Below are positions 1 to 64,000 of a stretch of DNA of 64,000 nucleotides, in pieces (within the stretch, counting starts at the first letter, position 1; each line of letters starts with the position of its first letter). The translations under genes were made by a program, and so were the position numbers. Source of the DNA: an uncultured Mycoplasmatota bacterium (lineage in GTDB: Bacteria > Bacillota_I > Bacilli_A > RF39 > UBA660); assembly GCA_946494015.1 (NCBI GenBank), contig CAMMBL010000002.1, positions 1,379 to 65,378 on the forward strand. The letters run 5' to 3'. The notes below the pieces were generated by a model, which searched no databases, was not told where the DNA came from, and saw nothing but the letters and a program-made list of their open reading frames with translations.

Positions 1-234
1 CAAAAAAATATATTATGTATTTGACAATAATAATCCTTTAACGAGTGATATTAGTAATAAAATTTTAAATTATAACGATGCAAATAAATCTGTGGAAAAA
101 ATTAAATTACAGGTTAACTTTGACAATGATAATAGTTTAAGTGAATTTTTTTCTAGAAAAAGAAATTGAACAAATGTTTTATATTTATATGCTGTTAACT
201 GTGCTATACTATTTATATAAGTGAGGTGATATGT

Positions 235-1914
235 ATGTATCAGGCTTTATATCGTAAATATAGGCCTTTAAATTTTAATGATGTAGTTGGGCAAGAACAT
301 ATTGTTAATACTTTAAAAAATGCTATTTCTTATAATTATATTAGTCATGCTTATCTTTTTTCGGGACCAAGAGGAACAGGAAAAACAACCATTGCTAAAA
401 TATTTGCTAGAGCTGTTAATTGCTTGGAACCTGTTGATGGTTTAGCCTGTGGAAAGTGCAAAAATTGTATATATTCGTTTTCAAAAGAATGCATGGATAT
501 TATTGAAATTGATGCTGCTTCTAATAATGGCGTTGATGAGATTAGAGAATTGCGAAGTAATGTTAATATTTTACCAAGTGAATTAAAATATAAAGTGTAT
601 ATAATTGATGAAGTTCATATGTTATCAATTGGAGCTTTTAATGCTTTATTAAAGACTATTGAGGGGCCACCTAGTCATGTTATTTTTATTTTAGCTACTA
701 CAGATCCTCAAAAAGTTCCTTCTACTATTATTTCAAGATGTCAATGTTATAATTTTAAAAAAATTGATAATTCCAATATAGTTAAAAGATTAAAATTGAT
801 TGTTGATGACGAAAATATTGCAATAGACGAAAAAGTTTTAGAAAAAATTGCTGAATCTTCTGATGGCGGCCTTAGGGATGCAATTGGGCTTTTGGATAAG
901 ATTAGAGCTTATTGTGTAGATGAGATTAAAGTGGAGGATTTTTATAGGATTAATGGGCAAATTGATGATGAAGAACTTGAAATGTTTGAAAATTTAATTT
1001 TTGCTGCGAAATCTAAAGAGGTATTGATGAAGTTGGAGCAGTATTATCAAGATGGTAAAAATCTAGTTCAAATTATTAAACAATTAATGCTTAAAATAAA
1101 AGATGATTTGTTTGATTATTATATAAATAACAAAAAATTGGCTGTTGCTGAATATGATATGGTTAATTTTTTGAATACTTTAAATGATAATATGGTTAAT
1201 TTAAAAAAATCAGACGATATACGTTTATCTCTTGAGATAATGCTATTACATTATATGGATGTTAACAATAAAAATAAAAGAAATTTAAATACTTCTTATA
1301 ATGAGGAAACTAAAAAAGAAACTAAAGAATTTAGAAAAAAAGAAATAAATTTAGGTAATTATGATAAAGAAACAGATGAAGATAAGAATAGTTTGATTAT
1401 TAAAAATAAAACTAAGATTGCTAATTTCTATGAAATTATGAACATAAGAAGTAAAAATACAATGCTAGAAGCTTCAAAAAGTGAATTAACTAAAGAACTA
1501 GAAAATTTTAAAAAGATTAATGATTTTGTTTTTGATCAAACAACTGGATATTTAGCTTGTGAACTTTTGGATGGGCAAGTTAGAGCTTCAAGTTCACAAA
1601 CTTTAATAATTAGTTATGAATATGAAGGTATGATTGATAAAATAATTGATCATTTTGATGAGTTAATTAATTTTTATAATAATAAATTCGATACTTCTAA
1701 AAATATTGCAATAATAACTAATCAAAAATGGAATGATTTAAAAAATGAATATATAAAATTAAAAAAGAATGGTAATAGTTTTACATATGAAGAAGAACCT
1801 AAACCAATCTTGAATGTTTTAGAGAAAAATGTTAAAATTGAAAATGAAAATTCAACTAATAGTTTTATAGATGAAGCAGTGAACTTATTTGGAAATATAG
1901 TTGAAATAAGATAA
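235..1914 (+). CDS. dnaX: DNA polymerase III subunit gamma/tau
   Basis: N-terminus MYQALYRKYRP, Walker A GPRGTGKTT, zinc module CGKCKNC, sensor IISRCQ. GAGGTG RBS lies 5 nt before the ATG at 235; the ORF track starts at an upstream GTG at 226. Confidence 0.93.
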   Translation: MYQALYRKYRPLNFNDVVGQEHIVNTLKNAISYNYISHAYLFSGPRGTGKTTIAKIFARAVNCLEPVDGLACGKCKNCIYSFSKECMDIIEIDAASNNGVDEIRELRSNVNILPSELKYKVYIIDEVHMLSIGAFNALLKTIEGPPSHVIFILATTDPQKVPSTIISRCQCYNFKKIDNSNIVKRLKLIVDDENIAIDEKVLEKIAESSDGGLRDAIGLLDKIRAYCVDEIKVEDFYRINGQIDDEELEMFENLIFAAKSKEVLMKLEQYYQDGKNLVQIIKQLMLKIKDDLFDYYINNKKLAVAEYDMVNFLNTLNDNMVNLKKSDDIRLSLEIMLLHYMDVNNKNKRNLNTSYNEETKKETKEFRKKEINLGNYDKETDEDKNSLIIKNKTKIANFYEIMNIRSKNTMLEASKSELTKELENFKKINDFVFDQTTGYLACELLDGQVRASSSQTLIISYEYEGMIDKIIDHFDELINFYNNKFDTSKNIAIITNQKWNDLKNEYIKLKKNGNSFTYEEEPKPILNVLEKNVKIENENSTNSFIDEAVNLFGNIVEIR

Positions 1915-1927
1915 AGGAGATTTGATT

Positions 1928-2224
1928 ATGAATATACAAGCAATGATGAAACAAGCTCAAAAATTACAAAATGATATGATGAAAGTTAAAGAAGAAATTG
2001 ATAAAATGGAATTTTCTGGTACTAATGGTTTAGTAACTGTAAAACTTAATGGAAAAAAAGAAGTTATGGAAGTTAAAATTGAAAAAGATTCTGAGTTTTC
2101 TTGTGATGATTTAGAAATGTTACAAGATATGATTGTAATTGCTATTAATGATGCAATGAAACAAGTAGATAAAGTGACAGAAGAAAAGATGGGACGTTTT
2201 AGTTCTATACCTGGGTTATTTTGA
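1928..2224 (+). CDS. ybaB: YbaB/EbfC family nucleoid-associated protein
   Basis: ~100 aa, MMKQAQKLQ..M.K..EE motif, conserved position between dnaX and recR. AAGGAG RBS lies 8 nt before the ATG at 1928. Confidence 0.9.
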   Translation: MNIQAMMKQAQKLQNDMMKVKEEIDKMEFSGTNGLVTVKLNGKKEVMEVKIEKDSEFSCDDLEMLQDMIVIAINDAMKQVDKVTEEKMGRFSSIPGLF

Positions 2225-2820
2225 TGTATCCTGATAGTTTAAAAAATTTGATTGAAAGTTTTCAGAGTTTTCCTGGTATAGGAGAAAAAACTGCTGAAAG
2301 AATGGCTTTTTCAATTATAGGTTTTGACGATGAAAAAGTTGAATTATTGCAAGAAAATTTAGAAAATGTTAAAAAATCTATTCATCCTTGTAAAATATGT
2401 AATACACTTACAGATGAAGATATTTGTTCAATTTGTAATTCTGATTTAAGAGATAAAAGCACAATCCTTATAGTAGAAGATTCTAAATTGGTGTTTTTAT
2501 TTGAAAAAATGGGTACTTATAAAGGACTCTATCATGTAATAGAAGGGTTAATCTCTCCACTTGATGATATTAATCCTGAAGATATTGGTCTTGATAAATT
2601 ATTAGATAGAGTAAAAAAGAACCAAATAAAAGAAGTTATTTTAGCATTAAAACCAAGTGTGGAAGGTGAAATAACTTCTCTTTATATAAAAAAAGTATTA
2701 GAAGGAATTGATATAGTTGTTACAAGATTGGCAAGTGGAGTGCCAATTGGAGCTGATATGGAATATATGGATTCTTTAACTTTAGAAAGAGCTTTGGAAG
2801 ATAGAAAAGTAATATCATAA
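2224..2820 (+). CDS. recR: Recombination protein RecR
   Basis: FPGIGEKTAERMAF helix-hairpin-helix, C4 zinc finger CKICNTLTDEDICSIC, Toprim-like C-terminus. The ATG overlaps the ybaB TGA (TGATG). Confidence 0.93.
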   Translation: MYPDSLKNLIESFQSFPGIGEKTAERMAFSIIGFDDEKVELLQENLENVKKSIHPCKICNTLTDEDICSICNSDLRDKSTILIVEDSKLVFLFEKMGTYKGLYHVIEGLISPLDDINPEDIGLDKLLDRVKKNQIKEVILALKPSVEGEITSLYIKKVLEGIDIVVTRLASGVPIGADMEYMDSLTLERALEDRKVIS

Positions 2821-2860
2821 TTATATGAATAAATGCATAATATTCAATAGGTGAATATTT

Positions 2861-3046
2861 GTGAAAAAAATATGGCAATGTTTAAAAAAAATAATTATTA
2901 GTGCTTTTATTCTATATGGCTATAATTTAATTGCAGCAAGATTTAATTTAGTTATACCTATAAATGTTATTACAATAGGTGCTGTTAGTTTTTTAGGTTT
3001 TCCTATGCTTTTTGTTTTAGTTTTACTTAAAGTATTAATGTTTTAG
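2861..3046 (+). CDS. bofA: BofA-family small membrane protein (pro-sigma-K processing inhibitor-like)
   Basis: 61 aa with two hydrophobic helices. The segment LVIPINVITIGAVSFLGFPMLFVLVLLK resembles B. subtilis BofA (HVPINLVTTAISGILGIPGIAAL, recalled from memory). It sits downstream of recR as in Bacillus. Confidence 0.5.
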   Translation: MKKIWQCLKKIIISAFILYGYNLIAARFNLVIPINVITIGAVSFLGFPMLFVLVLLKVLMF

Positions 3047-3066
3047 GAAGGAATAAAAAAGTAGTA

Positions 3067-3912
3067 ATGAAATTAGAAGTTAAAATTAGACAACCAAAAT
3101 TTTATGATCATATAATGAAAGTTCTTGATGAGGACTTTTTATCTCATGCATATTTAATTGAAACTAATAATAATAAAATGGATATTGTAAGTGATTATAT
3201 TCATTTTTTTGTAAAAAAAATATATGAATATTCTTATAAAAAAGATAATGTTACAATAGATAAGGATAAACTATTTCATCTTTTGGATAATAAAGAATTT
3301 CCTGATTATATAGAGATAATTCCTAGTGCTAATCAAATAAAAAAAGAACAAATATTAGATATTATTAAAGAATTTTTTAATAAATCTTTGTATGGTACAC
3401 CAAAAATTTATACAATTTATGATTGTGATTTAATGAATAATAGTGCTGCTAATACAATATTAAAATTTTTAGAAGAACCAAGTGATGATGTAATAGCAAT
3501 TTTTGTTACTAGTAATCAATATAAAGTTATCGACACTATTAGATCAAGATGTCAAATAATTAGTTTGCAACATGAAGAAAGTGATATGGGTGAAATTTCA
3601 GAATCCTTAAAAAAATTTTTAGAAGGTATCTTAAAAAGACAAGAACATGATTTATTATTAGATTTTAATTATTATTTATCTAATTTATTTCAAAATAAAA
3701 AGATGGCAGTAGAAACAGTTAAAACATCTCTTGATTATTATAGAGGACTGTTAAATAGAATGGAAGATAAAGAAAAGTGTAAATTATCTTTAATTGAGTT
3801 AATTACTATAATTTCTATTTTAGATGAAGCTTTGAATAGACTTAAATACAATGTTAATATAAAATTGTGGTTAGATAATTTGTTACTTTCATTAATGGAG
3901 GTGTTAAATTAG
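3067..3912 (+). CDS. holB: DNA polymerase III subunit delta-prime
   Basis: SHAYLIE, NTILKFLEEP and TIRSRCQ motifs. Conserved position. Confidence 0.85.
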   Translation: MKLEVKIRQPKFYDHIMKVLDEDFLSHAYLIETNNNKMDIVSDYIHFFVKKIYEYSYKKDNVTIDKDKLFHLLDNKEFPDYIEIIPSANQIKKEQILDIIKEFFNKSLYGTPKIYTIYDCDLMNNSAANTILKFLEEPSDDVIAIFVTSNQYKVIDTIRSRCQIISLQHEESDMGEISESLKKFLEGILKRQEHDLLLDFNYYLSNLFQNKKMAVETVKTSLDYYRGLLNRMEDKEKCKLSLIELITIISILDEALNRLKYNVNIKLWLDNLLLSLMEVLN

Positions 3913-4692
3913 ATGAAATTATTAAAAATTAATTATATTAATGAATTTTTTAGTGATTATGATTATTTAGAATATATTGATAATTTTGAAGAAAAACTTG
4001 GAAAAAGTATTATTGTTGATAATAATTCGTTATTAAAATTAGCAGTTATTGTAGATATTGTAGAAAAAGGTGATCAAAAAATTGTTAGTAAATTTGTTAG
4101 AGTTGCTACAAAAAAAGATAAAGATAAAAATATTAGAAATGTTTCAGATAGTTCAGAGTCTTTAGTTTTTGCTCAAAATATGGCAAATGAATTTAATTTA
4201 GATATGCATTTCGTTTCAGCATATTATACTTTTGATCGAAAACAATTATTTCTTTCTTATGTTTCTGATAATAGAGTTGATTTTAGAGAATTAGCTAAAG
4301 CTTTAGCTCAACGTTATAAAACAAGGATAGAACTTAGACAAATAGGAGTTAGGGATAGAGCTAAAAAAATAGGTGGGTTAGGACCTTGTGGACTTTTTTT
4401 ATGTTGCAGTAGTTTTTTAACTGAGTTTGCAAGTGTATCAATCAATATGGCAAAAAATCAATTTTTAACATTGAATCCTACAAAAATAAATGGGCTTTGT
4501 GGTCGCCTTTTATGTTGTTTGAATTATGAAGATGAAGTTTATACAGAATTAAAAAAAGGTTTGCCTAATATTGGTAGTTTAGTAGACACAAAAGAAGGCT
4601 TAGGTAAAGTTACAGAAGTAGATGTTTTTAAAAGAACATATAAAGCTGAATTTAAAGATAAAGGAGTATTTGAATTTGGTGTTAATGAATAA
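3913..4692 (+). CDS. ricT: PSP1 domain protein RicT/YaaT
   Basis: Cys-rich PSP1 C-terminal block GPCGLFLCCSSFL...GLCGRLLCCLNYE. Follows holB as in Bacillus. Confidence 0.85.
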   Translation: MKLLKINYINEFFSDYDYLEYIDNFEEKLGKSIIVDNNSLLKLAVIVDIVEKGDQKIVSKFVRVATKKDKDKNIRNVSDSSESLVFAQNMANEFNLDMHFVSAYYTFDRKQLFLSYVSDNRVDFRELAKALAQRYKTRIELRQIGVRDRAKKIGGLGPCGLFLCCSSFLTEFASVSINMAKNQFLTLNPTKINGLCGRLLCCLNYEDEVYTELKKGLPNIGSLVDTKEGLGKVTEVDVFKRTYKAEFKDKGVFEFGVNE

Positions 4693-5389
4693 AAAAATGG
4701 AGTTTTTACATGATGATAAGAACTTAGTATTTTATTATGATAATGATTATTTTAAAATTACTACTGATAATCTTTTTCTTGCCAACTTTGTTAAAATAAA
4801 AAGTAAAGATAAACTATTAGTTGAATTTGGTAGTGGACTTATGGCTATACCATTACTTCTTTCTACTAGAACTAATATAAAAATGATAGGGATAGAGAAA
4901 GATAATGGAGCTTCTAAACTTTCAGAAAATACAATAAAAGAAAATAACTTAGAAGATAGAATTAAAGTTATAAATGATGATATTAAAAATTTAAATAAAT
5001 ATTTTGCTATTAACTCTATTGATATTATAGTTTGTAATCCTCCTTATTTTCTTTTAGAAAATGAGGCTGTTGTCAGTAATAAACATTACTTAAAAATGTC
5101 TAGACATGAAGGTGATATGACTATTGATTTAATCGCTAATCTTTCTAAAATTTATTTAAAAGATGGGGGAAGTCTTTTTTTGATACAACGTGTCGATAGA
5201 TTATTTGAAATTAGAGATACATTAATAAAAAATAATTTAGCTATTAAAGAAATACAATTTATTTACCATGATTTAGAAGCAAGAGGAAAGTTAGTATTAG
5301 TTGAGGCTAAGAAAAACGGTAAAGAACATGGATTAAAGGTATTAAACCCTATTATTTTAGAGAAGAAGGAAAGTGATATTAATGGATAA
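4685..5389 (+). CDS. SAM-dependent methyltransferase, YabB/TrmN6-like (NPPY class)
   Basis: VCNPPYF catalytic motif and EFGSG SAM-binding loop, in the position of yabB. The start is uncertain (ATG at 4685 or 4697); the ORF track start at 4622 overlaps ricT. Confidence 0.7.
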   Translation: MNKKMEFLHDDKNLVFYYDNDYFKITTDNLFLANFVKIKSKDKLLVEFGSGLMAIPLLLSTRTNIKMIGIEKDNGASKLSENTIKENNLEDRIKVINDDIKNLNKYFAINSIDIIVCNPPYFLLENEAVVSNKHYLKMSRHEGDMTIDLIANLSKIYLKDGGSLFLIQRVDRLFEIRDTLIKNNLAIKEIQFIYHDLEARGKLVLVEAKKNGKEHGLKVLNPIILEKKESDING

Positions 5390-6206
5390 ACCTAGTTTGT
5401 ATTTAATACCAACTCCAATAGGTAATTTAGATGATATTACTATTAGGAGTTTAAAAACGTTGGAACTTGTTGATGTTATTTTATGCGAGGATACTAGAGA
5501 AACTTCTAAGTTATTAAGTAAATATAATATAAAAAATAGGTTAGTAAGTTGTCATGAATTTAATGAAGATAAAATGAAAGATAGAGTTTTGGGTTATTTG
5601 AATAGCAATTTAAATGTTGCATTAGTAACTGATCAAGGAACACCTTTAATAAGTGATCCTGGTTATAGAATTGTTGACTATATTGCTTCTTATAATTATA
5701 ATATAGTGAGTTTGCCTGGAGCGACGGCTTTTGTTCCGGCATTAACTGTATCAGCTTTAGCTCCTCAGCCCTTTACTTTTTATGGTTTTCTTAATGCAAA
5801 GAAAAATAAACGAATTAAAGAATTAGAAACTTTAAGAAATCATCCTTATACATTAATATTTTATGAGGCTCCTCACAGATTAATAGATACTCTAAATAGT
5901 ATTAAAGAAGTGTTTGGGGATAGAAATATTTGTGTAGTTAGAGAAATATCTAAAAAGTATGAACAGGCAATAAGAGGTAAAATAAGTGAAGTTTTGGCAG
6001 GTGATTTTCCTATTAAGGGAGAGTTTGTTATTGTAGTAGAAGGCGCTAAGTTAGAATTTGACTTTAATAGTATGAGTATTATAGAACATGTTAATTATTA
6101 TATAGAAGATGGTAATACTAAGAATGAAGCTATTAAATTAGTGGCAAAAGAAAGAGGTATTCCTAAGTCTATTGTTTATAAGGAATATCTTGATAATAAT
6201 AAATAA
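5382..6206 (+). CDS. rsmI: 16S rRNA (cytidine1402-2'-O)-methyltransferase
   Basis: LYLIPTPIGNLDDIT...VILCEDTR tetrapyrrole-methylase-fold N-terminus. YabC position. Confidence 0.88.
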   Translation: MDKPSLYLIPTPIGNLDDITIRSLKTLELVDVILCEDTRETSKLLSKYNIKNRLVSCHEFNEDKMKDRVLGYLNSNLNVALVTDQGTPLISDPGYRIVDYIASYNYNIVSLPGATAFVPALTVSALAPQPFTFYGFLNAKKNKRIKELETLRNHPYTLIFYEAPHRLIDTLNSIKEVFGDRNICVVREISKKYEQAIRGKISEVLAGDFPIKGEFVIVVEGAKLEFDFNSMSIIEHVNYYIEDGNTKNEAIKLVAKERGIPKSIVYKEYLDNNK

Positions 6207-6207
6207 A

Positions 6208-6225
6208 TTATTTCCCGGGAAATAA
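6208..6225 (+). terminator. Perfect 18-nt palindrome TTATTTCCCGGGAAATAA just after the rsmI stop (possible hairpin, no T-tract)
   Basis: Read directly. The first 9 nt are the reverse complement of the last 9, with a GC core CCCGGG that is unusual in this AT-rich DNA. Confidence 0.3.
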
Positions 6226-6475
6226 AGTTGAAGGTTCATATAGAAAATTTTAATATGGAAACAGAATTAATCTACCTGTTGTAAGGGTTATATTAAATAA
6301 ATAAAAATAAAAAAAGCTGTTTGTTATTATAAAGATAAAAATAAGAATAATTTATTAGAAAGTAATCAATTATCAAAAATTAATATTATTTATATGAACA
6401 GCAAAGTAAAAAAGTTTTAATAAGGGAAAATAGAAAGTATAATCAAATGATTAAAAGACTAGGAAGGTGATAAGG

Positions 6476-7039
6476 ATGAAACTAATTGTTGGACTAGGTA
6501 ATATTGGAAAAGAATATGAAAATACAAGACATAATATGGGATTTATGTTAGTAGATAGGTATTTAGAGTATAAAAATATTCCTTTAAAATTTAAAGAAAA
6601 GTTTAATGCTATGTATGTAGAGACTACTATTAATAATGAGAAAGTTATCTTTATTAAACCTACTACTTATATGAATAATTCTGGTCTTGCAGTTAGAGCG
6701 TTTCTAGACTTTTATAAATTAAATGTTCAAGATATCTTAGTTATTAGTGATGATCTTGATTTAGATTTAGGTAAGTTTAGATTAAGAAGAAATGGTAGTA
6801 GTGGGGGACATAATGGGTTAAAGAGTATCATTTCCCATCTTGGAACTGATGACTTTAAAAGACTTAGAATAGGTATTTCTAATGATAAAGATGATGTTAT
6901 TAATTATGTCTTATCTAAATTTAGTAAGAGAGAACTTAATGAGATAGATACAATGTTTGATACCTTAGTTAATGTTTTAGATGATTATTTTGTAATGGAC
7001 TTTACCTCTTTGATGAGTAAATATAATAGAAAGGGGTAG
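6476..7039 (+). CDS. pth: Peptidyl-tRNA hydrolase
   Basis: MKLIVGLGNIGKEYENTRHN, YMNNSG and GGHNGLKS motifs. AGGAAGGTGA RBS. Confidence 0.93.
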   Translation: MKLIVGLGNIGKEYENTRHNMGFMLVDRYLEYKNIPLKFKEKFNAMYVETTINNEKVIFIKPTTYMNNSGLAVRAFLDFYKLNVQDILVISDDLDLDLGKFRLRRNGSSGGHNGLKSIISHLGTDDFKRLRIGISNDKDDVINYVLSKFSKRELNEIDTMFDTLVNVLDDYFVMDFTSLMSKYNRKG

Positions 7040-7041
7040 TT

Positions 7042-10000
7042 ATGAAAGTATTTGAAAATTTCTTTGAGAAAATTTATGATAAAGATATCGCTCTTATAGG
7101 GATGACTGAGGAGCTTTTTGCTGTTTATGTAAATAAACTTTTTGATAATAAGAAAAACATTTTGATAGTTACTTCTAATCTAGTAGAGTCTAATAGTTTA
7201 TATAGAAGTATTAGTAATTATACAGATAATGTTTATTTGTTTCCAATGGATGACTTTTTAACTAGTGAAGCGATGGCAATTAGTCCTGATTTAATGGTTA
7301 CTAGACTTGAAACAATGGAAGCGATTAGTAATGATAGTCCTTCTATAGTTATTACTAATTTAATGGGTTATTTAAGATATTTACCTCCAAAGAGTGAATA
7401 TTTAAAAAGTCTTCTATCTTTAAAGGTAAATGATGAGATTAGTCCTAAAGAGTTAGTAGAAAGACTTACTAACATAGGTTATCTTAGAACTACTTTAGTT
7501 ACAAAGACTGGGGAAATTGGGGTTAGAGGTTTTGTTATAGATATTTTTCCATTAGGTGAGTCTAATCCTGTTAGATTAGAGTTTTTTGGTGATACAATAG
7601 ATTCTATTAGATATTTTGATGGTAAAAGTCAAAAGTCTTTAAATGAAATTAAAAGTATAAAAATATATCCTTATACAGAAATATTTTCTAATGATACTTT
7701 TATTCCAGAAGAAAAAAGAAATACTAAGTATTTAAGTGAATATTCTGATGTAACTAATATTGGTGGTTATTTAGATAATCATGTAACTATTTATAAAGAT
7801 AAAAGTGCAATATTAATTAATTATAAACAGATATGTACAGATATTTTAGAATATAGAGAAGAAAAAGATACTGACTTTAAAGGTAGTTATATGGCATCTT
7901 TTGATGATATTTATGAAAATGATGCTCTACATTATTTAACTTTAGATAATTTAGATAAGTCTTTAAAGATAATAGATTTTAAGAGTAAGGAATTACCTTT
8001 ATTTAATGATGATATTGAAGGTATTATTAAGTATATTAGAGAAAAGTTATATGCTAATTATACAGTTATTGTTTGTTTAAAAGATTATCAGTTACATAGT
8101 TTTAGAAGTAAGATATCTTTACCTATAATGGATACTACTATGGATGAAATCTATCCTAATAAGCTTAATTTAGTTAACTTTAGTTTAGATAGTGGTTTTC
8201 AGTATAAGAATTATATCTTTTTAACAGGTAGAGAATTGTTTAGAAATAATGAGAAGGTTAAGAAGTATAAGACTAAGTTTAAATATAATACCAAGATAAC
8301 TGATTTAAATAAATTAGAGATAGGGGATTATGTTGTTCATCAAGTTCATGGTATTGGTATTTATAATGGTTTAAAGACTTTAAATCAACAAGGTGTTTTA
8401 AAAGATTATATAGAAGTTTTATATCAAGGTAATGATAAGCTTTATATTCCTGTTGAAAAGATTGATATGCTTTATAAATATACTGGTAAAGAAGGCGTTA
8501 GACCTACTATTTATAAACTTGGTGGTAAAGAATGGGAAAAGGTTAAAGCTAGAGTTAAAAGTAAAGTTCAAGATATGGCTAATGACTTATTAAGAGTGCA
8601 AGCGGAACGTGAAAGACAAAAAGGTTTTGCTTTTTCTCCTGATAATGAGTTACAAAAAGAGTTTGAAGATGCTTTTCCTTACGTGGCAACTAATGACCAG
8701 TTACTTGCTACTAAACAGATAAAAGAAGATATGGAGAAGATCTCTCCAATGGATAGACTGTTAGTAGGAGATGTTGGTTTTGGTAAGACAGAAGTAGCTT
8801 TTAGAGCAGCCTTTAAAGCAATTATGGATAATAAGCAAGTATTACTTTTATGTCCAACAACTATTCTTTCTAGTCAACATTATAAAAATGCATTAGAGAG
8901 ATTTAAAGATTTTCCTGTTAATATTGGTCTTTTAAATAGATTTACTAGTACAAGAGAACGTAATAGGATATTAGAGGAGTTAAGAGAAGGAACAATTGAC
9001 TTTGTTATTGGTACTCATAGAATACTTAGTGATGATATTAGACCTAAGGATTTAGGACTATTAATTATTGATGAAGAACAGAGATTTGGAGTTAAACATA
9101 AAGAGAAGTTAAAACAATATAAGAGTACTGTAGATGTTTTAACTTTAACGGCTACACCAATTCCTAGAACTTTACAAATGTCTATTGCAGGTATTAGAAG
9201 TCTATCTTTAATAGAGACTCCTCCAAGAGATAGATATCCAATACAGACTTATGTTATCGCTTATAATAAACAACTTGTTAGGGAAGCGATAATGAAAGAG
9301 ATGTCTCGGGAGGGACAAGTATTTTTGTTGTTTAATAATGTAGAGAATATTGAGCAAGAAGTAATGGAGATAGAAAATCTTGTTCCAAGTGCTAGAGTTA
9401 TTTATGCTCATGGTAGGATGGATAAAACAAAGATTGAAGATGTTATGCAGTCATTTATTGACCATGAGGCAGATGTTTTAGTATGTACAACGATAATAGA
9501 GACGGGTATTGATATTCCTAATGTTAATACATTAATTATTTTAGATGCTGATAGATTTGGTCTTGCTCAGTTATATCAGATTAGAGGTAGAGTTGGTCGT
9601 AGTAATAAAATTGCTTATTGTTACTTAATGTATCAAGAACATAAAGTATTAACAGAAACAGCTGAAAAACGTTTAAAAGTTATTAAAGAGTTTACAGAAT
9701 TAGGAAGTGGTTTTTCTATTGCAACTCGTGATTTATCTATTAGAGGAGCAGGTGATATTTTAGGTAGTAAACAAGCAGGCTTTATTGATAGTGTTGGAAT
9801 TGATCTTTATTTAAAGATGCTTAATGAAGAAGTAGAGCGTCTTAAAGGTAATGTGGTGGAAGAAGATAGTGAAGAAGAATCTAATAAGACATTACTTAAC
9901 GTATCTACTCATATTAGTGATGATTATGTAACTGATGATGATTTGAAGATTATGATTCATAGAATGATTAATGAGATAGATAGTAAAGAGAAACTTGAAG

Positions 10001-10326
10001 AAGTTAGAAGTGACTTAGAGGATAGATTTGGTAAAATTAGTGAAGATATTATTGTTTATATGTATGAAGAATGGTTTGAGAAACTTGTTAAACAAGCAGG
10101 TGTTACTAAAGTTAGCGAAACTAAAAATACTATTGAACTTTACTTTGACAAAGAGTCTACTAGTAAGTTAAATACAGAAGATTTATTTATGAATGCCTAT
10201 CAGATTACACCTATGTTTAGATTTAAGAGTAGAGAGAGTGATTTAACTATTATCTTAGATATTGTTAAGTTAGAGAAGCATCCTATTTATTATTTAGTTG
10301 CTTTGTTATCTAGTATGATTAGTTAA
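7042..10326 (+). CDS. mfd: Transcription-repair coupling factor
   Basis: 1094 aa with a UvrB-homology N-terminus and CarD-like domain (GDYVVHQVHGIG). Superfamily-2 helicase motifs GDVGFGKTEVA, DEEQRFG and QLYQIRGRVGRS. Confidence 0.95.
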   Translation: MKVFENFFEKIYDKDIALIGMTEELFAVYVNKLFDNKKNILIVTSNLVESNSLYRSISNYTDNVYLFPMDDFLTSEAMAISPDLMVTRLETMEAISNDSPSIVITNLMGYLRYLPPKSEYLKSLLSLKVNDEISPKELVERLTNIGYLRTTLVTKTGEIGVRGFVIDIFPLGESNPVRLEFFGDTIDSIRYFDGKSQKSLNEIKSIKIYPYTEIFSNDTFIPEEKRNTKYLSEYSDVTNIGGYLDNHVTIYKDKSAILINYKQICTDILEYREEKDTDFKGSYMASFDDIYENDALHYLTLDNLDKSLKIIDFKSKELPLFNDDIEGIIKYIREKLYANYTVIVCLKDYQLHSFRSKISLPIMDTTMDEIYPNKLNLVNFSLDSGFQYKNYIFLTGRELFRNNEKVKKYKTKFKYNTKITDLNKLEIGDYVVHQVHGIGIYNGLKTLNQQGVLKDYIEVLYQGNDKLYIPVEKIDMLYKYTGKEGVRPTIYKLGGKEWEKVKARVKSKVQDMANDLLRVQAERERQKGFAFSPDNELQKEFEDAFPYVATNDQLLATKQIKEDMEKISPMDRLLVGDVGFGKTEVAFRAAFKAIMDNKQVLLLCPTTILSSQHYKNALERFKDFPVNIGLLNRFTSTRERNRILEELREGTIDFVIGTHRILSDDIRPKDLGLLIIDEEQRFGVKHKEKLKQYKSTVDVLTLTATPIPRTLQMSIAGIRSLSLIETPPRDRYPIQTYVIAYNKQLVREAIMKEMSREGQVFLLFNNVENIEQEVMEIENLVPSARVIYAHGRMDKTKIEDVMQSFIDHEADVLVCTTIIETGIDIPNVNTLIILDADRFGLAQLYQIRGRVGRSNKIAYCYLMYQEHKVLTETAEKRLKVIKEFTELGSGFSIATRDLSIRGAGDILGSKQAGFIDSVGIDLYLKMLNEEVERLKGNVVEEDSEEESNKTLLNVSTHISDDYVTDDDLKIMIHRMINEIDSKEKLEEVRSDLEDRFGKISEDIIVYMYEEWFEKLVKQAGVTKVSETKNTIELYFDKESTSKLNTEDLFMNAYQITPMFRFKSRESDLTIILDIVKLEKHPIYYLVALLSSMIS

Positions 10327-10394
10327 ATTTTTCTAAAGTTTATAAAGGTGATGAAGAATACTTTTCAATTTTTTATAATAAACCTTTAAATATA

Positions 10395-10861
10395 ATGTGT
10401 TCTTTAGAAAATTATAATAATGAGTTTTTAATTACTATAGTTAGTCTATTTTTAAAGAATATTATAACAGTTAATAGCTTTCAATCCCTTAAAAAAGTGA
10501 TTGAACAAATTTCTTCTGAACCTGTAAGAGTACTTAAGGTTGAAGATTTACCATTGATTTCAAAGAATATGAAAAATATAGTTAGGAGAGCTATTTTGCT
10601 GGAAAGACACTGGTTGCTAAAAGTCGAGATTTTATTTATAGTAAGTTTTGTGGAATGAATGAATATTATTATAATGATGATGTTGAAAATGTTTCTTTTA
10701 TGAATTCTGTTACTTGGGATACATTTTGTCTAGAAAAGACATTAAAGAAGCAAGTTTTTAAAAGGTTACCTGATGAAGCAGAAGATTTGTTGAGATATAG
10801 AAATTATAATACAATTGAATCTAGTGTTTATTCAAATTTTTTAAAGAGCAGTTATAGATAA
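10395..10861 (+). pseudogene. Two short abutting ORFs (87 and 68 aa) with no recognisable family; possibly a frameshift-split remnant
   Basis: The frame of the second ORF stays open upstream to 10586, so it overlaps the tail of the first ORF. No family motif recognised. A weak hairpin plus T-run follows at about 10845-10885. Confidence 0.2.
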
Positions 10862-10938
10862 GAGTTTAGGCTCTTTTTCTTTTGTCCTCTTGACTAAAAC
10901 CTTTTATCTTCTTATACTTATTAGTAGAATTGGAGGCT

Positions 10939-11577
10939 ATGAAGACTGTGGTTAAAGCGGATATTTTAAAGCAACATAAAGAGATTTTAATGACAGCAGG
11001 TGTTGAACTTGCTACTAATAATACTAATTCTTTAATCGAAGATGATATTATTAATGGAGTTATTGAACCTCCTTTAGAAGCGATGGATGTAATTAAACAA
11101 AGAATTCTTAATATTGCTAAAGATAACAAGTTAGTTATTAATAGTGATAAATTTAATGAAGTTTTAACTGAGTATAAGAATGAATTAAAACAAGAATTTA
11201 TTAATATATTTAAAAAGAGAATAACATTAATCGCTGATAATTTTTCTAAGTTTGATGATAATAAGCCTTTAGACTTGGTTAAAAATTTAAAAAAAGAATT
11301 AGTTAAATTTAATAAAGAATCTAAAAAAGAGTATAAAGAAGTATTAATTAAATTGGTTAAAGAAAAAATTATAAATAATTTAGATTTGTTTGTTTCAGAT
11401 AACAATATAAGTTTTAATAAAGAAGTAACAAAATTTTTGCAAAATTTTTATATTAAACAAATTTTAGAAACTATTGATATGAAAATTCTTGTTAAGGATA
11501 CAATTTTACTTAACAGTTTAAAAGAACAGATAGAAAGATTTGTTTTTACTAAAGAAAATTCTCATTTATTTGATTGA
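10939..11577 (+). CDS. Hypothetical K/E/N-rich, probably helical protein
   Basis: Long + strand ORF followed by a good intrinsic terminator. The antisense 179-aa ORF is low-complexity. The start is uncertain (TTG at 10930 or ATG at 10939). Confidence 0.5.
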   Translation: MKTVVKADILKQHKEILMTAGVELATNNTNSLIEDDIINGVIEPPLEAMDVIKQRILNIAKDNKLVINSDKFNEVLTEYKNELKQEFINIFKKRITLIADNFSKFDDNKPLDLVKNLKKELVKFNKESKKEYKEVLIKLVKEKIINNLDLFVSDNNISFNKEVTKFLQNFYIKQILETIDMKILVKDTILLNSLKEQIERFVFTKENSHLFD

Positions 11578-11591
11578 ATGAGAATTTTTTT
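11555..11591 (+). terminator. Rho-independent terminator
   Basis: 11-bp stem AAAATTCTCAT / ATGAGAATTTT followed by a T-run. It overlaps the stop codon of the preceding ORF. Confidence 0.7.
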
Positions 11592-11740
11592 AGTAATTTT
11601 GTTTATCAATTATTAATTGGAAATAATTACCAAGGAAAAAAGCTCCTTCTTACGTATATAATAACAATAGATAGTGTAATTTAGATGGTATAAAATGGGC
11701 AGATATTGGAACAATAACTACTGAAAAGGAAGGAGCATAT

Positions 11741-12283
11741 ATGAAGACAACAGGTGTAGTAAGAAGAATTGATGATTTAGGAAGAATTGTTATTCCTAAA
11801 GAAATAAGAAAAACTCTTAGAATTAGAGATGGTGAATCATTAGAATTTTTTGTTGATAAAGAAACAATTACTTTGAGAAAATTTTCTACTAGTGCGGATT
11901 TGAGTGATGTTTCCCAAGCTCTTTTGGATACTATTTGTACAACTATTAATAAAAGTATTTTTGTTACTGATCGTGATAAGATTGTGGCAGGCAGTGGGAA
12001 GTTTAAAAAAGAATTTTTTAATTATAATATTTCAACTCAGTTAGAAGAATATTTATTTAATAATGAAAATTTAGTTAAATCTTCAGGAACAATTAATGAA
12101 ATTGTTGATAATAATGATATTAATTCTAATGAATATAAATATATTTTAAGTCCAATACTAGCCGAAGGTGAAACAATAGGGTTGGTTTTGATGATTAGTG
12201 AAGAAAGTAAAAGTTTTACAGAAGAAGATGAGCATATAGTACAAATAATTGCTAGTTTTCTAGCAAAATATCTTGAAGATTAG
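11741..12283 (+). CDS. spoVT: Stage V sporulation protein T (AbrB-type N-terminal domain plus GAF-like C-terminal domain)
   Basis: MKTTGVVRRIDDLGRIVIPKEIRKTLRIRDGE SpoVT/AbrB swapped-hairpin motif. 180 aa, located downstream of mfd as in Bacillus. Confidence 0.88.
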   Translation: MKTTGVVRRIDDLGRIVIPKEIRKTLRIRDGESLEFFVDKETITLRKFSTSADLSDVSQALLDTICTTINKSIFVTDRDKIVAGSGKFKKEFFNYNISTQLEEYLFNNENLVKSSGTINEIVDNNDINSNEYKYILSPILAEGETIGLVLMISEESKSFTEEDEHIVQIIASFLAKYLED

Positions 12284-12304
12284 TATTTCTTATGTTAAAC
12301 TATT

Positions 12305-12565
12305 TTTGTTAAAAGTTGTGATGGAGAGTTTTATAATTATTTTGTTATAGAGATATCTTGGGTGGTGAAAAAGATACAAATAATAATTATAAAATATGGC
12401 TTCTGAACTTTCATATTGATAGGTAAGTATGAACGTGACTAAGCGTTAATTAGAATGAGATACAAGATTTATTGTAAGAAAGGTGGTACCGTGTAGATTA
12501 TTTATCTATGCCCTTTTGTTATAATAAATCTTTTTCTTTAATATTAAGTTTGAATTTATTTAAGG
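12305..12565 (+). promoter_or_regulatory. T-box leader (tRNA-sensing riboswitch) controlling metG; candidate Met specifier AUG at 12396-12398
   Basis: Conserved T-box sequence AAGAAAGGTGGTACCGTG at 12476-12493. Stem-I-like elements upstream (GATGGAGAG, AGAGA, GGTGGTGAAA). An AT-rich imperfect helix plus T-run lies just before the metG RBS. The boundaries are approximate. Confidence 0.75.
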
Positions 12566-12576
12566 AGGAGATACAA

Positions 12577-14112
12577 ATGAAAAAGTTTTATATTACAACA
12601 CCTATTTATTACCCAAGTGCAAATTTTCATATTGGTCATTGTTATACCACAATAATTGCAGATGCAATTGCAAGGTATAAACGAAATAAAGGATTTGATG
12701 TTTATTTTCAAACTGGTACCGATGAACATGGTTTAAAAATAGAAACTAAAGCCAAAGAGGCTGGAGTTAGTCCTAAAAAATATGTAGATAAGGTGGTTTT
12801 AAATGCTAAGGATTTATGGAAATCTTTAGATATTTCTTATGATTATTTTATTAGAACAACAGATGAAAATCACGTTAAAGCTGTTCAAAAAATATTTACT
12901 AAATTATATGAACAAGGTGATATTTATAAAGGTACTTATAAAGGACTTTATTGTATTCCTTGTGAATCATTTTGGACTAAAACGCAACTTATAGATGGTA
13001 AATGTCCTGATTGTGGTAGAGAAGTTAAAGAAGTGGAAGAAGAAGCTTATTTTTTAAAGCTTTCAAAATATCAAGATCGATTAGTTGAATATATAGAAAG
13101 TCATCCTGATTTTATTGAACCAGAATCTCGTAAAAATGAAATGATAAATAATTTTATTAAACCTGGTCTTGAAGATTTATGTGTTTCAAGGACAAGTTTT
13201 ACATGGGGAATTCCTGTTCCCTTTGATCAAAAACATGTTGTTTATGTATGGTTAGATGCTTTAACTAATTATATAACTTCATTAGGATATATGAGTGATG
13301 ATGACACTAAGTTTAAACAATATTGGCCAGCTGATTTACATTTAGTTGGTAAAGAAATCATTAGATTCCATACAATAGTTTGGCCTATTATACTGATGGC
13401 GTTAGATTTACCATTACCAAAAAAAGTTTATGGACATGGTTGGTTAGTTATTAATGGTAATAAAATCTCTAAATCTTTAGGAAATTATAAAGATCCAAGA
13501 GAGTATATTAAATATTTTGGTGTTGATGCTGTAAGATATTTTGTATTAAGAGAAGTTCCTTTTGGTAATGATGGTAATTTTTCTGTTGAAGCTCTAATTG
13601 ATAGAACTAATGCTGATTTAGCCAATACACTTGGTAATTTAGTTCAAAGAACTATTAGTATGGCAAATAAATATTTTGAAGGTAAAATAAGTAATAAAAA
13701 GGTTTATGAAGATATAGATAATGATTTTATAAAAAAAATAAATAGTTTAGATGAAGATGTTTCTTTAGAAATAGATAAATTAGAAATATCTTTAGGACTT
13801 AATAAAATTTTTGAATTATTAAGATTTAGTAATAAATATATAGATGAAACAATGCCATGGGTATTAGCAAAAGATGAAAAAAGTAAAGATAGACTTGAAA
13901 CAGTCTTATACAATTTACTAGAATCTATTAGAGTGTGTGCTTTGAGTCTTAATTTTGCTATTCCATCAACTAGTAGAGAAATTATTAGACAACTTAATAA
14001 TAAAAGTTCTGATATTAAATATTTAGAAGATAATAATTATGAAGTAATTAGTCCAAAACCTTTATTTGGAAGAATTGATAAAGATACTTTTTTAAAAGAA
14101 CATGATTTGTAA
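12577..14112 (+). CDS. metG: Methionine--tRNA ligase (short form without the C-terminal tRNA-binding domain)
   Basis: HIGH motif (NFHIGH), KMSKS variant (KISKS), zinc knuckle CIPCE...CPDCG. AAGGAGGAG RBS precedes the ATG at 12577; the ORF track start at 12508 lies inside the T-box leader. Confidence 0.93.
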   Translation: MKKFYITTPIYYPSANFHIGHCYTTIIADAIARYKRNKGFDVYFQTGTDEHGLKIETKAKEAGVSPKKYVDKVVLNAKDLWKSLDISYDYFIRTTDENHVKAVQKIFTKLYEQGDIYKGTYKGLYCIPCESFWTKTQLIDGKCPDCGREVKEVEEEAYFLKLSKYQDRLVEYIESHPDFIEPESRKNEMINNFIKPGLEDLCVSRTSFTWGIPVPFDQKHVVYVWLDALTNYITSLGYMSDDDTKFKQYWPADLHLVGKEIIRFHTIVWPIILMALDLPLPKKVYGHGWLVINGNKISKSLGNYKDPREYIKYFGVDAVRYFVLREVPFGNDGNFSVEALIDRTNADLANTLGNLVQRTISMANKYFEGKISNKKVYEDIDNDFIKKINSLDEDVSLEIDKLEISLGLNKIFELLRFSNKYIDETMPWVLAKDEKSKDRLETVLYNLLESIRVCALSLNFAIPSTSREIIRQLNNKSSDIKYLEDNNYEVISPKPLFGRIDKDTFLKEHDL

Positions 14113-14236
14113 AATTTATTGTAAAGAAAAAAATAAATGAGGTTTATTTTACATGTAATCTCATTTTTTATGTTATAGTTAAAGGGTAGTGTATGAGGTA
14201 ACTAGTAGTATTGAAGTCGTAAGAAAGGATGAATCT

Positions 14237-14419
14237 ATGACTAAAAGACGAAAGTTAGAAATTGACAGTATAATATTTTTATTATTATATGCCGGATTGT
14301 TTGTAACAGTTATTTTGGTACATAATTTATTAGATATTATTTATTTTATAACTTTAACATTCTATTTAATTAGACTTATTTTATGTCGAAAGAAAAAAGA
14401 TCATGTAAATAATAATTAA
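14237..14419 (+). CDS. Small hypothetical membrane protein (60 aa)
   Basis: AAGGATGA RBS before the ATG at 14237, two hydrophobic segments, and a strong terminator immediately downstream. Confidence 0.4.
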   Translation: MTKRRKLEIDSIIFLLLYAGLFVTVILVHNLLDIIYFITLTFYLIRLILCRKKKDHVNNN

Positions 14420-14444
14420 TAAGTTAAGAAAGTGGAGTTTAAGG

Positions 14445-14479
14445 ATGATTTCTTGTTGATTAGAAATCATTTTTCTTTT
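14445..14479 (+). terminator. Rho-independent terminator
   Basis: Perfect 9-bp stem ATGATTTCT / AGAAATCAT with an 8-nt loop, followed by TTTTCTTTT. Confidence 0.75.
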
Positions 14480-14564
14480 ACTTAAAAGAATAGTTATATT
14501 TGACTATATAACTTTAAACATGATATAAATTAAGTAAAAAATGATAATAAAATTGGAGGTAATT

Positions 14565-15323
14565 ATGTTAATTGATACTCATTGTCATTTAAGTAGTGAA
14601 TATTATGATAATATAAATCAAATAGTAGAAGAAAATAAAAAAGCTTCTGTTTCTTTTATGGTAGTATCTGGCTGTGATAAAAGTGGTATAAAAGAAGTTT
14701 TAGAATTAAAGAAAAAATATGATTGTGTTTTTGCTACAATTGGTTATCATCCTGATTGTGCTGATAAAATTACTTATAATGATTTAAATGTTTTGAAAGA
14801 ACAATTAAAAAATGATAAAATTGTTGGAGTAGGAGAAATTGGCTTAGATTATTATTATACTAAAGAAAATAGAGATAAACAGTTATGGCTATTTGAAGAA
14901 CAATTAAAAATAGCTCAGGAATTAAAATTACCTGTTGTTATTCATTCTAGGGAAGCTACACTTGATACTATTAATATTTTAAAAAAATACAAATTAAAAG
15001 GAATAATTCATTGTTTTAGTGGAAGTTTAGAAACTGCTAATATTTATATAAAGATGGGTTATTTTTTAGGAATTGGAGGGGTTGTAACTTTTAAAAATTC
15101 AAAACTTAAAGAAGTTGTTAAGCAAATATCTTTAGATAATATTGTCCTTGAAACTGATAGTCCATATCTTACTCCAGAGCCTTATCGAGGTAAGAAAAAT
15201 TCTTCTAAATATTTAAATAACATAGCTAGTTACATAGTAAATATCAAAAATATTAATTATGAAGAAGTGGAAAAAATTACTAGTGATAATGCTTGTAAGA
15301 TATTTGACTTTAATATTAAGTAG
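14565..15323 (+). CDS. tatD: TatD-family metal-dependent DNase/hydrolase (YabD)
   Basis: MLIDTHCHL start, GEIGLDYY, VIHSREA and ETDSPYL motifs. GGAGGT RBS. Confidence 0.9.
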   Translation: MLIDTHCHLSSEYYDNINQIVEENKKASVSFMVVSGCDKSGIKEVLELKKKYDCVFATIGYHPDCADKITYNDLNVLKEQLKNDKIVGVGEIGLDYYYTKENRDKQLWLFEEQLKIAQELKLPVVIHSREATLDTINILKKYKLKGIIHCFSGSLETANIYIKMGYFLGIGGVVTFKNSKLKEVVKQISLDNIVLETDSPYLTPEPYRGKKNSSKYLNNIASYIVNIKNINYEEVEKITSDNACKIFDFNIK

Positions 15324-15362
15324 TGTTATTATCAAACTAATAGAAAATGAGGTATAGAAGTT

Positions 15363-15950
15363 ATGAGCATAAAATTTGTAAAATACTTCGGATTTATTAG
15401 TTTGATTTTTTTATTTGCAATTGTAGTTTTATCTGGAAATAAAAAAACGGTGATAACTACATCCAATATTAATAGTGTTAAATCTTTACAGGCTGTGCAT
15501 ATTGTTAATAAATATAATTCAATTAAGGTAGCAGAAGAAAAAAAAGAAACACCAGTTTTTGCTACTTTTAATGAAGCTATAGCTGTGGCTAGTAATATGC
15601 CTGTCGCTTTTATGGGAAAGCTTACAGCGTATGGCCCTGATTGTCCTGGTTGTTCTGGTAACAGCGCTTGTCCACCTAGACAAAACTTTAAAAATGGTAA
15701 TATTTATTTTAATGATCAAGTTTATGGAAAAGTTAGAGTAGTGGCTGCTGATAGATCTATACCTTGTGGAAGTATAGTTCGTATTTCAGGTATAAGAATT
15801 TATGATCAGCCTATTTTAGCTATAGTTATGGATAGAGGTGGTGCAGTTAAAGGTAATCATTTAGATTTGTTATTTACAAGTCAATCTAATTTAGAAGGCT
15901 TTACTACTAGTAATAATATTAAATTTGAAATAATTAGATATGGATGGTAA
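15363..15950 (+). CDS. 3D-domain (MltA-like double-psi barrel) secreted cell-wall protein, YabE-like
   Basis: N-terminal signal-anchor helix. C-terminal block GKLTAYGPDCPGCSG...VAADRSIPCGS...VMDRGGAVKGNHLDLLF is typical of 3D domains. It follows tatD as yabE does in Bacillus. Confidence 0.75.
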   Translation: MSIKFVKYFGFISLIFLFAIVVLSGNKKTVITTSNINSVKSLQAVHIVNKYNSIKVAEEKKETPVFATFNEAIAVASNMPVAFMGKLTAYGPDCPGCSGNSACPPRQNFKNGNIYFNDQVYGKVRVVAADRSIPCGSIVRISGIRIYDQPILAIVMDRGGAVKGNHLDLLFTSQSNLEGFTTSNNIKFEIIRYGW

Positions 15951-15963
15951 AATAAAGTATTAT

Positions 15964-15989
15964 AGTGTCTAAACTCTGACACTTTTTTT
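15964..15989 (+). terminator. Rho-independent terminator AGTGTC-N8-GACACT plus T7 (first copy of the GTGTC/GACAC terminator family)
   Basis: Read directly. The same stem recurs after array genes 1-5. Confidence 0.75.
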
Positions 15990-16007
15990 CTTTTTATCAA
16001 AAAAGTA

Positions 16008-16037
16008 TTGCTATCTTCATTTTTTTTGTGCTATAGT
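16008..16037 (+). promoter_or_regulatory. Sigma-A-type promoter P1: TTGCTA, 18-nt spacer, TGcTATAGT (extended -10)
   Basis: Read directly. The spacer contains a T8 run at 16020-16027. GAAGGAGG RBS lies downstream. Confidence 0.65.
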
Positions 16038-16065
16038 TATATTGTAGAAGGAGGTTAGACAGAGA

Positions 16066-16671
16066 ATGAAAAACGATAATTCTAAGCATGTATTATTAGC
16101 TGTGCTTGGAGTAGCTATTTTAATTGTGGCTGTAGTTGGAGTATCATTTGCAGCATTTAGTTATAGTAAAACTGGAACAAAAGTTAATACTATTACAACA
16201 GGTACTATTACAATGAGTTATAGTGAAACTACTAATGGTATTAATTTAGTTGATGCTCTACCTATGACTGATACTCAAGGTAAAGCATTAACTGGTGAAA
16301 ATAACGTTTTTGATTTTACAGTAAGTGCTACTATTACTGGTACTACTACTATCAATTATGATATTACAGCAACAAAAGAAGAAGGTAGCAATATTGATGA
16401 TTCAGGAGTTAAAGTTTATTTAACTGATGGTGCAAATCCAAGTGAATCTCAAATATTAGCACCTACAAAAATATCTGCTTTATCAAAAACATCTTCAGCT
16501 GCTTCAGGAGCACCAGATGATCAATATATTTTAGAAACTGGTACTATTTCAGCAACTCAATCTAAAAACTATCGTTTAAGAATGTGGGTAGCTGATGATT
16601 ATACTAATCTTGGTACATCTGGTACTTATAAATTACGTGTAAATGTCTATGGAAAAGCAGCTGCACAATAA
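16066..16671 (+). CDS. TasA/camelysin-like SipW-cognate secreted protein, paralog 1
   Basis: 201 aa. One N-terminal hydrophobic helix followed by FAAFSYSKTGTKVNTITTGTITM. The C-terminus carries YRLRMWVAD...YKLRVNVYGKAAAQ. No Cys, lipobox or LPXTG. Strong RBS. Confidence 0.8.
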   Translation: MKNDNSKHVLLAVLGVAILIVAVVGVSFAAFSYSKTGTKVNTITTGTITMSYSETTNGINLVDALPMTDTQGKALTGENNVFDFTVSATITGTTTINYDITATKEEGSNIDDSGVKVYLTDGANPSESQILAPTKISALSKTSSAASGAPDDQYILETGTISATQSKNYRLRMWVADDYTNLGTSGTYKLRVNVYGKAAAQ

Positions 16672-16686
16672 GCTAATTTATATTAA

Positions 16687-16712
16687 AGTGTCTAATCTCT
16701 GACACTTTTTTT
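16687..16712 (+). terminator. Terminator AGTGTC-N8-GACACT plus T7
   Basis: Read directly. Confidence 0.75.
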
Positions 16713-16729
16713 CTTTTTTAAAAAAAGTA

Positions 16730-16759
16730 TTGCTATCTCTATTTTTTTTGTGCTATAGT
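16730..16759 (+). promoter_or_regulatory. Promoter P2: TTGCTA, 18-nt spacer, TGcTATAGT
   Basis: Near-identical to P1. T8 run at 16742-16749 within the spacer. Confidence 0.65.
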
Positions 16760-16787
16760 TATATTGTAGAAGGAGGTTAGACAGAGA

Positions 16788-17390
16788 ATGAAAAATGATA
16801 ATTCTAAGCAAGTATTATTATCAGTTCTTGGTGTGGCTATTTTAATTGTAGCTGTAGTTGGAGTATCATTTGCCGCATTTAGTTACAGTAAAACAGGAAC
16901 AAAAGTTAATACTATTACAACAGGTACTATTACTATGAATTATAGTGAAACTACTAATGGTATTAATTTGACTAATGCTTTACCTATGAGTGATGAAGTA
17001 GGAAAAAAATTAAGTGAAACTGATCAATATTTTGATTTTACTGTTAATGCTAATATTACAGGTAATACTACAATTAATTATGCTATTACAGCGACAAGAG
17101 AAGAAGATAGCGATATTCCAGATACAGGAGTTAAAGTTTATTTAACTGATATGGATGGTACTGCTGATACTGAAATATTAGGTCCTACAAAAATTTCAGC
17201 TTTATCAAAAACATCTTCTGATTCTTCAGGAGCACCTGATGGTCAATATCTTTTAGAAACTGATACATTTAATACAACAAGTTCACATAATTATCGTTTA
17301 AGAATGTGGGTAGCTGATGATTATAGTGTATCTGATACAGCTGGTACTTATAAGTTACGTGTTAATGTTTATGGTCAAGCAGCTGCTTAG
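16788..17390 (+). CDS. TasA/camelysin-like SipW-cognate secreted protein, paralog 2
   Basis: 200 aa with the same N-terminal and C-terminal blocks as paralog 1. The loop after NGINL is of the DEVGKKL..DQYFDF type shared with paralog 7. Confidence 0.8.
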   Translation: MKNDNSKQVLLSVLGVAILIVAVVGVSFAAFSYSKTGTKVNTITTGTITMNYSETTNGINLTNALPMSDEVGKKLSETDQYFDFTVNANITGNTTINYAITATREEDSDIPDTGVKVYLTDMDGTADTEILGPTKISALSKTSSDSSGAPDGQYLLETDTFNTTSSHNYRLRMWVADDYSVSDTAGTYKLRVNVYGQAAA

Positions 17391-17411
17391 TAATAGTATT
17401 ATTTATATTAA

Positions 17412-17434
17412 AGTGTCTAATCTCTGACACTTTT
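17412..17434 (+). terminator. Terminator AGTGTC-N8-GACACT plus T-run
   Basis: Read directly. Confidence 0.7.
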
Positions 17435-17444
17435 CTTTTTTTTC

Positions 17445-17474
17445 TTGCTTGCTTTTAATTTTATATGATATAGT
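17445..17474 (+). promoter_or_regulatory. Promoter P3: TTGCTT, 18-nt spacer, TGaTATAGT
   Basis: Read directly. Confidence 0.6.
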
Positions 17475-17501
17475 TTAATTATAGAAGGAGGATAATTTAT
17501 A

Positions 17502-18110
17502 ATGGAAGTTGATAATTCTAAGCAAGTATTATTATCAGTATTTGGAGTAGCTATTTTAGTAATTGCTGTTTTTGGAGTTTCTTTTGCCGCTTTTAATTAT
17601 TCTAAAACAGGTACTAAAGTTAATACTATTACAACAGGTACTATTACAATGAGTTATACAGAGCCTGATAACGGTATAAATCTTGCTAATGCAATGCCAA
17701 TGAGTGATTCTCAAGGTAAAGTATTAACTGGGGATAACAATGTTTTTGATTTTACAGTTACTACTACAATTGTTGGTACGGCAACAGTTAATTATACAAT
17801 TACAGCAACTAAAGAAGGAGATAGTACTATTCCAGATACAGGAGTTAAAGTTTATTTAACTAATATGGATGCTGATGCTGATTCACAAATATTAGCTCCT
17901 ACTTTAGTGTCAAATTTATCTAAAACTGGTTCTTCTGAACTTTCTGGTGCTCCAGCTAATCAGTATATCCTTAAATCAGATTCAACTACTAGTAGTGTTA
18001 ATCATAAATATCGTTTAAGAATGTGGGTAGCTGATACTTATACAGTTGGTGGTACTTCACAAACTTATAAATTAAGAGTTAATGTTTATGGTAAAGCTCC
18101 AGCTCAATAG
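17502..18110 (+). CDS. TasA/camelysin-like SipW-cognate secreted protein, paralog 3
   Basis: 202 aa. FAAFNYSKTGTKVNTITTGTITM and YRLRMWVADTY...YKLRVNVYGKAPAQ. Confidence 0.8.
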   Translation: MEVDNSKQVLLSVFGVAILVIAVFGVSFAAFNYSKTGTKVNTITTGTITMSYTEPDNGINLANAMPMSDSQGKVLTGDNNVFDFTVTTTIVGTATVNYTITATKEGDSTIPDTGVKVYLTNMDADADSQILAPTLVSNLSKTGSSELSGAPANQYILKSDSTTSSVNHKYRLRMWVADTYTVGGTSQTYKLRVNVYGKAPAQ

Positions 18111-18120
18111 TAGTTGGCGA

Positions 18121-18148
18121 AAAAGTGTCAAAATTTTGGACACTTTTT
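18121..18148 (+). terminator. Terminator AAAAGTGTC-N9-GACACTTTTT
   Basis: Read directly. Confidence 0.75.
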
Positions 18149-18156
18149 GTTTTTTC

Positions 18157-18186
18157 TTGCTTATTACCCACTTAATATGTTATAGT
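18157..18186 (+). promoter_or_regulatory. Promoter P4: TTGCTT, 18-nt spacer, TGtTATAGT
   Basis: Read directly. Confidence 0.6.
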
Positions 18187-18215
18187 TATAGAGTAGAAGG
18201 AGGTTAGACAAGAAA

Positions 18216-18824
18216 ATGAAAGGTAATAATTCTAAACAGTTATTATTATCAATACTTGGAGTAGCTATTTTAGTAGTAGCTGTAGTAGGTGTATCATTTG
18301 CGGCATTTAGTTATAGTAAAACAGGTACTAAAGTTAATACTATTACAACAGGTACTATTACAATGAGTTATGTTGAAGGTGAGAACGCAATTGATCTTAA
18401 AAATGCAATGCCAATGACTGATGTTAATGGTAAAGCTTTAACTGGAGATAATAATGTTTTTGACTTCACAGTAAATGCAACTATTACTGGTACTACTACT
18501 ATTGATTATGCAATTACAGCTACTAAAGAGCCTGATAGTACATTACCAGAGAGTGGAGTTAAAGTTTATTTAACTGACATGGATGCTGATGCTGATGATC
18601 AAATTTTAGCCCCTACACTTGTATCTAGTTTAGGTAAAACTACAAGTTCAGAAACTTCAGGAGCTCCAGTAGATCAATATAAACTTACAACAGGTACTTT
18701 TAATGCTACTACCACTCACAAATATCGTTTAAGAATGTGGGTAGCAGATACTTATAATGTTAGTGGTACTTCACAGACTTTCAAATTAAGAGTTAATGTC
18801 TATGGAAAAGCTGCTGCACAATAA
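18216..18824 (+). CDS. TasA/camelysin-like SipW-cognate secreted protein, paralog 4
   Basis: 202 aa with the same conserved blocks. Confidence 0.8.
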   Translation: MKGNNSKQLLLSILGVAILVVAVVGVSFAAFSYSKTGTKVNTITTGTITMSYVEGENAIDLKNAMPMTDVNGKALTGDNNVFDFTVNATITGTTTIDYAITATKEPDSTLPESGVKVYLTDMDADADDQILAPTLVSSLGKTTSSETSGAPVDQYKLTTGTFNATTTHKYRLRMWVADTYNVSGTSQTFKLRVNVYGKAAAQ

Positions 18825-18836
18825 AAGATAAATATA

Positions 18837-18859
18837 GTGTCAATTTTTTGACACTTTTT
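18837..18859 (+). terminator. Terminator GTGTCAA-N4-TTGACAC plus T5
   Basis: Read directly. Confidence 0.75.
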
Positions 18860-18867
18860 CTTTTTGC

Positions 18868-18897
18868 TTGCTTCGTTATTATTTATTATGTTATTAT
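18868..18897 (+). promoter_or_regulatory. Promoter P5: TTGCTT, 18-nt spacer, TGtTATTAT
   Basis: Read directly. Confidence 0.5.
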
Positions 18898-18930
18898 TAT
18901 ATTTGTAAGATATAAGGAGGTATATAATAA

Positions 18931-19542
18931 GTGAAGAATAGTAACAAAGGTAACAAACAAGTATTATTATCAATACTTGGAGTGGCTATTTTAGTTGTAG
19001 CTGTTATTGGTATATCCTTTGCCGCATTTAATTATAGTAAAACAGGAACAAAAGTTAATACCATTACAACAGGTACTATTACGATGAGCTATAGTGAGCC
19101 TACAAATGGGATTAATTTAGTTGATGCTCTACCAACAACAGATGCTAAAGGTAAGGCTTTAACAGGTGATGGTAAAGTGTTTGATTTTACAGTTAGTGCT
19201 ACTATTGATGGTGTTACAACTATTAATTATGATATTACAGCTGCTAAAGATGAAACAAGTACTTTAGATGATTCTATTATAAAAGTATATTTGACTAATA
19301 TGGATGGTGATAGTGATACTGAGATATTAGCTCCTACTAGAGCTTCTGAATTACCAACAACAACATCATCATCTTCAGGAGCGCCAGATGGTCAATTTAT
19401 TTTACGCTCAGGTACTATTACATCATCTGAATCACATGATTATCGTTTAAGAATGTGGGTAGCTGAAGATTTTTCGACATTGGGTGCTAAAGGTACTTAT
19501 AAATTAAGAGTTAATGTTTATGGTAAAGCTGATGCTCAATAA
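18931..19542 (+). CDS. TasA/camelysin-like SipW-cognate secreted protein, paralog 5
   Basis: 203 aa with a GTG start after AAGGAGG. FAAFNYSKTGTKVNTITTGTITM and YRLRMWVAEDF...YKLRVNVYGKADAQ. Confidence 0.8.
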   Translation: MKNSNKGNKQVLLSILGVAILVVAVIGISFAAFNYSKTGTKVNTITTGTITMSYSEPTNGINLVDALPTTDAKGKALTGDGKVFDFTVSATIDGVTTINYDITAAKDETSTLDDSIIKVYLTNMDGDSDTEILAPTRASELPTTTSSSSGAPDGQFILRSGTITSSESHDYRLRMWVAEDFSTLGAKGTYKLRVNVYGKADAQ

Positions 19543-19552
19543 TTTTTAATAT

Positions 19553-19578
19553 AAGTGTCAAAAAAAAGACACTTTTTT
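19553..19578 (+). terminator. Terminator AAGTGTC-A8-GACACTT plus T-run
   Basis: Read directly. Confidence 0.7.
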
Positions 19579-19596
19579 CTTTTAAGCAAATAAAAC

Positions 19597-19626
19597 TTGC
19601 TAATACTATTTTTTGTGTGATATATT
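19597..19626 (+). promoter_or_regulatory. Promoter P6: TTGCTA, 18-nt spacer, TGaTATATT
   Basis: Read directly. Confidence 0.6.
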
Positions 19627-19651
19627 AATACTAAGAAGGAGAATAGACATA

Positions 19652-20248
19652 ATGGAAAAAAATAGAAAACAGATTATATGGTCAATTATAGGTATTGTTA
19701 TTTTAATATTAATGGCTATAAGTGTAAGTTATGCTGCAGTTTTTTATAGTAAAACTGGTGAAAAAGTTAATACGGTAACTACAGGTACAATTACAATGAG
19801 TTATAGTGAGAATACTAATGGTATAAATCTTACAGATGCTTATCCTATGGCTGATGGTATTGGTAAGACATTAAGTCAACAAAATCAATATTTTGATTTT
19901 ACAATTAGTGCTACTCTAGGTGATACTATTATTAATTATGCTGTTACTGCTACTAAAGAATCTGATAGTACTTTACCAGATAATGCTGTAAAAGTATATT
20001 TGACTGATATTAATGGCGGAGCTGATAAGGAAATATTAGCACCAACTAAAATATCTGATTTAGATATAACTAGATCACACGTATCAGGAGCACCAGATGG
20101 TCAATTCTTGTTATATAGTAACAGTTTTAGTAAAAATACATCAAATAATTATCGTTTAAGAATGTGGGTAGCTAGTGATTATGTTCTTCCACTTGAAAGC
20201 CAAACATACAAATTAAGAGTTAACGTTTATGGTAGTGTAGTAGCTTAA
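19652..20248 (+). CDS. TasA/camelysin-like SipW-cognate secreted protein, paralog 6
   Basis: 198 aa from the ATG at 19652, preceded by an AGGAG RBS; the ORF track TTG at 19613 lies inside the promoter. SYAAVFYSKTGEKVNTVTTGTITM and YRLRMWVASDY...YKLRVNVYG. Confidence 0.8.
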   Translation: MEKNRKQIIWSIIGIVILILMAISVSYAAVFYSKTGEKVNTVTTGTITMSYSENTNGINLTDAYPMADGIGKTLSQQNQYFDFTISATLGDTIINYAVTATKESDSTLPDNAVKVYLTDINGGADKEILAPTKISDLDITRSHVSGAPDGQFLLYSNSFSKNTSNNYRLRMWVASDYVLPLESQTYKLRVNVYGSVVA

Positions 20249-20264
20249 ATTTATAAAAATATAA

Positions 20265-20292
20265 GGTGTAATATAAGAAACTACACTTTTTT
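20265..20292 (+). terminator. Weaker terminator GTGTA-N11-TACAC plus T6
   Basis: Read directly. Only a 5-bp stem. Confidence 0.45.
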
Positions 20293-20293
20293 C

Positions 20294-20322
20294 TTTACCT
20301 AAAAAAATTCCTGTGGTACAAT
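20294..20322 (+). promoter_or_regulatory. Promoter P7: TTTACC, 17-nt spacer, TGgTACAAT
   Basis: Read directly. Confidence 0.5.
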
Positions 20323-20349
20323 TATTTTAAAGTATAGGGAGTGTTTATT

Positions 20350-20982
20350 ATGAATAATCAAAATTCTGAAGATAAAATAATTGAGAAAAATTCTAGTAGT
20401 AAATTATTTATTATAATAATTGCACTTTTAATATTTAGTATTACAATAGTTGGTGTTTCTCTTGCGACTTTTACTTATACTAAGGAAAAAGAAAATATAA
20501 ATACTATTAGTACGGGAAATATTTATTTAAATTATACAGAAGATACTAATGGAATAAATATTACTGATGCTTATCCTATGGCTGATGAAGTAGGTAAAAA
20601 ACTTACTAATGAAGATCAGTATTTTGATTTTTCAGTTAAAGCTGATTTAACAGGTAATGTTGTTACTAATTATGAAATAGCTGCTGAAAAGACTGAAACT
20701 TCAACACTTAATAATGACGAAGTTAGATTGTATTTAGAAAAAAAAGTTGATGATACTTATCAAGAAGTTATGGCTCCTAAAGAATTTACTCCTTTGAAAG
20801 AAAGTACAGAAATTGGTACTTTAGCAGGAACAATGTTGTTAGATAAAGCTTCTTTCAAAAAAAGTGGCATAATTAATTATCGTTTAAGAATGTGGGTAGC
20901 TGATGATGCAATTTTAACTGATATACAAAAAAGTTTTGGAGTTAAAGTTTCTATAAAAGCTAAAGTTGATTTAGACAAATAA
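20350..20982 (+). CDS. TasA/camelysin-like SipW-cognate secreted protein, paralog 7 (most divergent of the array)
   Basis: 210 aa from the ATG at 20350 (GGGAG RBS 8 nt upstream). SLATFTYTKEKENINTISTGNIYL and YRLRMWVADD...FGVKVSIKAKV. Longer cytoplasmic N-tail, and it lacks the SGAP motif of paralogs 1-6. Confidence 0.75.
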   Translation: MNNQNSEDKIIEKNSSSKLFIIIIALLIFSITIVGVSLATFTYTKEKENINTISTGNIYLNYTEDTNGINITDAYPMADEVGKKLTNEDQYFDFSVKADLTGNVVTNYEIAAEKTETSTLNNDEVRLYLEKKVDDTYQEVMAPKEFTPLKESTEIGTLAGTMLLDKASFKKSGIINYRLRMWVADDAILTDIQKSFGVKVSIKAKVDLDK

Positions 20983-21069
20983 ATTTAGAGGTAATTTTTC
21001 CTAAATATTAATTTTCCTCTTTTTTAGTTTGCATTGTTGATATAAGAATATTAAGTGGGTGATAACTCG

Positions 21070-21744
21070 ATGAAAAATAATAAAAAAAATTGGTTATATA
21101 CATTAAAGAAATTTTTCCATTTCTTGACAACAGTTTTAATGTATTCTATTTGTTTATTAATGGTAATCATTTTTTTAGTATTTGTAGTTAACTTTATTGA
21201 TAAACAAAATAATATTAAAGCTGGTAATAATAAAAAAGATCTTTTATCAGCTTATACAATAGTTAGTCCAAGTATGGTTCCAGCGATAAACGTTCTTGAT
21301 GTAGTTGTTACTAAAAGAGTAGATGATCCTAATGAATTAAAAAAGGGAGATATTATTACTTTTAATTCTACTGATTATAGGTATTCTGGTGTTACAGTAA
21401 CTCATAGAATTGTTGATATAGAAAAAACTAGTAATGGTAAATATTTATATGTTACGAAGGGTGATAATAATAATACTCAAGATTCTTCGAGAATTAGCTT
21501 TGATGAGATTTATGGCGAAGTAATATTTAGAATTCCTAAGATAGGGTATATTCAATATTATCTTAGTTCTATACTTGGTTGGGTATTTATAATTATAATA
21601 CCAGCTGTTATGATTATTATTTATGATATATATAAATTAGTTAAGACTTTAAACACTAAGGATGATAGTAAGGGTAACAAAAAAAATAAAGATAAAACTG
21701 TTAAGAAAAAAGAGAATGTTAAGAAGAGGAGATTTGAAAAATGA
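21070..21744 (+). CDS. sipW: SipW-type (ER/archaeal-type, S26B) signal peptidase I
   Basis: N-terminal TM helix, catalytic Ser box VSPSMVPAI, VTHRIV His box (Ser/His type, no Lys box), KGDNN box and a C-terminal TM helix. Reads collinear with B. subtilis SipW (LSGSMEP...VTHRIVDI...TKGDNN, from memory). A K-rich tail follows. Confidence 0.85.
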   Translation: MKNNKKNWLYTLKKFFHFLTTVLMYSICLLMVIIFLVFVVNFIDKQNNIKAGNNKKDLLSAYTIVSPSMVPAINVLDVVVTKRVDDPNELKKGDIITFNSTDYRYSGVTVTHRIVDIEKTSNGKYLYVTKGDNNNTQDSSRISFDEIYGEVIFRIPKIGYIQYYLSSILGWVFIIIIPAVMIIIYDIYKLVKTLNTKDDSKGNKKNKDKTVKKKENVKKRRFEK

Positions 21745-22280
21745 AAAAGAAGATATTGTTAATAATGGCGGGGTTTGCTTTATTTGTCTTTATTTTGACA
21801 ACATCTATGCTATGGTTTAATTTCTTTTATGATGAACCTGATGTAAATACAATTAGTTCTATACAAGTACAACTTAGTGATACTAATAATGTAATTAATG
21901 AAGCAAATTTAATTCCACTTGATGAAGAAACAGCTAAGTATCTTACTCCTTATGAATTTAGGGTTAGTAATCAAAGTGATGCTGCAACAACTTACAATGT
22001 GTTATTAGAAGATGCAATTATTAGTGATGATATTAATTATAGTAGTAAAGAATTATTAAGTAGAAATCAGTTAGAATATCAATTATCACTTAATGGTAGA
22101 GTTATAAAACATGGTATGTTAAGTGATATAAAGAATAATATTTTGGATACTAGGAATATTGGTACTAATCAAGAAAATTATTATCAATTAAGAATATATG
22201 TAAGTGAAAAAGCTCAAACAAGTGCATGGCAAAATAAATATTATCATTTTAATATAAGAGTACAAATGGAGGATAAATAA
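21741..22280 (+). CDS. Divergent eighth member of the fibre-subunit family (candidate anchor or minor subunit)
   Basis: 179 aa; its ATG overlaps the sipW stop (ATGA). The N-terminal TM helix is followed by WFNFFYDEPDVNTISSIQVQLSDTNNVIN, compared with FAAFSYSKTGTKVNTITTGTITMSYSETTNGIN in the array. YQLRIYVSE and YHFNIRVQ mirror YRLRMWVAD and YKLRVNVYG. Confidence 0.7.
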   Translation: MKKKILLIMAGFALFVFILTTSMLWFNFFYDEPDVNTISSIQVQLSDTNNVINEANLIPLDEETAKYLTPYEFRVSNQSDAATTYNVLLEDAIISDDINYSSKELLSRNQLEYQLSLNGRVIKHGMLSDIKNNILDTRNIGTNQENYYQLRIYVSEKAQTSAWQNKYYHFNIRVQMEDK

Positions 22281-22282
22281 AG

Positions 22283-22972
22283 ATGAAAAAGATTTTATTA
22301 GAGTATGCTAATATTATTGGTTATACTATTACAGGTTTGATTTTTGGATTATCGTTTTTTCTATTATTTATTAATTTTTATCATTCACAAGAATTAAGTT
22401 ATGTTGCTGATGTAAGTGAGTATAATACAATAAATAAAGATACTGTTTCTCAGAAAATTGCTACAATAAGAGCTAATTTAAGTGTATATAATCAAGCAAA
22501 TTATAGTGGTAATTTGAATATCTATGGTCTTAATACAGCTCAAATAAAATTAGAGGAATGTTTAAAAATTATAGAAAGTCCAGAAATGATGGCATATTTT
22601 GAGAAAAAAGAAATTCAATTAAAAGATAGTTATAATTTTGCTGTAGATTTTAAAAATAAGATTTTAAATGATTGTTTAGTTATGCAAGTTAAATCTATGT
22701 TTAATACTGATACAGTATCTAAGCTTCCTAATTTTGATATTATTAAACCATATGTTGAACTTAGTTTAAATAATTTATTAAGCTCATCAGCTTATGTACA
22801 GGCTGATTTAGAAAATGCTGATCATTATTTCTTTAATACAAATGGCAATAGAACTAATTTCTTTGATTTAGTTAATGATAGTTATTCTAATATTATGAAT
22901 GATTATCAAGATTCACTTGATTTATTAGTAGAAATTTCGGCTTGGTTTAAGAGTATAGTAATAGGAGGATAA
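22283..22972 (+). CDS. Hypothetical single-pass membrane protein with a ~190-aa extracytoplasmic domain
   Basis: Starts 2 nt after the preceding stop. N-terminal TM helix (ITGLIFGLSFFLLFINF). No family recognised. Confidence 0.6.
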   Translation: MKKILLEYANIIGYTITGLIFGLSFFLLFINFYHSQELSYVADVSEYNTINKDTVSQKIATIRANLSVYNQANYSGNLNIYGLNTAQIKLEECLKIIESPEMMAYFEKKEIQLKDSYNFAVDFKNKILNDCLVMQVKSMFNTDTVSKLPNFDIIKPYVELSLNNLLSSSAYVQADLENADHYFFNTNGNRTNFFDLVNDSYSNIMNDYQDSLDLLVEISAWFKSIVIGG

Positions 22973-22973
22973 G

Positions 22974-23426
22974 ATGAAAAAGATACTTAATGGTTTATTT
23001 TATTTTTTAAAATTTTTATTGTTGATTGGTGCTTTTGGATTAACTTTATTTATTTTAGTAAGAATGAATATAAGATTAGATAAAAGTGTAACTACAATTA
23101 TTCCTGAAATTGTACCATTTATACTAATATTACTTGTATTTATTATTAATTTTATTTTTAAACAAAAAGGTGTTACTGATAATGTATTTTATAATATTAC
23201 TTGTTGTTTGGTATTTACTACTATAATAGTAGCAAGTTTAAGAGCAATTTTTGATACAAATATGGTTCTTAATAAGAAATATGGTTATGGTATTGATTTT
23301 AATTTTTTTGATAATTTTATTGCTTATATTAAGATTATGGTTTATGGATTATCAATCGCTAATTTATTTTTAATGTTTAGAGAAAAAGATAAAGATGAAA
23401 AGCCTAAGAAAGAAAAAAAAGCTTAG
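22974..23426 (+). CDS. Hypothetical polytopic (~4 TM) membrane protein with a Lys-rich C-terminal tail
   Basis: Starts 1 nt after the preceding stop. Four hydrophobic segments. No family recognised. Confidence 0.6.
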   Translation: MKKILNGLFYFLKFLLLIGAFGLTLFILVRMNIRLDKSVTTIIPEIVPFILILLVFIINFIFKQKGVTDNVFYNITCCLVFTTIIVASLRAIFDTNMVLNKKYGYGIDFNFFDNFIAYIKIMVYGLSIANLFLMFREKDKDEKPKKEKKA

Positions 23427-23502
23427 ACTTTTTATTTTTTGTATAGTAAACTAATTTATATGTGTACAACTTTTATTAATTGTAAGTGAAAAGAGTGATA
23501 TT

Positions 23503-24300
23503 GTGGATAATTTTAGATTTAAAAAAAAGTTTGGTCAAAATTTTTTAAAAAATGCAAATATTATTAAAAAAATAGTTGATTGTGGTAATGTTGAACCTGA
23601 ATCATTAATTTTTGAAGTAGGGACAGGTAGCGGTAATTTAACTTTAGTTTTAGCTGATACTTATAAAGATAGTAAGATTATAACTTATGAAGTTGATGAG
23701 TCATTAGAAGTTATTTTAAATAATAGATTTAAAGAATATAATAATATTATTGTTAAATTTGGTGATTTTTTAAAAGTAGATTTAGATAAAGAAGTAAGTA
23801 ATTATAGTTATAATAAACTTTATTTTATTAGTAATGTTCCTTATTATATTACTACACCTATTTTATTTAAACTTATTGATAGTTCACTTAGCTTTGATAA
23901 AATTATAATGATGGTTCAAAAAGAAGTAGGAGATAGATTTTGTAGTAGTGTTTCTAAAAAGACTTATGGAGCTTTAACTGTTATTTTAAATTATTATTTT
24001 GATATAAAAAAAGAATTTTTAGTAGATAGAAATCAATTTGTTCCTAAGCCTAATGTAGATAGTGTAGTTGTTTCTTTTACTAAGAAAGCTAAACTTTTAC
24101 CACTATATGATGAGAAAGTTTTTATTAAGTTAGTACATGATAGTTTTAAATTTAAGAGGAAGACATTACGTAATAATTTAGTTAACTATAATTTAGATAA
24201 AGTTTTAGAAATACTTAATAAATATGGCTTTGATCTTAGTGTTAGAGCTGAAAATTTAAGTTATGATATTTTTGTTGAGATATCTAATAATTTAGTATAA
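23503..24300 (+). CDS. rsmA: 16S rRNA (adenine1518/1519-N6)-dimethyltransferase
   Basis: KKFGQNFL, EVGTGSGNLT and SNVPYYITTPI motifs. GTG start. Confidence 0.92.
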   Translation: MDNFRFKKKFGQNFLKNANIIKKIVDCGNVEPESLIFEVGTGSGNLTLVLADTYKDSKIITYEVDESLEVILNNRFKEYNNIIVKFGDFLKVDLDKEVSNYSYNKLYFISNVPYYITTPILFKLIDSSLSFDKIIMMVQKEVGDRFCSSVSKKTYGALTVILNYYFDIKKEFLVDRNQFVPKPNVDSVVVSFTKKAKLLPLYDEKVFIKLVHDSFKFKRKTLRNNLVNYNLDKVLEILNKYGFDLSVRAENLSYDIFVEISNNLV

Positions 24301-24338
24301 ATAATTTTTCTAAACATATAATTTATTGGGTGAATTAT

Positions 24339-25127
24339 ATGTTTAAAATAGGAGATTATGTAACTAGAAAATCTTATAATAATGATATCTTATTTGAAGT
24401 AGTTGATATTGATGAAGATATTGCCTATTTAAAAGGTATAGATGTTAGATTATATGCTGATAGTTATCTTGATGATTTATTATTAGCAGATGTTGATATT
24501 TTAAACAATGATAAAAATGATGATCGTAATTATGCATTAAAAATTAAAGATATGTTAAGTCTTGATAGAAGTGAATTTTTTTATTTGCCAGGTAAAATTT
24601 TACATATTGATGGGGATAAAGATTATTTAAAAAGGTGTATTGAATTTTATAAAGAAATGCGATTAGAAGCTTATGGTGTTAATATTTTAGAAGATGAATT
24701 TGAAAAAGAAATAGTTACATGTTTAGAAAAATATAATCCTGATATTTTAGTAATTACAGGTCATGATTCGTTTAAAAAGAATAAAGATAAAAATAAGCTT
24801 GACAGTTATCAAAATTCTTATAATTTTGTAAAAGCTACTATGAAGGCTCGTGAATATGAAAGAAATCAAGATAAATTAATTATTATTGCTGGTGCTTGTC
24901 AATCTTTTTATGAAGATTTAATTAAAGCTGGTGCTAATTTTGCTTCTAGTCCTAAAAGAATTAATATTCATGCTCTTGATCCGGCTATTATTGCTAGTAC
25001 TATTGCTTTATCTCCGAAAAATAAAGAGATAGATTTAATTTCTGTAATAGAAAAAACACATTATGGTAGTGCTGGTATGGGTGGTATTATTACTAATGGT
25101 GTTATGTATGTGGGGTACCCTAGATGA
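24339..25127 (+). CDS. yabG: Sporulation-specific peptidase YabG
   Basis: MFKIGDYVTRKSYNNDILFEV N-terminus and the ITGHD...GACQS core. Follows ksgA as in Bacillus. GGGTGA RBS. Confidence 0.8.
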   Translation: MFKIGDYVTRKSYNNDILFEVVDIDEDIAYLKGIDVRLYADSYLDDLLLADVDILNNDKNDDRNYALKIKDMLSLDRSEFFYLPGKILHIDGDKDYLKRCIEFYKEMRLEAYGVNILEDEFEKEIVTCLEKYNPDILVITGHDSFKKNKDKNKLDSYQNSYNFVKATMKAREYERNQDKLIIIAGACQSFYEDLIKAGANFASSPKRINIHALDPAIIASTIALSPKNKEIDLISVIEKTHYGSAGMGGIITNGVMYVGYPR

Positions 25128-25342
25128 ATATTGATAAAATAAGAAAAGAAATTGAAATGCAAGCTGGTGAAACTTTGCATTTTAAGTTTAATGGTAGTAG
25201 AAATCAAATATTAGAATTTGATGGAAAAATTATTGAAACTTATCCTGCTATATTTGTTGTTAAGTTAACTAGTGATAAAAATAATATTAAGTCGTTTTCT
25301 TATAATGATTTAGTTACATCTAGTTTAGAAATAATTAAGTAA
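25124..25342 (+). CDS. veg: Veg family protein
   Basis: 72 aa. The block G..L.FKFNGSRNQ..EFDGKIIETYPAIFVVKL matches the remembered Veg pattern (LKANGGRRK..ERSGILAETYPSVFVIQL). Confidence 0.8.
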   Translation: MNIDKIRKEIEMQAGETLHFKFNGSRNQILEFDGKIIETYPAIFVVKLTSDKNNIKSFSYNDLVTSSLEIIK

Positions 25343-25417
25343 AAATACTTGCAAAACTTTAATAGTTATTATAAAATTAAGTTGTAAAGTATTAATGCTT
25401 TAAAAGGAGGAACGACG

Positions 25418-25696
25418 ATGAAAATTACATCTGTAAATGTACGTAAAATTGAAAAAGAAGGAAGCCGTATGAAAGGAATAGCATCTGTTTTGCTAGATGA
25501 TTCGTTTGCTGTTCATGATATTAGGATTATTGAAGGTGATAATGGTTTATTTATTGCTATGCCTAGTAGGAAAACACAAGCTGGTGGTTATCGTGATATT
25601 GCTCATCCTATCAATCCAGAAGTTAGAGCAATGTTTCAAGATAAAATTATTGAAGAATATAATAAAGTTAAAGATGAGTCAAAAGAAGAAGATTAA
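25418..25696 (+). CDS. spoVG: Septation/sporulation regulator SpoVG
   Basis: [48 protein letters not shown] is the classic SpoVG sequence. Confidence 0.93.
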
Positions 25697-25716
25697 TTGT
25701 TTTGATTCTTAAGTAT

Positions 25717-25747
25717 AAAAGTTTTGGTGATTATCAAAACTTTTTTT
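25717..25747 (+). terminator. Rho-independent terminator
   Basis: Perfect 10-bp stem AAAAGTTTTG / CAAAACTTTT plus a T-run. Confidence 0.8.
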
Positions 25748-25793
25748 GTCCTAATTTATTAAAGTTTTGCATATATTTTATTAGGGTGATGAT

Positions 25794-26090
25794 ATGGAAA
25801 CAAAAGATGCAATAATTAATAATTATAATCATAGTATTACAATTACGGAAAGAAAGAATCTTCTTATTACTGGAGTAAAGAAAATAGAAAATTTTGATAG
25901 TGAAGAATTTTTACTTGAAACTGTTATGGGAATATTAACAGTTAAAGGTGAAGATTTAGAATTGGTTAAATTGGATACTTTAGCTGGAAATGTTTCTATA
26001 AAGGGATTAGTAAAAGGCTTTTCTTATATAGATGATAATGTTAAAAAGGAAAAAGAAGGGAGTAGCGTTTTTAATCGCTTATTTAGATAA
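25794..26090 (+). CDS. yabP: Sporulation protein YabP
   Basis: 98 aa. The pattern H.ITI..R..L.ITGV..IE.FD.EE is typical of YabP. Followed by yabQ and divIC as in Bacillus. Confidence 0.8.
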   Translation: METKDAIINNYNHSITITERKNLLITGVKKIENFDSEEFLLETVMGILTVKGEDLELVKLDTLAGNVSIKGLVKGFSYIDDNVKKEKEGSSVFNRLFR

Positions 26091-26437
26091 TGAGTTTAAC
26101 TGAACAGGTTATTTCAATGATCTTTTCTTTTATTTATGGTATGTTTTTAGCATGTGCTTATAATATTAATTATAATTTATTATTTAATATTAAATTGACT
26201 TTTAAAGTGTTGTTTAATATTGTTTTTATTATAGATTTAGTTTTAATATATTTTATAATTATAAAAAAAATAAATAATGGTATTATTCATCCATATTTTT
26301 ATATTTTGATTATTTTGGGATTTTATCTTTTCTTTAAAATTACAAAAAAACTTAGAAATATTTTTAAGATAGAGAAATTAGTAAAAAATCAAGATAAATT
26401 AAAAAGAAAAGTGACTAAAAGTGTAAAGAATGATTAG
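26090..26437 (+). CDS. yabQ: Spore cortex biosynthesis membrane protein YabQ
   Basis: 115 aa with multiple TM segments. Its start overlaps the yabP stop. Synteny supports the call. Confidence 0.7.
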   Translation: MSLTEQVISMIFSFIYGMFLACAYNINYNLLFNIKLTFKVLFNIVFIIDLVLIYFIIIKKINNGIIHPYFYILIILGFYLFFKITKKLRNIFKIEKLVKNQDKLKRKVTKSVKND

Positions 26438-26497
26438 AGTTTATTGTTCTTTTTTTTTCTTAATATTATAATATATGTTAGGAAAGTAGGTGAATTT

Positions 26498-26800
26498 GTG
26501 ACTAAAGTACATAAGAAAAAGAAAAAATTGGGGCCAGCTATTTTACTTTGTGTTTCTTTTGTCATTATAATTTTTACTACTTTTACTATATTTAAATATT
26601 GGACAGAAATATATAGTAAATATAATGAAAAAAAGGAATTAAAAAAGGAATTGGCAGCTTTAAAAGATAAAGAAGAAGAACTTAAAGTTGATGTTAATAA
26701 ATTACAAGATTCTGATTATGTAGCAAGGTATGCTAGAGAAAAGTATTTTTATTCTAAAGATGGTGAATATATTTTAAAAATACCAGAAGATAATAAATAA
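26498..26800 (+). CDS. divIC: Septum formation initiator (FtsB/DivIC family)
   Basis: TM helix, then a coiled coil and DSDYVARYAREKYFYSKDGEYILKIP. GGTGA RBS before the GTG at 26498. Confidence 0.8.
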   Translation: MTKVHKKKKKLGPAILLCVSFVIIIFTTFTIFKYWTEIYSKYNEKKELKKELAALKDKEEELKVDVNKLQDSDYVARYAREKYFYSKDGEYILKIPEDNK

Positions 26801-26828
26801 TTATATTAATTGGAGATGTTAAGAGGTT

Positions 26829-28148
26829 ATGAATATAGATAATTTATATAATGATATTAAAATTAAATCTGGCGATTTTTTGGTTTTTGGTTGTTCTTAT
26901 GGTCCTGATTCTATGGCTTTATTTAAAACTTTGCTTGAATATAGAAAAAACCATGATATTAGGTTAGTATGTGCTCATGTTAATCATGGTAAAAGAAAAG
27001 AAAGTGAAAAAGAAAAAGAGGAATTAGAAGAATTTTGTGCTAAGAATAATGTAATATTTGAATATATGAAAATTGAGAGATATGGCGATGATAACTTTCA
27101 TAATGAAGCTCGAAATATTAGATATGATTTTTTTGAACAAATTGTGAAAAAGTATAATGCTAAATATCTTTTAACTGCTCATCATGGTGATGATTTGATG
27201 GAAACTATTTTGATGAGAATTGCAAGGGGCTCAACTTTAGAAGGTTATGCAGGCTTTAAAAAGTTAGTTAAAATGAACGGATACTACATTTTTAGACCGT
27301 TTATAAGTCTTACTAAAGAAGAATTGGTTGATTATTGTCATAAGAATAAAATACCTTATGCAATTGATAGTAGTAATAATAGTAGTGTTTATACTAGAAA
27401 TAGATATAGAAAAAATGTTCTTCCATTTTTAAAAAAAGAAGATAAGAATATTCATCAAAAATTTTTAAAGTTTAGTAGTTTACTTATTGAAGCTAATAAT
27501 TTTATCGAAAAAGAGGCATGTAAGAATTTTAAAGATGTTATTAGTGATAATAATACTTTAGTTATAGATAAATTTTTAAATGTCGATTCTTTCTTGCAAA
27601 AAATAATCTTAGAAAAATTCATTTCTAATTTTTATCAAGATGATTTGATTTTAATAAATGATAAACATTTAACTTTGATTATGAAATTAATTAATAGTAA
27701 AAAGAGTAATTCTAGAGTTAATTTGCCTAATGATGTTATAGTTAGTAAAAGTTATAATTTGTTAACTATTAAGCGTTCTCCTATTCTTATTAGTAATTAT
27801 GAAATAGAGTTAAGTGAAGAAGTTTTACTTCCTAATGGACATAAATTGAAAAAAATTGATTATACACCTTTACATAATAATAGTGTTATTAAATTATCTA
27901 GTAAAGAGATAGTTTTACCTTTAATTGTTAGGACTAGAAAAGTTGGTGATGTTATGGCTATTAAAGGGGGAGGACATAAAAAAATTAAAGATATTTTTAT
28001 AGATAATAAAATACCTTTGACAGAAAGAGATTTATGGCCTATAGTAGTTGATAGTGCTTCACATATAGTTTTTATACCAGGTTTAAAAAAATCTAAATTT
28101 GATAAGACTAATAATGAATTTTATGATATAATACTGAAATATGAGTAA
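26829..28148 (+). CDS. tilS: tRNA(Ile)-lysidine synthetase
   Basis: PP-loop variant GCSYGPDS, AHHGDD, and a C-terminal lysidine-synthase block (GHKKIKDIFID.KIP). Confidence 0.88.
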   Translation: MNIDNLYNDIKIKSGDFLVFGCSYGPDSMALFKTLLEYRKNHDIRLVCAHVNHGKRKESEKEKEELEEFCAKNNVIFEYMKIERYGDDNFHNEARNIRYDFFEQIVKKYNAKYLLTAHHGDDLMETILMRIARGSTLEGYAGFKKLVKMNGYYIFRPFISLTKEELVDYCHKNKIPYAIDSSNNSSVYTRNRYRKNVLPFLKKEDKNIHQKFLKFSSLLIEANNFIEKEACKNFKDVISDNNTLVIDKFLNVDSFLQKIILEKFISNFYQDDLILINDKHLTLIMKLINSKKSNSRVNLPNDVIVSKSYNLLTIKRSPILISNYEIELSEEVLLPNGHKLKKIDYTPLHNNSVIKLSSKEIVLPLIVRTRKVGDVMAIKGGGHKKIKDIFIDNKIPLTERDLWPIVVDSASHIVFIPGLKKSKFDKTNNEFYDIILKYE

Positions 28149-28166
28149 GAAAAGGAGAGATTATTT

Positions 28167-30134
28167 GTGAATATAAATAAAAAGGTTGTTAAAAAAGGCT
28201 TACTTCCATATGTTTTTTTACTTTTGATTATGTTAGGAATTATTTACTTTGTAAGTGTTGCTAATCAAAAAGTTAATGTTTTAACTTATGATGAATTCAT
28301 GACAAGTCTTGAAGATAAAGAAGTTAAAAGTATTGAAGTAACACCAAGAGATAGAGCGAAGGTTTATGAGATTACTGGTACTTTAGATAATTATAAAGAA
28401 AATGAGAGCTTTTTTGTTAGAATTCCTTTGTCTGATCAAGTTATGAAAAAGTTAGTGGAAGCTAGTGAAAATGATAAATTTGAATTTGTAAGTAATGCTG
28501 ATCCTGAGTCTAGTACATTACTTCTAGTTATAGTTAATTTTTTACCTTTAGTTTTACTTGTATTTGTTGCTTTTTGGTTTTTAAGTAAACAAATGGGTGG
28601 AGGTAAAAACTCTTTAGATTTTGGTAAAAGTAAAGCAAAATTATCAAGTGATAAAAATAAAGTAACTTTTAAAGATGTTGCTGGACTTACTGAAGAAAAA
28701 GAGGAAGTAAAAGAATTAATTGACTTTTTAAAGAATCCTAAAAAATTTCAGAAACTTGGAGCTAGAATTCCTAAAGGTGTACTTTTATATGGTCCTCCAG
28801 GAACAGGAAAAACTTTACTTGCTCGTGCTGTAGCTGGTGAGGCCAATGTTCCTTTCTACTATATTAGTGGATCTGATTTTGTAGAGTTATTTGTTGGTGT
28901 TGGAGCAAGTCGTGTTCGTGATATGTTTCAACAAGCTAAAAGAACAGCTCCTTGTCTTATCTTTATAGATGAAATTGATGCTGTTGGTAGACAACGTGGA
29001 ACAGGAATTGGTGGCGGTCATGATGAAAGAGAGCAAACATTAAATCAATTACTTACAGAGATGGATGGTTTTGGGGAAAATGAAGGAATTATAATTATTG
29101 CTGCTACTAATAGACCTGATGTACTTGATCCAGCTTTACTTCGTCCTGGAAGATTTGATAGGCAAGTTACTGTTAATTTGCCTGATGTAAAGGGACGTGA
29201 GGAAATACTTAAAGTTCATGCTCGTAATAAAGTATTAGCTCCATCTGTTAATATTCCAGCGATTGCTAAGAGAACTCCAGGATATTCTGGTGCTGATCTT
29301 GAAAATTTACTTAATGAGGCTGCTTTACTTGCTGTTAGACGAAATAAGGATGCTATTACAATGAGTGAAATAGACGAAGCTAGTGATAGAGTTTTAATGG
29401 GACCTGCTAAGACTAGTGCTAAAAGAAGTGAAAATGATCGAAGATTAGTCGCTTATCATGAGTCTGGACATGCTGTTGTTGGAATTAAATTAAAAGGTGC
29501 TAGTGATGTTCAAAAAGTTACAATTATTCCTCGTGGTGCTGCTGGTGGTTATAATATGATGATCCCTAGTGAAGAAAAAATATGTAAGACTAAAACTGAT
29601 TTATTAGAAGAAATTACTGGATTACTTGCTGGTCGTGTTAGTGAAGAAGTCGTTTTTGGTGAAGTTACTACAGGTGCTGAAAATGATTTTGAGAAAGCAA
29701 CAAAAATTGCAAGGGCTATGGTTACTGAATATGGAATGAGTGATTTGGGTCCTATGCAATTAGAACAAAGAGAAGGTAGTTCATTCTTAGGTCGTGATTA
29801 TAATAAAATACGTAATTTCTCTAATGAAGTTGCTCATGAAATTGATCAAGAAATGAGAAAGATCATTGATAAATGTTATGAGGAAGCTACTAAGATAATT
29901 AAAGAAAATAGAGGTTTACTTGATTTACTTGCTAATACTTTACTTGAATATGAAACTTTAACTAAAGAACAAATTGATTATTTAGTAGAATATGGTAAAA
30001 TGCCTAATGAAGATGAGGAAACTAGTTATGAAAAAATGAGTTTAACTAAATTAAAAGAAATTGCTAAAGAAAAAGGTATTAAAGGTTATACTAAGATGAA
30101 TAAAGCTGAACTTATTAAAGAACTTGAAAAATAG
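28167..30134 (+). CDS. ftsH: ATP-dependent zinc metalloprotease FtsH with an extra C-terminal Rho_N/SAP-like tail
   Basis: Walker A GPPGTGKT, Walker B IIFIDEID, SRH region, HEXXH as HESGHA. GTG start after GGAGAG. The tail reads [31 protein letters not shown]. Confidence 0.95.
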
Positions 30135-30445
30135 TTCTTTTTTATATATAAGGAAAGTGCTGTTTTTGATAAATATTGAATTTATGTATTGATAAACATA
30201 TTATTTATACTATAAAAGTTTAATATAGATAATGTTTAAATATTAGATAAAAAATAAATTAGTTGATGATGACTATTAAATTTAAGTCTATAAAGATGTG
30301 ATGTTACTTTATCTATGAGTAGTAATCCTTGGGGGTAACGACAAGGGTAAACTAAATTTTATTTTATTTCTTATGTTCTAGTAACAATTAAAATTTTAAA
30401 TTTTGATTGACTATAATTTGTAGTATGTGTTATTTTAAAAGTGTT

Positions 30446-30468
30446 TTTTCCACACAATTTGTGGAAAA
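30446..30468 (+). promoter_or_regulatory. Perfect 9-bp inverted repeat TTTTCCACA-N5-TGTGGAAAA just upstream of the mscL RBS
   Basis: Read directly. It lies ~30 nt downstream of a TATAAT at 30412-30417. Confidence 0.35.
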
Positions 30469-30487
30469 CGTTATGGAGGTAGTAGTA

Positions 30488-30904
30488 GTGAAAAAAGAAA
30501 TTGGTGAATTTAGAAAATTTATTAGTAGGGGTGCTGTTTTAGATATGGCGATTGGTGTTATTATAGGTGGTGCTTTTTCTAAAATAGTTAGTAGTCTAGT
30601 TAATGATATATTTATGCCTTTGTTAGGAGTAATTTTAGGAGGTCTTGATTTTAGTGGGTTGTCTATTAAAATAGGAGATGCTTCTATTATGTATGGTTCT
30701 TTTATTCAAAGTATTGTAGATTTTTTGATAATTGCTGTTTGCATTTTTGTAATGGTTAAGATAGTTACTAATATTAGAGAAAGGGCTGATAAAAAGCTTG
30801 GTATAGAACATAAAAAAGAAGAAAAGAAAAAAGATGAACAAATAGTATTGCTTGAAGAAATTAGGGATTTATTAAAGGATAGTAAGAAAGTAGGCAAGAA
30901 ATAA
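30488..30904 (+). CDS. mscL: Large-conductance mechanosensitive channel
   Basis: EFRKFISRGAVLDMAIGVIIGGAFSKIVSSLVNDIFMP is the MscL TM1 signature. GGAGG RBS 8 nt before the GTG at 30488; an ATG at 30473 is the alternative start. Confidence 0.9.
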   Translation: MKKEIGEFRKFISRGAVLDMAIGVIIGGAFSKIVSSLVNDIFMPLLGVILGGLDFSGLSIKIGDASIMYGSFIQSIVDFLIIAVCIFVMVKIVTNIRERADKKLGIEHKKEEKKKDEQIVLLEEIRDLLKDSKKVGKK

Positions 30905-31575
30905 TGGAATTGTATGAGTTAAGTGCTAACAATAAAGATTTTTTTGTATATGAATTAAAAGATTTTAAAAATAGAGTTTTTGAATATAAGAAAAAAAGAA
31001 TTGGATTAGAAGCTTTAGATTTATATACATTGGTTTCAACTGATAAAAAATTAATTTATGATATTATTAGTGGTAAGGAGATTGATTCTATGCCAATAAC
31101 TTTAGGAAATTATGATTATTTTGTCGATTTGTATAAAGATAATTGTGAACATCTATTTGAACAATTAAAAAAGAAAAAAATATATGAAGAATATCTTAAT
31201 AATAAGTATTCTATTTGTATAAATAGAAATTTTAAGGATAATAAGCAAGATAATAGTTATAATTTTTTAATAACTGAGAAACCTTCTTCTATTATCATTA
31301 ATAATCAAGATTACTATCAATTAGATAGGATGTTATCTTTACCTATGGATTTAGCAGCATTACATTATTTAGAACAAGGGAACTTTAGTGTTTTTACTTA
31401 TAATGAGGCTTTAGCTCAGGCTATTCCTTTTCAATTATTTGAAATAGATTATATAGAACATCTTCCTACTAGTTTTCTTAATTTAGAAATTATTAATAAT
31501 AAAAATATTAAAGATGATATTGCTGGGCGTGAGAAGGTTTTAACCTTATATCGGACTAGTCAAAATAAAGATTAG
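30904..31575 (+). CDS. Hypothetical protein
   Basis: 223-aa ORF whose ATG overlaps the mscL stop (TAATG). No motif recognised. Confidence 0.5.
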   Translation: MELYELSANNKDFFVYELKDFKNRVFEYKKKRIGLEALDLYTLVSTDKKLIYDIISGKEIDSMPITLGNYDYFVDLYKDNCEHLFEQLKKKKIYEEYLNNKYSICINRNFKDNKQDNSYNFLITEKPSSIIINNQDYYQLDRMLSLPMDLAALHYLEQGNFSVFTYNEALAQAIPFQLFEIDYIEHLPTSFLNLEIINNKNIKDDIAGREKVLTLYRTSQNKD

Positions 31576-31587
31576 GAGTTATTTAAA

Positions 31588-32577
31588 ATGAAATGGAAAA
31601 TTGGTAATGTAGAAATAGATAATCAAGTTGTTTTAGCTCCTATGGCTGGTATTTGTAATAGTGCGTATCGAAAGATAATTAAGGAAATGGGTTGTGGTCT
31701 TATTTATGCAGAAATGGTTAGTGATAAGGCAATATGTTATGATAATAAAAAAACGCTAGATATGCTTTATATGGAGGATGTGGAACGTCCTATTGTTCAA
31801 CAAATATTTGGTAGTGATGAGGATAGTTTTGTACAAGCAGCTAAATATATAGAAAAGAATATGAAACCTGATATTATAGATATTAATATGGGGTGTCCTG
31901 TTCCTAAAGTTGCACTTAGAGCTCAAGCTGGTAGTGCTTTGTTGAAAGATCCATCCAAAGTAAAAAAAATAGTTTCTTCAGTAGTTAAGGCTGTTAAATG
32001 TCCAGTTACAGTTAAGATTCGTAGTGGTTGGGATATGGAACATATTAATGCTGTTTTAATTGCTAAGATTTGTGAAGAAGCAGGTGCTAGTGCTATTTGT
32101 GTTCATGCTAGAACTAGGAGTCAAGGATATAGTGGTAAAGCTGATTGGAATATTATTCGTGATGTTAAAAATAATGTTAATATTCCTGTGATTGGTAATG
32201 GAGATATTACTAGTCCATTGAAAGCTAAAGAAATGCTTGATTTTACGGGATGTGATGCTATTATGATAGGTAGAGGTGCTTTAGGTAATCCTTGGCTTAT
32301 TAGAAATACTGTTTTATATTTAGATGGTAAGAGTTATAGTCTTCCTAGTAGTGTTGATAAAATTAATATGTGTATTAAACATCTTAATATGTTAGTTGCT
32401 TTAAAAGATGAGAAAAGAGCAGTGCTAGAAATAAGAAGTCATATTATGTGGTATTTAAAAGGTATTAAAGGCAGTGGGGAAATTAAAAAGAAAATTTGTG
32501 AGATGAATAAACTTTGTGATATACTACATGTATTGGAGATGTTTAAGGAGGGACTTAATGAAGAAAAGTATTTATGA
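31588..32577 (+). CDS. dusB: tRNA-dihydrouridine synthase
   Basis: LAPMAGI.N..YR, DINMGCP and VTVKIR motifs. AGGAG RBS. Confidence 0.9.
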   Translation: MKWKIGNVEIDNQVVLAPMAGICNSAYRKIIKEMGCGLIYAEMVSDKAICYDNKKTLDMLYMEDVERPIVQQIFGSDEDSFVQAAKYIEKNMKPDIIDINMGCPVPKVALRAQAGSALLKDPSKVKKIVSSVVKAVKCPVTVKIRSGWDMEHINAVLIAKICEEAGASAICVHARTRSQGYSGKADWNIIRDVKNNVNIPVIGNGDITSPLKAKEMLDFTGCDAIMIGRGALGNPWLIRNTVLYLDGKSYSLPSSVDKINMCIKHLNMLVALKDEKRAVLEIRSHIMWYLKGIKGSGEIKKKICEMNKLCDILHVLEMFKEGLNEEKYL

Positions 32578-33253
32578 TAAAATAAAAGAAGAAGATAAAA
32601 AGAAAATAGAAGAAGATTCATCTTCAGTTACAGCTCTTTTTAGTCAAAGACTTTTAGCTTTTATAGTTGATTTTTTACTTCTTAGTATATTAATAAATTT
32701 AATAACAATGTTTGTTCCTGTTAATTCTACTGCCACTAAACTTTATAAAGAACAAAATGAAGTTATAGAAAATTATTTAGATGGTAATATTTCTATGGAA
32801 GAATATGTAAATCAATTAGTTGATCTTGGTTATGATATTTCTAAACAAACTGTAATTGTTTCTCTTGTTTCTATTGTAATTAGTTTACTTTATTATGTTG
32901 TTTATCCATGTTATAATAATGGGCAGACATTAGGTAAAAAACTGTTTAAAATTAAGATTAAGAAACTTAATAATAAGGAATTATCTATGAATGACTTACT
33001 TATTAGATCAATGATTAATAATAGTATTTTAGTTAATATTATTAATATTATTCTTGTTCTTTTCTTAAATAAAGATTTATATTTAAGTAGTAGTAGTTTA
33101 ATTTTAGGAATTCAATATTTAGTATTAATTATAAGTGTATTTATGATTGCATTTTCAAAGAATTCTCAGGGATTACATGATAAAATTGTAAATACAGAAG
33201 TTGTTGTTGTTGATACAGTAAAGGAGGATGTTTTATGCGAGAGCGGAAATTAA
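32558..33253 (+). CDS. RDD-family membrane protein
   Basis: The ATG at 32558 follows AGGAGGGA. SQRLLAFIVDFLLL motif, several TM segments, and a terminal GLHDKI. Confidence 0.6.
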   Translation: MKKSIYDKIKEEDKKKIEEDSSSVTALFSQRLLAFIVDFLLLSILINLITMFVPVNSTATKLYKEQNEVIENYLDGNISMEEYVNQLVDLGYDISKQTVIVSLVSIVISLLYYVVYPCYNNGQTLGKKLFKIKIKKLNNKELSMNDLLIRSMINNSILVNIINIILVLFLNKDLYLSSSSLILGIQYLVLIISVFMIAFSKNSQGLHDKIVNTEVVVVDTVKEDVLCESGN

Positions 33254-34731
33254 GTGAACAAGAATTAGTGAGGAGAGAAAAAGCTTTAAATTTAAAAAAA
33301 TTAGGATATGATCCTTTTGGTTCAAAATATGAACGTAAAGATTTTGCTACTGATGTAAAAAATAAATATAAAGATGTAGATCATGACGAATTTGAAAATA
33401 TGACAGATACTGCTAAGGTAGCTGGAAGAATTATGTTTATTAGAAAAATGGGAAAGGCTTCTTTTTTCACTATAAAAGATAAGACTGGTTCTATACAAAT
33501 TTATATTTCTATTAATGATGTAGGTGAAGATAGTTATAGCCTATTTAAAAGTGCTGATATTGGAGATATAGTAGGAGTATTTGGTAAAGTTATGAAAACT
33601 AGAACAGGGGAAGTTACAATTAAATGTTTAGAATATACGCCTTTAGTTAAAGCTTTAAGACCACTTCCTGAGAAATTTCATGGACTTACTGATGTTGAAG
33701 AACGTTATAGAAGACGTTATGTTGATTTAATTATGAATGATGATTCTAGACATGTTGCTTTTTTAAGGCCTAAAATAATTCGTTCTATTCAAAACTTTTT
33801 AGATAATAAAGGTTTTGTAGAAGTAGAAACTCCAGTTTTATCTACCTTATTAACAGGAGCATCTGCTAGACCTTTTATTACTCATCATAATTGTCAAGAT
33901 CTTGATATGTATCTTAGAATAGCTTTAGAATTACCTTTAAAGAGACTTTTAGTTGGGGGTATGGAAAAGGTTTATGAAATTGGTCGTACTTTTAGAAATG
34001 AAGGCATGGATCCTAAACATAATCCGGAATTTACACTTATGGAAGTATATGAAGCTTATTCTGATTTAGAAGGAATGATGGATTTAACAGAAGAAATGTT
34101 TTTAAATATTGCTCAAAATGTTATTGGAAAAACAGATTATCATTGGTGTAATTATGATATAAATTTAAAAGAACCTTTTAAAAGAATAAGTATGGTAGAT
34201 GCTATAAAAGAAAAAACAGGTATTGATTTTAAAAAGGAAATTAGTTTAGATGAAGCTTTAGAATTAGCAAGAGAACATAATATCGAAGTTGCTGAACATG
34301 AGAAAACAGTAGGGCATATTATTAATCTTTTCTTTGAAAAATATGTAGAAGAAACTTTAATTCAACCTACTTTCTTATATGGACATCCAATAGAAATTTC
34401 TCCACTTACTAAAAAGAATAAAGAGGATCCAAGATTTGTTGATCGTTTTGAATTGTTTATTGGTGGTAGAGAGTTTGCTAATGCTTATACAGAGTTAAAT
34501 GATCCAGTTGATCAGTTAGAAAGATTTGAAGAACAATTAAAAGAAAAAGATTTAGGTAATGATGAAGCGAATGATATAGATATGGACTTTATTGAAGCCT
34601 TGGAATATGGTATGCCACCTGCTGGTGGAGTTGGGTATGGTATTGATAGGTTAGTGATGTTTTTTACAGAACAAGAGAGTATTCGGGATGTAATATTATT
34701 TCCTACAATGAAACCTATTGATAAAAATTAA
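33235..34731 (+). CDS. lysS: Lysine--tRNA ligase (class II)
   Basis: OB-fold N-domain, RYRQRY-like (RYRRRYVDL), class II motifs FRNEG and GxGxGxDR (GYGIDRLVM). Confidence 0.95.
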   Translation: MRERKLSEQELVRREKALNLKKLGYDPFGSKYERKDFATDVKNKYKDVDHDEFENMTDTAKVAGRIMFIRKMGKASFFTIKDKTGSIQIYISINDVGEDSYSLFKSADIGDIVGVFGKVMKTRTGEVTIKCLEYTPLVKALRPLPEKFHGLTDVEERYRRRYVDLIMNDDSRHVAFLRPKIIRSIQNFLDNKGFVEVETPVLSTLLTGASARPFITHHNCQDLDMYLRIALELPLKRLLVGGMEKVYEIGRTFRNEGMDPKHNPEFTLMEVYEAYSDLEGMMDLTEEMFLNIAQNVIGKTDYHWCNYDINLKEPFKRISMVDAIKEKTGIDFKKEISLDEALELAREHNIEVAEHEKTVGHIINLFFEKYVEETLIQPTFLYGHPIEISPLTKKNKEDPRFVDRFELFIGGREFANAYTELNDPVDQLERFEEQLKEKDLGNDEANDIDMDFIEALEYGMPPAGGVGYGIDRLVMFFTEQESIRDVILFPTMKPIDKN

Positions 34732-34797
34732 GAGTTATAGTTTAGATTTCTATAATTCTTTTTTATTTTTTTCATAAACTTATTTTGAGGTGATAAT

Positions 34798-35487
34798 ATA
34801 AAACCTATTATTGGTATTGTAGGAAGAAAATATAGTAGAGATGCTAATATTATTTGTGTTGAAGAAATTAGACTTACTATTATAAAAATTGGGTGTATAC
34901 CTTTATTAATTTTACCTGTTAACAAAGATATAAAAAAAATTTATAATGCTGAAGAAATTAAAGAAACAGAAGATATTCTTGATTTGTGTGATGGTTTTAT
35001 TTTACCTGGTGGAGATACTTGGTATCAATTAGATGAAATTGTTATAGATTATGCTATAAAAAATGATAAGCCTCTTTTAGGTATATGTTTAGGAATGCAA
35101 GCTTTAAGTAAAGTTTTAAGTGGTGAAGTTTCTATAGCTTATGATAATACTATTAAAAATAATACTTTTATTAATCATTTAGAAATTAATAAAAATTATG
35201 CTCATAAAGTTATTATTGCTAAAGATAGTAAGCTTTTTTCTATAATTGGTAAAGAGAAAATTATGGTTAATTCTAGGCATAGTTTTCATGTTCCTTTACT
35301 TGATAATAATTATATATGTGCAAAAAGTAGTGATGGTTTAATAGAGGGAGTTGAACTTAAAGATAAATCTTTTATTATTGGTATTCAGTGGCATCCGGAA
35401 ACAATTTATGATATTGATGAAAATTCAAGAAATTTATTTAAATCTTTTTTAAATCATATTTTAAAAACTTCACAAAAATTTCATTAA
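34798..35487 (+). CDS. Class I glutamine amidotransferase / peptidase C26 (gamma-glutamyl hydrolase family); no canonical start codon for the N-terminal domain
   Basis: Catalytic GICLGMQ and QWHPE. The frame is open from 34789 and encodes a typical N-terminus (KPIIGIVGR...). No ATG, GTG or TTG occurs before 34984. A GAGGTG RBS sits 5 nt before an ATA at 34798. Confidence 0.6.
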   Translation: MKPIIGIVGRKYSRDANIICVEEIRLTIIKIGCIPLLILPVNKDIKKIYNAEEIKETEDILDLCDGFILPGGDTWYQLDEIVIDYAIKNDKPLLGICLGMQALSKVLSGEVSIAYDNTIKNNTFINHLEINKNYAHKVIIAKDSKLFSIIGKEKIMVNSRHSFHVPLLDNNYICAKSSDGLIEGVELKDKSFIIGIQWHPETIYDIDENSRNLFKSFLNHILKTSQKFH

Positions 35488-35503
35488 AAAATAAGCCAAA
35501 AGC

Positions 35504-35532
35504 TTGTAAACTAAAGTAATTACTCGTATAAT
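35504..35532 (+). promoter_or_regulatory. Sigma-A-type promoter TTGTAA-17-TATAAT
   Basis: Read directly. Confidence 0.55.
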
Positions 35533-35555
35533 TATAGATGGAAGGAGAGATATAT

Positions 35556-36953
35556 ATGAAAAAGCATAATACACTTAAAGTTGTTATTATAACATTACTT
35601 TTATTTGCTTTATTAACATGGATTTTACCTTGTGCTACTTATCAAACTGAATATACTGAAGTTGGTAGATATCAAGTAGGATTATTTGATTTATTATCAT
35701 ACCAATCAACTGTTTTAGGATATTTTGGTTATGTAGCTTTATTTATTCTAGTAGTAGGTGGTTTCTATGGTGTTTTATATAAAATAGGTGCTTATAGAAA
35801 TATACTAGATAGTTTATGTAAAAAGTTTAAAGGTAAAGAAGCTATTTGTATAGTTGTTATTATTGCTTTATTAGCTATTTTAACTTCATTTGCGGGCTTA
35901 CAATTAGCATTGTTAATGGTTTTCCCATTTATTATTTCTTTAATTCTTATGATGGGATATAGTAAAGTCGCAGCGGTTGCTGTTACTGCTGGTAGTGTTG
36001 CTGTTGGTTTAATGGGTACTACTTTTGCATATAATACTGTTCAAGTATTACAACAATACTTATCTGTAGAACTTACTGATTTAATTTGGGCTAAGCTAAT
36101 TATTTTAGTAGTAGGAATTGTATTGTTATCTTTAAGTGTTTTAAAGATCTGTAAGAAAGAAAGTACTAAAAAATGTGATGATAAAGAAGATTATATTCCT
36201 GAAGTTAGTATTACTACTACAAAACAAAAGAAATGGCCTTTAATTGTAGTTTTAGATTTAATACTTTTAGTTACTATTTTAGGATTTATTTCTTGGACTA
36301 ACGCCTTTAATCTTGATATCTTTGATACTGCTACTAATGCTGTTACAGAATTTGAATTGTTTGGCTTCCCAATTTTTGGTAAGATTTTAGGAGCTGTCCC
36401 AGCATTTGGTTATTGGACTTTAGTTGAATTAATTACATTAATGTTACTAGCTATTATAATCTTTAAATTTGTTTATAAGATTAAATGGGATGAAGTATTT
36501 GATGCTTTTGGTAAAGGTGTAAAAAAAGCTTTAGTACCAGCATTAATTGTATTACTAATTTATACTTGTTTAGTTCTTACTACTTATGATCCTTATCAAT
36601 TAGTAATTTATAAAGTTATTTTAGGTTTAACTAAAGGCTTTAATATCTTTACAACAGGTCTTGTAATTGTTATTTCAAGTATATTTAATGGAGATCCATT
36701 ATATGCATTTTATAGTGTTTTACCATATTTTGTAAGTGTTATAACAGATACATCTAACTATCAATTAATAGCAGTTATGTTCCAAACACTTTATGGTATT
36801 ATTACACTTATTGCTCCTACTAGTATTCCACTTATGTTAACACTTGCTTATACCAAGACATCTTATAAAGATTGGTTTAAGTATATTTGGAAGTTATTAG
36901 TGGCTTTACTTGTGGTAGCATTTATTACCTTTACTATCTTATTATTAATTTAA
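35556..36953 (+). CDS. Polytopic membrane transporter, YfcC/DcuC-like (assignment tentative)
   Basis: About 12 hydrophobic segments. The N-terminus LLTWILP...Y resembles YfcC-family proteins. GGAAGGAGAG RBS. Confidence 0.45.
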   Translation: MKKHNTLKVVIITLLLFALLTWILPCATYQTEYTEVGRYQVGLFDLLSYQSTVLGYFGYVALFILVVGGFYGVLYKIGAYRNILDSLCKKFKGKEAICIVVIIALLAILTSFAGLQLALLMVFPFIISLILMMGYSKVAAVAVTAGSVAVGLMGTTFAYNTVQVLQQYLSVELTDLIWAKLIILVVGIVLLSLSVLKICKKESTKKCDDKEDYIPEVSITTTKQKKWPLIVVLDLILLVTILGFISWTNAFNLDIFDTATNAVTEFELFGFPIFGKILGAVPAFGYWTLVELITLMLLAIIIFKFVYKIKWDEVFDAFGKGVKKALVPALIVLLIYTCLVLTTYDPYQLVIYKVILGLTKGFNIFTTGLVIVISSIFNGDPLYAFYSVLPYFVSVITDTSNYQLIAVMFQTLYGIITLIAPTSIPLMLTLAYTKTSYKDWFKYIWKLLVALLVVAFITFTILLLI

Positions 36954-36965
36954 CTAATAAGATAT

Positions 36966-37004
36966 AGCTATTAAAATTAATTATAATTTTAGTAGCTTTT
37001 TTTT
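36966..37004 (+). terminator. Strong rho-independent terminator
   Basis: 14-bp stem (AGCTATTAAAATTA / TAATTTTAGTAGCT, one G-U pair) followed by T8. Confidence 0.85.
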
Positions 37005-37084
37005 GTCATTTTTTGGGGCCTTTTATTTCTTGATTACTTAGCTTAAATTTCTTTACAATATAAATAGATTGGAGGAATTTTATA

Positions 37085-39373
37085 ATGTTTTCAAGATTTA
37101 GTGAAGAAGCTCAAAAGGCTTTAATTTTAGCAAAGGCTGAGATGAATAATTTAAAACACCCATATGTTGGTAGTGAGCATTTATTTTTAGCAATTTTATC
37201 TATGAAAGATTTAGAGTTAACTAAGACATTAGCAAGTTATGGGATAACTTATGAAATTTTTAAAAAAGAATTAATTAGAATAGTAGGAGTAGGAAAAGAT
37301 GCTAATAATTGGTTTTTATATACACCACTTTTAAAAAGAGTTATAGAAACAGCAATTTTAAACAGCAAAGAAAAAGGCGAAGTAGAAGTTAGTGTTAATG
37401 AGTTATTTCTTGCTATTTTAGAAGAAGGAGAAGGTGTAGCAATTAGATTATTAATTGGCCTTAATATAGATGTAGATGAAATTTATAATGAAATTTTTAG
37501 AGAAGTTAAGATTAATAAAAAGATTTTACATAAAAAATTATTGGTAGAAGAATTTGCTATAAATTTGAATAAGAAAGTTGTTGATAATGAAATTGATCCT
37601 GTTATTGGTAGAGATGATGAGATTAAAAGTTTAATTGAAATATTATGTAGACGTGGAAAGAATAATCCTTTATTAATAGGAGAAGCTGGTGTTGGGAAGA
37701 CAGCAATTGTTGAGGAGTTAGCTAGAAGAATTATTAATGATAAAGTTCCGAAAGCTTTAAAAGGAAAGACTATTTTGTCATTAGCAATGGCTAATTTAGT
37801 TGCTGGTACTAAGTATAGAGGTGAATTTGAAGATAGAGTTTCTAAGATTCTTAAAGAATTAGAAGAAAATGATGATATTATAGTCTTTATTGATGAGATT
37901 CATACTATAGTTGGTGCTGGAGGAGCTGAAGGAGCGATAGATGCTTCTAATATTATTAAACCAGCTTTAGCAAGAGGAAAAATACAATTAATTGGAGCTA
38001 CTACTACTTATGAATATCATACTTTTATTGAAAAAGATAAAGCTTTAAATAGACGGTTTCAGTTAATAATGATAGATGAGCCTAGTGTTAATAAAACAAA
38101 AGAAATTTTAAAGAAATTAAAATCTTTATATGAGGCATATCATTTTGTTAGTATTAGTGATGATATTATTGATTTGATTGTAGAACTTAGTGATACATAT
38201 ATTTATAATTATTATCAACCAGATAAAGCGATTGATATTTTAGATGAAGTTTGCACTAAAGCTTCATTATTAGAAGGAAAAAATGATATTGAACTTTCTA
38301 AAATAAATGAAGAATTAAATAAATTACTTGCTGATAAGAAGAATGCTATTGTTAAACAAGATTTTGCTTTAGCATCTACTTATAAAGAACGGGAAAAAGA
38401 ATTACTTACTAAGAAGAATGATTTAGAACTTAAATTAATGGTGAAAAGAAAGCCTAGGAAAATTACTAGGGAGATGGTTGCTGATATAATTTATTTAAAG
38501 ACTAAGATACCAGTTTATGAAATAAATAAAAGTAGTAGAAAAATTATAAATAATTTAGAGAGAAATTTAAATAAGAAAGTTTTAGGTCAAGAAAAAATCA
38601 TAAAAGATTTATGTAATAGAGTAAAGAAAATACAATTAGGTTTTCAAGAGAAGCCTCATATTCAGTCATTTCTATTTTGTGGTAAAACTGGAGTTGGGAA
38701 AACACTTTTGGTTAAAGAATTTGCTAGTCTTTTATATGGTGATGCTAATTTTATTAGACTTGATATGAGTGAATATAAAGAGGCACATACAGTTAGTAAG
38801 ATTATAGGTGCTCCTCCTGGTTATGTTGGTTTTGATAATCATTTTACTGTTTTGGATACTATTAGGATGCATCCACATTCTGTGGTATTACTTGATGAGA
38901 TCGAGAAGGCAAGTAGTGAAGTAATGAAATTATTTTTACAGGTCCTTGATGAAGGAATATTAACAGATTCTCGTGGTAGAAAAGTTAGATTTGATAATGT
39001 TTTTCTTTTTATGACTACGAATTTAGGCTATTCTAAAGATTCTATTGGTTTTACAGAAAATAATAGCAATGTTGAAATTGAAGATTTTTTAGGTGTGGAA
39101 TTTGTTAATAGAATAAATAAAATATATTATTTTAATGATATAAATATTAAAGTTATTAACAAAATTGTGGAAAATAAATTAGAACTTTTAAAAAATGCTT
39201 TTAAAAAGAAAGATTTGCAAATAAAAGTTTCCCCAAAAATTGTGGATAAAGTTATAAAGATGAGCGAATATGAAAAATTTGGGGCAAGAAGGGTGGATAA
39301 AGTTATTGATGAAGTAGTTACGCCTGTTATTGTTGATGCTTGGTATAATGGCAAAAAAGAAATTACTGTTTAA
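37085..39373 (+). CDS. clpC: ATP-dependent Clp protease ATP-binding subunit, ClpC-like
   Basis: Clp_N repeats and two AAA+ modules (GEAGVGKTA / IVFIDEIH; GKTGVGKTL / VVLLDEIEKA). A TTGATT-18-TACAAT promoter lies at 37030-37059. Confidence 0.85.
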   Translation: MFSRFSEEAQKALILAKAEMNNLKHPYVGSEHLFLAILSMKDLELTKTLASYGITYEIFKKELIRIVGVGKDANNWFLYTPLLKRVIETAILNSKEKGEVEVSVNELFLAILEEGEGVAIRLLIGLNIDVDEIYNEIFREVKINKKILHKKLLVEEFAINLNKKVVDNEIDPVIGRDDEIKSLIEILCRRGKNNPLLIGEAGVGKTAIVEELARRIINDKVPKALKGKTILSLAMANLVAGTKYRGEFEDRVSKILKELEENDDIIVFIDEIHTIVGAGGAEGAIDASNIIKPALARGKIQLIGATTTYEYHTFIEKDKALNRRFQLIMIDEPSVNKTKEILKKLKSLYEAYHFVSISDDIIDLIVELSDTYIYNYYQPDKAIDILDEVCTKASLLEGKNDIELSKINEELNKLLADKKNAIVKQDFALASTYKEREKELLTKKNDLELKLMVKRKPRKITREMVADIIYLKTKIPVYEINKSSRKIINNLERNLNKKVLGQEKIIKDLCNRVKKIQLGFQEKPHIQSFLFCGKTGVGKTLLVKEFASLLYGDANFIRLDMSEYKEAHTVSKIIGAPPGYVGFDNHFTVLDTIRMHPHSVVLLDEIEKASSEVMKLFLQVLDEGILTDSRGRKVRFDNVFLFMTTNLGYSKDSIGFTENNSNVEIEDFLGVEFVNRINKIYYFNDINIKVINKIVENKLELLKNAFKKKDLQIKVSPKIVDKVIKMSEYEKFGARRVDKVIDEVVTPVIVDAWYNGKKEITV

Positions 39374-39397
39374 TTAATAAATTTATAGCATATAATT

Positions 39398-39438
39398 AAA
39401 ATAAGAGATTAGAATTATTATTCTCTTATTTTCTTTTT
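39398..39438 (+). terminator. Rho-independent terminator
   Basis: 11-bp stem AAAATAAGAGA / TCTCTTATTTT plus a T-run. Confidence 0.7.
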
Positions 39439-39489
39439 AATTTCTTGATGTTATAATATACTAAATTAGAAAAACAGGGATGTGATAAA

Positions 39490-40872
39490 ATGAGATTATA
39501 TAATACACTTACTAGAAGTGTTGAAGAATTTATTCCTATTGATAAAAAAGAAGTAAAAATGTATACTTGTGGTCCTACAGTTTATCATTATGCTCATATT
39601 GGTAATTTAAGGACTTATATAATGGAAGATATATTAGAGAAAACTTTAAATATGTTAGGTTACAAAGTTAAACGTTGTATGAATATTACTGACGTTGGAC
39701 ATTTGTCAAGTGACTCTGATAGTGGTGAAGATAAAATGCTAAAAAGTGCTAAAAGAGAACATAAATCAGTATTAGATATTGCTAAGTTTTACACTGATGA
39801 GTTTAAAAAAGATACTGAGAAACTTAATATTAAATGGCCTAGTATTGTTAGTCCAGCAACTAGTAATATAGATTTTTATATTAAGATGATAGATAAATTA
39901 TTAGATAGAGGTTATGCTTATAAAGCTGGAGGAAATGTGTATTTTGATACTTCTAAGCTTGAAGATTATTATATTTTGACTAATCATAAAGTAGATGATA
40001 TGGTTGTTGGGGTTCGTGAAGGGGTAGAGTTTGATAGTAATAAAAAAAATCAAGCTGATTTTGTTTTGTGGTTTACTAAGTCTAAGTTTGATTCACAAGA
40101 GTTAAAATGGGATAGTCCTTTTGGTGTTGGTTATCCTGGGTGGCATATAGAATGTTCTTGTATTGCTATTAAGAATCTTGGAGAATATTTAGATATCCAT
40201 TGTGGAGGAGTTGATAATATCTTTCCTCATCATACTAATGAAATTGCCCAAAGTGAAGCTTATTTAGGTCATAAATGGTGTAATTATTGGGTACATGGAG
40301 AACATTTAAATGATAAAAGTGGCAAGATGAGTAAATCTAAAGGAGATATACTTACTGTTAGTACTTTAGAAGATGCTGGCTATAATCCTTTAAGTTATCG
40401 TTATATGTGTTTAGAGTCTCATTATCGTAAACCATTACTTTTTACTTATGAGGCTTTGGGACAAGCCGAGAATGCTTATAAGAAACTTAAGAATAGAGTA
40501 TCTTTACTTAAAGATGAAGGAGAACTTGATGAGGTGATAGTTAAGACTTATTTAGATAAGTTTAAAGATGCATTATCTGATGATATGAATACAGCGATGG
40601 CTTTAACAGTTCTTTATGAAGTATTAAAACTTGATGTAAATGATAAAACAAAGAAAAGTTTAATTGCTAAATTTGATGAAGTTCTTAGTTTAGATTTGTT
40701 AAAAAGTGATATAATAGATATTGATAAAGAAGTAGAAGAACTTATAAAGAAAAGAGATTTAGCTAAGAAAGAAAAAAATTATGAAGAAGCTGATAAAATT
40801 AGAGATTATTTGCTAACTAAAGGAATAAAATTAATAGATAGTAGAGATGGTACTACTTATCAGAAAATATAG
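39490..40872 (+). CDS. cysS: Cysteine--tRNA ligase
   Basis: CGPTVY, HIGN (HIGH motif) and KMSKS. An extended -10 TGtTATAAT lies at 39449-39457. Confidence 0.95.
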   Translation: MRLYNTLTRSVEEFIPIDKKEVKMYTCGPTVYHYAHIGNLRTYIMEDILEKTLNMLGYKVKRCMNITDVGHLSSDSDSGEDKMLKSAKREHKSVLDIAKFYTDEFKKDTEKLNIKWPSIVSPATSNIDFYIKMIDKLLDRGYAYKAGGNVYFDTSKLEDYYILTNHKVDDMVVGVREGVEFDSNKKNQADFVLWFTKSKFDSQELKWDSPFGVGYPGWHIECSCIAIKNLGEYLDIHCGGVDNIFPHHTNEIAQSEAYLGHKWCNYWVHGEHLNDKSGKMSKSKGDILTVSTLEDAGYNPLSYRYMCLESHYRKPLLFTYEALGQAENAYKKLKNRVSLLKDEGELDEVIVKTYLDKFKDALSDDMNTAMALTVLYEVLKLDVNDKTKKSLIAKFDEVLSLDLLKSDIIDIDKEVEELIKKRDLAKKEKNYEEADKIRDYLLTKGIKLIDSRDGTTYQKI

Positions 40873-40881
40873 GAGGTATAG

Positions 40882-41574
40882 ATGGGATTTAGTTATGTTT
40901 ATATTAGTTATATTATGATTATAGTTGCTTTTCTTATTACTCTTGTTGCTGATATTTATCTTAGAACTAGATATAGTAAATATAGAAAGATAGAGGTTAA
41001 GAGTAAAATTACTGGTGGAGAAGCGGCTAGAAAAATTTTAAAAAGTAATGGTTTAGAAAATGTTTATGTTGTTGAAACTAAAGGATATTTAACAGATCAT
41101 TATGATCCTAGATCAAAAGTAGTTAGACTATCAAGTGATATATATAACGGTACTAGTATTGCTAGTGTTTCAGTGGCAGCTCATGAATGTGGTCATGCCC
41201 TTCAAGATAAAGAAGGATATTTTTTCCTTAGATTTAGATCTTTCTTAGTTCCTTTTGTTAATTTTAGTTCAAAATTTGGTTATTTGGCCGTTTTAATAGG
41301 TTTAATATTTGGAGCGATGAATTTAGCTTATTTAGGAATAGCTTTGTTAGTTATAATTTTATTATTTCAACTTATTACTTTACCAGTTGAACTTAATGCT
41401 TCTAAAAGAGGAAAAATGTTTTTAGCTAAAGAAGGTATTGTTGATAGTAGTGAAAAGAGCATGGCTAATCAAATGTTAATGGCTGCTGCTATGACTTATG
41501 TAGCTTCTCTTATTACTACACTTATGGAATTACTTAGATTAGTTCTTATGGTTATTGCTAATGATAGAGATTAG
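40882..41574 (+). CDS. Membrane zinc metallopeptidase, YugP-like (Zn_peptidase_2)
   Basis: HECGHALQD HEXXH motif flanked by TM helices. 230 aa. Confidence 0.75.
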   Translation: MGFSYVYISYIMIIVAFLITLVADIYLRTRYSKYRKIEVKSKITGGEAARKILKSNGLENVYVVETKGYLTDHYDPRSKVVRLSSDIYNGTSIASVSVAAHECGHALQDKEGYFFLRFRSFLVPFVNFSSKFGYLAVLIGLIFGAMNLAYLGIALLVIILLFQLITLPVELNASKRGKMFLAKEGIVDSSEKSMANQMLMAAAMTYVASLITTLMELLRLVLMVIANDRD

Positions 41575-41609
41575 ACTTATTAGTCTTTTTTCTTTTAGGA
41601 GGTGTTTTT

Positions 41610-41987
41610 TTGGATATTAGATGTATTAATTCTTTAGTACTTGCTTATTTAGGGGATGCAATTTATGAAGAATATATTAGAATATATTTAATTAATAATG
41701 GAATTAATAAAGTAAATGATTTGCAAAAAGAATCTATTAATTATGTTAGTGCTAGAAGACAAGCTTATTTTTTAGATAAATTGTTAGTGTCTTCTTTTCT
41801 TAATAACGAGGAAATAGATATTGTTAAACGAGCTAGAAATGCTAAAAGTCATGCAAATCCTAAGGGATGTAGTATAATAGAATATAAAAAAGCGACGGCT
41901 TTAGAAGCTTTGATTGGCTATTTAAAACTTATTGGCAATATTGATAGAATAGAGGAAATTATTAATTTTATAGTATCTTTAAAATGA
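41610..41987 (+). CDS. mrnC: Mini-ribonuclease 3
   Basis: LAYLGDAIYE RNase III-like signature, 125 aa, follows cysS as yazC does in Bacillus. TTG start after AGGAGGTG. Confidence 0.85.
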   Translation: MDIRCINSLVLAYLGDAIYEEYIRIYLINNGINKVNDLQKESINYVSARRQAYFLDKLLVSSFLNNEEIDIVKRARNAKSHANPKGCSIIEYKKATALEALIGYLKLIGNIDRIEEIINFIVSLK

Positions 41988-42000
41988 TAGGAGAAAAGTT

Positions 42001-42705
42001 ATGTTAGTATATGGAAAAAATGTTTCAGAAAGAATTTTAAAAGATGAAAATTTATGTAGAAATATAAAAACTATTTATACTGATGAAGTGTTTTTTAAAA
42101 AAAATAGTCTATTATTTAATAATTATTTGAAATCTAAGATAAAAATTAAACGAAATTTTGAACTTGATAATTTGGCAAAAGGGGTTCATCAAGGTATAAT
42201 TCTTGATATGGAGGACTATCAATATATTTCTTTAGATGAACTGGTACAAAAAGATATTGATTCTGTTATAATTTTAGATCATATAGTTGATCCTCATAAT
42301 TTTGGAGCGATTATTAGAACAGCAGTAGCAGCTGGAATAGATGCTATTATTGTTCCTAATGATAGACAAGTGTTAGTAAATTCTACTGTGGCTAAAACTA
42401 GTGTAGGGGCTATTTATGATATTGATATTGTATTAGTTACAAATTTAAATAATACAATAAAGAAATTAAAAGATAATGGTTTTTGGATATATGGAACTGT
42501 TATGAATGGGGAAAATTATACAAATATAGATTATAGTGGAAAAGTATGTCTTGTTATTGGAAATGAAGAAAAAGGAATTAGTAAATTAGTAAAAGAAAAT
42601 TGTGATTATTTAGTTACTATTCCTATAAGTTCAAAAATAGATAGTTTAAATGCTTCAGTAGCTGCTGGTATTTTAATATATGAAGTAGTCCGAAATAGAA
42701 AGTAG
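42001..42705 (+). CDS. rlmB: 23S rRNA (guanosine2251-2'-O)-methyltransferase, SpoU/TrmH family
   Basis: DPHNFGAIIRTA, LVIGNEEKG and SLNASVAAGI SPOUT motifs. Confidence 0.88.
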   Translation: MLVYGKNVSERILKDENLCRNIKTIYTDEVFFKKNSLLFNNYLKSKIKIKRNFELDNLAKGVHQGIILDMEDYQYISLDELVQKDIDSVIILDHIVDPHNFGAIIRTAVAAGIDAIIVPNDRQVLVNSTVAKTSVGAIYDIDIVLVTNLNNTIKKLKDNGFWIYGTVMNGENYTNIDYSGKVCLVIGNEEKGISKLVKENCDYLVTIPISSKIDSLNASVAAGILIYEVVRNRK

Positions 42706-42710
42706 GTAAT

Positions 42711-43283
42711 ATGAGACATAATGATTTTGAACTTTTAGATTTGATTATGGAAAATGATGAGATTGCATATAATATTATGCTAGATAAGTATAAACCACTT
42801 ATTTATAAAAAAGCTTTAAAATATTATAAGTATGTTATAAATAATAATTATAGTGGAATTTCATTAAATGATTTTATCTCAGAAGGATTAATAGCTTTTG
42901 ATAGTGCTGTTAAAACTTTTGATGTTAATAAAAACTATTTATTCTTTTCTTTTTTTATCGTTTGTTTAAAGTCAAGATTTAATATTATGTTACGATCTTT
43001 ATTTGCTAAGAAGAATAAACCACTTTTACATTATCAAGAGTTAGAGTTTGAAATATGTGATGTTAAACAGATTGATCCTTATATACAAATAGATAATATC
43101 TATACTAATCAAATACTAAAAAATTATTTAAATAATATAGATTTCATTGATAGCATTATTTTACAATTGAGATTAAATAATTTTAAATATCGTGAGATTA
43201 TAGATTTATTAGATGTTAATTCTACTAGAATAAATAGAGTTGTTAATAAAGCTAAAAAGAATTTAAGTTTCTATTTTATCTAA
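42711..43283 (+). CDS. Sigma-70 family RNA polymerase sigma factor, SigH-like by position
   Basis: 190 aa with a region-2-like N-terminus (YKPLIYKKALKYY) and a region-4 HTH-like C-terminus (YREIIDLLDVNSTRINRVVNKAKKNL). It follows rlmB, where sigH sits in Bacillus. Confidence 0.55.
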   Translation: MRHNDFELLDLIMENDEIAYNIMLDKYKPLIYKKALKYYKYVINNNYSGISLNDFISEGLIAFDSAVKTFDVNKNYLFFSFFIVCLKSRFNIMLRSLFAKKNKPLLHYQELEFEICDVKQIDPYIQIDNIYTNQILKNYLNNIDFIDSIILQLRLNNFKYREIIDLLDVNSTRINRVVNKAKKNLSFYFI

Positions 43284-43338
43284 ATAATGACCTTGTAAAA
43301 TAATTAAATTTACTATAAAATTATAATAGGTGATGCCT

Positions 43339-44031
43339 ATGCGAGAAAAAGTTGACAATTTATATAAAGAAACTTTAAAAGAGTGGTGTTCCAATTATCA
43401 TACTGATAATGAGTTTTTAAAAATGTTTTTTACAATGGATAATACTATGAAATATATTCATAATAATGGTTATTATATTACTAATTTTAATCCTAAAAAT
43501 ATTATTGTTGGTATCACTTCTAATGATGAAAATTATGTTATATTTAATAATTTAGATTTAATGGATGAAGATGTAACTAATAAAATTAATAATAATATAT
43601 ATAATTTGGCTTTTTTAGAAATAGGCCTTTTGTCTGAAACCTTAGATTATTTACGACCAGATTTTCTTAAAGCAAACTTTTCGCAGTTTAAGGTATTTAT
43701 TCCAGATAATTTAGTAGATTATTATAAGAGAGTTTTGGTTAATCAAGGACATTTTTATCTTACTGATTATTTAGAAACTAAAAATAAAAAAGAAATGGCT
43801 AAACTTTCTAAGAGTTTAGATGATGAAAATAAAGGAAGTAGTCAAGGACATAGTTATGTTAAAACGACAGGTCATTATAGTAAAGAGGATAATAATTTGA
43901 TGGAGTTAGCTTTACCACAAAAAAAGGATAATGATATAGCTGCTTTTGTTACAAATTATGCTTTAGCTTTCGTTATAATTGCTAGTAGTTTATTAATACC
44001 TATAATAGCTTTCTTATTAGGACAAAGATAG
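43339..44031 (+). CDS. Hypothetical C-terminally membrane-anchored protein with a degenerate kinase-like segment
   Basis: GGTGA RBS before the ATG at 43339. MKYIHNNGYYITNFNPKNIIV resembles a protein-kinase catalytic loop lacking the Asp. A C-terminal TM helix is present. Confidence 0.5.
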   Translation: MREKVDNLYKETLKEWCSNYHTDNEFLKMFFTMDNTMKYIHNNGYYITNFNPKNIIVGITSNDENYVIFNNLDLMDEDVTNKINNNIYNLAFLEIGLLSETLDYLRPDFLKANFSQFKVFIPDNLVDYYKRVLVNQGHFYLTDYLETKNKKEMAKLSKSLDDENKGSSQGHSYVKTTGHYSKEDNNLMELALPQKKDNDIAAFVTNYALAFVIIASSLLIPIIAFLLGQR

Positions 44032-44035
44032 GATG

Positions 44036-44069
44036 AAAAGAAATAACTTAATATGTTTATTTCTTTTTT
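44036..44069 (+). terminator. Rho-independent terminator
   Basis: 11-bp stem AAAAGAAATAA / TTATTTCTTTT plus Ts. Confidence 0.7.
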
Positions 44070-44087
44070 GCTTTATAGAAACTTTGT

Positions 44088-44116
44088 TTGACTATATATA
44101 GAGTTTATGTTATATT
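44088..44116 (+). promoter_or_regulatory. Sigma-A-type promoter TTGACT-17-TATATT upstream of uvrA
   Basis: Read directly. Confidence 0.6.
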
Positions 44117-44178
44117 TTGGTAGTAGGAAAAAGAGAATTTTATGTTATAATAATAAGCGTTTTAAGGAAGTGGTATTT

Positions 44179-46989
44179 GTGGATAAAATAATAGTTAAGG
44201 GTGCTAGAGAAAATAATTTAAAGAATGTTTCGATAGAATTACCTAAAAATAAATTAATTGTAATGACAGGAGTTAGTGGTAGTGGTAAATCTTCTCTTGC
44301 CTTTGATACGATTTATGCTGAAGGACAAAGAAGATATGTAGAGAGTTTATCTGCTTATGCTAGACAGTTTTTAGGGGGAACAGAAAAACCTGATGTAGAT
44401 TCTATAGAAGGACTTTCTCCTGCTATTAGTATAGACCAGAAAACTACTAGTAAGAATCCTCGTAGTACAGTTGGTACGGTTACAGAAATATATGATTACT
44501 TACGTCTTTTATTTGCAAGAGTAGGGGTACCATATTGTCCTAATCATAATATTCCAATAACTAGTCAAAGTATTGAAGAAATGACTAATAAAATATTAGA
44601 ACGTGATATGGGAACTAAACTTGTTATAATGGCTCCTGTTGTTCATGGGGAGAAAGGTACTCATAAAGATTTACTTGATGATTTAAGAAAACAAGGATTT
44701 GTTAGAGTTAGAGTAAATGGAGAGATGCATGATTTAACTGAGGAGATTAATTTAGAGAAAAATAAGAAGTCTAATATTGAAGTAATTGTTGATAGAATTG
44801 TCTTAAAAGATGGTATTAGAAGTAGACTTTTTGAGTCACTTGAAGTTGCAACTAAGCTTAGTAAAGGTAAAGTAGTGGTTGATTTTCTTGGAAGTGGTGA
44901 AGTTGTTTATTCAGAAGATTTTGCATGCCCATATTGTGATTTTTCACTACCTGAACTTGAACCTCGTTTATTTAGTTTTAATGCTCCTTATGGAGCATGT
45001 CCTGAATGTAAAGGGCTTGGTATAAAATTAAAAATTGATCCTGATTTAGTTGTTCCTGATAAGAGTAAATCTTTAAAAGATGGGGCGATTGTTACTCTTG
45101 GTGATGATACTGATAACATTTATTATAAAAGACTTGAGTGTATGTGTAAGCATTATAAGATTAGTACTAGCAAGCCTTTTAAGAAGTTAACAGAAAAAGA
45201 GAAAGACTTAATTCTTTATGGAAGTGATGAGTTAATTCATTTTAACTATAAATCTAAAAGTGGTAATGTTACTAATCAGACTGATTATTATGAAGGTATT
45301 ATCAATAACTTAGAACGTCGTTATATGGAAACATCTAGTGGTTGGATTAGAGAATGGTTAGAGAAGTTTATGATTGAACAAACTTGTGAAGTATGTAATG
45401 GAGCTAGACTTGCTGATAATGTGTTATCTGTTAAAGTAGGAGATAAAAGTATCTATGAAGTAACCTTAATGAGTATTAAAGAACTTATTCCTTTTTTTGA
45501 TAATCTTAAATTAAGTGAAGAAAAAATGCAAATAGCTGATCTTATTTTAAAAGAAATTAAATCACGTTTATCGTTCTTAAAAAATGTAGGACTTGAGTAT
45601 TTAACTCTTGCTAGAAGTGCTGGAACATTAAGTGGTGGTGAAGCGCAAAGAATTAGACTTGCAACTCAAATTGGTTCTCGGTTAACAGGTGTTTTATATG
45701 TTTTAGATGAACCTAGTATAGGCCTTCATCAAAGAGATAATGATAGACTTATTAATTCTTTACTTGAAATGAGAGATTTAGGAAATACGTTAATAGTAGT
45801 AGAACATGATACAGATACTATGCTAGCTGCTGATTATTTGGTTGATGTAGGTCCTCTTGCGGGTGATAATGGTGGTAAAATTGTGGCTAAAGGGACACCA
45901 GAAGAAGTAATGAAATGTGATGATAGTATTACTGGACGTTATTTAAGTGGAAAAGAGTGTATACCTGTACCTAAAATAAGAAGAAAAGGTAATGGTAAAT
46001 TTATAACTATTAAAGGTGCCGCTGAAAATAATCTAAAAAATATAGATGTTAAAATTCCTTTAGGGACTTTTACTTGTATAACAGGAGTTAGTGGAAGTGG
46101 TAAAAGTAGTTTAATAAACGAAATACTTGTTAAAGCTGCTGCTAATACTTTATATAAATCTAAAGTGAAACCAGGTAAACATAAAAAAATACTGGGCCTT
46201 GATAATATTGATAAATTAGTAGATATATCACAAAGTCCAATTGGTAGAACCCCAAGAAGTAATCCAGCTACTTATACAGGAGTATTTGATGATATTAGAG
46301 AGTTATTTACTAATACTAAAGAAGCTAAAATGTATGGTTTTCTTAAAAATAGATTTTCTTTTAATGTAAAAGGTGGTAGATGTGAAGCTTGTCATGGTGA
46401 TGGAGTTAAAAAAATAGAGATGCATTTTTTACCTGATGTTTATGTTCCTTGTGAAGTATGTCATGGTACAAGGTATAATAGAGAAACTTTAAACATTTAT
46501 TATAAAGAGAAGAATATTGCTGATGTTTTAGATATGCGTGTTAGTGAAGCTTTAGAATTTTTTAGTAATGTTCCTAAAATTAAAAATAAACTTCAAGTTC
46601 TTGAAGATGTAGGTCTTGGTTATATTAAATTAGGACAAAGTGCTCCTACTTTATCTGGAGGAGAGGCGGAAAGAGTTAAACTTGCTAAAGAGTTGCAGAA
46701 AAAAGCGACAGGAAAGACATTATATGTTTTAGATGAACCAACGACAGGATTACATTCAGCTGATATTAAGAAGCTACTTGCAATTTTACAAAAAATAGTT
46801 GATAATAAAGATACCGTAGTAGTTATTGAACATAACCTTGATGTTATTAAATGTGCTGATCATATTATTGATTTAGGGCCTGAAGGTGGAGATTTAGGTG
46901 GCAATGTTGTTGCTATTGGTACACCTGAAGAAATTAGTGAGGTTAAAGAATCTTATACAGGTAAATTTTTAAAGAAAATTTTAAAGTGA
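44179..46989 (+). CDS. uvrA: Excinuclease ABC subunit A
   Basis: [16 protein letters not shown] start, two ABC modules (GVSGSGKSS twice, LSGGEAQR / LSGGEAER), zinc fingers. The GTG at 44179 follows AGGAAGTGG. Confidence 0.95.
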
Positions 46990-47004
46990 AAATAGGAGGC
47001 TAAA

Positions 47005-47433
47005 ATGAGAATAATTGTAGCGACAAAAGAAAAAATCAGGTTAAATAGATTTTTAGAATGGCTTTTGTACTTTACAAGTTATTCTTTAGTCTTCTTTTTA
47101 ATTTCAAAAGTATTTAAATCATTTTATATAGATCCAGCTCATCCTATATTTTTTTCAATACTAGCTTCATTTATTATTTATATTTTAAATAAGACAGTTA
47201 AACCAATTCTTGTTAGATTAACAATACCAGTTACAGCTTTGACTCTTGGATTATTTTATCCTTTTATAAATTTGTTTATTTTAAAACTTACAGATTGGAT
47301 ATTAGGTAAATATTTTAATCTTTTAGATATTTGGGTAGCTCTTGTTATTTCTATATTAATTTCTGTTGTAAACGTTTTAATAGAGGAATTTGTGATTAAA
47401 CCTATTATTAGAAAGGTTAAACATCATGGATAG
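47005..47433 (+). CDS. Phage_holin_4_2 (YvlD/DUF360) family membrane protein
   Basis: 142 aa, 4 TM segments, NKTVKPILVRLTIPVTALTLGLF motif. Confidence 0.65.
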   Translation: MRIIVATKEKIRLNRFLEWLLYFTSYSLVFFLISKVFKSFYIDPAHPIFFSILASFIIYILNKTVKPILVRLTIPVTALTLGLFYPFINLFILKLTDWILGKYFNLLDIWVALVISILISVVNVLIEEFVIKPIIRKVKHHG

Positions 47434-48220
47434 AGTACTTTTAGATTTAGGGGTTATAAAAATATATTATTATTCACTATTTATTTTTTTAGGTATTTTA
47501 GTAGGTATTTTAGTAGTGTTTTTAGAACTTAGAAAAGAAAAGGTTAATAAAGATAAATTTTTTGATATGTTTTTCTATACAATTATCTTTGCTTTTATAG
47601 GGGCCAGAGTTTATTATGTTTTATTTAATTTATCATATTATTTATCTAATCCTTTAGAAATATTTTATATATGGCATGGAGGTCTTGCTATTCATGGAGG
47701 CATACTCGGCGGACTTTTATATCTTTGGTATTATAGTAGAAAACATAAATTAAATCTTTTGAAACTTTTGGATATACTAGTAGTAGGTCTTATTATAGGA
47801 CAAGCGATAGGTAGATGGGGTAACTTCTTTAATAGTGAAGCTTATGGATATGTTACATCATATGGTTATTTAAAGAGCTTATATATACCAGAATTTATTA
47901 TTAGAGGTATGTATATTAATGGCGATTATTATATGCCAACATTCTTCTTTGAGTCATGTTGGAATGTAATTGGTTTTATAATTCTTTTAGTAATTAGAAA
48001 GTTTTATAAAAATTTAAAGACAGGACAATTGTTAGGATTTTATCTGATGTGGTATTCATTTATTAGATTTATTATAGAAGGAATGAGACTAGATAGTTTA
48101 ATGTTAGGTTCTGTTAGAGTGGCTCAGCTTGTATCAGTTGTTTTGTTTGCTATAGGTGTTTATTTTGTTTTTATTCGTAAGAGTAAAAAAATATATAAAA
48201 AGGAGAAGATTTATGAATAA
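47426..48220 (+). CDS. lgt: Prolipoprotein diacylglyceryl transferase
   Basis: GARVYYV, HGGLAIHGG and GRWGNFFNSEAYG motifs. Confidence 0.92.
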   Translation: MDRVLLDLGVIKIYYYSLFIFLGILVGILVVFLELRKEKVNKDKFFDMFFYTIIFAFIGARVYYVLFNLSYYLSNPLEIFYIWHGGLAIHGGILGGLLYLWYYSRKHKLNLLKLLDILVVGLIIGQAIGRWGNFFNSEAYGYVTSYGYLKSLYIPEFIIRGMYINGDYYMPTFFFESCWNVIGFIILLVIRKFYKNLKTGQLLGFYLMWYSFIRFIIEGMRLDSLMLGSVRVAQLVSVVLFAIGVYFVFIRKSKKIYKKEKIYE

Positions 48221-49094
48221 TAAATATAAAGTAGTTATAATTGGCTGTGGGGTAGCAGGAATGACCGCAGCTTTATACTTAAATAGGGCAGGTATTGATT
48301 GTGTTATTTTAGAGAAGTCTATGCCGGGAGGACAGATAGTTGATAATGGAAATATTATGAACTTTCCTTCATATGAATCTATCAGTGGAAGTGATTTAGC
48401 TTTAAAGATGTTAAAACAGATTACTGATTTAGGGGTTCCTGTAAAATATGAAGAAGTTATTGATATTAAAGTAGATAAAGGGAAAAAGGTCATTACTAGT
48501 AAGGGTGATTATATCTGTGATTATGTAATAATTGCTACAGGTCGTAAGCCTAAATTACTTGGAGTTAAAGGTGAAGATGAACTTAGAACTAAAGGAATAA
48601 GTTATTGTGCTGTTTGTGATGGGTCTTTATATAAAGATAAAAATGTAGTTGTTGTGGGTGCAAGTGATGCAGCTTTTGAAGGAGCGATATACTTAAGTAA
48701 ATTGGCTTCATCTGTTACTGTTTTATATCGTAATGAGTTTAGAGCGAAAGCTTATTTACAAGAGATTATTAAAAAAATAGACAATATTTCTTTTGTAAGA
48801 GGAGAAGTAGCAAGTTTTTCTAAAGATGATAAAATTACTATTAAGACAAAAGATGATAAAAATATAATTACTGATGGTGTTTTTATTTATATAGGACAAG
48901 TTCCTAATGCTAATTTTGCTTCTGAGTTAAATATTTTAGATGATAAGGGTTATATTAAAACAGATAATAATTTAATGACTTCTATAGATGGAATTTATGC
49001 TATTGGTGATAGTCTTAATAAAAATGATTATCAAATAGTTATAGCTATGGGAGAAGCAGCCCGGGTTGCTTTAGAAATTTCAAGGAAGGTGTAG
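48213..49094 (+). CDS. trxB: Thioredoxin reductase-like flavoprotein (CAVCDG redox centre, degenerate NADPH motifs)
   Basis: FAD motif GCGVAGMTAA, redox CAVCDG, GD motif AIGD. The NADPH loop reads GASDAA instead of GGGxxA, and YRNEFRA replaces HRRxxxR. The ATG at 48213 follows AGGAGAAG. Confidence 0.75.
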   Translation: MNNKYKVVIIGCGVAGMTAALYLNRAGIDCVILEKSMPGGQIVDNGNIMNFPSYESISGSDLALKMLKQITDLGVPVKYEEVIDIKVDKGKKVITSKGDYICDYVIIATGRKPKLLGVKGEDELRTKGISYCAVCDGSLYKDKNVVVVGASDAAFEGAIYLSKLASSVTVLYRNEFRAKAYLQEIIKKIDNISFVRGEVASFSKDDKITIKTKDDKNIITDGVFIYIGQVPNANFASELNILDDKGYIKTDNNLMTSIDGIYAIGDSLNKNDYQIVIAMGEAARVALEISRKV

Positions 49095-49097
49095 ATT

Positions 49098-50048
49098 ATG
49101 AATAAAAAAGTAGTGGTTTTTGGGGGTGGGACAGGACTTTCTTATTTACTTAAAGGACTTAAAGATTTTCCTTTAGATATAACAGCGGTTATTACTGTTT
49201 CTGATAGTGGAAGAAGTACAGGTAAATTAAGAGAAGAATTTCATGTTCCCGCAGTAGGCGATATTAGACAAGTACTTACAAGTTTATCTTCAACCAGTAA
49301 AAATATTAAAAAAATGCTAGAGTATCGCTTTAATACTACTAGTGATTTGGATGGTCATGCGTTAGGTAATTTAATATTAATTTCTCTTTTAAATATTACT
49401 GGAAGTTTAAAAGAATCTATCGCTGAATTATGTACACTTTTAGATATTAAAAATAAAGTATTACCTTTAACAGAGGATGCTAATATTACTTTAATGGCTG
49501 AAATGACTGATAAGACAATTATTGAAGGAGAAGAAAATATTACTAAATGTGATAAAAAAGTAAAAAGACTTTTTTATAAAGAAGAACCTAAAGTATTAGA
49601 TGAAGTTAAAGATGCTATTAAAGATGCTGATTTAGTTATTTTTAGTATGGGTAGTCTTTATACTAGTTTACTTCCTCATCTTATTTCTAAAGAAATTATA
49701 ACTAGTTTGGATATGACAAAAGCTAATATTATGTACTTGTGTAATATTGTAACCCAACCGGGTGAAACAGATGATTTTACTGTAAGTGATCATATTAAGC
49801 TTATTAATAGTTATTTAGGTAAACATAAATTAGATGTTGTTATTGCTTCTAATTCTAAAATTAGTGAAGAAATGGCTTTAAGGTATGCTAATGAAGAAAG
49901 GAAAGATCCTGTGAAAATTGATTATCCTGTTTTATCTAAATTAGATACAGAATTTATTGAAGCTGACTTACTTACAATTGCTGATAATACTTTAAAACAT
50001 CATAGTCAGAAACTTAGTGCTTTAATTTTTTCATATTTAATGAGGTGA
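49098..50048 (+). CDS. yvcK: YvcK/CofD-family gluconeogenesis/morphogenesis factor
   Basis: VVVFGGGTGLSYLLKGLK N-terminus. Precedes whiA as in Bacillus. Confidence 0.85.
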   Translation: MNKKVVVFGGGTGLSYLLKGLKDFPLDITAVITVSDSGRSTGKLREEFHVPAVGDIRQVLTSLSSTSKNIKKMLEYRFNTTSDLDGHALGNLILISLLNITGSLKESIAELCTLLDIKNKVLPLTEDANITLMAEMTDKTIIEGEENITKCDKKVKRLFYKEEPKVLDEVKDAIKDADLVIFSMGSLYTSLLPHLISKEIITSLDMTKANIMYLCNIVTQPGETDDFTVSDHIKLINSYLGKHKLDVVIASNSKISEEMALRYANEERKDPVKIDYPVLSKLDTEFIEADLLTIADNTLKHHSQKLSALIFSYLMR

Positions 50049-50053
50049 TAGTT

Positions 50054-50962
50054 ATGTCTTTTACAGTTAAAGTAAAAAATGAGATAACAACATTAGATAT
50101 TTCGGAAACAGCTAAAATAGCTTTAATTTCAGCATTTTTTCGAAATAATTATCAATTAATTGATGGGAATCTTGTAGTTAGTAGTGAAAATGATAGAGTT
50201 ATTTCATATTTAAAAGAGTTATTTGATAGTTATGAAGAAATTTCTTATAAAGAGGAATTTCTTGATAATAATAATTTTAGTAAAAATAAACTTAAGGCTT
50301 TGATTATTATAAAAGGTTTTGATTTTATTAAAGATGCTTTTTGTTTAACTGATATGGTGGTTCCTAATTATTTAGTTGAATCTGATGATGATATTAGGGG
50401 TTATTTAAGAGGAGTTTTTCTTAGTAGTGGAAGTATTAATGATCCTAAAACAAGTAGATATCATTTAGAGTTTTTAATTAATAAAAAGGATGAAGTTGTT
50501 TTTGTTCAGAAACTTCTTAATAATTATTTATTAAATGCTAAATTACTTAATCGTGATAAAGGATATATGTTATATATTAAAGAAGCTGATAAGATTAGTG
50601 ATTTTTTAAAAATTATTGGTGTGACTAAGGCGGTTTTATACTATGAAGAAATAAGAGTATATAGAGATAAAAAAAATAAGACTAATCGTCTTAATAATTG
50701 TGAACAAGCTAATATGGATCGGGTTTTACAAACATCTTTAGAACAGTTAAAGTATATTAAAACATTAGAAGATAATTTAGCGATTGAATTGCTTGATGAG
50801 AAAACAAAAGAAGCTTTAGAATATCGAAAAAAATATCAAGAAGCATCGCTTAAAGAGTTAAGTGAAATTATAAGTTTGGAAACTGGTAAATCTATAACTA
50901 AATCTGGTTTAAATCATCGATTTAGAAAAATAAAAGAACTGGCTATGAAGTTTATGAATTAA
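50054..50962 (+). CDS. whiA: DNA-binding sporulation/cell-division regulator WhiA
   Basis: SFT.KVKNEI start, LAGLIDADG-like core, C-terminal HTH (KSGLNHRFRKI). GAGGTGA RBS. Confidence 0.88.
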   Translation: MSFTVKVKNEITTLDISETAKIALISAFFRNNYQLIDGNLVVSSENDRVISYLKELFDSYEEISYKEEFLDNNNFSKNKLKALIIIKGFDFIKDAFCLTDMVVPNYLVESDDDIRGYLRGVFLSSGSINDPKTSRYHLEFLINKKDEVVFVQKLLNNYLLNAKLLNRDKGYMLYIKEADKISDFLKIIGVTKAVLYYEEIRVYRDKKNKTNRLNNCEQANMDRVLQTSLEQLKYIKTLEDNLAIELLDEKTKEALEYRKKYQEASLKELSEIISLETGKSITKSGLNHRFRKIKELAMKFMN

Positions 50963-50991
50963 GAAAATCATTAATAATTAATGATTTTCTT
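50961..50991. terminator. Bidirectional terminator between convergent whiA and clpP
   Basis: Perfect 14-bp palindromic arms AAGAAAATCATTAA / TTAATGATTTTCTT with a 3-nt loop, flanked by A and T runs. Confidence 0.8.
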
Positions 50992-51559
50992 AGAGAACTT
51001 TATCTATTAGTCCATAGTTTTTAGCCTCTTTAGCTTCAAGAAAATAATCTCTTTCTGTATCTTGTTCAATTTTTTCAAGCTTTTGTCCTGTATTTTCGGC
51101 TAATATTTTATTAAGCTTTTTTTTCGTTTTTAGAATATGTTCTGCGGCTATTTTTATTTCTGTTGCTTGTCCTTCAGCACCTCCAAGGGGTTGATGAATC
51201 ATTACTTCACTATTAGGTAAGGCGTATCTTTTACCTTTTTTACCACTTGAAAGAAGAAAAGCGGCCATAGAAGCTGATAAGCCCATACAAATTGTTGAAA
51301 CATCGCTTTTTATTAAATTCATAGTATCATAAATAGCAAAACCTGCTGTTACTGATCCACCAGGTGAGTTTATATATAAAGATATATCATTATGATTTAA
51401 TGAATCTAAATATAAAAGTTCAGCGACAATTGTATTTGCTACTTCATCATTAATAGTTCCACTTAATATAATAATTCTATTTTTTAATAATTTAGAAAAA
51501 ATATCATAGCTTCTTTCACCATTTATTTCTTTGTCAACAATCATTGGTATTAAATTCAT
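50990..51559 (-). CDS. clpP: ATP-dependent Clp protease proteolytic subunit
   Basis: [16 protein letters not shown], catalytic GLSASMAA (Ser), IHQPLGG (His). GGTGA RBS before the ATG at 51559. Confidence 0.95.
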
Positions 51560-51682
51560 GTTATCACCTACTTCTACTATATCCAAATATAATTTAAATT
51601 ATACCTTACAAGATGTGGCAAATTTATTAGACTTTGTATGTTAATTTTGATATAATCGATTATAGAGTAAGAGGGTGTTATA

Positions 51683-53338
51683 ATGATTGAAGAAATTAAA
51701 GTAGTAGTTAATGATAAAGAGGAAATTGTTCCTCGTGGTATTACTTTATTACAACTTAGTAAAGAATATCAAAAAGATTATCGCTTTCCTATAATACTTG
51801 CAAGTGTTAATAATGTATATAAAGAACTTAGTTATGTTATTAATGAACCTTGTGGTATTCATTTTTATGATTTAAATTCTAAAATTGGAAATAGGGCACA
51901 TATTGCTGGTCTTACCTTTCTTTTAGTAGTAGCAGTTAAAGAAATATTTGGTTTAGATGCTAATATTAAAGTAATGCATTCTATTGATAAAGGTATTTAT
52001 ATAGAAACAAGTTTCCCTTTAACGGAAACAATTTTAAAATCTATTGCTAAGAAAATGTTAAAATTAATAGAGATGGATTTAGCTATTACTAAAGTTAGTG
52101 TAGAAAGAATATCAGCTATTCATTATTTTGAGAGTATTAATGATTTATCAAAAGCAAGAATAATGAAGTATAATACTAATACTTTTATTACTCTTTATAG
52201 ACTTTCTAATTATTATAATTATTTTTATCATCAAATGCCACCATCTACTTCTAGTTTGAAAGAGTTTAAACTTACCTATTTAAATGATAATGGATTTGTT
52301 TTACAGTTTCCTACAGCTTTTTCTCATAATCAAATTAAACCTTATGTTCATCATGAAAATATGTTTAAAGTATTTAAAGAATGTAGAGATTGGACTAAAC
52401 TTATGAAAATCGAAACTGTAGCTGATTTAAATGAAGTTGTAAGTAAAGGTAAGATTGCTGATTTAATTAGAATAGATGAAACTTTACAGAGTAATAGACT
52501 TTTAAATGTAGCAAAAAAAATAGTTGCTTCTAAAAAAGATAAAAAAATTATTTTACTTGCTGGTCCTTCTTCTAGTGGTAAAACTACTACTACTACTAAA
52601 CTTTGTATGTATTTAAGAAGTTTTGGTCTTAATCCTAAGATGATTAGTATGGATAATTATTTTGTTGATAGAGATAATACGCCTTTAGATGAAAAAGGTG
52701 AAAAAGATTATGAAGCTTTTGAAGCAGTTGATAACAAATTATTAACTAAACAAATTACAGATTTATTAGAGGGTAAAGAGGTTATGGCACCTATATATGA
52801 TTTTAAGGCTGGAGTTAAAGAGTTTGTTAAAGAATTAAAACTAGAAAAAGATGATATTCTTTTAATAGAAGGTATACATGCTTTAAATCCTAAAGTTTTA
52901 AAAGATATTCCTATGAAAAATAAATTTAAGATTTATTTATCAGCTTTAACTGAACTTAATATAGATAACCATAATCGTTTTCCAACTACAGATAATCGCC
53001 TTTTAAGAAGAATTATTAGAGATAATAGAACAAGAGGATATAACGTTGTTGATACTTTGAAAGTCTGGTCTAATGTAAGAAGGGGAGAGGAAAAATATAT
53101 TTTTCCTTATCAAGATGAAGCGGATGTTACTATTAATACAGCTTTAATTTATGAACTTGGAGTTTTAAAAACTTATGTAGAACCACTTTTATATTCTGTT
53201 GATGAAGATTCTATTTATTATGAAGAAGCGAAAAGACTTCTTAATATTTTGGGACTTATTTTACCTATTCCAAGTGAGAGTATTCCAGCTGATTCTATAA
53301 TTAGAGAATTTATTGGAGGTAGTTGTTTTCATGAATAA
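51683..53338 (+). CDS. Uridine kinase/phosphoribulokinase-family nucleoside kinase with a TGS/ThrRS-like N-terminal extension
   Basis: P-loop GPSSSGKTTT, ILLIEGIHALNP, C-terminal RD..RG. 551 aa. An extended -10 TGaTATAAT lies near 51644-51652. Confidence 0.7.
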   Translation: MIEEIKVVVNDKEEIVPRGITLLQLSKEYQKDYRFPIILASVNNVYKELSYVINEPCGIHFYDLNSKIGNRAHIAGLTFLLVVAVKEIFGLDANIKVMHSIDKGIYIETSFPLTETILKSIAKKMLKLIEMDLAITKVSVERISAIHYFESINDLSKARIMKYNTNTFITLYRLSNYYNYFYHQMPPSTSSLKEFKLTYLNDNGFVLQFPTAFSHNQIKPYVHHENMFKVFKECRDWTKLMKIETVADLNEVVSKGKIADLIRIDETLQSNRLLNVAKKIVASKKDKKIILLAGPSSSGKTTTTTKLCMYLRSFGLNPKMISMDNYFVDRDNTPLDEKGEKDYEAFEAVDNKLLTKQITDLLEGKEVMAPIYDFKAGVKEFVKELKLEKDDILLIEGIHALNPKVLKDIPMKNKFKIYLSALTELNIDNHNRFPTTDNRLLRRIIRDNRTRGYNVVDTLKVWSNVRRGEEKYIFPYQDEADVTINTALIYELGVLKTYVEPLLYSVDEDSIYYEEAKRLLNILGLILPIPSESIPADSIIREFIGGSCFHE

Positions 53339-53372
53339 AAAAACTTGATGTTAATAAATTTATCAAGTTTTT

Positions 53373-54023
53373 TTAAATTTTTATAAATTTATCTTTGCTT
53401 ACCCCACAAATAGGACATTTCCAATCATCTTCTAGATCTTCAAATTTAACTTTTTCTTTAGCATCATCATAAATATAGCCACATATACTACATTTATATT
53501 TATTACTAGTAAAATTATTATTTTCTTCTATATATGTTGGGGCTTTCTTAGGAGCTTTACCTTTTAATTTTTCATGATAATACTTATATGTCATTGGTGT
53601 ATTATTAGTTAGTTTTTTAGTTTCTTTTATTTCAATTATAAAAATATCATGAGTATTTACATCAATTACTTTAATAACATTTCCTATTAAATAACCACAC
53701 ATATCTTCTGTTACTATTGGTAAATTACTAATAGTTGTCCATTTAATATTTGTAAATTTATCAGTATCTTTTGATGAGAAATAACCAAACTTGGCAATAA
53801 TTTCTTTATTTGTTTGTTCTGATAGAATTGAAATAGCACACTTTTTAGTTTCTTTTAAAACTTTATTAGTATAGTTTTCTTTGTTTAAACTAATAGAAAC
53901 AGTCGGATTTTTAGAAGTTATTTGTGATAGAGTATTAATAAAACAGCCTATGTTTTTATCATTTTCTTTTGTAGTTATTATATACATTCCATAACTAATA
54001 TCATTAAATATTGCTAAATCCAT
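53373..54023 (-). CDS. Flavin reductase-like domain fused to a C-terminal rubredoxin
   Basis: C-terminal [10 protein letters not shown]...W.CPICG rubredoxin knuckles. The N-terminal ~160 aa look like an FMN-binding split barrel (YGMYIITT). Confidence 0.75.
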
Positions 54024-54116
54024 TTAATCATCCCTTTCTTTTTTATTATATCAAAGAAGTTGATTTTTGTAATTTGTTATGCTATTTTTAGAATATACTA
54101 AAATATTGGAGGTATT

Positions 54117-55295
54117 ATGAGTAAATTTGATAAAGATTATGTTGAATTATTAAAAGAAATTTTATCTAAAGGGGTAGAAGTAGAGAATAGAACTGGTATT
54201 AATACTTTTAAAATTCCTAGTTATAATTTTGAATTTGATTTGCAAAATGAATTTCCTATTTTGCAGACAAAACAAACATTTTATAAAAATGCAATAATTT
54301 AGATGCTTTGGATTTGGCAAATGCAATCTAATGATGTTAGAGAACTTCATAAACGGGGCGTTCATATTTGGGACGAATGGATGGTTGATGAAGATGGAAT
54401 TTATCGTATTTATGAACCTGTTACAGATAAATATGATAAAGATAAAGAAGTAGTTGTATATGATCCTTTAAGTGTTCCTGTAGAGAATCCTACAGGTGAA
54501 TTGAAACCTAAATATAATGAAGATGGTAAAATAATGACTGCTAAAAGTTTAATAGAAGGTAAAAATATTAAAGAGGCTAAATTTTTTGGTAAGGAGTATG
54601 CTTATACAATTGGGACTGCTTATGGATTTATTACTAATAGATATAAACATACACAAAACTTAATTAATACTTTAAGAAATAATAAAATAGATCGGCGAAT
54701 GGTTAAAAGTTTATGGCAAGATGAGTTTTTAAGAACAGCGGTATTACCTTCTTGTGTATGGTCAACAGAATGGGATGTTACTGCTGATACTTTAAATTTA
54801 TCTGTTCATCAAAGAAGTTGTGATACTCCTTTAGGTTTACCTTTTAATGTAACACAGTATGCAACGCTTTTAAAAATGATTGCCCAAGTTACAGATTTGG
54901 AAGCTGGTAAGATAAATTATTCTATTAAAGATGCTCATATTTATGTTAATCAAATAGATGGTATTAAAGAACAAATAGCTAGATATAAAAGATATAGAGA
55001 GCTTTTAAATCAATATAAAGATCATTTTAATGATTTTAAGAATTATGAAATGTCTTTGAATTTATTTATTGATAAATTGGAAGAAAGACCAGATATTTTA
55101 GAAACTGAATATATTAAAAATTGTAAATTAGATAAGAAGATTATTGATATTATTGAAAGTGAAGAAAAACCTTATTTGTGGTTAGATAAAAATATAAAAG
55201 AATTTTCTTCTTTTGATAATTCAAAAGAATTAAAACATAGTAAGATAAAAAGTTATAAGCATATGGGAAGAATTGATTTTCCAATTGCTCAGTAA
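54117..55295 (+). pseudogene. thyA: Thymidylate synthase ThyA interrupted by an in-frame TAG at 54300-54302 and carrying two large insertions
   Basis: NRTG, FPILQTK, then II-TAG-MLWIW where ThyA normally has ELLWF. IWDEW, catalytic LPSCVW, HQRSCDTPLGLPFNV, DAHIYVNQ and terminal IDFPIAQ are all in one frame. Confidence 0.8.
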
Positions 55296-55309
55296 TTTGC
55301 TATTTTCTA

Positions 55310-55338
55310 TTGACAATAAAATATCTTAATGCTATATT
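55310..55338 (+). promoter_or_regulatory. Strong sigma-A promoter TTGACA-17-TATATT for the str operon
   Basis: Read directly. Confidence 0.75.
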
Positions 55339-55358
55339 ATGTATGCTGGTTTAAATTT

Positions 55359-55379
55359 AATTTTGCCTTAGGCAAAATT
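55359..55379 (+). promoter_or_regulatory. Leader hairpin AATTTTGCC-tta-GGCAAAATT followed by a T-rich run in the rpsL 5' UTR
   Basis: Read directly. Flanking bases extend the helix imperfectly (55352-55386). Confidence 0.4.
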
Positions 55380-55439
55380 TTATTTAAAACTAAATATGAT
55401 ACACCTGGATATGTGTAAAGAAAGGAGCGATATATTACA

Positions 55440-55853
55440 ATGCCTACAGTAAATCAATTAGTACATAAAGGTAGAGGGAAAAAGGTTCGTAAGAGTAAAG
55501 CACCAGTGCTTTTAGTAGGAGTTAATTCAATTAGAAGAAAGCAAACAAATAATCCATCTCCTCAAAAACGTGGAGTTTGTACTCGTGTTGGTACAAAAAC
55601 ACCTAAGAAACCAAACTCAGCTTTACGTAAGTATGCTCGTGTTAGATTAAGTAATGGTAAGGAAGTAGATACTTATATTCCTGGTATTGGACATAACTTA
55701 CAAGAGCATAGTGTTGTATTAGTTCGTGGTGGACGTGTTAAGGACTTAATCGGAGTTCGTTATCATATTATTCGTGGCGCACTAGATACAGCAGGAGTTA
55801 AAGATAGAAAACAAGGCCGTAGTAAATATGGGGCTAAAAAACCTAAGAAATAA
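55440..55853 (+). CDS. rpsL: 30S ribosomal protein S12
   Basis: MPTVNQL...[10 protein letters not shown]...[15 protein letters not shown]. Confidence 0.97.
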
Positions 55854-55884
55854 TAGATAGAAGAATTTGGAAGGAGGATAAATT

Positions 55885-56352
55885 ATGCGTAAAAGACGTG
55901 CTGTTAAAAGAGATATTTTACCAGATCCTATATATAAGTCTAAGACTGTTGCTAAACTTATTAATACAGTTATGCTTGATGGTAAAAAAGGTGTTGCACA
56001 AACTATTGTTTATGATGCTTTTAATATCGTTAAAGAGAAAACTGGTAAAGATGCATTAGAAACTTTTAATGAAGCAATGGAAAACATTAGACCTGCTTTA
56101 GAAGTTAAATCTAGGAGAGTAGGTGGAGCTAATTATCAAGTTCCTCAAGAAGTTACTCCAGCAAGAGCTGAAGCATTAGCACTTCGTTGGTTAGTTGGTT
56201 TTTCAAGAAAACGTGGAGGACGTGGAATGGCTGATAATTTAGCTAGTGAAATTATAGATGCATCTAATGGTACAGGTGCTGCTGTTAAAAAACGTGAAGA
56301 TACCCACAGAATGGCTGAAGCTAATAAGGCTTATGCTCATTACCGTTGGTAG
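55885..56352 (+). CDS. rpsG: 30S ribosomal protein S7
   Basis: DP.Y.S..V.K.IN..M.DGKK, ending in [10 protein letters not shown]. Confidence 0.97.
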
Positions 56353-56364
56353 GAAGGAGAAATT

Positions 56365-58434
56365 ATGGCAAGAGATACGTCATTAGAAAAAACAAGAAAC
56401 TTTGGAATTATGGCTCATATCGATGCTGGTAAGACAACAACTACTGAACGTATATTATTCCATGGTGGTAATATCCATAAAATTGGGGAAACTCATGATG
56501 GAGCTAGTCAAATGGATTGGATGGAACAAGAAAAAGAACGTGGTATTACCATAACTAGTGCTGCTACTACAGTACATTGGAAAAATCATCGTTTCAATAT
56601 TATTGATACTCCAGGACATGTTGATTTTACTATCGAAGTTAGCCGTAGTTTAAGAGTTTTAGATGGTTCTGTAGCTTTGCTTGATGCTCAAGCTGGTGTT
56701 GAACCGCAAATGGAAACAGTTTGGAGACAAGCTGATGAATTTATGGTACCTAGAATTATCTTTGCAAATAAAATGGGTAAAATGGGTGCTGACTTTAATT
56801 ATAGTCTTAAATCAATTAAAGATCGTTTAGGAGTTAATGCTAAACCAATAGAATGGCCTATTGGAGCTGAAGATGATTTCCGTGGAGTTATTGATTTAGT
56901 TACTATGAAAGCAATAGAGTTTGATGGTAAACCTGAAGAAGATGCTAAGGAAATTGAAATTCCAGCTGATTTAAAAGATTTAGTAGAAGAAAAGCATGCT
57001 GATTTAATTGATAGTGTAGCTGAATATGATGATGAAATGATGGAAACATATTTGGATGGTAAAGAAGTAACTGTTGAGATGATTAAACGTGCTATTCGTA
57101 AAGGATGTCTTGCAACTAAGTTTTTCCCAGTTATGTGTGGAGATGCTTTAGGTAATAAAGGGATTAAACCTTTAATGGATGCTGTTATTGATTATTTACC
57201 AAGTCCTTTGGATGTTGAATCAATTAAAGGACATAACTTAAAAGGTGAAGAAGAAGTTCGCCATCCAAGTGATTCTGAACCATTTAGTGCTTTAGCATTT
57301 AAAGTTATGACTGATCCATTTGTTGGACGTCTAACATTCTTTAGAGTTTATTCAGGTCACTTAGCTAGTGGTAGTTATGTACTTAATTCTACAAAAGATT
57401 CTAAAGAAAGAATTGGTCGTATTTTACAAATGCATGCTAATAACCGTAAAGAAATTAGTGATGTTTATACTGGTGATATAGCCGCTGCTGTTGGACTTAA
57501 AAATACTACTACAGGAGATACATTATGTGATGAGAAGAAACCTATTATTTTAGAGAAACTTATTGTTCCTGAGCCAGTTATTCAACTTGCTGTTGAACCT
57601 AAATCTAAAGCTGATCAAGATAAAATGGCACTTGCATTACAAAAACTTGCTGAAGAAGATCCAACATTTAAAGTACATACTGATCATGAAACAGGTCAAA
57701 CTGTTATCGCTGGTATGGGTGAGTTACATCTTGATGTTTTAGTTGATCGTATGAAACGTGAGTTCCATGTTGAAGCGAACGTTGGTGCTCCACAAGTTGC
57801 TTATCGTGAAACTATTAAGCAAGCAGCTGAGTGTGAAGGTAAATATATTAAACAATCTGGTGGTCGTGGACAATATGGTCACGTTTGGATTAAATTTGAA
57901 CCAAATCCTGATAAAGGTTATGAATTTGTTGATCAAATCGTAGGTGGTGTTGTTCCTCGTGAATATATTCCTGTTGTTGATAAGGGATTACAAGAAGCAA
58001 TGCAAACTGGTATTTTAGCAGGATACCCTATGATTGATATTAAAGCAACATTATTTGATGGTTCATACCATGATGTAGACTCTAGTGAAATGGCATTTAA
58101 AATTGCTGCATCTATGGCTTTAAAAGAAGCTAAGAATAAGTGTCAAGCAACATTACTTGAACCAATCATGAAAGTTGATGTTACTACACCTGATGAATAT
58201 TTTGGTAATGTTATGGGTGATTTAACTAGTCGTCGTGGTCGTCCACTTGGACAAGAATCTCTTGGAAATGTGGTTAAATTATCAGCAATGGTTCCACTTT
58301 CTGAGATGTTTGGATATGCTACTAACTTACGTAGTAATACTCAAGGTAGAGGTAACTTTGTAATGACATTTGATCATTATGAAGAAGTACCTAAAAATAT
58401 TGCTGAAGATATAATTAAAAAGAGTGGAAATTAA
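56365..58434 (+). CDS. fusA: Elongation factor G
   Basis: [29 protein letters not shown], 689 aa. Confidence 0.97.
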
Positions 58435-58465
58435 AAAATAAACTCATAAATTTAGTTCTAAACAG

Positions 58466-58494
58466 TTGCAAATTTAGTGATTGTTAGATAAAAT
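58466..58494 (+). promoter_or_regulatory. Internal promoter TTGCAA-17-TAAAAT ahead of tuf
   Basis: Read directly. Confidence 0.5.
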
Positions 58495-58527
58495 ATAAAT
58501 TGTATAAAAAAAGAGGAGGAAAAAAAT

Positions 58528-59718
58528 ATGGCAAAACAAAAATTTGATCGTACTAAACCACATGTTAATATTGGAACAATTGGTCATGTTGATCATGGTA
58601 AAACTACATTAACTGCAGCTATTACTAAATGTTTACATGATAAAAACCCAGCGTGGGCTGATTTTACAGATTATGCAAACATTGATAAAGCTCCAGAAGA
58701 AAGAGAACGTGGTATTACAATTAATACTGCACATGTTGAATATCAAACTGAAAAACGTCATTATGCTCACGTTGATTGTCCAGGACATGCTGATTATGTT
58801 AAAAACATGATCACAGGTGCTGCTCAAATGGATGGTGCAATTCTTGTAATTGCTGCTACTGATGGAGCTATGGCTCAAACTCGTGAACATATCCTATTAT
58901 CACGTCAAGTTGGAGTACCTCGTATGGTTGTATTCTTAAACAAATGTGATATGGTTGATGATGAAGAATTAATCGATTTAGTTGAAATGGAAGTTCGTGA
59001 CTTATTAAATGAATATGGTTATGAAGGAGATGAAACTCCAGTTATTAGAGGTTCTGCTCTTAAAGCTCTTGAAGGAGATCCTAAGTATGTTCAAGCTATC
59101 TATGATTTAATGGATGCTGTTGATAGTTGGATTCCAACTCCTGAACGTGATACTGATAAACCATTCTTAATGAGTATCGAAGATGTATTCACTATTACAG
59201 GTCGTGGTACAGTTGTTACTGGACGTGTTGAACGTGGACAATTAAAACTTAATGATGAAGTTGAAATCGTAGGTATTCGTGAAACTCAAAAGACAGTTGT
59301 TACTGGTATCGAAATGTTTAGAAAACAACTTGATTATGCGGAAGCAGGAGATAATGCGGGAGTTTTACTTCGTGGTATTTCTCGTGAACAAGTTGAACGT
59401 GGACAAGTTTTAGCTAAACCAGGAAGTGTACATCCACATCATAAATTTAAAGCTGAAGTTTATGTACTTAGCAAAGAAGAAGGTGGACGTCATACTCCAT
59501 TCTTCAGTAACTATCGTCCACAATTCTATTTCAGAACTACTGATGTTACTGGTGTAATTACTTTACCTGAAGGTGTTGAAATGGTTATGCCAGGTGATAA
59601 TGTAACAATGGAAGTTGAATTAATTCATCCAATTGCTATTGAAAAAGGTACTAAGTTCTCTATCCGTGAAGGTGGACGTACTGTTGGTGCTGGTGTTGTT
59701 TCTGAAATTGAAGGATAA
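58528..59718 (+). CDS. tuf: Elongation factor Tu
   Basis: [36 protein letters not shown], 396 aa. Confidence 0.98.
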
Positions 59719-59730
59719 TAGAAACCAATT

Positions 59731-59755
59731 AAGAAGCCTTAGGGCTTCTTTTTTT
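59731..59755 (+). terminator. Rho-independent terminator
   Basis: AAGAAGCC-ttag-GGCTTCTT plus T5. Confidence 0.85.
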
Positions 59756-59790
59756 CTTTAATGTATGTTATACTTTTTATGGTGTTTAAT

Positions 59791-60429
59791 ATGAAAAAGA
59801 AAGAGATTATTTTAGGGGTTATAGGAGTAATTTTATTAGTAGTATTGGCTTTTTTTGTTTCTAATGCAATACATAAATATAATGTTAAGAATAATAAAGA
59901 AGTCAAGGAAAATGAGTCTGTTAAAAAAGAAAAACAATTCAAAATAGATGGTAAAAGAATTTTATTTAAAACTTATCGTGTTGATCAAAGTTTCTTTTTA
60001 AATGTTCCTTCTATTTTTAAAATGTTAGATGAAGCGACATTAAAAGAAAAATATAACTATAATACTCGTCCTGAACTTGTTTTTACAAGTGCGGATGATT
60101 TAGAACATATTTTTATTAGTACTACTGATGAAGATATGACTGATGAAGGATTAAAGACATATCTTGATAATAGAGTATCTACGCTTACTAATATGACAGT
60201 TTTAGATAATGATATTTACCCAAAATATGATAAAACATTTGCAAAATTAGTGGCATATGATACTAATACTTATTATAATCTTAGATTTTTTACTCTTAAT
60301 AATAAACTTGTTACTGTTGAGTTTAATACACCTACAAGCGTTTATTTAGATTGGGAAGATGTTGTTAATGAAGTTATGAATAATATTTGTTTTGATGAAG
60401 ATGATATAAAAAAATATTCTAATGATTAG
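59791..60429 (+). CDS. Hypothetical membrane-anchored or secreted protein
   Basis: The ATG at 59791 gives MKKKEIILGVIGVILLVVLAFF, a signal-anchor. No family recognised. Confidence 0.55.
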   Translation: MKKKEIILGVIGVILLVVLAFFVSNAIHKYNVKNNKEVKENESVKKEKQFKIDGKRILFKTYRVDQSFFLNVPSIFKMLDEATLKEKYNYNTRPELVFTSADDLEHIFISTTDEDMTDEGLKTYLDNRVSTLTNMTVLDNDIYPKYDKTFAKLVAYDTNTYYNLRFFTLNNKLVTVEFNTPTSVYLDWEDVVNEVMNNICFDEDDIKKYSND

Positions 60430-60441
60430 AATATTTTTTTA

Positions 60442-61686
60442 CTATTTTTTCTTTTCCTTGTTTAAATTTTTATATAAGTTATATGGGAGAGAATTTATTA
60501 CTAATTCAAATTCACCAATATATTCAGTAATAAGAGAGTTAAACCCTAATTTCATTTCATTTAAACCACTAAATTTGGTTATTTTTTCAAATTCACCACT
60601 AACAGCATTTAAATTTATATATTTTAGATTCATTTTTTTGTAGTCATTTATCATTTTCCATTTTATAAGATAATTAGGATTAAGACTTCTAAACTTTTGA
60701 TTAAATCCTTCTATGATTAAATAACAAACATTATCATAAATTAAGTTAAAACAACTTCCAATTAATAAACCATTAGGATTATCTTTTAATAGTTTAGTTG
60801 CCCATACTAAATTCTTTTTATAAACACTAACTAATTTATCTGATTCAATTTTTTCATTAATTAATCTTTTTTTAACATTATTATTATCTGTAGTTTGAAT
60901 TTTATTTGCTAAGGTATTATTTACTTCAATTTCTTTTTCATACTGGATTCTATTTGTTATAACAAATGTTTCTGTATTTAACTTGGCAAAATATATATCT
61001 ATGTGGTTTTCAAAATTATTATAAAGATCTATATAATATTCTATAGGTCGATTATATTTTTTCTTTACGAATTCATAGAATATTGGTATTTCATTTTTTC
61101 CACCTTTATATATTTCTACACCACTTCTAATAGCTTTTTTAATTTTATTACGGACTCTTTTTTCAAAACTCTTATATATATCTTGAATATTTTTATTTAA
61201 TATTACAATAGCTTCAAATCTTGGTTTTTCATTTTCAAAGAAAAGATTAGGTCCTAAATATTCAAAACCAGCGGTTTTTAAGTTTTCAATAATTACATTA
61301 CCTTCATTATTAATATTAACAATCTTTCCATTTCTTTCTCTAATATTAAGAGGTACATATGGATCTATTTTTAAAGTCATAAAACCTTGCTTACTTAATA
61401 GTTTTTTAATACGGTTTGTTAATTCATTTATATTATTAGCATTTGTATAATCAATTAAAAGTCCTCTTGGAGCATAGGCAATCTTATAGTTCATAAATAC
61501 TTCTTTATAAAGAAGTAAAGATGCTCCTAATAAGGAGTTATTGTCATCAATTATACCTATGTAATGAATATCATAACCTTGATTTTTTATAGTTCTTCCA
61601 TAAGATGATGTTTGATAATAATTGCGATATTTATGTTTATTTGCAAAATTGTTAAATGTTATTTCATCTAAGGTTATTATTTTCAT
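60442..61686 (-). CDS. FemAB/MurM-family peptidoglycan interpeptide-bridge aminoacyltransferase
   Basis: 414 aa. The N-terminus F..F....NYYQTS.YG, a central coiled-coil insertion and the GNAT-like halves are typical of FemX/FemA. GGAGGAAAAAC RBS on the minus strand. Confidence 0.75.
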   Translation of the reverse strand: MKIITLDEITFNNFANKHKYRNYYQTSSYGRTIKNQGYDIHYIGIIDDNNSLLGASLLLYKEVFMNYKIAYAPRGLLIDYTNANNINELTNRIKKLLSKQGFMTLKIDPYVPLNIRERNGKIVNINNEGNVIIENLKTAGFEYLGPNLFFENEKPRFEAIVILNKNIQDIYKSFEKRVRNKIKKAIRSGVEIYKGGKNEIPIFYEFVKKKYNRPIEYYIDLYNNFENHIDIYFAKLNTETFVITNRIQYEKEIEVNNTLANKIQTTDNNNVKKRLINEKIESDKLVSVYKKNLVWATKLLKDNPNGLLIGSCFNLIYDNVCYLIIEGFNQKFRSLNPNYLIKWKMINDYKKMNLKYINLNAVSGEFEKITKFSGLNEMKLGFNSLITEYIGEFELVINSLPYNLYKNLNKEKKK

Positions 61687-61805
61687 GTTTTTCCTCCTAA
61701 AAGATATAGTTTCTTTATAAATTATATCAATATATTATTTATTTTTCAATCATTGAGGGTTTATTAATTTAGATAATTTAGTATAATAGTATTGGAGGAA
61801 AGCTT

Positions 61806-63158
61806 ATGTTTGAAAATAAAAAAATATTAGTTTTAGGAATGGCTCGTAGTGGTTATGAAATTTCTAAATATTTAAGTAAATATCACAATACTATTATTTT
61901 AAATGATGGTGGTGATGTTAGTAAACAAGATAGTAAGAAGGTTTTAGAACTTGAAAAATTAGGAGTTGCTTTAATCTTTGGTAGTCATCCTGATGATTTA
62001 GTTGATGATAGTTTTGATTATATAATTAAAAATCCTGGTATTCCTAATAATCATAAATATGTACTTAAGGCGCGTGAACTAGGAATTGAAGTTATTAATG
62101 AGGCAGAAGTAGCTTATAGATTATTACCCGAAGATGTTACTTTAATTGGTATTACAGGTACTAATGGGAAAACAACAACAACAACTCTTACGTATGAGAT
62201 GATTAAAAAGTCAGGGAAAAGAGTACATTTAGCAGGTAATATAGGGTATCCTTTATGTAGTTTTTTAGATAAATTAGAATGTGGAGATATTATTGTTATG
62301 GAAGTATCTTGTCAACAACTTGCTAATATGAAAGAGTTTAATCCTCATATTGCTTTAATGACTAATTTATCAGAAGCTCATATAGATTTCTTTGGTAGTT
62401 ATGATAAATATAAAGAAGTTAAACTTAAACTTTTTGCTAATCAAACAGAAGATGATATAGCGATTTTAAATATAGAAAATGAAGATGTTATAAAAGGAAC
62501 TGCAAATATTAAAAGCAATGTTAAATACTTTTCTTCTAAACGAGAAATAAATGGTGCATATCTTTTAAATAATAAAATTTATTATTATGATGAATTTATT
62601 CTTAATAGAGATGAATTTTTGCTTAAAGGTGATCATAATGTAGAAAATGCTCTTGGGGCTTTAATGATTGCTAAAGAAGTAGGTGTTGATGATGAATCAA
62701 TAATATCTGTGTTAAAAACATTTACTGGAGTTAGACATAGATTAGAGTTTATTGATAAAGTTAAAGGTGTAGAATATTATAATGATACAGAAGCGACTAA
62801 TACTAAATGTACGCAGATAGCTTTAGCATCATTTGATAAGAATGTTATTTTAATACTTGGAGGATTAGAAAGAGGACAAGATTTTCATGATTTAGATAAA
62901 TATATTAGTCCTGTTAAAGAAATTGTTGGTATTGGAGAGTGTCGAAATAGAGTTAAAGAATATGGAGATAGTATAGGAATAAAAACAACTATTTATGAGA
63001 AATTAAGTGATGCGATGAATTATATTAGTAATATTGCAAAAGATGGGGATACGGTATTGCTTAGTCCTTCTTCAGCTTCTTGGGATCAATATAGGCAATG
63101 TGAAGATAGAGGAGATGAATTTAAAGATATAGTTAAATCTTTTAAAGAAAAAATATGA
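61806..63158 (+). CDS. murD: UDP-N-acetylmuramoylalanine--D-glutamate ligase
   Basis: ILVLGMARSG, GITGTNGKTTTT and NDTEATN (variant of NDSKATN) motifs. Confidence 0.93.
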   Translation: MFENKKILVLGMARSGYEISKYLSKYHNTIILNDGGDVSKQDSKKVLELEKLGVALIFGSHPDDLVDDSFDYIIKNPGIPNNHKYVLKARELGIEVINEAEVAYRLLPEDVTLIGITGTNGKTTTTTLTYEMIKKSGKRVHLAGNIGYPLCSFLDKLECGDIIVMEVSCQQLANMKEFNPHIALMTNLSEAHIDFFGSYDKYKEVKLKLFANQTEDDIAILNIENEDVIKGTANIKSNVKYFSSKREINGAYLLNNKIYYYDEFILNRDEFLLKGDHNVENALGALMIAKEVGVDDESIISVLKTFTGVRHRLEFIDKVKGVEYYNDTEATNTKCTQIALASFDKNVILILGGLERGQDFHDLDKYISPVKEIVGIGECRNRVKEYGDSIGIKTTIYEKLSDAMNYISNIAKDGDTVLLSPSSASWDQYRQCEDRGDEFKDIVKSFKEKI

Positions 63159-63182
63159 ACCATACATAGTTCATATTTTTTG
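63153..63182 (+). terminator. Rho-independent terminator overlapping the murD stop
   Basis: ATATGAAC-N8-GTTCATAT plus T6. Confidence 0.75.
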
Positions 63183-63190
63183 TTAAGGAA

Positions 63191-64000
63191 AACCCCTAGA
63201 TAGTCTAGGGGTTCAGTAAAGCTTTAGCGATGAGTTGAAAATAAAAACTCCTTCTAATATAATATGAGTTGCGACTGCCAAGAAGCAACCATAATATTAG
63301 AAAGAGTACATTTATAATGAAAGAAATCAAAATAAATGATATAAAGAGTTTAGCACATACAACGTGGAATTGTAAATATCATATAGTATTTGCACCAAAG
63401 TATAGACGAAAAGTCTTTTACGCAAGTAAAAGGTTAGAAATAGGATAAATATTAAGACAATTATGTGAATGGAAAGGTGTAACAATAATAGAAGCGGAAG
63501 TTTGTCCCGATCATATACATATGTTACTAGAAATACCACTTAAATATAGTGTGTCATCATTCATGGAATTTCTGAAAGGTAAAAGTAGCTTGATGATATA
63601 TAGTAGGTGGGCAAGCGCAAGGTATCAATATAGAAATAGAGAGTTTTGGTGTAGAGGATATTATGCTGATACTGTAGGAAAAAATACAAGAAAAATAAAA
63701 GAATATATAGCAAATCAACTAAAAGAAGATCAATTAAGTGGACAGATGACACTTGAAGATTTTGACCCTTTTAAAGGGTAGCAAGTAATGAATGCTTTTG
63801 GCAGTTGAGTTAGACACTTTAGTGAGTGCCAGTAGTATAGCCTTTTAGGCGAAAAAGAAAAACTACTAGCTATGATAGTGGAAATTTATTATTATGCAAA
63901 ACATCAGTTTTGCATTCAAAACCACCAGCTAGCTGATGTAAATAGTAAAGAGCGAGCCCATCAAAAAACATATAAATCTCCTCCTGTTATAATATAAATG
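63191..64000 (+). mobile_element. IS200/IS605-family element (right boundary not resolved; may run off the window)
   Basis: Perfect 10-bp hairpin AACCCCTAGA-tag-TCTAGGGGTT (63191-63213). A 16-nt imperfect stem (63248-63263 / 63291-63306) covers the tnpA SD. A Y1 transposase gene follows. Downstream hairpin ATGCAAAAC-atca-GTTTTGCAT at 63894-63915. Confidence 0.8.
63317..63781 (+). pseudogene. tnpA: IS200-type Y1 (HUH) transposase TnpA with an in-frame TAA at 63446-63448
   Basis: MKEIKINDIKSLAHTTWNCKYHIVFAPKYRRKVFYASKRLEIG-TAA-ILRQLCEWKGV...PDHIHMLLEIP (HUH)...RGYYADTVG (catalytic Tyr), all in one frame. Homologs have Lys where the stop occurs. Confidence 0.85.

Follow-up and report, generated by a model that had tools for sequence, protein, structure and literature searches.

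The locus at positions 15964-23426 of the window, the whole 64,000-nucleotide stretch of DNA analyzed here, on balance appears to encode a cell-surface fibre system akin to those of the TasA superfamily, with subunits from a protein family that lacks annotation. With 2,846 clusters at a 50% identity threshold, this family is large, and its module also forms the N-terminus of adhesin-like proteins of 500-1,700 aa in related genomes; sister lineages have at least 9-16 such gene copies per genome. As a sequence-only reading had described, seven consecutive paralogs of ~200 aa, all ORFs of the + strand, precede a tightly packed four-gene block. The genes of that span stand, but its start does not, as 15964 marks the hairpin terminator of the 3D-domain gene upstream, outside paralog 1. 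Paralogs 1 to 5 (16066-16671, 16788-17390, 17502-18110, 18216-18824, and 18931-19542; 201, 200, 202, 202, and 203 aa, the fifth with a GTG start) were classed as putative major-type subunits. Paralog 6 (19652-20248, 198 aa) lies in an ORF that opens at TTG 19613, and paralog 7 (20350-20982, 210 aa), a putative conserved minor-type subunit, in an ORF spanning 20341-20982; their likely true starts, ATG 19652 and ATG 20350, were judged by the ribosome-binding sites in the alignment of upstream regions.

A promoter-like site and a ribosome-binding site of its own precede each tandem paralog, and a terminator hairpin follows most of them. The promoter-like site of paralog 1 (TTGCTA, 18 nt, TGnTATAGT) and its GAAGGAGG ribosome-binding site (16008-16065, + strand) are consensus matches only; alignment of the eight upstream regions revealed equivalent elements for paralogs 2 to 6 and weaker ones for paralog 7. 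Paralog 1 is followed by a terminator-like hairpin (16685-16718, + strand; AGTGTC-N8-GACACT plus a T run), and similar hairpins are present at 17410-17443, 18836-18865, and 19553-19584, with an imperfect one near 18119-18150.

The four-gene block, also on the + strand, starts with a signal peptidase I of the archaeal/ER (SipW-like) type (21055-21744; 229 aa, or 224 aa if the start is ATG 21070). Its stop shares 4 nt (ATGA, 21741-21744) with the start of P8 (21741-22280, 179 aa), an eighth, divergent family member. Gaps of 2 nt and then 1 nt lead to X229 (22283-22972, 229 aa), which has a membrane helix at its N-terminus and two invariant Cys in its extracytoplasmic domain, and to Y150 (22974-23426, 150 aa), a small polytopic membrane protein with a Lys-rich tail and about four hydrophobic segments as counted by eye. 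Profile searches placed neither X229 nor Y150 in a known family; each was found in about 54 related loci.

Our analysis uncovered about 55 species-level MAGs of gut Bacilli that share this locus and its chromosomal position; they have 2-6 family copies, compared with seven in the window. Of 71 related loci from such MAGs, 49 keep the order F(x2-6)-peptidase-P8-X229-Y150 between tatD/3D and ksgA, where F is a family protein. The earlier suggestion of an unusual expansion of subunits should be tempered, since operons with several TasA/BsaA paralogs have already been described (PMC11580942).

The family HMM matches all seven paralogs with E-values of 1e-64 to 1e-71, and their kinship is therefore far beyond chance. 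Identity to paralog 1 is 57-76% for paralogs 2-6 and 36% for paralog 7. The motifs quoted earlier, FAAF[SN]YSKTGTKVNTITTGTITM for genes 1-5, SYAAVFYSKTGEKVNTVTTGTITM for gene 6, and SLATFTYTKEKENINTISTGNIYL for gene 7, are exact in the sequence. Likewise, the Thr/Ser-rich, Cys-free mature parts of ~170 aa that had been noted were recovered: the predicted mature proteins are acidic, of 170-173 aa (about 18 kDa), with no Cys and 16-27% Ser+Thr, and the paralogs carry no C-terminal sorting signal or anchor. An internal "LPMTD" was considered as an LPXTG signal and rejected. The nearest relatives of paralog 6 are the second-from-peptidase genes of other genomes. Genes of the paralog 7 type always adjoin the peptidase gene in related loci and are 55% identical among themselves across genomes compared with 36% to other paralogs. 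Paralogs 1-6 have the N-terminal segment and core in common and differ mainly in the middle third, and so could co-polymerise or replace one another. The dN/dS is 0.25 in the N-terminal mature segment, the most constrained region, and 0.52 in the middle, the most variable part.

The proposal that a cognate peptidase of the SipW/ER type is encoded downstream held in its broader form. The enzyme scores 96.4 bits against TIGR02228 (cut-off 51.85), its catalytic Ser, His, and Asp align with human SEC11A at SPSM, THRI, and GDNNNTQD, and it has membrane helices at the N- and C-termini and a Lys-rich tail. It does not, however, qualify as a SipW equivalog, with 99.6 bits against NF046067 (cut-off 190). 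Its predicted substrates carry a canonical -3/-1 site family-wide (S/T in 94% and A in 88% of sequences) with conserved G at -5 and F at +2. In the window, the cleavage motifs are SFA|AF in paralog 1 (predicted signal peptide 1-29), SYA|AVF in paralog 6, and SLA|TF in paralog 7. Conservation of this motif argues for cleavage of the paralogs by signal peptidase, because a protein anchored without cleavage would not need to keep it.

In a quite improbable alternative model, the N-terminal helix is retained, as the core of a type-IV-pilus-like filament or as a plain membrane anchor. The long h-region (~20 residues) is very hydrophobic, a single continuous helix spans residues 5-35 in the full-length AlphaFold model (with low confidence), and the best PDB sequence matches of the broad family profile are archaeal type IV pilins (6nav, E 0.014; 8tib, E 0.098). 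Yet once the helix and globular parts are split, these matches score just 6.9 and 4.5 bits, the level of noise, and the helix ends, on its C-terminal side, in the conserved canonical site. There is also no class III signal peptide, with neither G/A at -1 before the helix nor Glu5, and the locus has no recognizable assembly ATPase, platform protein, or prepilin peptidase, X229 and Y150 having matched no family.

The resemblance to TasA, camelysin, and TIGR04088 is more limited than had been suggested. The 40 residues from the cleavage site do align in register with TasA (hhalign P=0.0032), and when the signal peptide is included, the alignment extends to 63 columns (E 6e-5); other membrane-anchored proteins of the locus, used as controls, gave nothing (E 0.26-0.35). 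The paralogs, however, have no significant match to PF12389/Peptidase_M73, NF046066 (TasA), or TIGR04088, and profile-profile comparison of the mature cores with TasA gave no alignment (E=0.13), both of which count against a fibre. The AlphaFold paralog model is a confident jelly roll (pLDDT 86) in which residues 1-10 fall below pLDDT 50 (the modelled sequence starts three residues before the cut). Among 350,542 PDB chains, Foldseek ranked the AbpA bundling pilus first (7ueg, prob 0.97, E 1.9e-3, TM 0.35) and the TasA fibre fifth (8aur, prob 0.96). These ranks fit the earlier proposal, but both matches are weak (E about 2-4e-3, TM 0.35-0.39) and no hit had E<1e-3. Generic jelly rolls reach similar scores (pgp3, PA14, CBMs, FimG), which again counts against a fibre. 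Overall, the TasA reading of the locus is partly supported.

The genetic organization can be compared with that of known fibre systems. TasA and AbpA polymerise by donor-strand exchange and are encoded next to SipW or SPase I, together with genes for accessory, tip, or anchor proteins (PMC9674648, PMC9245690, PMC10151520, PMC11580942, bioRxiv 10.64898/2026.01.04.697558). Like tapA-sipW-tasA of Bacillus subtilis (PDB 8AUR, 5OF1; Pfam PF12389), the window encodes an ER-type signal peptidase with its putative substrates, the signal peptides of both end in x-[WFY]-A|A-F followed in register by N..phi..G-T-phi-x-phi, and a low-abundance-type partner gene overlaps the peptidase gene (tapA/sipW there; PMC10151520). 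In contrast, the mature protein is shorter (about 172 aa versus 234), there are seven major/minor subunit genes with their own promoters instead of one, the partner P8 is a subunit paralog with an uncleavable anchor and not of the TapA type, and two membrane proteins of no known family are added. AbpA of Pyrobaculum calidifontis (PDB 7UEG) and its TasA-superfamily relatives (AbpX, CanA, Saci_0406 threads, Tafi) are alike in subunit size (about 170-180 aa) and SPase I signal peptide, and their loci in SPase I, accessory membrane proteins, and minor/tip components (PMC9245690; bioRxiv 10.64898/2026.01.04.697558); tip/minor components and SPase-accessory genes have been described for TasA-superfamily loci (bioRxiv 10.64898/2026.01.04.697558). 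The host of the window, however, is bacterial (gut Bacilli), and its locus has no match to a DUF5305-type accessory protein or 10-TM peptidase.

The Clostridium perfringens sipW-bsaA-bsaB-bsaC locus also encodes a SipW-type peptidase with several TasA-like paralogs, and in both systems the proposed anchoring is in the membrane and not sortase-dependent, but the VWA protein (BsaC) has no counterpart in the window locus. The BsaA pilus has an intermolecular isopeptide lock, and N41, E54, and K73, present in 7/7 window paralogs, recall its N35-E56-K74 triad (published positions, PMC11580942), although K73 is Lys in just 76% of family members and the N-to-E spacing is 13 versus 21. As a functional analogy only, chaperone-usher and sortase pili with tip adhesins likewise join a polymerisation module to adhesin domains and have a basal terminating or anchoring subunit; the fold family and secretion route differ, and the window has no chaperone, usher, sortase, or LPXTG signal.

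The proposed extra subunit encoded at 21741-22280, P8, proved to be a true family member (E 1.6e-19 against the family HMM). At 28% identity, it keeps the NTI and YxLRxxV motifs, but its N-terminal membrane helix lacks the -3/-1 motif, with TSMLWFNFFY in place of VSFAAFSYSK. The -1 position is L/M in 53/53 P8 orthologues, the cleavage motif being uniformly missing. Because the site is missing, P8 is probably a membrane-anchored base.

One could also imagine nonpolymeric surface or secreted antigens, with a monomeric N-terminal module (e.g., a cell-wall- or glycan-binding stalk), a signal peptidase I of general function, served by accessory subunits of its own, and tandem copies forming a variable antigen repertoire. 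In its favor, the module stands in front of many unrelated passenger domains, in proteins whose genes are dispersed in the genome with no nearby peptidase. About 2 Mb of sampled loci yielded no LepB-type enzyme, the fold matches include carbohydrate-binding jelly rolls (e.g., PA14, CBM32), and the middle of the protein varies most. We nevertheless consider this model unlikely, as conservation is highest in the N-terminal stretch, unstructured in the monomer, which fits an intermolecular role, the top structural matches are fibre subunits, and a housekeeping peptidase would leave unexplained its tight, universal linkage with short members and a coupled noncleavable one. A two-dimensional S-layer-like coat, with the paralogs as alternative or mixed lattice subunits, is least probable of all, even if the genes look highly expressed (each with a promoter-like site and strong ribosome-binding site), the proteins are acidic, Thr/Ser-rich, and Cys-free, and the TasA-superfamily protein AbpX assembles into para-crystalline lattices (bioRxiv 10.64898/2026.01.04.697558), as the mature proteins are far below typical S-layer protein size, profile searches found no SLH or CWB2 anchoring domain, and the best structural neighbours are linear fibres.

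In the TasA-like fibre system that we favor, Sec would export each paralog, and the locus-encoded peptidase would cut behind the conserved [ST]-[FY]-A, releasing the conserved N-terminal segment AFSYSKTGTKVNTITTGTITM, which is disordered or of low confidence in the monomer model. Each subunit could then insert its freed segment as a donor strand into the jelly roll of its neighbour, so that a polymer forms. P8, whose translation is coupled to that of the peptidase and which retains the fold motifs without the cleavage site, would form the membrane base of the fibre as a TapA-like anchor or nucleator, while X229 and Y150 might be membrane accessory factors of the peptidase or of assembly. Paralog 7 would be a conserved minor subunit, and paralogs 1-6 may co-polymerise or substitute for each other, altering the fibre surface. 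Long family members also speak for this model: they carry Big_2, Flg_new, Cadherin-like, Laminin_G_3, DUF285/LRR_5, or ALK_LTK_GRD domains, and in one related locus, L051, a member of 1,120 aa lies inside the array. The large module-bearing proteins of adhesin type might be loaded into or onto the same fibre.

Seven consecutive plus-strand ORFs of 198-213 aa lie between 16066 and 20982, all matching a single family HMM (family F; E 1e-64 to 1e-71) and followed by a tight block of four genes on the same strand (21055-23426). Paralog 1 is 57-76% identical to paralogs 2-6 and 36% identical to paralog 7. The block encodes a signal peptidase (21055-21744), a 179-aa protein, P8 (21741-22280), and two further proteins, X229 (22283-22972) and Y150 (22974-23426), its first two genes sharing a 4-nt ATGA overlap and the next two junctions leaving only 2 nt and 1 nt between genes. 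The sequence-only reading had proposed this arrangement and it held, including the extra subunit, as P8 matches the family HMM (E 1.6e-19) and is 28% identical to paralog 1. The N-terminal motifs had been quoted letter-perfect, and the mature parts, described as about 170 aa long, Cys-free, and Thr/Ser-rich, are predicted to span 170-173 aa with no Cys and 16-27% Ser plus Thr. The proposed start of the locus at 15964 had to be given up: that position marks the terminator hairpin belonging to the 3D-domain gene that precedes the array. For genes 6 and 7, the likely true starts are the ATGs at 19652 and 20350, each with a ribosome-binding site upstream.

The model that we favor is a surface fiber. 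The F paralogs would be exported by the Sec pathway and cut by the locus peptidase after [ST]-[FY]-A; the freed, conserved N-terminal strand would be donated to the jelly roll of a neighboring subunit, and P8, anchored in the membrane, would form the base of the fiber. Interchange among the major paralogs would vary the fiber surface, with paralog 7 as a minor component and the long family members contributing adhesin domains. Gene anatomy, conservation, the predicted fold, and genomic context were observed here; cleavage, polymerization, and the accessory roles are inferred. Taken as a whole, from export and cleavage to strand donation and a P8-based fiber, we regard this mechanism as moderately probable.

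The SipW-type peptidase expected downstream of the array is present: the 21055-21744 product scores 96.4 bits against TIGR02228 (archaeal/ER-type signal peptidase I; cut-off 51.85), and in an alignment with human SEC11A (7P2P) its SPSM, THRI, and GDNNNTQD stand opposite SGSM, VHRV, and GDNNAVDD, which hold the catalytic Ser, His, and Asp. Because it reaches only 99.6 bits against NF046067, the Bacillus SipW equivalog model (cut-off 190), it is a SipW-like enzyme and not a SipW orthologue. This could be the sole signal peptidase I of the cell, and the F proteins could then be monomeric surface or secreted antigens that it processes. We judge this explanation unlikely. No LepB-type enzyme was found in the window or in the related loci sampled (~2 Mb; ~1% of each genome).

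In the fiber model, the cut would fall within a strongly conserved region of the family. The 463 sequences compared have G at -5, S/T at -3 (94%), F/Y at -2, A at -1 (88%), and F at +2, with a conserved Y, K, and G further downstream and then N41 (96%). The N-terminal mature segment has a dN/dS of 0.25 versus 0.52 for the middle third, and variability peaks between the predicted strands.

The sequence-only reading had likened the N-termini to the signal pattern of TasA and of SipW-cognate signal peptides, but the paralogs failed all of the corresponding models, giving sub-threshold noise only. PF12389 (Peptidase_M73) had no match at E<=1 for four paralogs and none at E<=0.001 for nine long members. 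The best score against NF046066 (TasA) was 14.8 bits for a cut-off of 450, with three of 60 family members matching (best E 1.3e-3), and TIGR04088 matched no window protein at E<=1 and three of the 60 family members (best E 0.07). Pfam, NCBIfam, and PHROGs scans of the locus proteins returned nothing for the paralogs, P8, X229, or Y150, and PDB sequence searches with three profiles gave noise only. For a profile-profile comparison, 120 PF12389 proteins were collected, and the TasA query sequence was checked against 8AUR, to which it is identical over residues 28-261. With signal peptides, hhalign aligned 63 columns at E 6e-5; with the mature parts only (130 family sequences against 116 PF12389 proteins), the result was E 0.13 with a probability of 0.5%. 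When the family was cut to residues 25-70, so that the signal peptide's hydrophobic core played no part, 40 columns aligned with TasA, starting at its residue 23 (P 0.0032), with matches in register at G-x-[ST]-[WYF]-A-A-F, N..phi..G-T-phi-x-phi, and N..P. Two other membrane-anchored locus proteins, used as controls, gave nothing against TasA (E 0.26-0.35). Because the N-terminal alignment is in register and the controls were empty, the resemblance is real and specific, but it extends no further than the cleavage region and the initial ~40 residues of the mature protein, and it lies below the TIGR04088 threshold. In TasA, the donor strand is a segment within the first ~40 mature residues (PMC9674648, PMC10151520).

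Structural modeling with the signal helix left in place gave a mediocre result (pLDDT 75.5) and uninformative Foldseek ranks. A second model, of the mature domain with a 60-sequence alignment, is a confident all-beta sandwich (pLDDT 85.7, pTM 0.83), except at its N-terminus, where pLDDT stays below 50 for residues 1-10 and averages 58 over residues 11-20. Among 350,542 PDB chains, Foldseek ranked the AbpA bundling pilus first (7ueg_A; E 1.9e-3, prob 0.97, TM 0.35) and the TasA fiber fifth (8aur_A; E 3.6e-3, prob 0.96, TM 0.39). TasA and AbpA, with which the sequence-only reading had suggested comparing models, thus both appear in these ranks, but the likeness is weak, as no match fell below E 1e-3 and the remaining top matches were generic jelly rolls with similar scores (pgp3, PA14, CBMs, FimG). 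The predicted model fits the TasA superfamily without proving membership. For a possible donor strand the evidence is indirect: the in-register similarity to the TasA N-terminus, and the disorder that the monomer model shows in the conserved N-terminal segment.

The F proteins could instead stay uncleaved, as pilin-like or anchored proteins. PDB hits to archaeal type IV pilins (6nav, E 0.014; 8tib, E 0.098) pointed in this direction, but they dropped to noise (6.9 and 4.5 bits) once helix and globular parts were searched separately, and were rejected. There is also no class III signal peptide, the N-termini reading MK..(K)n and leading directly into the helix, with neither a G/A at -1 nor Glu5, and no genes for a pilus assembly ATPase, platform, or prepilin peptidase were recognized in the locus. 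We hold uncleaved proteins to be quite improbable. An S-layer-like lattice is a further arrangement that the subunits could adopt, and we give it hardly any credence.

As for how the subunits of the favored fiber would be held, they have no LPXTG or C-terminal anchor, as had been noted before: the C-termini (...NVYGKAAAQ) have no LPXTG and no hydrophobic or charged tail. N41, E54, and K73 are found in all of paralogs 1-7, with Asp replacing Glu in P8. They recall the isopeptide triad N35-E56-K74 of BsaA, although the spacing differs and K73 is Lys in only 76% of the family, with N conserved at 96% and E at 91% (PMC11580942). A BsaA-type isopeptide is thus a lead from the sequence and not a result.

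The start of the P8 gene overlaps the stop of the peptidase gene, and tapA and sipW overlap likewise in B. subtilis (PMC10151520). In 53 P8 orthologues, the VSFA|AFSYS of the family is changed to TS[IMV][LMF]W[YF].FFY. As L or M at -1 breaks the -3/-1 rule kept by the rest of the family, P8 probably stays membrane-anchored via its N-terminal helix. We read it as a candidate membrane-bound base of the fiber, either an anchor/terminator or a TapA-like nucleator. X229 has a single N-terminal helix, whereas Y150 is small and polytopic in the membrane; both genes recur in the same loci, and their products may have accessory roles. Neither matched any family or structure, and a profile search with X229 retrieved unnamed relatives only, those placeable in a genome all being from the gut Bacilli clade. 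"SPase-accessory" proteins are reported from TasA-superfamily loci (bioRxiv 10.64898/2026.01.04.697558); no homology of X229 or Y150 to them was found. The extracytoplasmic domain of X229 has invariant C93, C131, H34, N31, and W221 in 28 orthologues, the fiber subunits by contrast being Cys-free.

The regions 5' of paralogs 1-6 can be aligned with one another. Where complete, they contain, in order, a hairpin (AGTGTC-N4-8-GACACT) with a T run, a CTTGCT(A/T) box, an extended -10-like TGnTATAGT ~18 nt further on, and then GAAGGAGG. Six terminator-like sites were found in the region versus 1.8 expected from shuffles. Given this hairpin and promoter-like pattern, each major paralog appears to be transcribed on its own, and the peptidase block as a single coupled unit. 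An Rfam scan of 14000-24500 detected neither a riboswitch nor any other RNA. Invertible-promoter-type inverted repeats are absent from the locus, the repeats reported being terminator palindromes that pair with one another. Tandem Repeats Finder did not detect the array, because the repeat period is longer than 500 nt and the copies have drifted apart. A T8 run lies between the -35-like and -10-like boxes of paralog 1 (16020-16027) and paralog 2 (16742-16749) and is absent from the other paralogs; these runs are too short for a phase variation call. The G+C content of the array (16001-20000) is 0.30 versus ~0.25 in the flanks, and its GC skew is 0.14-0.18 versus 0.3-0.4 in the surrounding genes, all on the plus strand. 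Both shifts may come from Thr/Gly/Ala-rich coding or from a different history.

A profile of the eight window proteins retrieved 2,846 representatives at 50% identity from 1.84 billion proteins, 1,173 of them at E<=1e-10. The sole name among the hits was "hypothetical protein" of Candidatus Onthousia, and neither Pfam nor NCBIfam has a model for the family. In the genome contigs searched, it was found only in MAGs of uncultured gut Bacilli, labeled Bacilli, "Tenericutes," Ca. Onthousia, Ca. Scybalousia, or CAG:451, with a few labeled Mycoplasma, Muribaculaceae, or Firmicutes; one of these genomes is circular (1.52 Mb; OZ006970.1). In 49 of the 71 related loci, the full order F(x2-6), TIGR02228 peptidase, P8, X229, Y150 was present, flanked by tatD on one side (some loci also have the 3D-domain gene there) and by ksgA-yabG on the other. 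The others were mostly truncated by contig ends or were standalone long members, and five more distant loci had no detectable P8. This order agrees with the composition expected of TasA-superfamily loci, a signal peptidase I accompanied by accessory, minor, or anchor components.

The seven F copies of the window are the most among the 71 loci. The gene adjoining the peptidase (paralog 7 type) forms a separate orthogroup, with 55% identity within it versus 36% to the other paralogs. For five of the seven window paralogs, including 6 and 7, the closest relative is in another genome and not in the window, and the synonymous divergence of paralogs 1-6 is 0.6-0.9, so the copies are old and maintained, not recently amplified.

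The locus is inserted in a gene string shared with relatives (12508-15950 and 23503-28148 in the window): metG, a small TM ORF, tatD, and the 3D-domain gene on one side, and ksgA, yabG, veg, spoVG, yabP, yabQ, divIC, tilS, and ftsH on the other. These housekeeping and sporulation genes suggest that the host has a cell wall and forms spores, even though related MAGs are labeled "Tenericutes." The small ORF of the metG-tatD interval (14189-14419) encodes 76 aa from a GTG (59 aa annotated in relatives) with one hydrophobic segment, and a gene is called at the equivalent position in two related contigs, L001 and L002. In L001, an IS605 OrfB/TnpB (Cas12f-like) gene (2883-4031) lies between mfd and spoVT; no equivalent is apparent there in the ORF list of the window.

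About half of the best 150 representatives are long proteins (300-1,743 aa) with the shared N-terminal module at residues ~25-200 and Big_2, Flg_new (Listeria-Bacteroides repeat), or ALK_LTK_GRD domains in their C-terminal parts. Sister genomes have dispersed genes whose products, 500-900 aa long, begin with the module and continue with Cadherin-like, Laminin_G_3, DUF285, BspA-type LRR, or ALK_LTK_GRD domains. Among the best 80 matches, the four best-sampled genomes (UQOS01, CAKOXL01, CANRKU01, and CAKPSO01) each have at least 9-16 module-headed gene copies. CANRKU01 also carries the peptidase locus (L151), and in another related locus (L051:~3000-7600) a 1,120-aa family member is found within the short-paralog array, directly upstream of the minor-type paralog and the peptidase. 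Because the module heads the long members, and because of the locus in CANRKU01 and the array member in L051, the module looks like a handle by which adhesin-like proteins are exported and assembled throughout the lineage. Dispersed 500-1,200-aa F-module proteins with no peptidase nearby are seen in related loci L074-L152, from these four sister genomes, and in L056, L058, L059, and L062-L065.

A broader proposal, which we put forward tentatively and consider doubtful, is that the ~175-aa module is the universal plug-in polymerization handle of this lineage of small-genome gut Bacilli. One peptidase and P8 machine would serve interchangeable, independently transcribed major subunits, and dozens of adhesin/lectin/LRR passengers per genome would be spliced into the donor-strand fiber. 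If true, this would be a modular adhesin-display fiber whose surface could vary by design and whose anchor would be a subunit paralog that cannot be cleaved.

Loci combining a SipW-type peptidase with TasA-like subunits, multi-paralog operons, and predicted tip/minor components are already known (PMC11580942; bioRxiv 10.64898/2026.01.04.697558). What appears new is the F family itself, which is large, unannotated, and fails existing models, along with its conserved locus in an uncultured gut Bacilli clade, the uncleavable paralog coupled to the peptidase, and the scale of module fusion to adhesin-type domains. The family would add a large unannotated branch (2,846 clusters at 50% identity), from uncultured small-genome gut Bacilli, to TasA-type fiber systems, and a family model built from the F sequences would annotate thousands of "hypothetical proteins." The subunit paralog that lacks a cleavage site offers an anchoring hypothesis for a fiber class whose attachment is debated. 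Finally, our analysis suggests that a large share of the adhesins in these gut bacteria is organized by one N-terminal module, which bears on colonization, immune recognition, and phage receptors.

Follow-up and report, generated by a model that had tools for sequence, protein, structure and literature searches.

Seven tandem genes on the same strand (g1 to g7) occupy positions 16066-20982 of the window, that is, the whole stretch of 64,000 nucleotides that was analysed, and their products of about 200 amino acids each are related proteins, predicted to be secreted. Identity to g1 was 76% for g2, 70% for g3, 73% for g4, 71% for g5, 58% for g6, and 35% for g7. The features of the locus are listed below; the classes are explained later.

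15964..16065, + strand: unit upstream of g1, with a terminator-like hairpin (15964-15983), promoter-like TTGCTA-18-TATAGT with TG (16008-16037), and the ribosome-binding site GAAGGAGG
16066..16671, + strand: g1, 201 aa, class C; signal peptide, predicted SFA|AF cleavage site, N-terminal strand, beta-sandwich
16672..16787, + strand: g1/g2 intergenic unit; hairpin terminator (16685-16708), promoter-like sequence (16730-16759), ribosome-binding site
16788..17390, + strand: g2, 200 aa, class A/B; ortholog of the first array gene of other species
17391..17501, + strand: g2/g3 intergenic unit; terminator (17410-17433), promoter-like CTTGCTT...TATAGT, ribosome-binding site
17502..18110, + strand: g3, 202 aa, class A/B; lineage-specific duplicate, sister of g4
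18111..18215, + strand: g3/g4 intergenic unit; hairpin, promoter-like sequence, ribosome-binding site
18216..18824, + strand: g4, 202 aa, class A/B; closest to second-position genes in other species
18825..18930, + strand: g4/g5 intergenic unit; terminator (18836-18855), promoter-like sequence, ribosome-binding site
18931..19542, + strand: g5, 203 aa, class C; lineage-specific copy on a long branch
19543..19651, + strand: g5/g6 intergenic unit; terminator (19553-19574), promoter-like sequence (19597-19626), ribosome-binding site
19652..20248, + strand: g6, 198 aa from ATG 19652, class D; AAVFYSK... and DYVLP.. signatures kept across species
20249..20349, + strand: g6/g7 intergenic unit; weaker hairpin, promoter-like sequence (20294-20322)
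20350..20982, + strand: g7, 210 aa from ATG 20350, class E; most divergent member of the array
21070..21744, + strand: SipW/archaeal-type signal peptidase I, 224 aa; SPSM, THRIV, and KGDNN motifs, N- and C-terminal hydrophobic segments
21741..22280, + strand: P8, 179 aa; eighth, distant paralog lacking the A-x-A|AF motif (TSMLWFNFFY)
22283..22972, + strand: 229-aa protein; N-terminal hydrophobic segment, no family match
22974..23426, + strand: 150-aa hydrophobic protein, probably multi-pass membrane; no family match

The preliminary description of this DNA had placed the starts of g6 and g7 at 19613 and 20341; gene calls on identical metagenome contigs make 19652 and 20350 the likely ones. Its array of seven genes stands, and P8, which is 28% identical, adds a paralog past the signal peptidase gene. 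The array genes appear to be separate transcription units, each with its own hairpin, promoter, and strong ribosome-binding site, and the unit between g1 and g2 is about 95% identical to the one upstream of g1. A terminator was also looked for between g7 and the peptidase gene, and none was found. Two of the promoter spacers carry T8 tracts, and homopolymers were unchanged in comparison with three other samples.

The signal peptidase scored above the cut-off of TIGR02228 (96.4 bits vs 51.85) and below the equivalog cut-off of 190 for the SipW equivalog model (99.6 bits, E 1.5e-28). A detectable homolog of it follows the array in 50 of 68 related loci, and most of the loci with none detected either stop short of that position or are secondary loci whose proteins are large and fused. 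The 229-aa and 150-aa proteins are conserved in most of the related loci having the downstream flank. P8, with its unusual N-terminus, may be an uncleaved, membrane-anchored member of the family. The paralogs have neither an LPXTG nor a C-terminal hydrophobic tail, their C-termini being ...RVNVYGKAAAQ, and none of the locus proteins scanned against family profiles matched a sortase, which speaks against sortase-assembled Gram-positive pili. Type IV pilins were also rejected, since the sole match was PilA4 (E 0.12, 13.2 bits vs a cut-off of 26.8); no G|F-x-x-x-E motif of class III signal peptides is visible in the paralog sequences.

It had been claimed that near-invariant blocks alternate in these proteins with hypervariable patches, as in an assembly core with diversifying surface loops. 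In the mature region of g1-g6, 75 of 172 aligned columns are invariant and 58 contain three or more residues. The variable columns are clustered (lag-1 autocorrelation 0.198 vs -0.007 +/- 0.075 after shuffling, with 34 of 10,000 shuffles reaching the observed value), and the longest invariant run, eight columns, is unexceptional (986 of 10,000 shuffles). The alternation and its positions were thus correctly described, but g7 breaks most of the blocks, having LATFTYTKEKENINTISTGNIYLNY, EVRLYLE, VMAPK, and FGVKVSIKA at these places. The term hypervariable is an overstatement, as the patches are still 40% identical among the paralogs of the window and reach 62-75% identity when orthologs of different species are compared. 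The AlphaFold2 model of the protein is a beta-sandwich (pLDDT 80.7, pTM 0.75), and in both AlphaFold2 models the N-terminal strand region, the first 17 mature residues, is left unplaced (pLDDT <50). The conserved blocks match predicted beta-strands, the signal-peptide cleavage site, and the N-terminal strand, and the variable patches lie largely in segments between the predicted strands. A conserved framework with variable inter-strand segments is thereby suggested, and it is the diversifying character of these segments that is not supported.

Selection was analysed with 67 homologs from 15 genomes (199 sites tested), using home-made implementations and an NJ tree on near-saturated synonymous sites; overall omega depended on the method (0.33 vs 0.07), with the direction of the conclusion unchanged. 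Within the window, pairwise pS was alike in blocks (0.25-0.55) and patches (0.29-0.59), whereas pN was 0.03-0.15 in blocks and 0.24-0.48 in patches. Parsimony counting over the 67 sequences put omega at 0.04-0.28 for blocks and 0.33-0.70 for patches; it found 124 of 199 sites significantly negative and a single nominally positive one, residue 3 of the signal peptide. By likelihood, dN/dS of the patches was 0.02-0.12, and the per-site test found beta>alpha at p<0.05 at none of the 199 sites and beta<alpha at 180. No site of the mature protein had significant dN>dS by either method. The synonymous rate was equal in strands and non-strands (p=0.32 by counting, p=0.71 for likelihood alpha), and beta was lower in strands (likelihood, p=6e-5). 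The most conserved segment was the N-terminal 17 mature residues, with omega of 0.17 by counting and 0.019 by likelihood. Because synonymous divergence is uniform along the genes, the blocks are maintained by purifying selection and not by gene conversion; the inter-strand segments are under weaker selection, which is still purifying.

Concerted evolution, in which gene conversion would keep the framework identical between tandem copies while unconverted segments drift, is highly unlikely on these data. The nearly identical units upstream of g1 and g2 would agree with it, as would the 5' third of these two genes (91.5% nucleotide identity vs 78.6% elsewhere) and the somewhat raised 5' identity among g1-g5. 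However, synonymous differences remain in the conserved blocks (pS 0.25-0.48), the synonymous rate over residues 30-52 equals the gene average (12.0 vs 13.1 changes per synonymous site in the 67 sequences), and identical nucleotide runs between any two copies reach at most 55 nt. A metagenome variant of g2 with g1-like residues at its N-terminus could also reflect conversion, but it lies on a 1.1-kb contig that may be an assembly chimera. Furthermore, the paralogs cluster with the orthologs of other species and not with each other.

In an NJ tree of 15 genomes, the genes cluster by array position across species. The order of the classes in the array is also the same across species, and class-specific loop motifs are kept. 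Patch identity was 0.65 within a class between different genomes vs 0.37 between different classes of the same genome. As judged from these comparisons, the paralogs represent at least four classes of ancient origin (A/B, C, D, and E), with a fifth encoded past the peptidase gene, and much of the difference between copies is old, class-specific, and conserved across species. The N-terminal strand is near-identical between classes A/B and C. In the closest genomes, the best cross-species identity of the paralogs was 64-82%, mostly 70-80%, while the flanking housekeeping genes TatD and RsmA were mostly 64-72% identical; the copies do not diverge rapidly, being between species mostly at least as conserved as these neighbours. 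Identical or near-identical loci were found in three other samples. The strain comparison gave no excess variation: most variants had one substitution per paralog vs 1-2 in TatD and RsmA.

These results bear on the proposal that diversifying selection acts on the loops and favours antigenic variation, a switch of receptor, or escape from phages, with the array serving as a stock of alternative surface variants. In its favour, variable columns cluster between predicted strands, the separate promoter of each copy makes differential expression possible, the T8 tracts could be added to this, and within-window pairwise omega in the pre-selected patches was 0.46-1.29. However, the pairwise values near 1 result from the choice of patches for their variability and from near-saturated synonymous sites; with 67 sequences every patch had omega below 1. 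Between orthologs the patches keep 62-75% identity, in species whose housekeeping neighbours mostly share 64-72%; classes and gene order persist across species, and strain variants are about one residue apart. Neither an invertible promoter, promoter-flanking inverted repeats, silent cassettes, nor length-variable repeats were found at the locus. The proposal is thus already largely refuted, and we consider it very improbable. An antigenic or phase-variable contingency locus was rejected on the same selection and strain data and for want of a switching device at the locus. The presence of a promoter and ribosome-binding site for all copies was counted against a phase-variable repertoire. The mosaic is accounted for by ordinary structural constraint on gene copies that are old, and not by rapid diversification; it is what purifying selection yields on a beta-sandwich protein and is unremarkable as a pattern. 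The pattern points to long-standing specialisation of subunit classes together with relaxed constraint in the variable segments, and not to ongoing diversification.

In hhalign, g1 residues 7-77 aligned with TasA 5-68 at 33% identity (E 7.6e-4, probability 25%), with SFA|AF placed over TWA|AF, so that SFA|AFSYSK...GTITMSY of the array faces TWA|AFNDIK...GTLDLSA of TasA. A further hhalign comparison gave E 4.7e-4 and probability 32%, and the family profile against the TasA profile gave E 2.3e-4 and probability 45%; at these probabilities of 25-45%, the likeness is confined to the first ~60-70 residues. The donor strand of TasA comprises residues 28-38 (PMC9674648). PF12389 was not matched at E<=1 by four paralogs or at E<=0.1 by 70 diverse relatives. 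NF046066, whose cut-off is 450, gave 14.8 bits (E 0.015) and matched five of the 70 relatives, with a best E of 0.0013. In Foldseek, the bundling pilin AbpA (7UEG) was first or near the top (probability 0.96-0.97, E 2e-3 to 5.5e-3, TM 0.32-0.37). FimG pilins were also matched and lectin/CBM-like sandwiches scored similarly, with all E-values >1e-3; TasA itself was absent from the top 50.

We therefore weighed whether the proteins form no fibre and are monomeric secreted, membrane-associated, or wall-associated surface modules, such as glycan-binding sandwiches, whose N-terminal module serves only to target them or to have them processed by the dedicated peptidase. The limitation of the TasA homology to the signal and N-terminal segment would suit this, as would Foldseek E-values for PA14/CBM-type carbohydrate-binding sandwiches similar to those for pilins; moreover, the same N-terminal domain heads proteins of 300-1700 aa whose Big_2 and Listeria-Bacteroides repeats are typical of surface adhesins. 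However, the N-terminal segment of ~23 residues is the most conserved and could not be docked on its own domain by AlphaFold, as expected of a strand that pairs with another molecule. Co-assembly is also in keeping with the several conserved subunit classes, of which A/B and C have a near-identical N-terminal strand, and the known loci with a dedicated SipW-type peptidase (TasA/TapA, CalY) make fibres (PMC9674648, PMC9245690). Monomeric modules are therefore rather unlikely.

Among known systems, tapA-sipW-tasA of Bacillus subtilis, which produces TasA biofilm fibres (PF12389), shares with the array a dedicated archaeal-type signal peptidase gene beside the substrates, a signal peptide ending in small-x-A followed by AF, an N-terminal segment that here lines up with the donor strand and first strands of TasA, a beta-sandwich fold (predicted in the array), and a locus with a divergent extra member and accessory proteins. 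Unlike that system, the array proteins do not match the TasA models, their globular domain has no detectable sequence homology to TasA, and there are 7+1 subunit genes in at least five conserved classes instead of one major subunit and TapA. Every array gene also has its own promoter and terminator, and the host belongs to uncultured gut Bacilli. Two TasA paralogs are described beside sipW in the sipW-tasA-calY locus of Bacillus cereus (PMC4292775), and this account offers a precedent for paralogous subunits with distinct roles; both of these match PF12389, whereas the array has many more copies of a different, unannotated family. Among archaeal TasA-superfamily filaments (AbpA, threads, cannulae, Tafi pili), AbpA resembles the array proteins in subunit size (precursor of 204 aa), in its jelly-roll-type sandwich, to which the predicted sandwich of the array may correspond, and in having an N-terminal donor strand such as the one we propose, and it differs in its low TM, in the lack of sequence similarity, and in its archaeal host. 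The AbpA locus has no dedicated peptidase (PMC9245690), unlike the array, and Tafi loci have been described as containing additional components for tip and anchor (bioRxiv 10.64898/2026.01.04.697558). Chaperone-usher type 1 pili (FimA/F/G/H), of which FimG was among the Foldseek matches, are comparable in working only: they link several paralogous sandwich subunits through N-terminal donor strands, each class having its own position in the fibre. They belong to diderms and need a periplasmic chaperone and an outer-membrane usher, neither of which the array has, and there is no homology.

We hypothesize that the array supplies the subunits of an extracellular, TasA-like fibre or matrix system that is SipW-dependent and belongs to an uncultured lineage of low-GC gut Bacilli (relatives of Candidatus Onthousia), and we regard this as probable. 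The locus-encoded archaeal-type signal peptidase would cut the signal peptide at ...VSFA|AFSYSK..., and the cleavage would expose the conserved N-terminal strand ahead of the beta-sandwich domain. By analogy with TasA and AbpA, the exposed strand would enter the sandwich of an adjacent subunit and so build a polymer by donor-strand complementation. The classes would probably fill different roles, as bulk subunits on the one side and adaptor, terminal, or anchor subunits on the other. The mosaic can be read as a map of the constraint on a protein of this kind: purifying selection is very strong on the cleavage site, the N-terminal strand, and the core strands, and weaker on the segments between strands, which carry the old class-specific signatures. 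A more elaborate version is speculative, though possible: an ordered heteropolymeric donor-strand fibre of a monoderm, made without chaperone, usher, or sortase, with A/B and C as interchangeable shaft, D and E as adaptor or terminal subunits, P8 as membrane anchor, and the 300-1700-aa repeat proteins as adhesive tips. If true, type 1 pili would have a functional analogue among Gram-positives, made from a previously unannotated and very widespread protein family of gut Bacilli.

The locus is of more interest than the mosaic pattern, which should not be taken for antigenic variation. It defines a large family (~4,900 clusters at 50% identity for E<=1e-3; 2,104 for E<=1e-10) for which there is no Pfam or NCBIfam model and which is linked, in uncultured gut Bacilli, to a dedicated SipW-type peptidase. 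The locus is best read as a TasA-like fibre system with several subunit classes, widespread among gut Bacilli and so far uncharacterised, whose polymerisation we infer. If the products do form TasA-like multi-class fibres, a little-known part of the animal gut microbiota would have in them a major structure of its surface or matrix, and donor-strand fibres with a division of labour between subunits would be extended to monoderm bacteria.

Seven same-strand genes encoding paralogs of ~200 aa (g1–g7) span window positions 16066–20982, and the identity to g1 is 76% for g2, 70% for g3, 73% for g4, 71% for g5, 58% for g6, and 35% for g7. The start of g6 is more likely at 19652 and that of g7 at 20350. 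The array is followed by these genes:

Genes downstream of the array (window coordinates)
21070–21744: SipW/archaeal-type signal peptidase I, 224 aa (TIGR02228, 96.4 bits; cut-off 51.85)
21741–22280: P8, an eighth, distant paralog, 28% identical
22283–22972, + strand: conserved 229-aa protein with hydrophobic segment(s), no family match
22974–23426, + strand: conserved 150-aa protein with hydrophobic segment(s), no family match

The peptidase gene starts with ATG at 21070, not with GTG. Homologs of the 229-aa and 150-aa proteins (26–75% identity) occur in most of the related loci covering that flank, and both proteins are possible assembly or anchoring factors.

The preliminary description of the array had recognized almost invariant blocks alternating with "hypervariable" patches, and had interpreted the patches as diversifying surface loops. 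The mosaic itself is real. Of the 172 mature columns in g1–g6, 75 do not vary and 58 contain at least three residues, and the variable columns are clustered (lag-1 autocorrelation 0.198 vs. –0.007 ± 0.075, with 34 of 10,000 shuffles as high). In g7, most of the "invariant" blocks are broken. The interpretation as diversifying loops is not supported: in a selection set of 67 array genes from 15 genomes, the omega of the patches is below 1 and no mature site is significant for dN > dS. The mosaic is an ordinary constraint map of an old multigene family structured into classes.

A total of 68 related loci were recovered from uncultured gut Bacilli. Complete main loci contain three to seven array genes followed by genes for the peptidase, a P8-like protein, and homologs of the 229-aa and 150-aa proteins; the seven array genes of the window are the most among typical loci. 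The remaining related loci are either contigs cut short or secondary loci encoding large fused proteins only. In a neighbor-joining (NJ) tree the array genes cluster by position across species, which gives the ortholog classes A/B (g2, g3, and g4), C (g1 and g5), D (g6), E (g7), and P8, and the usual gene order across species is A-B-C-D-E-peptidase-P8. Both g3/g4 and g5 appear to have arisen by duplication within the lineage. The variable segments hold class-specific motifs that are kept across species, such as DYS.LGTSGTY (class C), DYVLPDFSQTY (class D), and TILDNLEKSFGVRVSIKAKVDL (class E). By comparing the patches, an identity of 0.65 was obtained within the same class in different genomes vs. 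0.37 between different classes in one genome. Between the nearest genomes and the window, TatD and RsmA are 64–72% identical, and the partners of the paralogs 64–82%, mostly 70–80%. Thus, the "hypervariable" patches are conserved about as well as whole housekeeping proteins.

Between the copies in the window, pS is alike in blocks (0.25–0.55) and patches (0.29–0.59), whereas pN is 0.03–0.15 in blocks vs. 0.24–0.48 in patches, so the blocks are kept by purifying selection and not by gene conversion. The g1/g2 pair departs from this locally: the 5′ third is 91.5% identical vs. 78.6% over the remainder, with upstream units ~95% identical; the similar stretches are window 15951–16240 and 16672–16960. 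Moreover, g2 on a 1.1-kb metagenome contig has a g1-like N-terminus (Q8H, S12A, and N51S). Two origins are possible, gene conversion acting locally or a chimeric assembly.

Parsimony counting in the style of Suzuki and Gojobori gave 1756 synonymous and 1996 nonsynonymous changes in the 67 genes, with omega values of 0.04–0.28 in blocks and 0.33–0.70 in patches. Significantly negative sites numbered 124 of 199, the sole nominally positive one was signal-peptide residue 3 (p = 0.036), and the top mature site was 157 (omega 2.3, p = 0.057). The second method was a per-site likelihood test with GY94-type rates, F3x4 frequencies, and the NJ tree held fixed (kappa 1.9, global omega 0.07). None of the 199 sites had beta > alpha at p < 0.05, and beta was lower than alpha at 180 of them; the top ratio of beta to alpha at a mature site was 0.82, again at site 157, and the ratios of means were 0.02–0.12 in patches and 0.004–0.046 in blocks. 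Both methods give the same sign of result, although the absolute omega differs between them, an effect of nearly saturated synonymous sites in this AT-rich genome. Pairwise omega in the patches of the window's own copies is 0.46–1.29; since the patches were picked for their variability, values near one are no evidence of adaptation.

At the strain level, three contigs carrying g1, from three other samples, belong to the same strain (0, 2, and 0 mismatches, the two within 12.4 kb), and the lone SNP within a paralog, at 19062 in g5, is silent at the protein level, so strain-level information comes from the members of the 90% clusters only. These are mostly one substitution away from the window proteins, for example A123G in g1, T143S in g5, L to I within NGINL in g6, and A to V in g7. 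One g2 variant differs by an extra C-terminal residue only and another by three g1-like changes. The neighbors vary similarly, RsmA by one residue and TatD by one or two, and the paralogs show no excess over them. A search for inverted repeats of invertible elements returned only inter-pairing of terminator hairpins and low-complexity matches.

The AlphaFold2 model of the g1 protein (pLDDT 80.7, pTM 0.75, alignment of 123 sequences) consists of a signal helix, disordered residues 20–37, and a ten-strand sandwich. The blocks match predicted strands (40–52, 58–62, 81–88, 96–104, 115–121, 128–135, 165–176, and 187–198), and the patches lie largely between strands, except that the 151–168 patch overlaps the predicted strand 154–161. 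The nonsynonymous rate is lower within predicted strands (p = 1e-4 by parsimony and 6e-5 by likelihood). A second model, from which the signal peptide was removed, left the first 17 mature residues unplaced (pLDDT < 50) and made the fold search no sharper.

Each of g1–g7, g1 included, has its own upstream module of a GC-stem hairpin with a T-run, a promoter-like sequence (TTGCT(A/T)-17/18-TG-n-TATAGT), and a ribosome-binding site (GAAGGAGG). The module is weaker at g7, and no terminator was found 3′ of g7. T8 homopolymers lie within the promoter spacers upstream of g1 (~16020–16030) and g2 (~16742–16752) and are possible slipped-strand sites; the tract length is the same in three further metagenome copies. 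In window 16001–20000, GC is 0.30 vs. ~0.25 around it and GC skew is 0.14–0.18 vs. 0.3–0.4, which may reflect the Thr/Gly/Ala-rich composition of the array. The genome has ~25% GC, and the named relatives nearest to it are gut-sample MAGs of Candidatus Onthousia (Bacilli incertae sedis). Upstream, the array is flanked by metG, tatD, and a 3D-domain gene, and downstream by rsmA; the flanking order metG, tatD, 3D-domain gene, rsmA, Peptidase_U57 gene, veg, spoVG looks like the common near-origin arrangement of Firmicutes, as in B. subtilis. A spore-associated role was rejected, as the flanks are like this arrangement and the array promoters are sigma-A-like in appearance. No Rfam match at E ≤ 1 falls in the array locus. 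Elsewhere, window 63191–63303 (+) matches RF01405 (STnc490) at 57.1 bits and E 1.7e-8, only just over the gathering score of 56; this family of Hfq-binding sRNAs from Salmonella would not be expected in a Bacilli genome of 25% GC.

Pfam, NCBIfam, and PADLOC scans assigned no curated family to the paralogs or to the 229-aa and 150-aa proteins, PDB sequences searched with the family profile gave nothing relevant, and full-text literature searches found no paper on the g1–g7 family. Type IV pilins and sortase pili were rejected as their motifs are absent, and a defence system as there is no PADLOC match. The profile search retrieved 4,928 clusters (50% identity) at E ≤ 1e-3 and 2,104 at E ≤ 1e-10, many of which are the N-terminal domain of 300–1700-aa proteins; Big_2 and/or Listeria-Bacteroides repeats occur in four of nine longer proteins scanned. 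MAGs with the main locus have further genes, on separate contigs, for ~600–1200-aa proteins led by the same N-terminal module, which are candidate adhesin-fused subunits:

Large proteins with the N-terminal module, by related locus
L059, 4744–8596 (same MAG as L039)
L064, 9899–11836 (same MAG as L012)
L065, 9917–11710 (same MAG as L031)
L062, 9887–13453

The locus resembles that of TasA in its adjoining SipW-type peptidase. Furthermore, hhalign placed the first 60–70 residues, SFA↓AFSYSK...GTITMSY...INL..ALP, on TWA↓AFNDIK...GTLDLSA...VNL..LKP of TasA (TasA sequence verified against PDB 8AUR) with E-values of 7.6e-4, 4.7e-4, and 2.3e-4 and probabilities of 25–45%. The donor strand of TasA comprises residues 28–38 (PMC9674648). 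In Foldseek, the bundling pilin AbpA of the TasA superfamily ranked first or seventh with a probability of 0.96–0.97, but the TM was only 0.32–0.37, and FimG pilins and lectin-like sandwiches scored similarly. The paralogs therefore do not qualify as members of the TasA family proper; plausibly, they are distant relatives of TasA or at least share its N-terminal processing and strand module.

We infer that the subunits would be exported by Sec and then cut at SFA↓AF by the locus-encoded peptidase, and that the freed N-terminal strand would complement the sandwich of another subunit. Within the mature protein, this strand is conserved more strongly than any other segment (omega of 0.17 by counting and 0.019 by likelihood); it is near-identical between classes A/B and C, and class-specific yet conserved in D and E, a pattern consistent with co-assembly at assigned positions. 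In P8 and its orthologs, neither the A-x-A↓AF motif nor the GTITM strand is present, and a conserved TS.LW[FY].FFY occurs instead; P8 could stay in the membrane, uncleaved, as an anchor. As a whole, the locus is best read as a variant of the SipW-dependent TasA-like systems, uncharacterised and with several subunit classes.

Follow-up and report, generated by a model that had tools for sequence, protein, structure and literature searches.

An ER-type signal peptidase encoded beside a tandem array of secreted beta-sandwich paralogs in uncultured gut Bacilli, and its probable specialisation for that family

Bacterial signal peptidases I of the P-type, such as SipS of Bacillus subtilis, employ a Ser/Lys pair (Ser43 and Lys83 in SipS), whereas SipW of the same organism, an ER-type enzyme, depends on Ser47, His87 and Asp106 (PMC8767453). 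Those bacterial ER-type enzymes that have been studied, SipW among them, have specialised roles in cells that also possess P-type enzymes (PMC8767453). The signal peptide of TasA ends at T-W-A/A-F (the slash marks the cut), with Phe at P2'; SipW cuts this site, whereas LepB does so inefficiently (PMC10269814). A regulatory role has been reported for the last 20 residues of SipW (Terra et al. 2012, as cited in PMC8767453). Loci of the TasA superfamily often hold a TIGR02228-type peptidase together with anchors and tip proteins (PMC9245690; bioRxiv 10.64898/2026.01.04.697558), and the pairing of an ER-type signal peptidase with a fibre substrate is an emerging biofilm theme in bacteria and archaea, with TasA, BsaA, AbpA, AbpX and Tafi as examples. 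Here we compare with these systems a locus from an uncultured Mycoplasmatota bacterium.

The window, by which we mean the whole 64,000-nt (64 kb) stretch of DNA analysed, has a G+C content of about 25% and carries almost every gene on one strand. At 21070-21744 on the forward strand it encodes a protein of 224 aa, in which the first-pass annotation had recognised a Ser box (SPSM), a His box (VTHRIV), a KGDNN motif and a second, C-terminal transmembrane (TM) helix. All were found. The three motifs of the translation supply S68, H112 and D132 (codons at 21271-21273, 21403-21405 and 21463-21465, respectively), and hydropathy analysis delimited two TM segments, at about residues 14-47 and 158-194, within which the helices themselves are placed at about residues 19-47 (TM1) and 165-190 (TM2). 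Among 26 homologues no substitution occurred at S68, and D138 was likewise invariant. The overlap that had been described between the stop codon and the next start codon, ATGA at 21741-21744, is present as well, and the ribosome-binding site of the downstream gene p179, AGAGGAG, lies within the 3' end of the peptidase gene, so that translational coupling of the two genes is directly supported.

The first-pass annotation had placed the protein in the SipW/Sec11 class, as collinear with SipW, and had considered the P-type (Ser/Lys) peptidases as the competing placement. Compared with NCBIfam models, the protein scored 96.5 bits against TIGR02228 (cut-off 51.85, E=1.4e-27, model positions 7-155 of 158) and 18.9 bits against TIGR02227, the P-type model, for which 47 are required; with the Pfam model PF10502 it scored 16.3 bits, below 22.9. 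The P-type placement thus failed. Its best relative of solved structure was human SEC11A (E 2e-6), with SxSM, HR and KGDNN..D aligned. For the alignments with B. subtilis enzymes, we used query sequences that we take to be those of SipW and SipS; against their own NCBIfam models these reached 255 bits (cut-off 190) and 176 bits (cut-off 47), respectively. The peptidase was 34% identical to SipW over 168 aa, both TM regions included (BLASTP E=9e-28), which bears out the collinearity. In the multiple alignment, S68 of SPSM fell on the SGSM box of SipW and SEC11A, H112 on SipW His87 and D132 on SipW Asp106, covering the whole SipW triad; H112 also occupies the column of the catalytic Lys83 of SipS, and the general-base Lys of the SipS type is therefore absent. 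These comparisons directly support the enzyme class and the active-site residues: judged by sequence, the protein is an ER-type (S26B) signal peptidase I with a Ser68-His112-Asp132 active site. It is predicted to work like SipW and is not a SipW orthologue, because it scored 99.7 bits against NF046067, the equivalog model of Bacillus SipW, with a cut-off of 190.

Upstream of the peptidase gene and on the same strand, seven members of one protein family stand in tandem (16066-20982), and an eighth, p179, follows downstream; membership was established with a family HMM and by alignment. The first five, W-7 (16066-16671, 201 aa), W-6 (16788-17390, 200 aa), W-5 (17502-18110, 202 aa), W-4 (18216-18824, 202 aa) and W-3 (18931-19542, 203 aa, with a GTG start), are of a major type and share 65-76% identity. 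W-2 (19652-20248, 198 aa from the ATG at 19652) represents a distinct subtype, 55-62% identical to those five, and W-1 (20350-20982, 210 aa) a divergent subtype, 34-42% identical to the other paralogs. The G+C content of window positions 16001-20000 is 0.30, compared to ~0.25 in the flanks, and the GC skew is 0.14-0.18, compared to 0.3-0.4. This shift probably stems from the Thr/Gly/Ala-rich composition of the paralogs or from a codon usage associated with high expression, and not necessarily from a foreign origin.

Each of the genes W-7 to W-2 is preceded by an intergenic cassette, the first of which occupies 15951-16065 on the forward strand. The cassette consists of a terminator hairpin (AGTGTC..GACACT followed by a T-run), a -35 element TTGCT[AT] (TTGCTA in the first cassette), an extended -10 element (TGnTATAGT or TATAT) and a ribosome-binding site (GAAGGAGG, GAAGGAG(G) across cassettes). 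Before W-1 and the peptidase gene the cassette is degenerate and its signals are weaker. Strong cassettes at the paralogs and weaker signals at the peptidase gene fit structural proteins made in large amounts and an enzyme made in smaller ones. An Rfam scan of the locus detected no regulatory RNA. The only Rfam match in the window at the gathering threshold was STnc490, at 63191-63303 (57.1 bits; threshold 56). STnc490 is a family of enterobacterial Hfq-binding sRNAs and unexpected in a low-GC Firmicute; the match is possibly due to chance or to a mis-assigned structured element.

Three genes follow the peptidase gene on the same strand. The first of them, p179 (21741-22280, family HMM E 2.1e-23), encodes the most divergent family member, 27-33% identical to the paralogs that can be aligned with it. 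The alignment and the N-termini of its orthologues revealed an N-terminal TM helix and no small-x-small cleavage motif. Because the motif is missing while the TM helix is present, p179 is probably an uncleaved, membrane-anchored member of the family. By hydropathy, p229 (22283-22972) is a conserved single-pass membrane protein; p150 (22974-23426), likewise conserved, crosses the membrane about four times and has a Lys-rich tail. Neither Pfam nor NCBIfam returned a significant family when scanned with the paralogs, p179, p229 and p150.

The peptidase itself ends in a Lys-rich tail of about 35 residues, which had been pointed out before and is real but variable. Lys accounts for 37% of the last 35 residues, the highest proportion among the 62 open reading frames of the window (mean Lys content 9.6%). 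Every tail of the close homologues is Lys-rich and ends in a conserved RFKK-like motif; those of distant homologues vary from ~25 to ~130 aa and differ in composition. The tail showed no sequence resemblance to that of SipW or to any family model, and composition is the one feature that would speak for a signalling role. Two other small membrane proteins of the window, p150 and a YabQ-like protein (26090-26437), have Lys-rich tails too, which seem to be a general trait of membrane proteins in this AT-rich genome. At four related loci, the SipW homologue is 285-315 aa long (L067:9950-10876, L082:9947-10867, L087:9950-10894 and L085:9968-10822), with a cytoplasmic tail longer by ~100 aa and rich in Lys, Asp and Glu. 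Three of these loci (L067, L082 and L087) are without upstream paralogs, and L085 is without p179, p229 and p150.

All seven upstream paralogs possess a Sec-type signal peptide with a predicted site G-V-S-F-A/A-F (VGVSFA/AFSYSK in W-7, followed by the beta-sandwich domain), which appears as VSYA/AV in W-2 and as VSLA/TF in W-1. In an alignment of 179 paralogs, the predicted site had Gly at -5 in 169, Ser at -3 in 174, Phe or Tyr at -2 in 147, Ala at -1 in 178, Ala or Thr at +1 in 166 and Phe at +2 in 169. Within the 64 kb window, the motif S-x-A/[AT]-[FV] was confined to the array, in its seven upstream paralogs. The first-pass annotation had spoken of eight neighbours sharing a cognate motif: eight family members are indeed there, and the motif is found in seven and missing in p179. 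Like T-W-A/A-F of TasA, the paralog site S-F-A/A-F is aromatic at both P2 and P2'. Such sites are reported to be cut poorly by LepB-type enzymes, which would give these bacteria a reason for keeping a specialised peptidase. Against TIGR04088, the model for SipW-cognate signal peptides, the paralogs scored 8.7 bits, below the cut-off of 19, whereas TasA itself scored 38. The best match of the paralog N-terminus among 18,950 NCBIfam models was TasA, a weak one (E 0.023).

Relatives of the peptidase are numerous: we found 920 in a protein collection, the only named source being Candidatus Onthousia, and 408 stretches encoding one in a one-genome-per-species collection. All the loci inspected belong to uncultured gut Bacilli or 'Tenericutes' MAGs. 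Synteny was counted at the species level in the best 79 of the 408 loci, to which the following numbers refer. The gene order tatD, yabE-like, paralogs, peptidase, p179, p229, p150, rsmA persists to 44% peptidase identity. Upstream family paralogs on the same strand adjoin the peptidase gene in 75/79 loci; p179 is present in 71/79, p229 in 76/79 and p150 in 76/79. The family genes lie on the strand of the peptidase gene without exception (326/326), and the ATGA-type overlap with p179 is retained in 37 loci. Relatives with a visible array boundary have 0-6 upstream copies, and the seven copies of the window are the largest number seen. The W-1 orthologue is the gene directly upstream of the peptidase gene in 58/75 loci, and p179 is a fixed orthologue. 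With positional orthologues of W-1, W-2 and p179 and a variable copy number of the major type, the locus resembles pilus loci with their major and minor subunits.

The surrounding genes of the window, at 12508-25127, are metG, tatD, a yabE-like gene (3D domain), the module, rsmA/ksgA, a yabG-like gene, veg and spoVG. This order mirrors what we take to be the B. subtilis order metS-yabD-yabE-rnmV-ksgA-yabG-veg, with the module in the place of rnmV. At a related locus on a 1.5 Mb contig (L001), the yabG-like gene encodes Peptidase_U57, and the array is split (L001:3406-7601) by an insertion of ~4 kb, in which transposase genes of the ISL3 and IS110 families, both on the opposite strand, are accompanied by two unannotated genes. 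Sporulation-associated genes (spoVT-like, yabP, yabQ and yabG) suggest a walled, possibly spore-forming organism despite the 'Tenericutes' label of some MAGs.

The peptidase most likely removes the Sec signal peptides of this co-inherited family of secreted beta-sandwich proteins, as an ER-type enzyme with an outward-facing active site and a cytoplasmic Lys-rich tail, and it is probably specialised for that protein family. The first-pass annotation had proposed a dedicated secretion and maturation module. The adjacency of paralogs in 75 of the best 79 of 408 loci, the near-invariant site and the restriction of the motif to the array within the window uphold that proposal; a related locus (L080:10013-10630) speaks against it: there, the SipW-type peptidase is intact and lies between rsmA and the yabE-like gene, whereas family members, p179, p229 and p150 are all absent from the 10 kb on either side. 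Upstream paralogs are also missing from three further related genomes. The designation 'dedicated' is well supported but unproven.

The peptidase could alternatively be the general, possibly the sole, signal peptidase I of a lineage with a reduced genome (~1.5 Mb), with the array as its most abundant client. We consider this unlikely, although several observations are in its favour: in all 79 of the best 79 of 408 loci, the gene lies inside a conserved housekeeping block (metG-tatD-yabE...rsmA-yabG-veg-spoVG); L080 has kept its peptidase intact, although neither array nor accessory genes adjoin it there; and family members elsewhere in the genomes would be served in trans. No second signal peptidase was found in the 64 kb window either, the string S-A-S-M occurring there only in ClpP; the window, however, is ~4% of a ~1.5 Mb genome, so that a missing P-type gene says little. 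On the other hand, co-function is suggested by the tight coupling of translation with p179, itself a family member, and by an array that adjoins the gene in nearly every locus; aromatic P2 and P2' residues would be expected of a specialised enzyme-substrate pair; and the bacterial ER-type enzymes studied are specialised and act alongside P-type enzymes (PMC8767453). Specialisation for the paralog family thus remains the reading that we prefer.

A peptidase acting on other proteins, with the paralogs left uncleaved and their N-terminal helix serving as a permanent anchor of type II surface proteins, is a much less probable explanation. The hydrophobic helix is strongly conserved and modelled at high confidence, p179 is without the cleavage motif, and the long relatives with adhesin domains have no other obvious anchor, all of which would suit permanent anchoring. 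However, the paralogs display the classic n-h-c layout, in which a Gly at -5 breaks the helix and Ser/Ala occupy -3/-1 in >97% of the 179 sequences, and a pure anchor would not need such conservation of the motif. Its absence from p179 indicates, moreover, that shared descent within the family does not by itself produce the motif.

The family as a whole is large: one collection contained 1,641 matches and a second 4,903 clusters at 50% identity (E<=1e-3). No Pfam or NCBIfam model represents it. Long members, of up to 1,743 aa, start with the same N-terminal module of signal peptide and beta-sandwich, followed by Big_2 domains, Listeria-Bacteroides repeats (Flg_new) or BspA-type LRRs (LRR_5); one member of 1,120 aa stands inside an array. 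Examples of long or fused members are L051:2133-5492, P0252, P0305, P0356 and P0299 (loci L088-L090). P0356 and P0299 (L088-L090) lie in unrelated neighbourhoods with no peptidase gene of this type within 10 kb. As some members are encoded >10 kb from any such gene, the specificity of the peptidase, if any, would be for the protein family and not for the operon.

An AlphaFold (AF2) model of a paralog, built from 73 sequences (pLDDT 86.7), consists of the signal helix followed by a beta-sandwich, with low confidence over the first ~15 mature residues (pLDDT <50 at residues 33-42). Such a poorly defined N-terminal segment would be compatible with donor-strand complementation, but does not count as evidence for it. 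Employing Foldseek against the PDB, we obtained the AbpA pilus (7ueg_A; prob 0.98, E 2.7e-3) at rank 1 and the TasA fibre (8aur_A; prob 0.96, E 3.8e-3) at rank 3, both with a TM-score of ~0.3; no match reached E<=1e-3. With an earlier, shallow model (pLDDT 75.5), the matches were mixed jelly-rolls. The model thus weakly suggests that the paralogs share a TasA/AbpA-like fibre fold, and a TasA-like donor-strand fibre is plausible but unproven.

Sequence comparisons with TasA were carried out at several levels. No paralog of the window matched PF12389 (Peptidase_M73/TasA) at E<=0.1; among the 73 relatives there were two matches, the best with E 0.0048. In an hhalign comparison with a TasA-family alignment, the full-length family gave E 6.5e-4 at a probability of 27.5%. 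After removal of the signal peptides, TasA gave P=0.033, worse than a reversed-sequence control (P=0.012). The full-length signal came from the signal-peptide region, and we therefore claim no sequence homology between the mature domains and TasA. A Pfam scan of the 73 relatives at E<=1 yielded scattered matches driven by the TM helix (DUF7472 in 11, Pilin_N in 5 and Peptidase_M73 in 2), and TIGR04089 and TIGR04090 did not match in the paralog scans.

That the paralogs are type IV pilin-like subunits retaining their hydrophobic N-terminal helix, with the peptidase a mere bystander, is scarcely credible. Type IV pilins of archaea were matched weakly in a profile search of PDB sequences (6nav and 8tib, E 0.04-0.3), as were Pilin_N in 5/73 relatives (best E 0.039) and PilA4 (E 0.12), but these matches are driven by the hydrophobic helix alone, and the marginal PDB matches also included a TM peptide. 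The missing class III signal (no Gly/Ala at -1 before the helix, no Glu5) and a conserved locus without prepilin peptidase, assembly ATPase or platform protein speak against pilin identity.

Taking the peptidase as specialised for the paralog family, we propose the following course of events. The active site Ser68-His112-Asp132 would face outward, held by two TM helices with the tail in the cytoplasm, and would cut the Sec signal peptide of family proteins at G-[VI]-S-[FY]-A/[AT]-F. Its substrates would be the seven upstream paralogs in the window and, in related genomes, also the dispersed adhesin-domain fusions. The structural genes would each be transcribed singly from a strong cassette of promoter and ribosome-binding site, and the peptidase gene from a weaker start site, in translational coupling with p179 and followed by the two conserved membrane proteins. 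Cleavage may then free the mature N-terminal segment for assembly on the cell surface, possibly into a donor-strand fibre of the TasA/AbpA kind, anchored close to the membrane by p179, which would stay uncleaved, and with W-1 and W-2 contributing the minor subunits. Cleavage by this peptidase, its exclusivity for the paralog family and polymerisation of the products are the steps that we infer.

A broader proposal, which we put forward tentatively and regard as possible rather than likely, is that an undescribed surface polymer is a core trait of this large lineage of uncultured gut Bacilli. SipW-type cleavage would release an N-terminal strand, and the polymer would then be built by donor-strand exchange: several major subunits that differ antigenically (W-7 to W-3), the minor ones (W-2 and W-1) and adhesin-fused members encoded elsewhere would be added onto p179, with p229 and p150 assisting. 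If so, it would be a sortase-independent modular pilus made of a protein family without a Pfam or NCBIfam model. Should surface fibres form, these organisms would probably display them as their dominant antigen or adhesin. The site S-F-A/A-F would furthermore be a second natural example of why aromatic P2 and P2' residues need a Ser/His peptidase.

Compared with the P-type enzymes SipS and LepB (TIGR02227), the peptidase shares the S26 fold core and the SxSM Ser box, whereas its general base is His112 and theirs is Lys (K83 in SipS). Its catalytic motifs align with those of eukaryotic SEC11A/C and the archaeal Sec11-type enzymes (TIGR02228, MEROPS S26B), and it passes the model that covers them; unlike SEC11A/C, it stands alone, with a second TM helix of its own and no sign of the eukaryotic partner subunits. 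It has in common with B. subtilis SipW the ER type, the Ser-His-Asp triad, two TM helices and a cytoplasmic C-terminal tail. The tail differs, being Lys-rich and unrelated, and the predicted substrates, unlike TasA, fail PF12389 and TIGR04088. Taken by itself, the peptidase is unremarkable within its known family.

The locus likewise resembles tapA-sipW-tasA in that the peptidase gene adjoins its secreted (here predicted) substrates, with aromatic P2 and P2' at the sites in both, and in that a divergent family-related or accessory protein belongs to the operon, TapA there and p179 here. It differs in that a single substrate gene is replaced by seven in tandem, each transcribed individually, and in the additional conserved membrane proteins p229 and p150. 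The loci of archaeal AbpA, AbpX and Tafi and of the BsaA family of Clostridium perfringens (TIGR04090) also place small secreted beta-sandwich proteins (modelled as such here) by a TIGR02228-type peptidase, often together with genes for anchor, tip or accessory proteins. Structurally, the paralog model was matched best by fibre subunits of AbpA and TasA, yet homology of the mature domains is not demonstrated; the AbpX-associated enzyme has 10 TM helices, whereas the enzyme described here has 2. The general arrangement of a SipW-like peptidase with its substrates is already known, and the locus is not a new kind of system. It extends the theme to a large unannotated substrate family (4,903 clusters at 50% identity), to abundant, uncultured Bacilli of the animal gut as hosts, and to up to seven separately transcribed paralogs with a probable uncleaved anchor paralog. 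New in the module are the unannotated substrate family, its tandem array, that probable anchor paralog and the two conserved membrane proteins.
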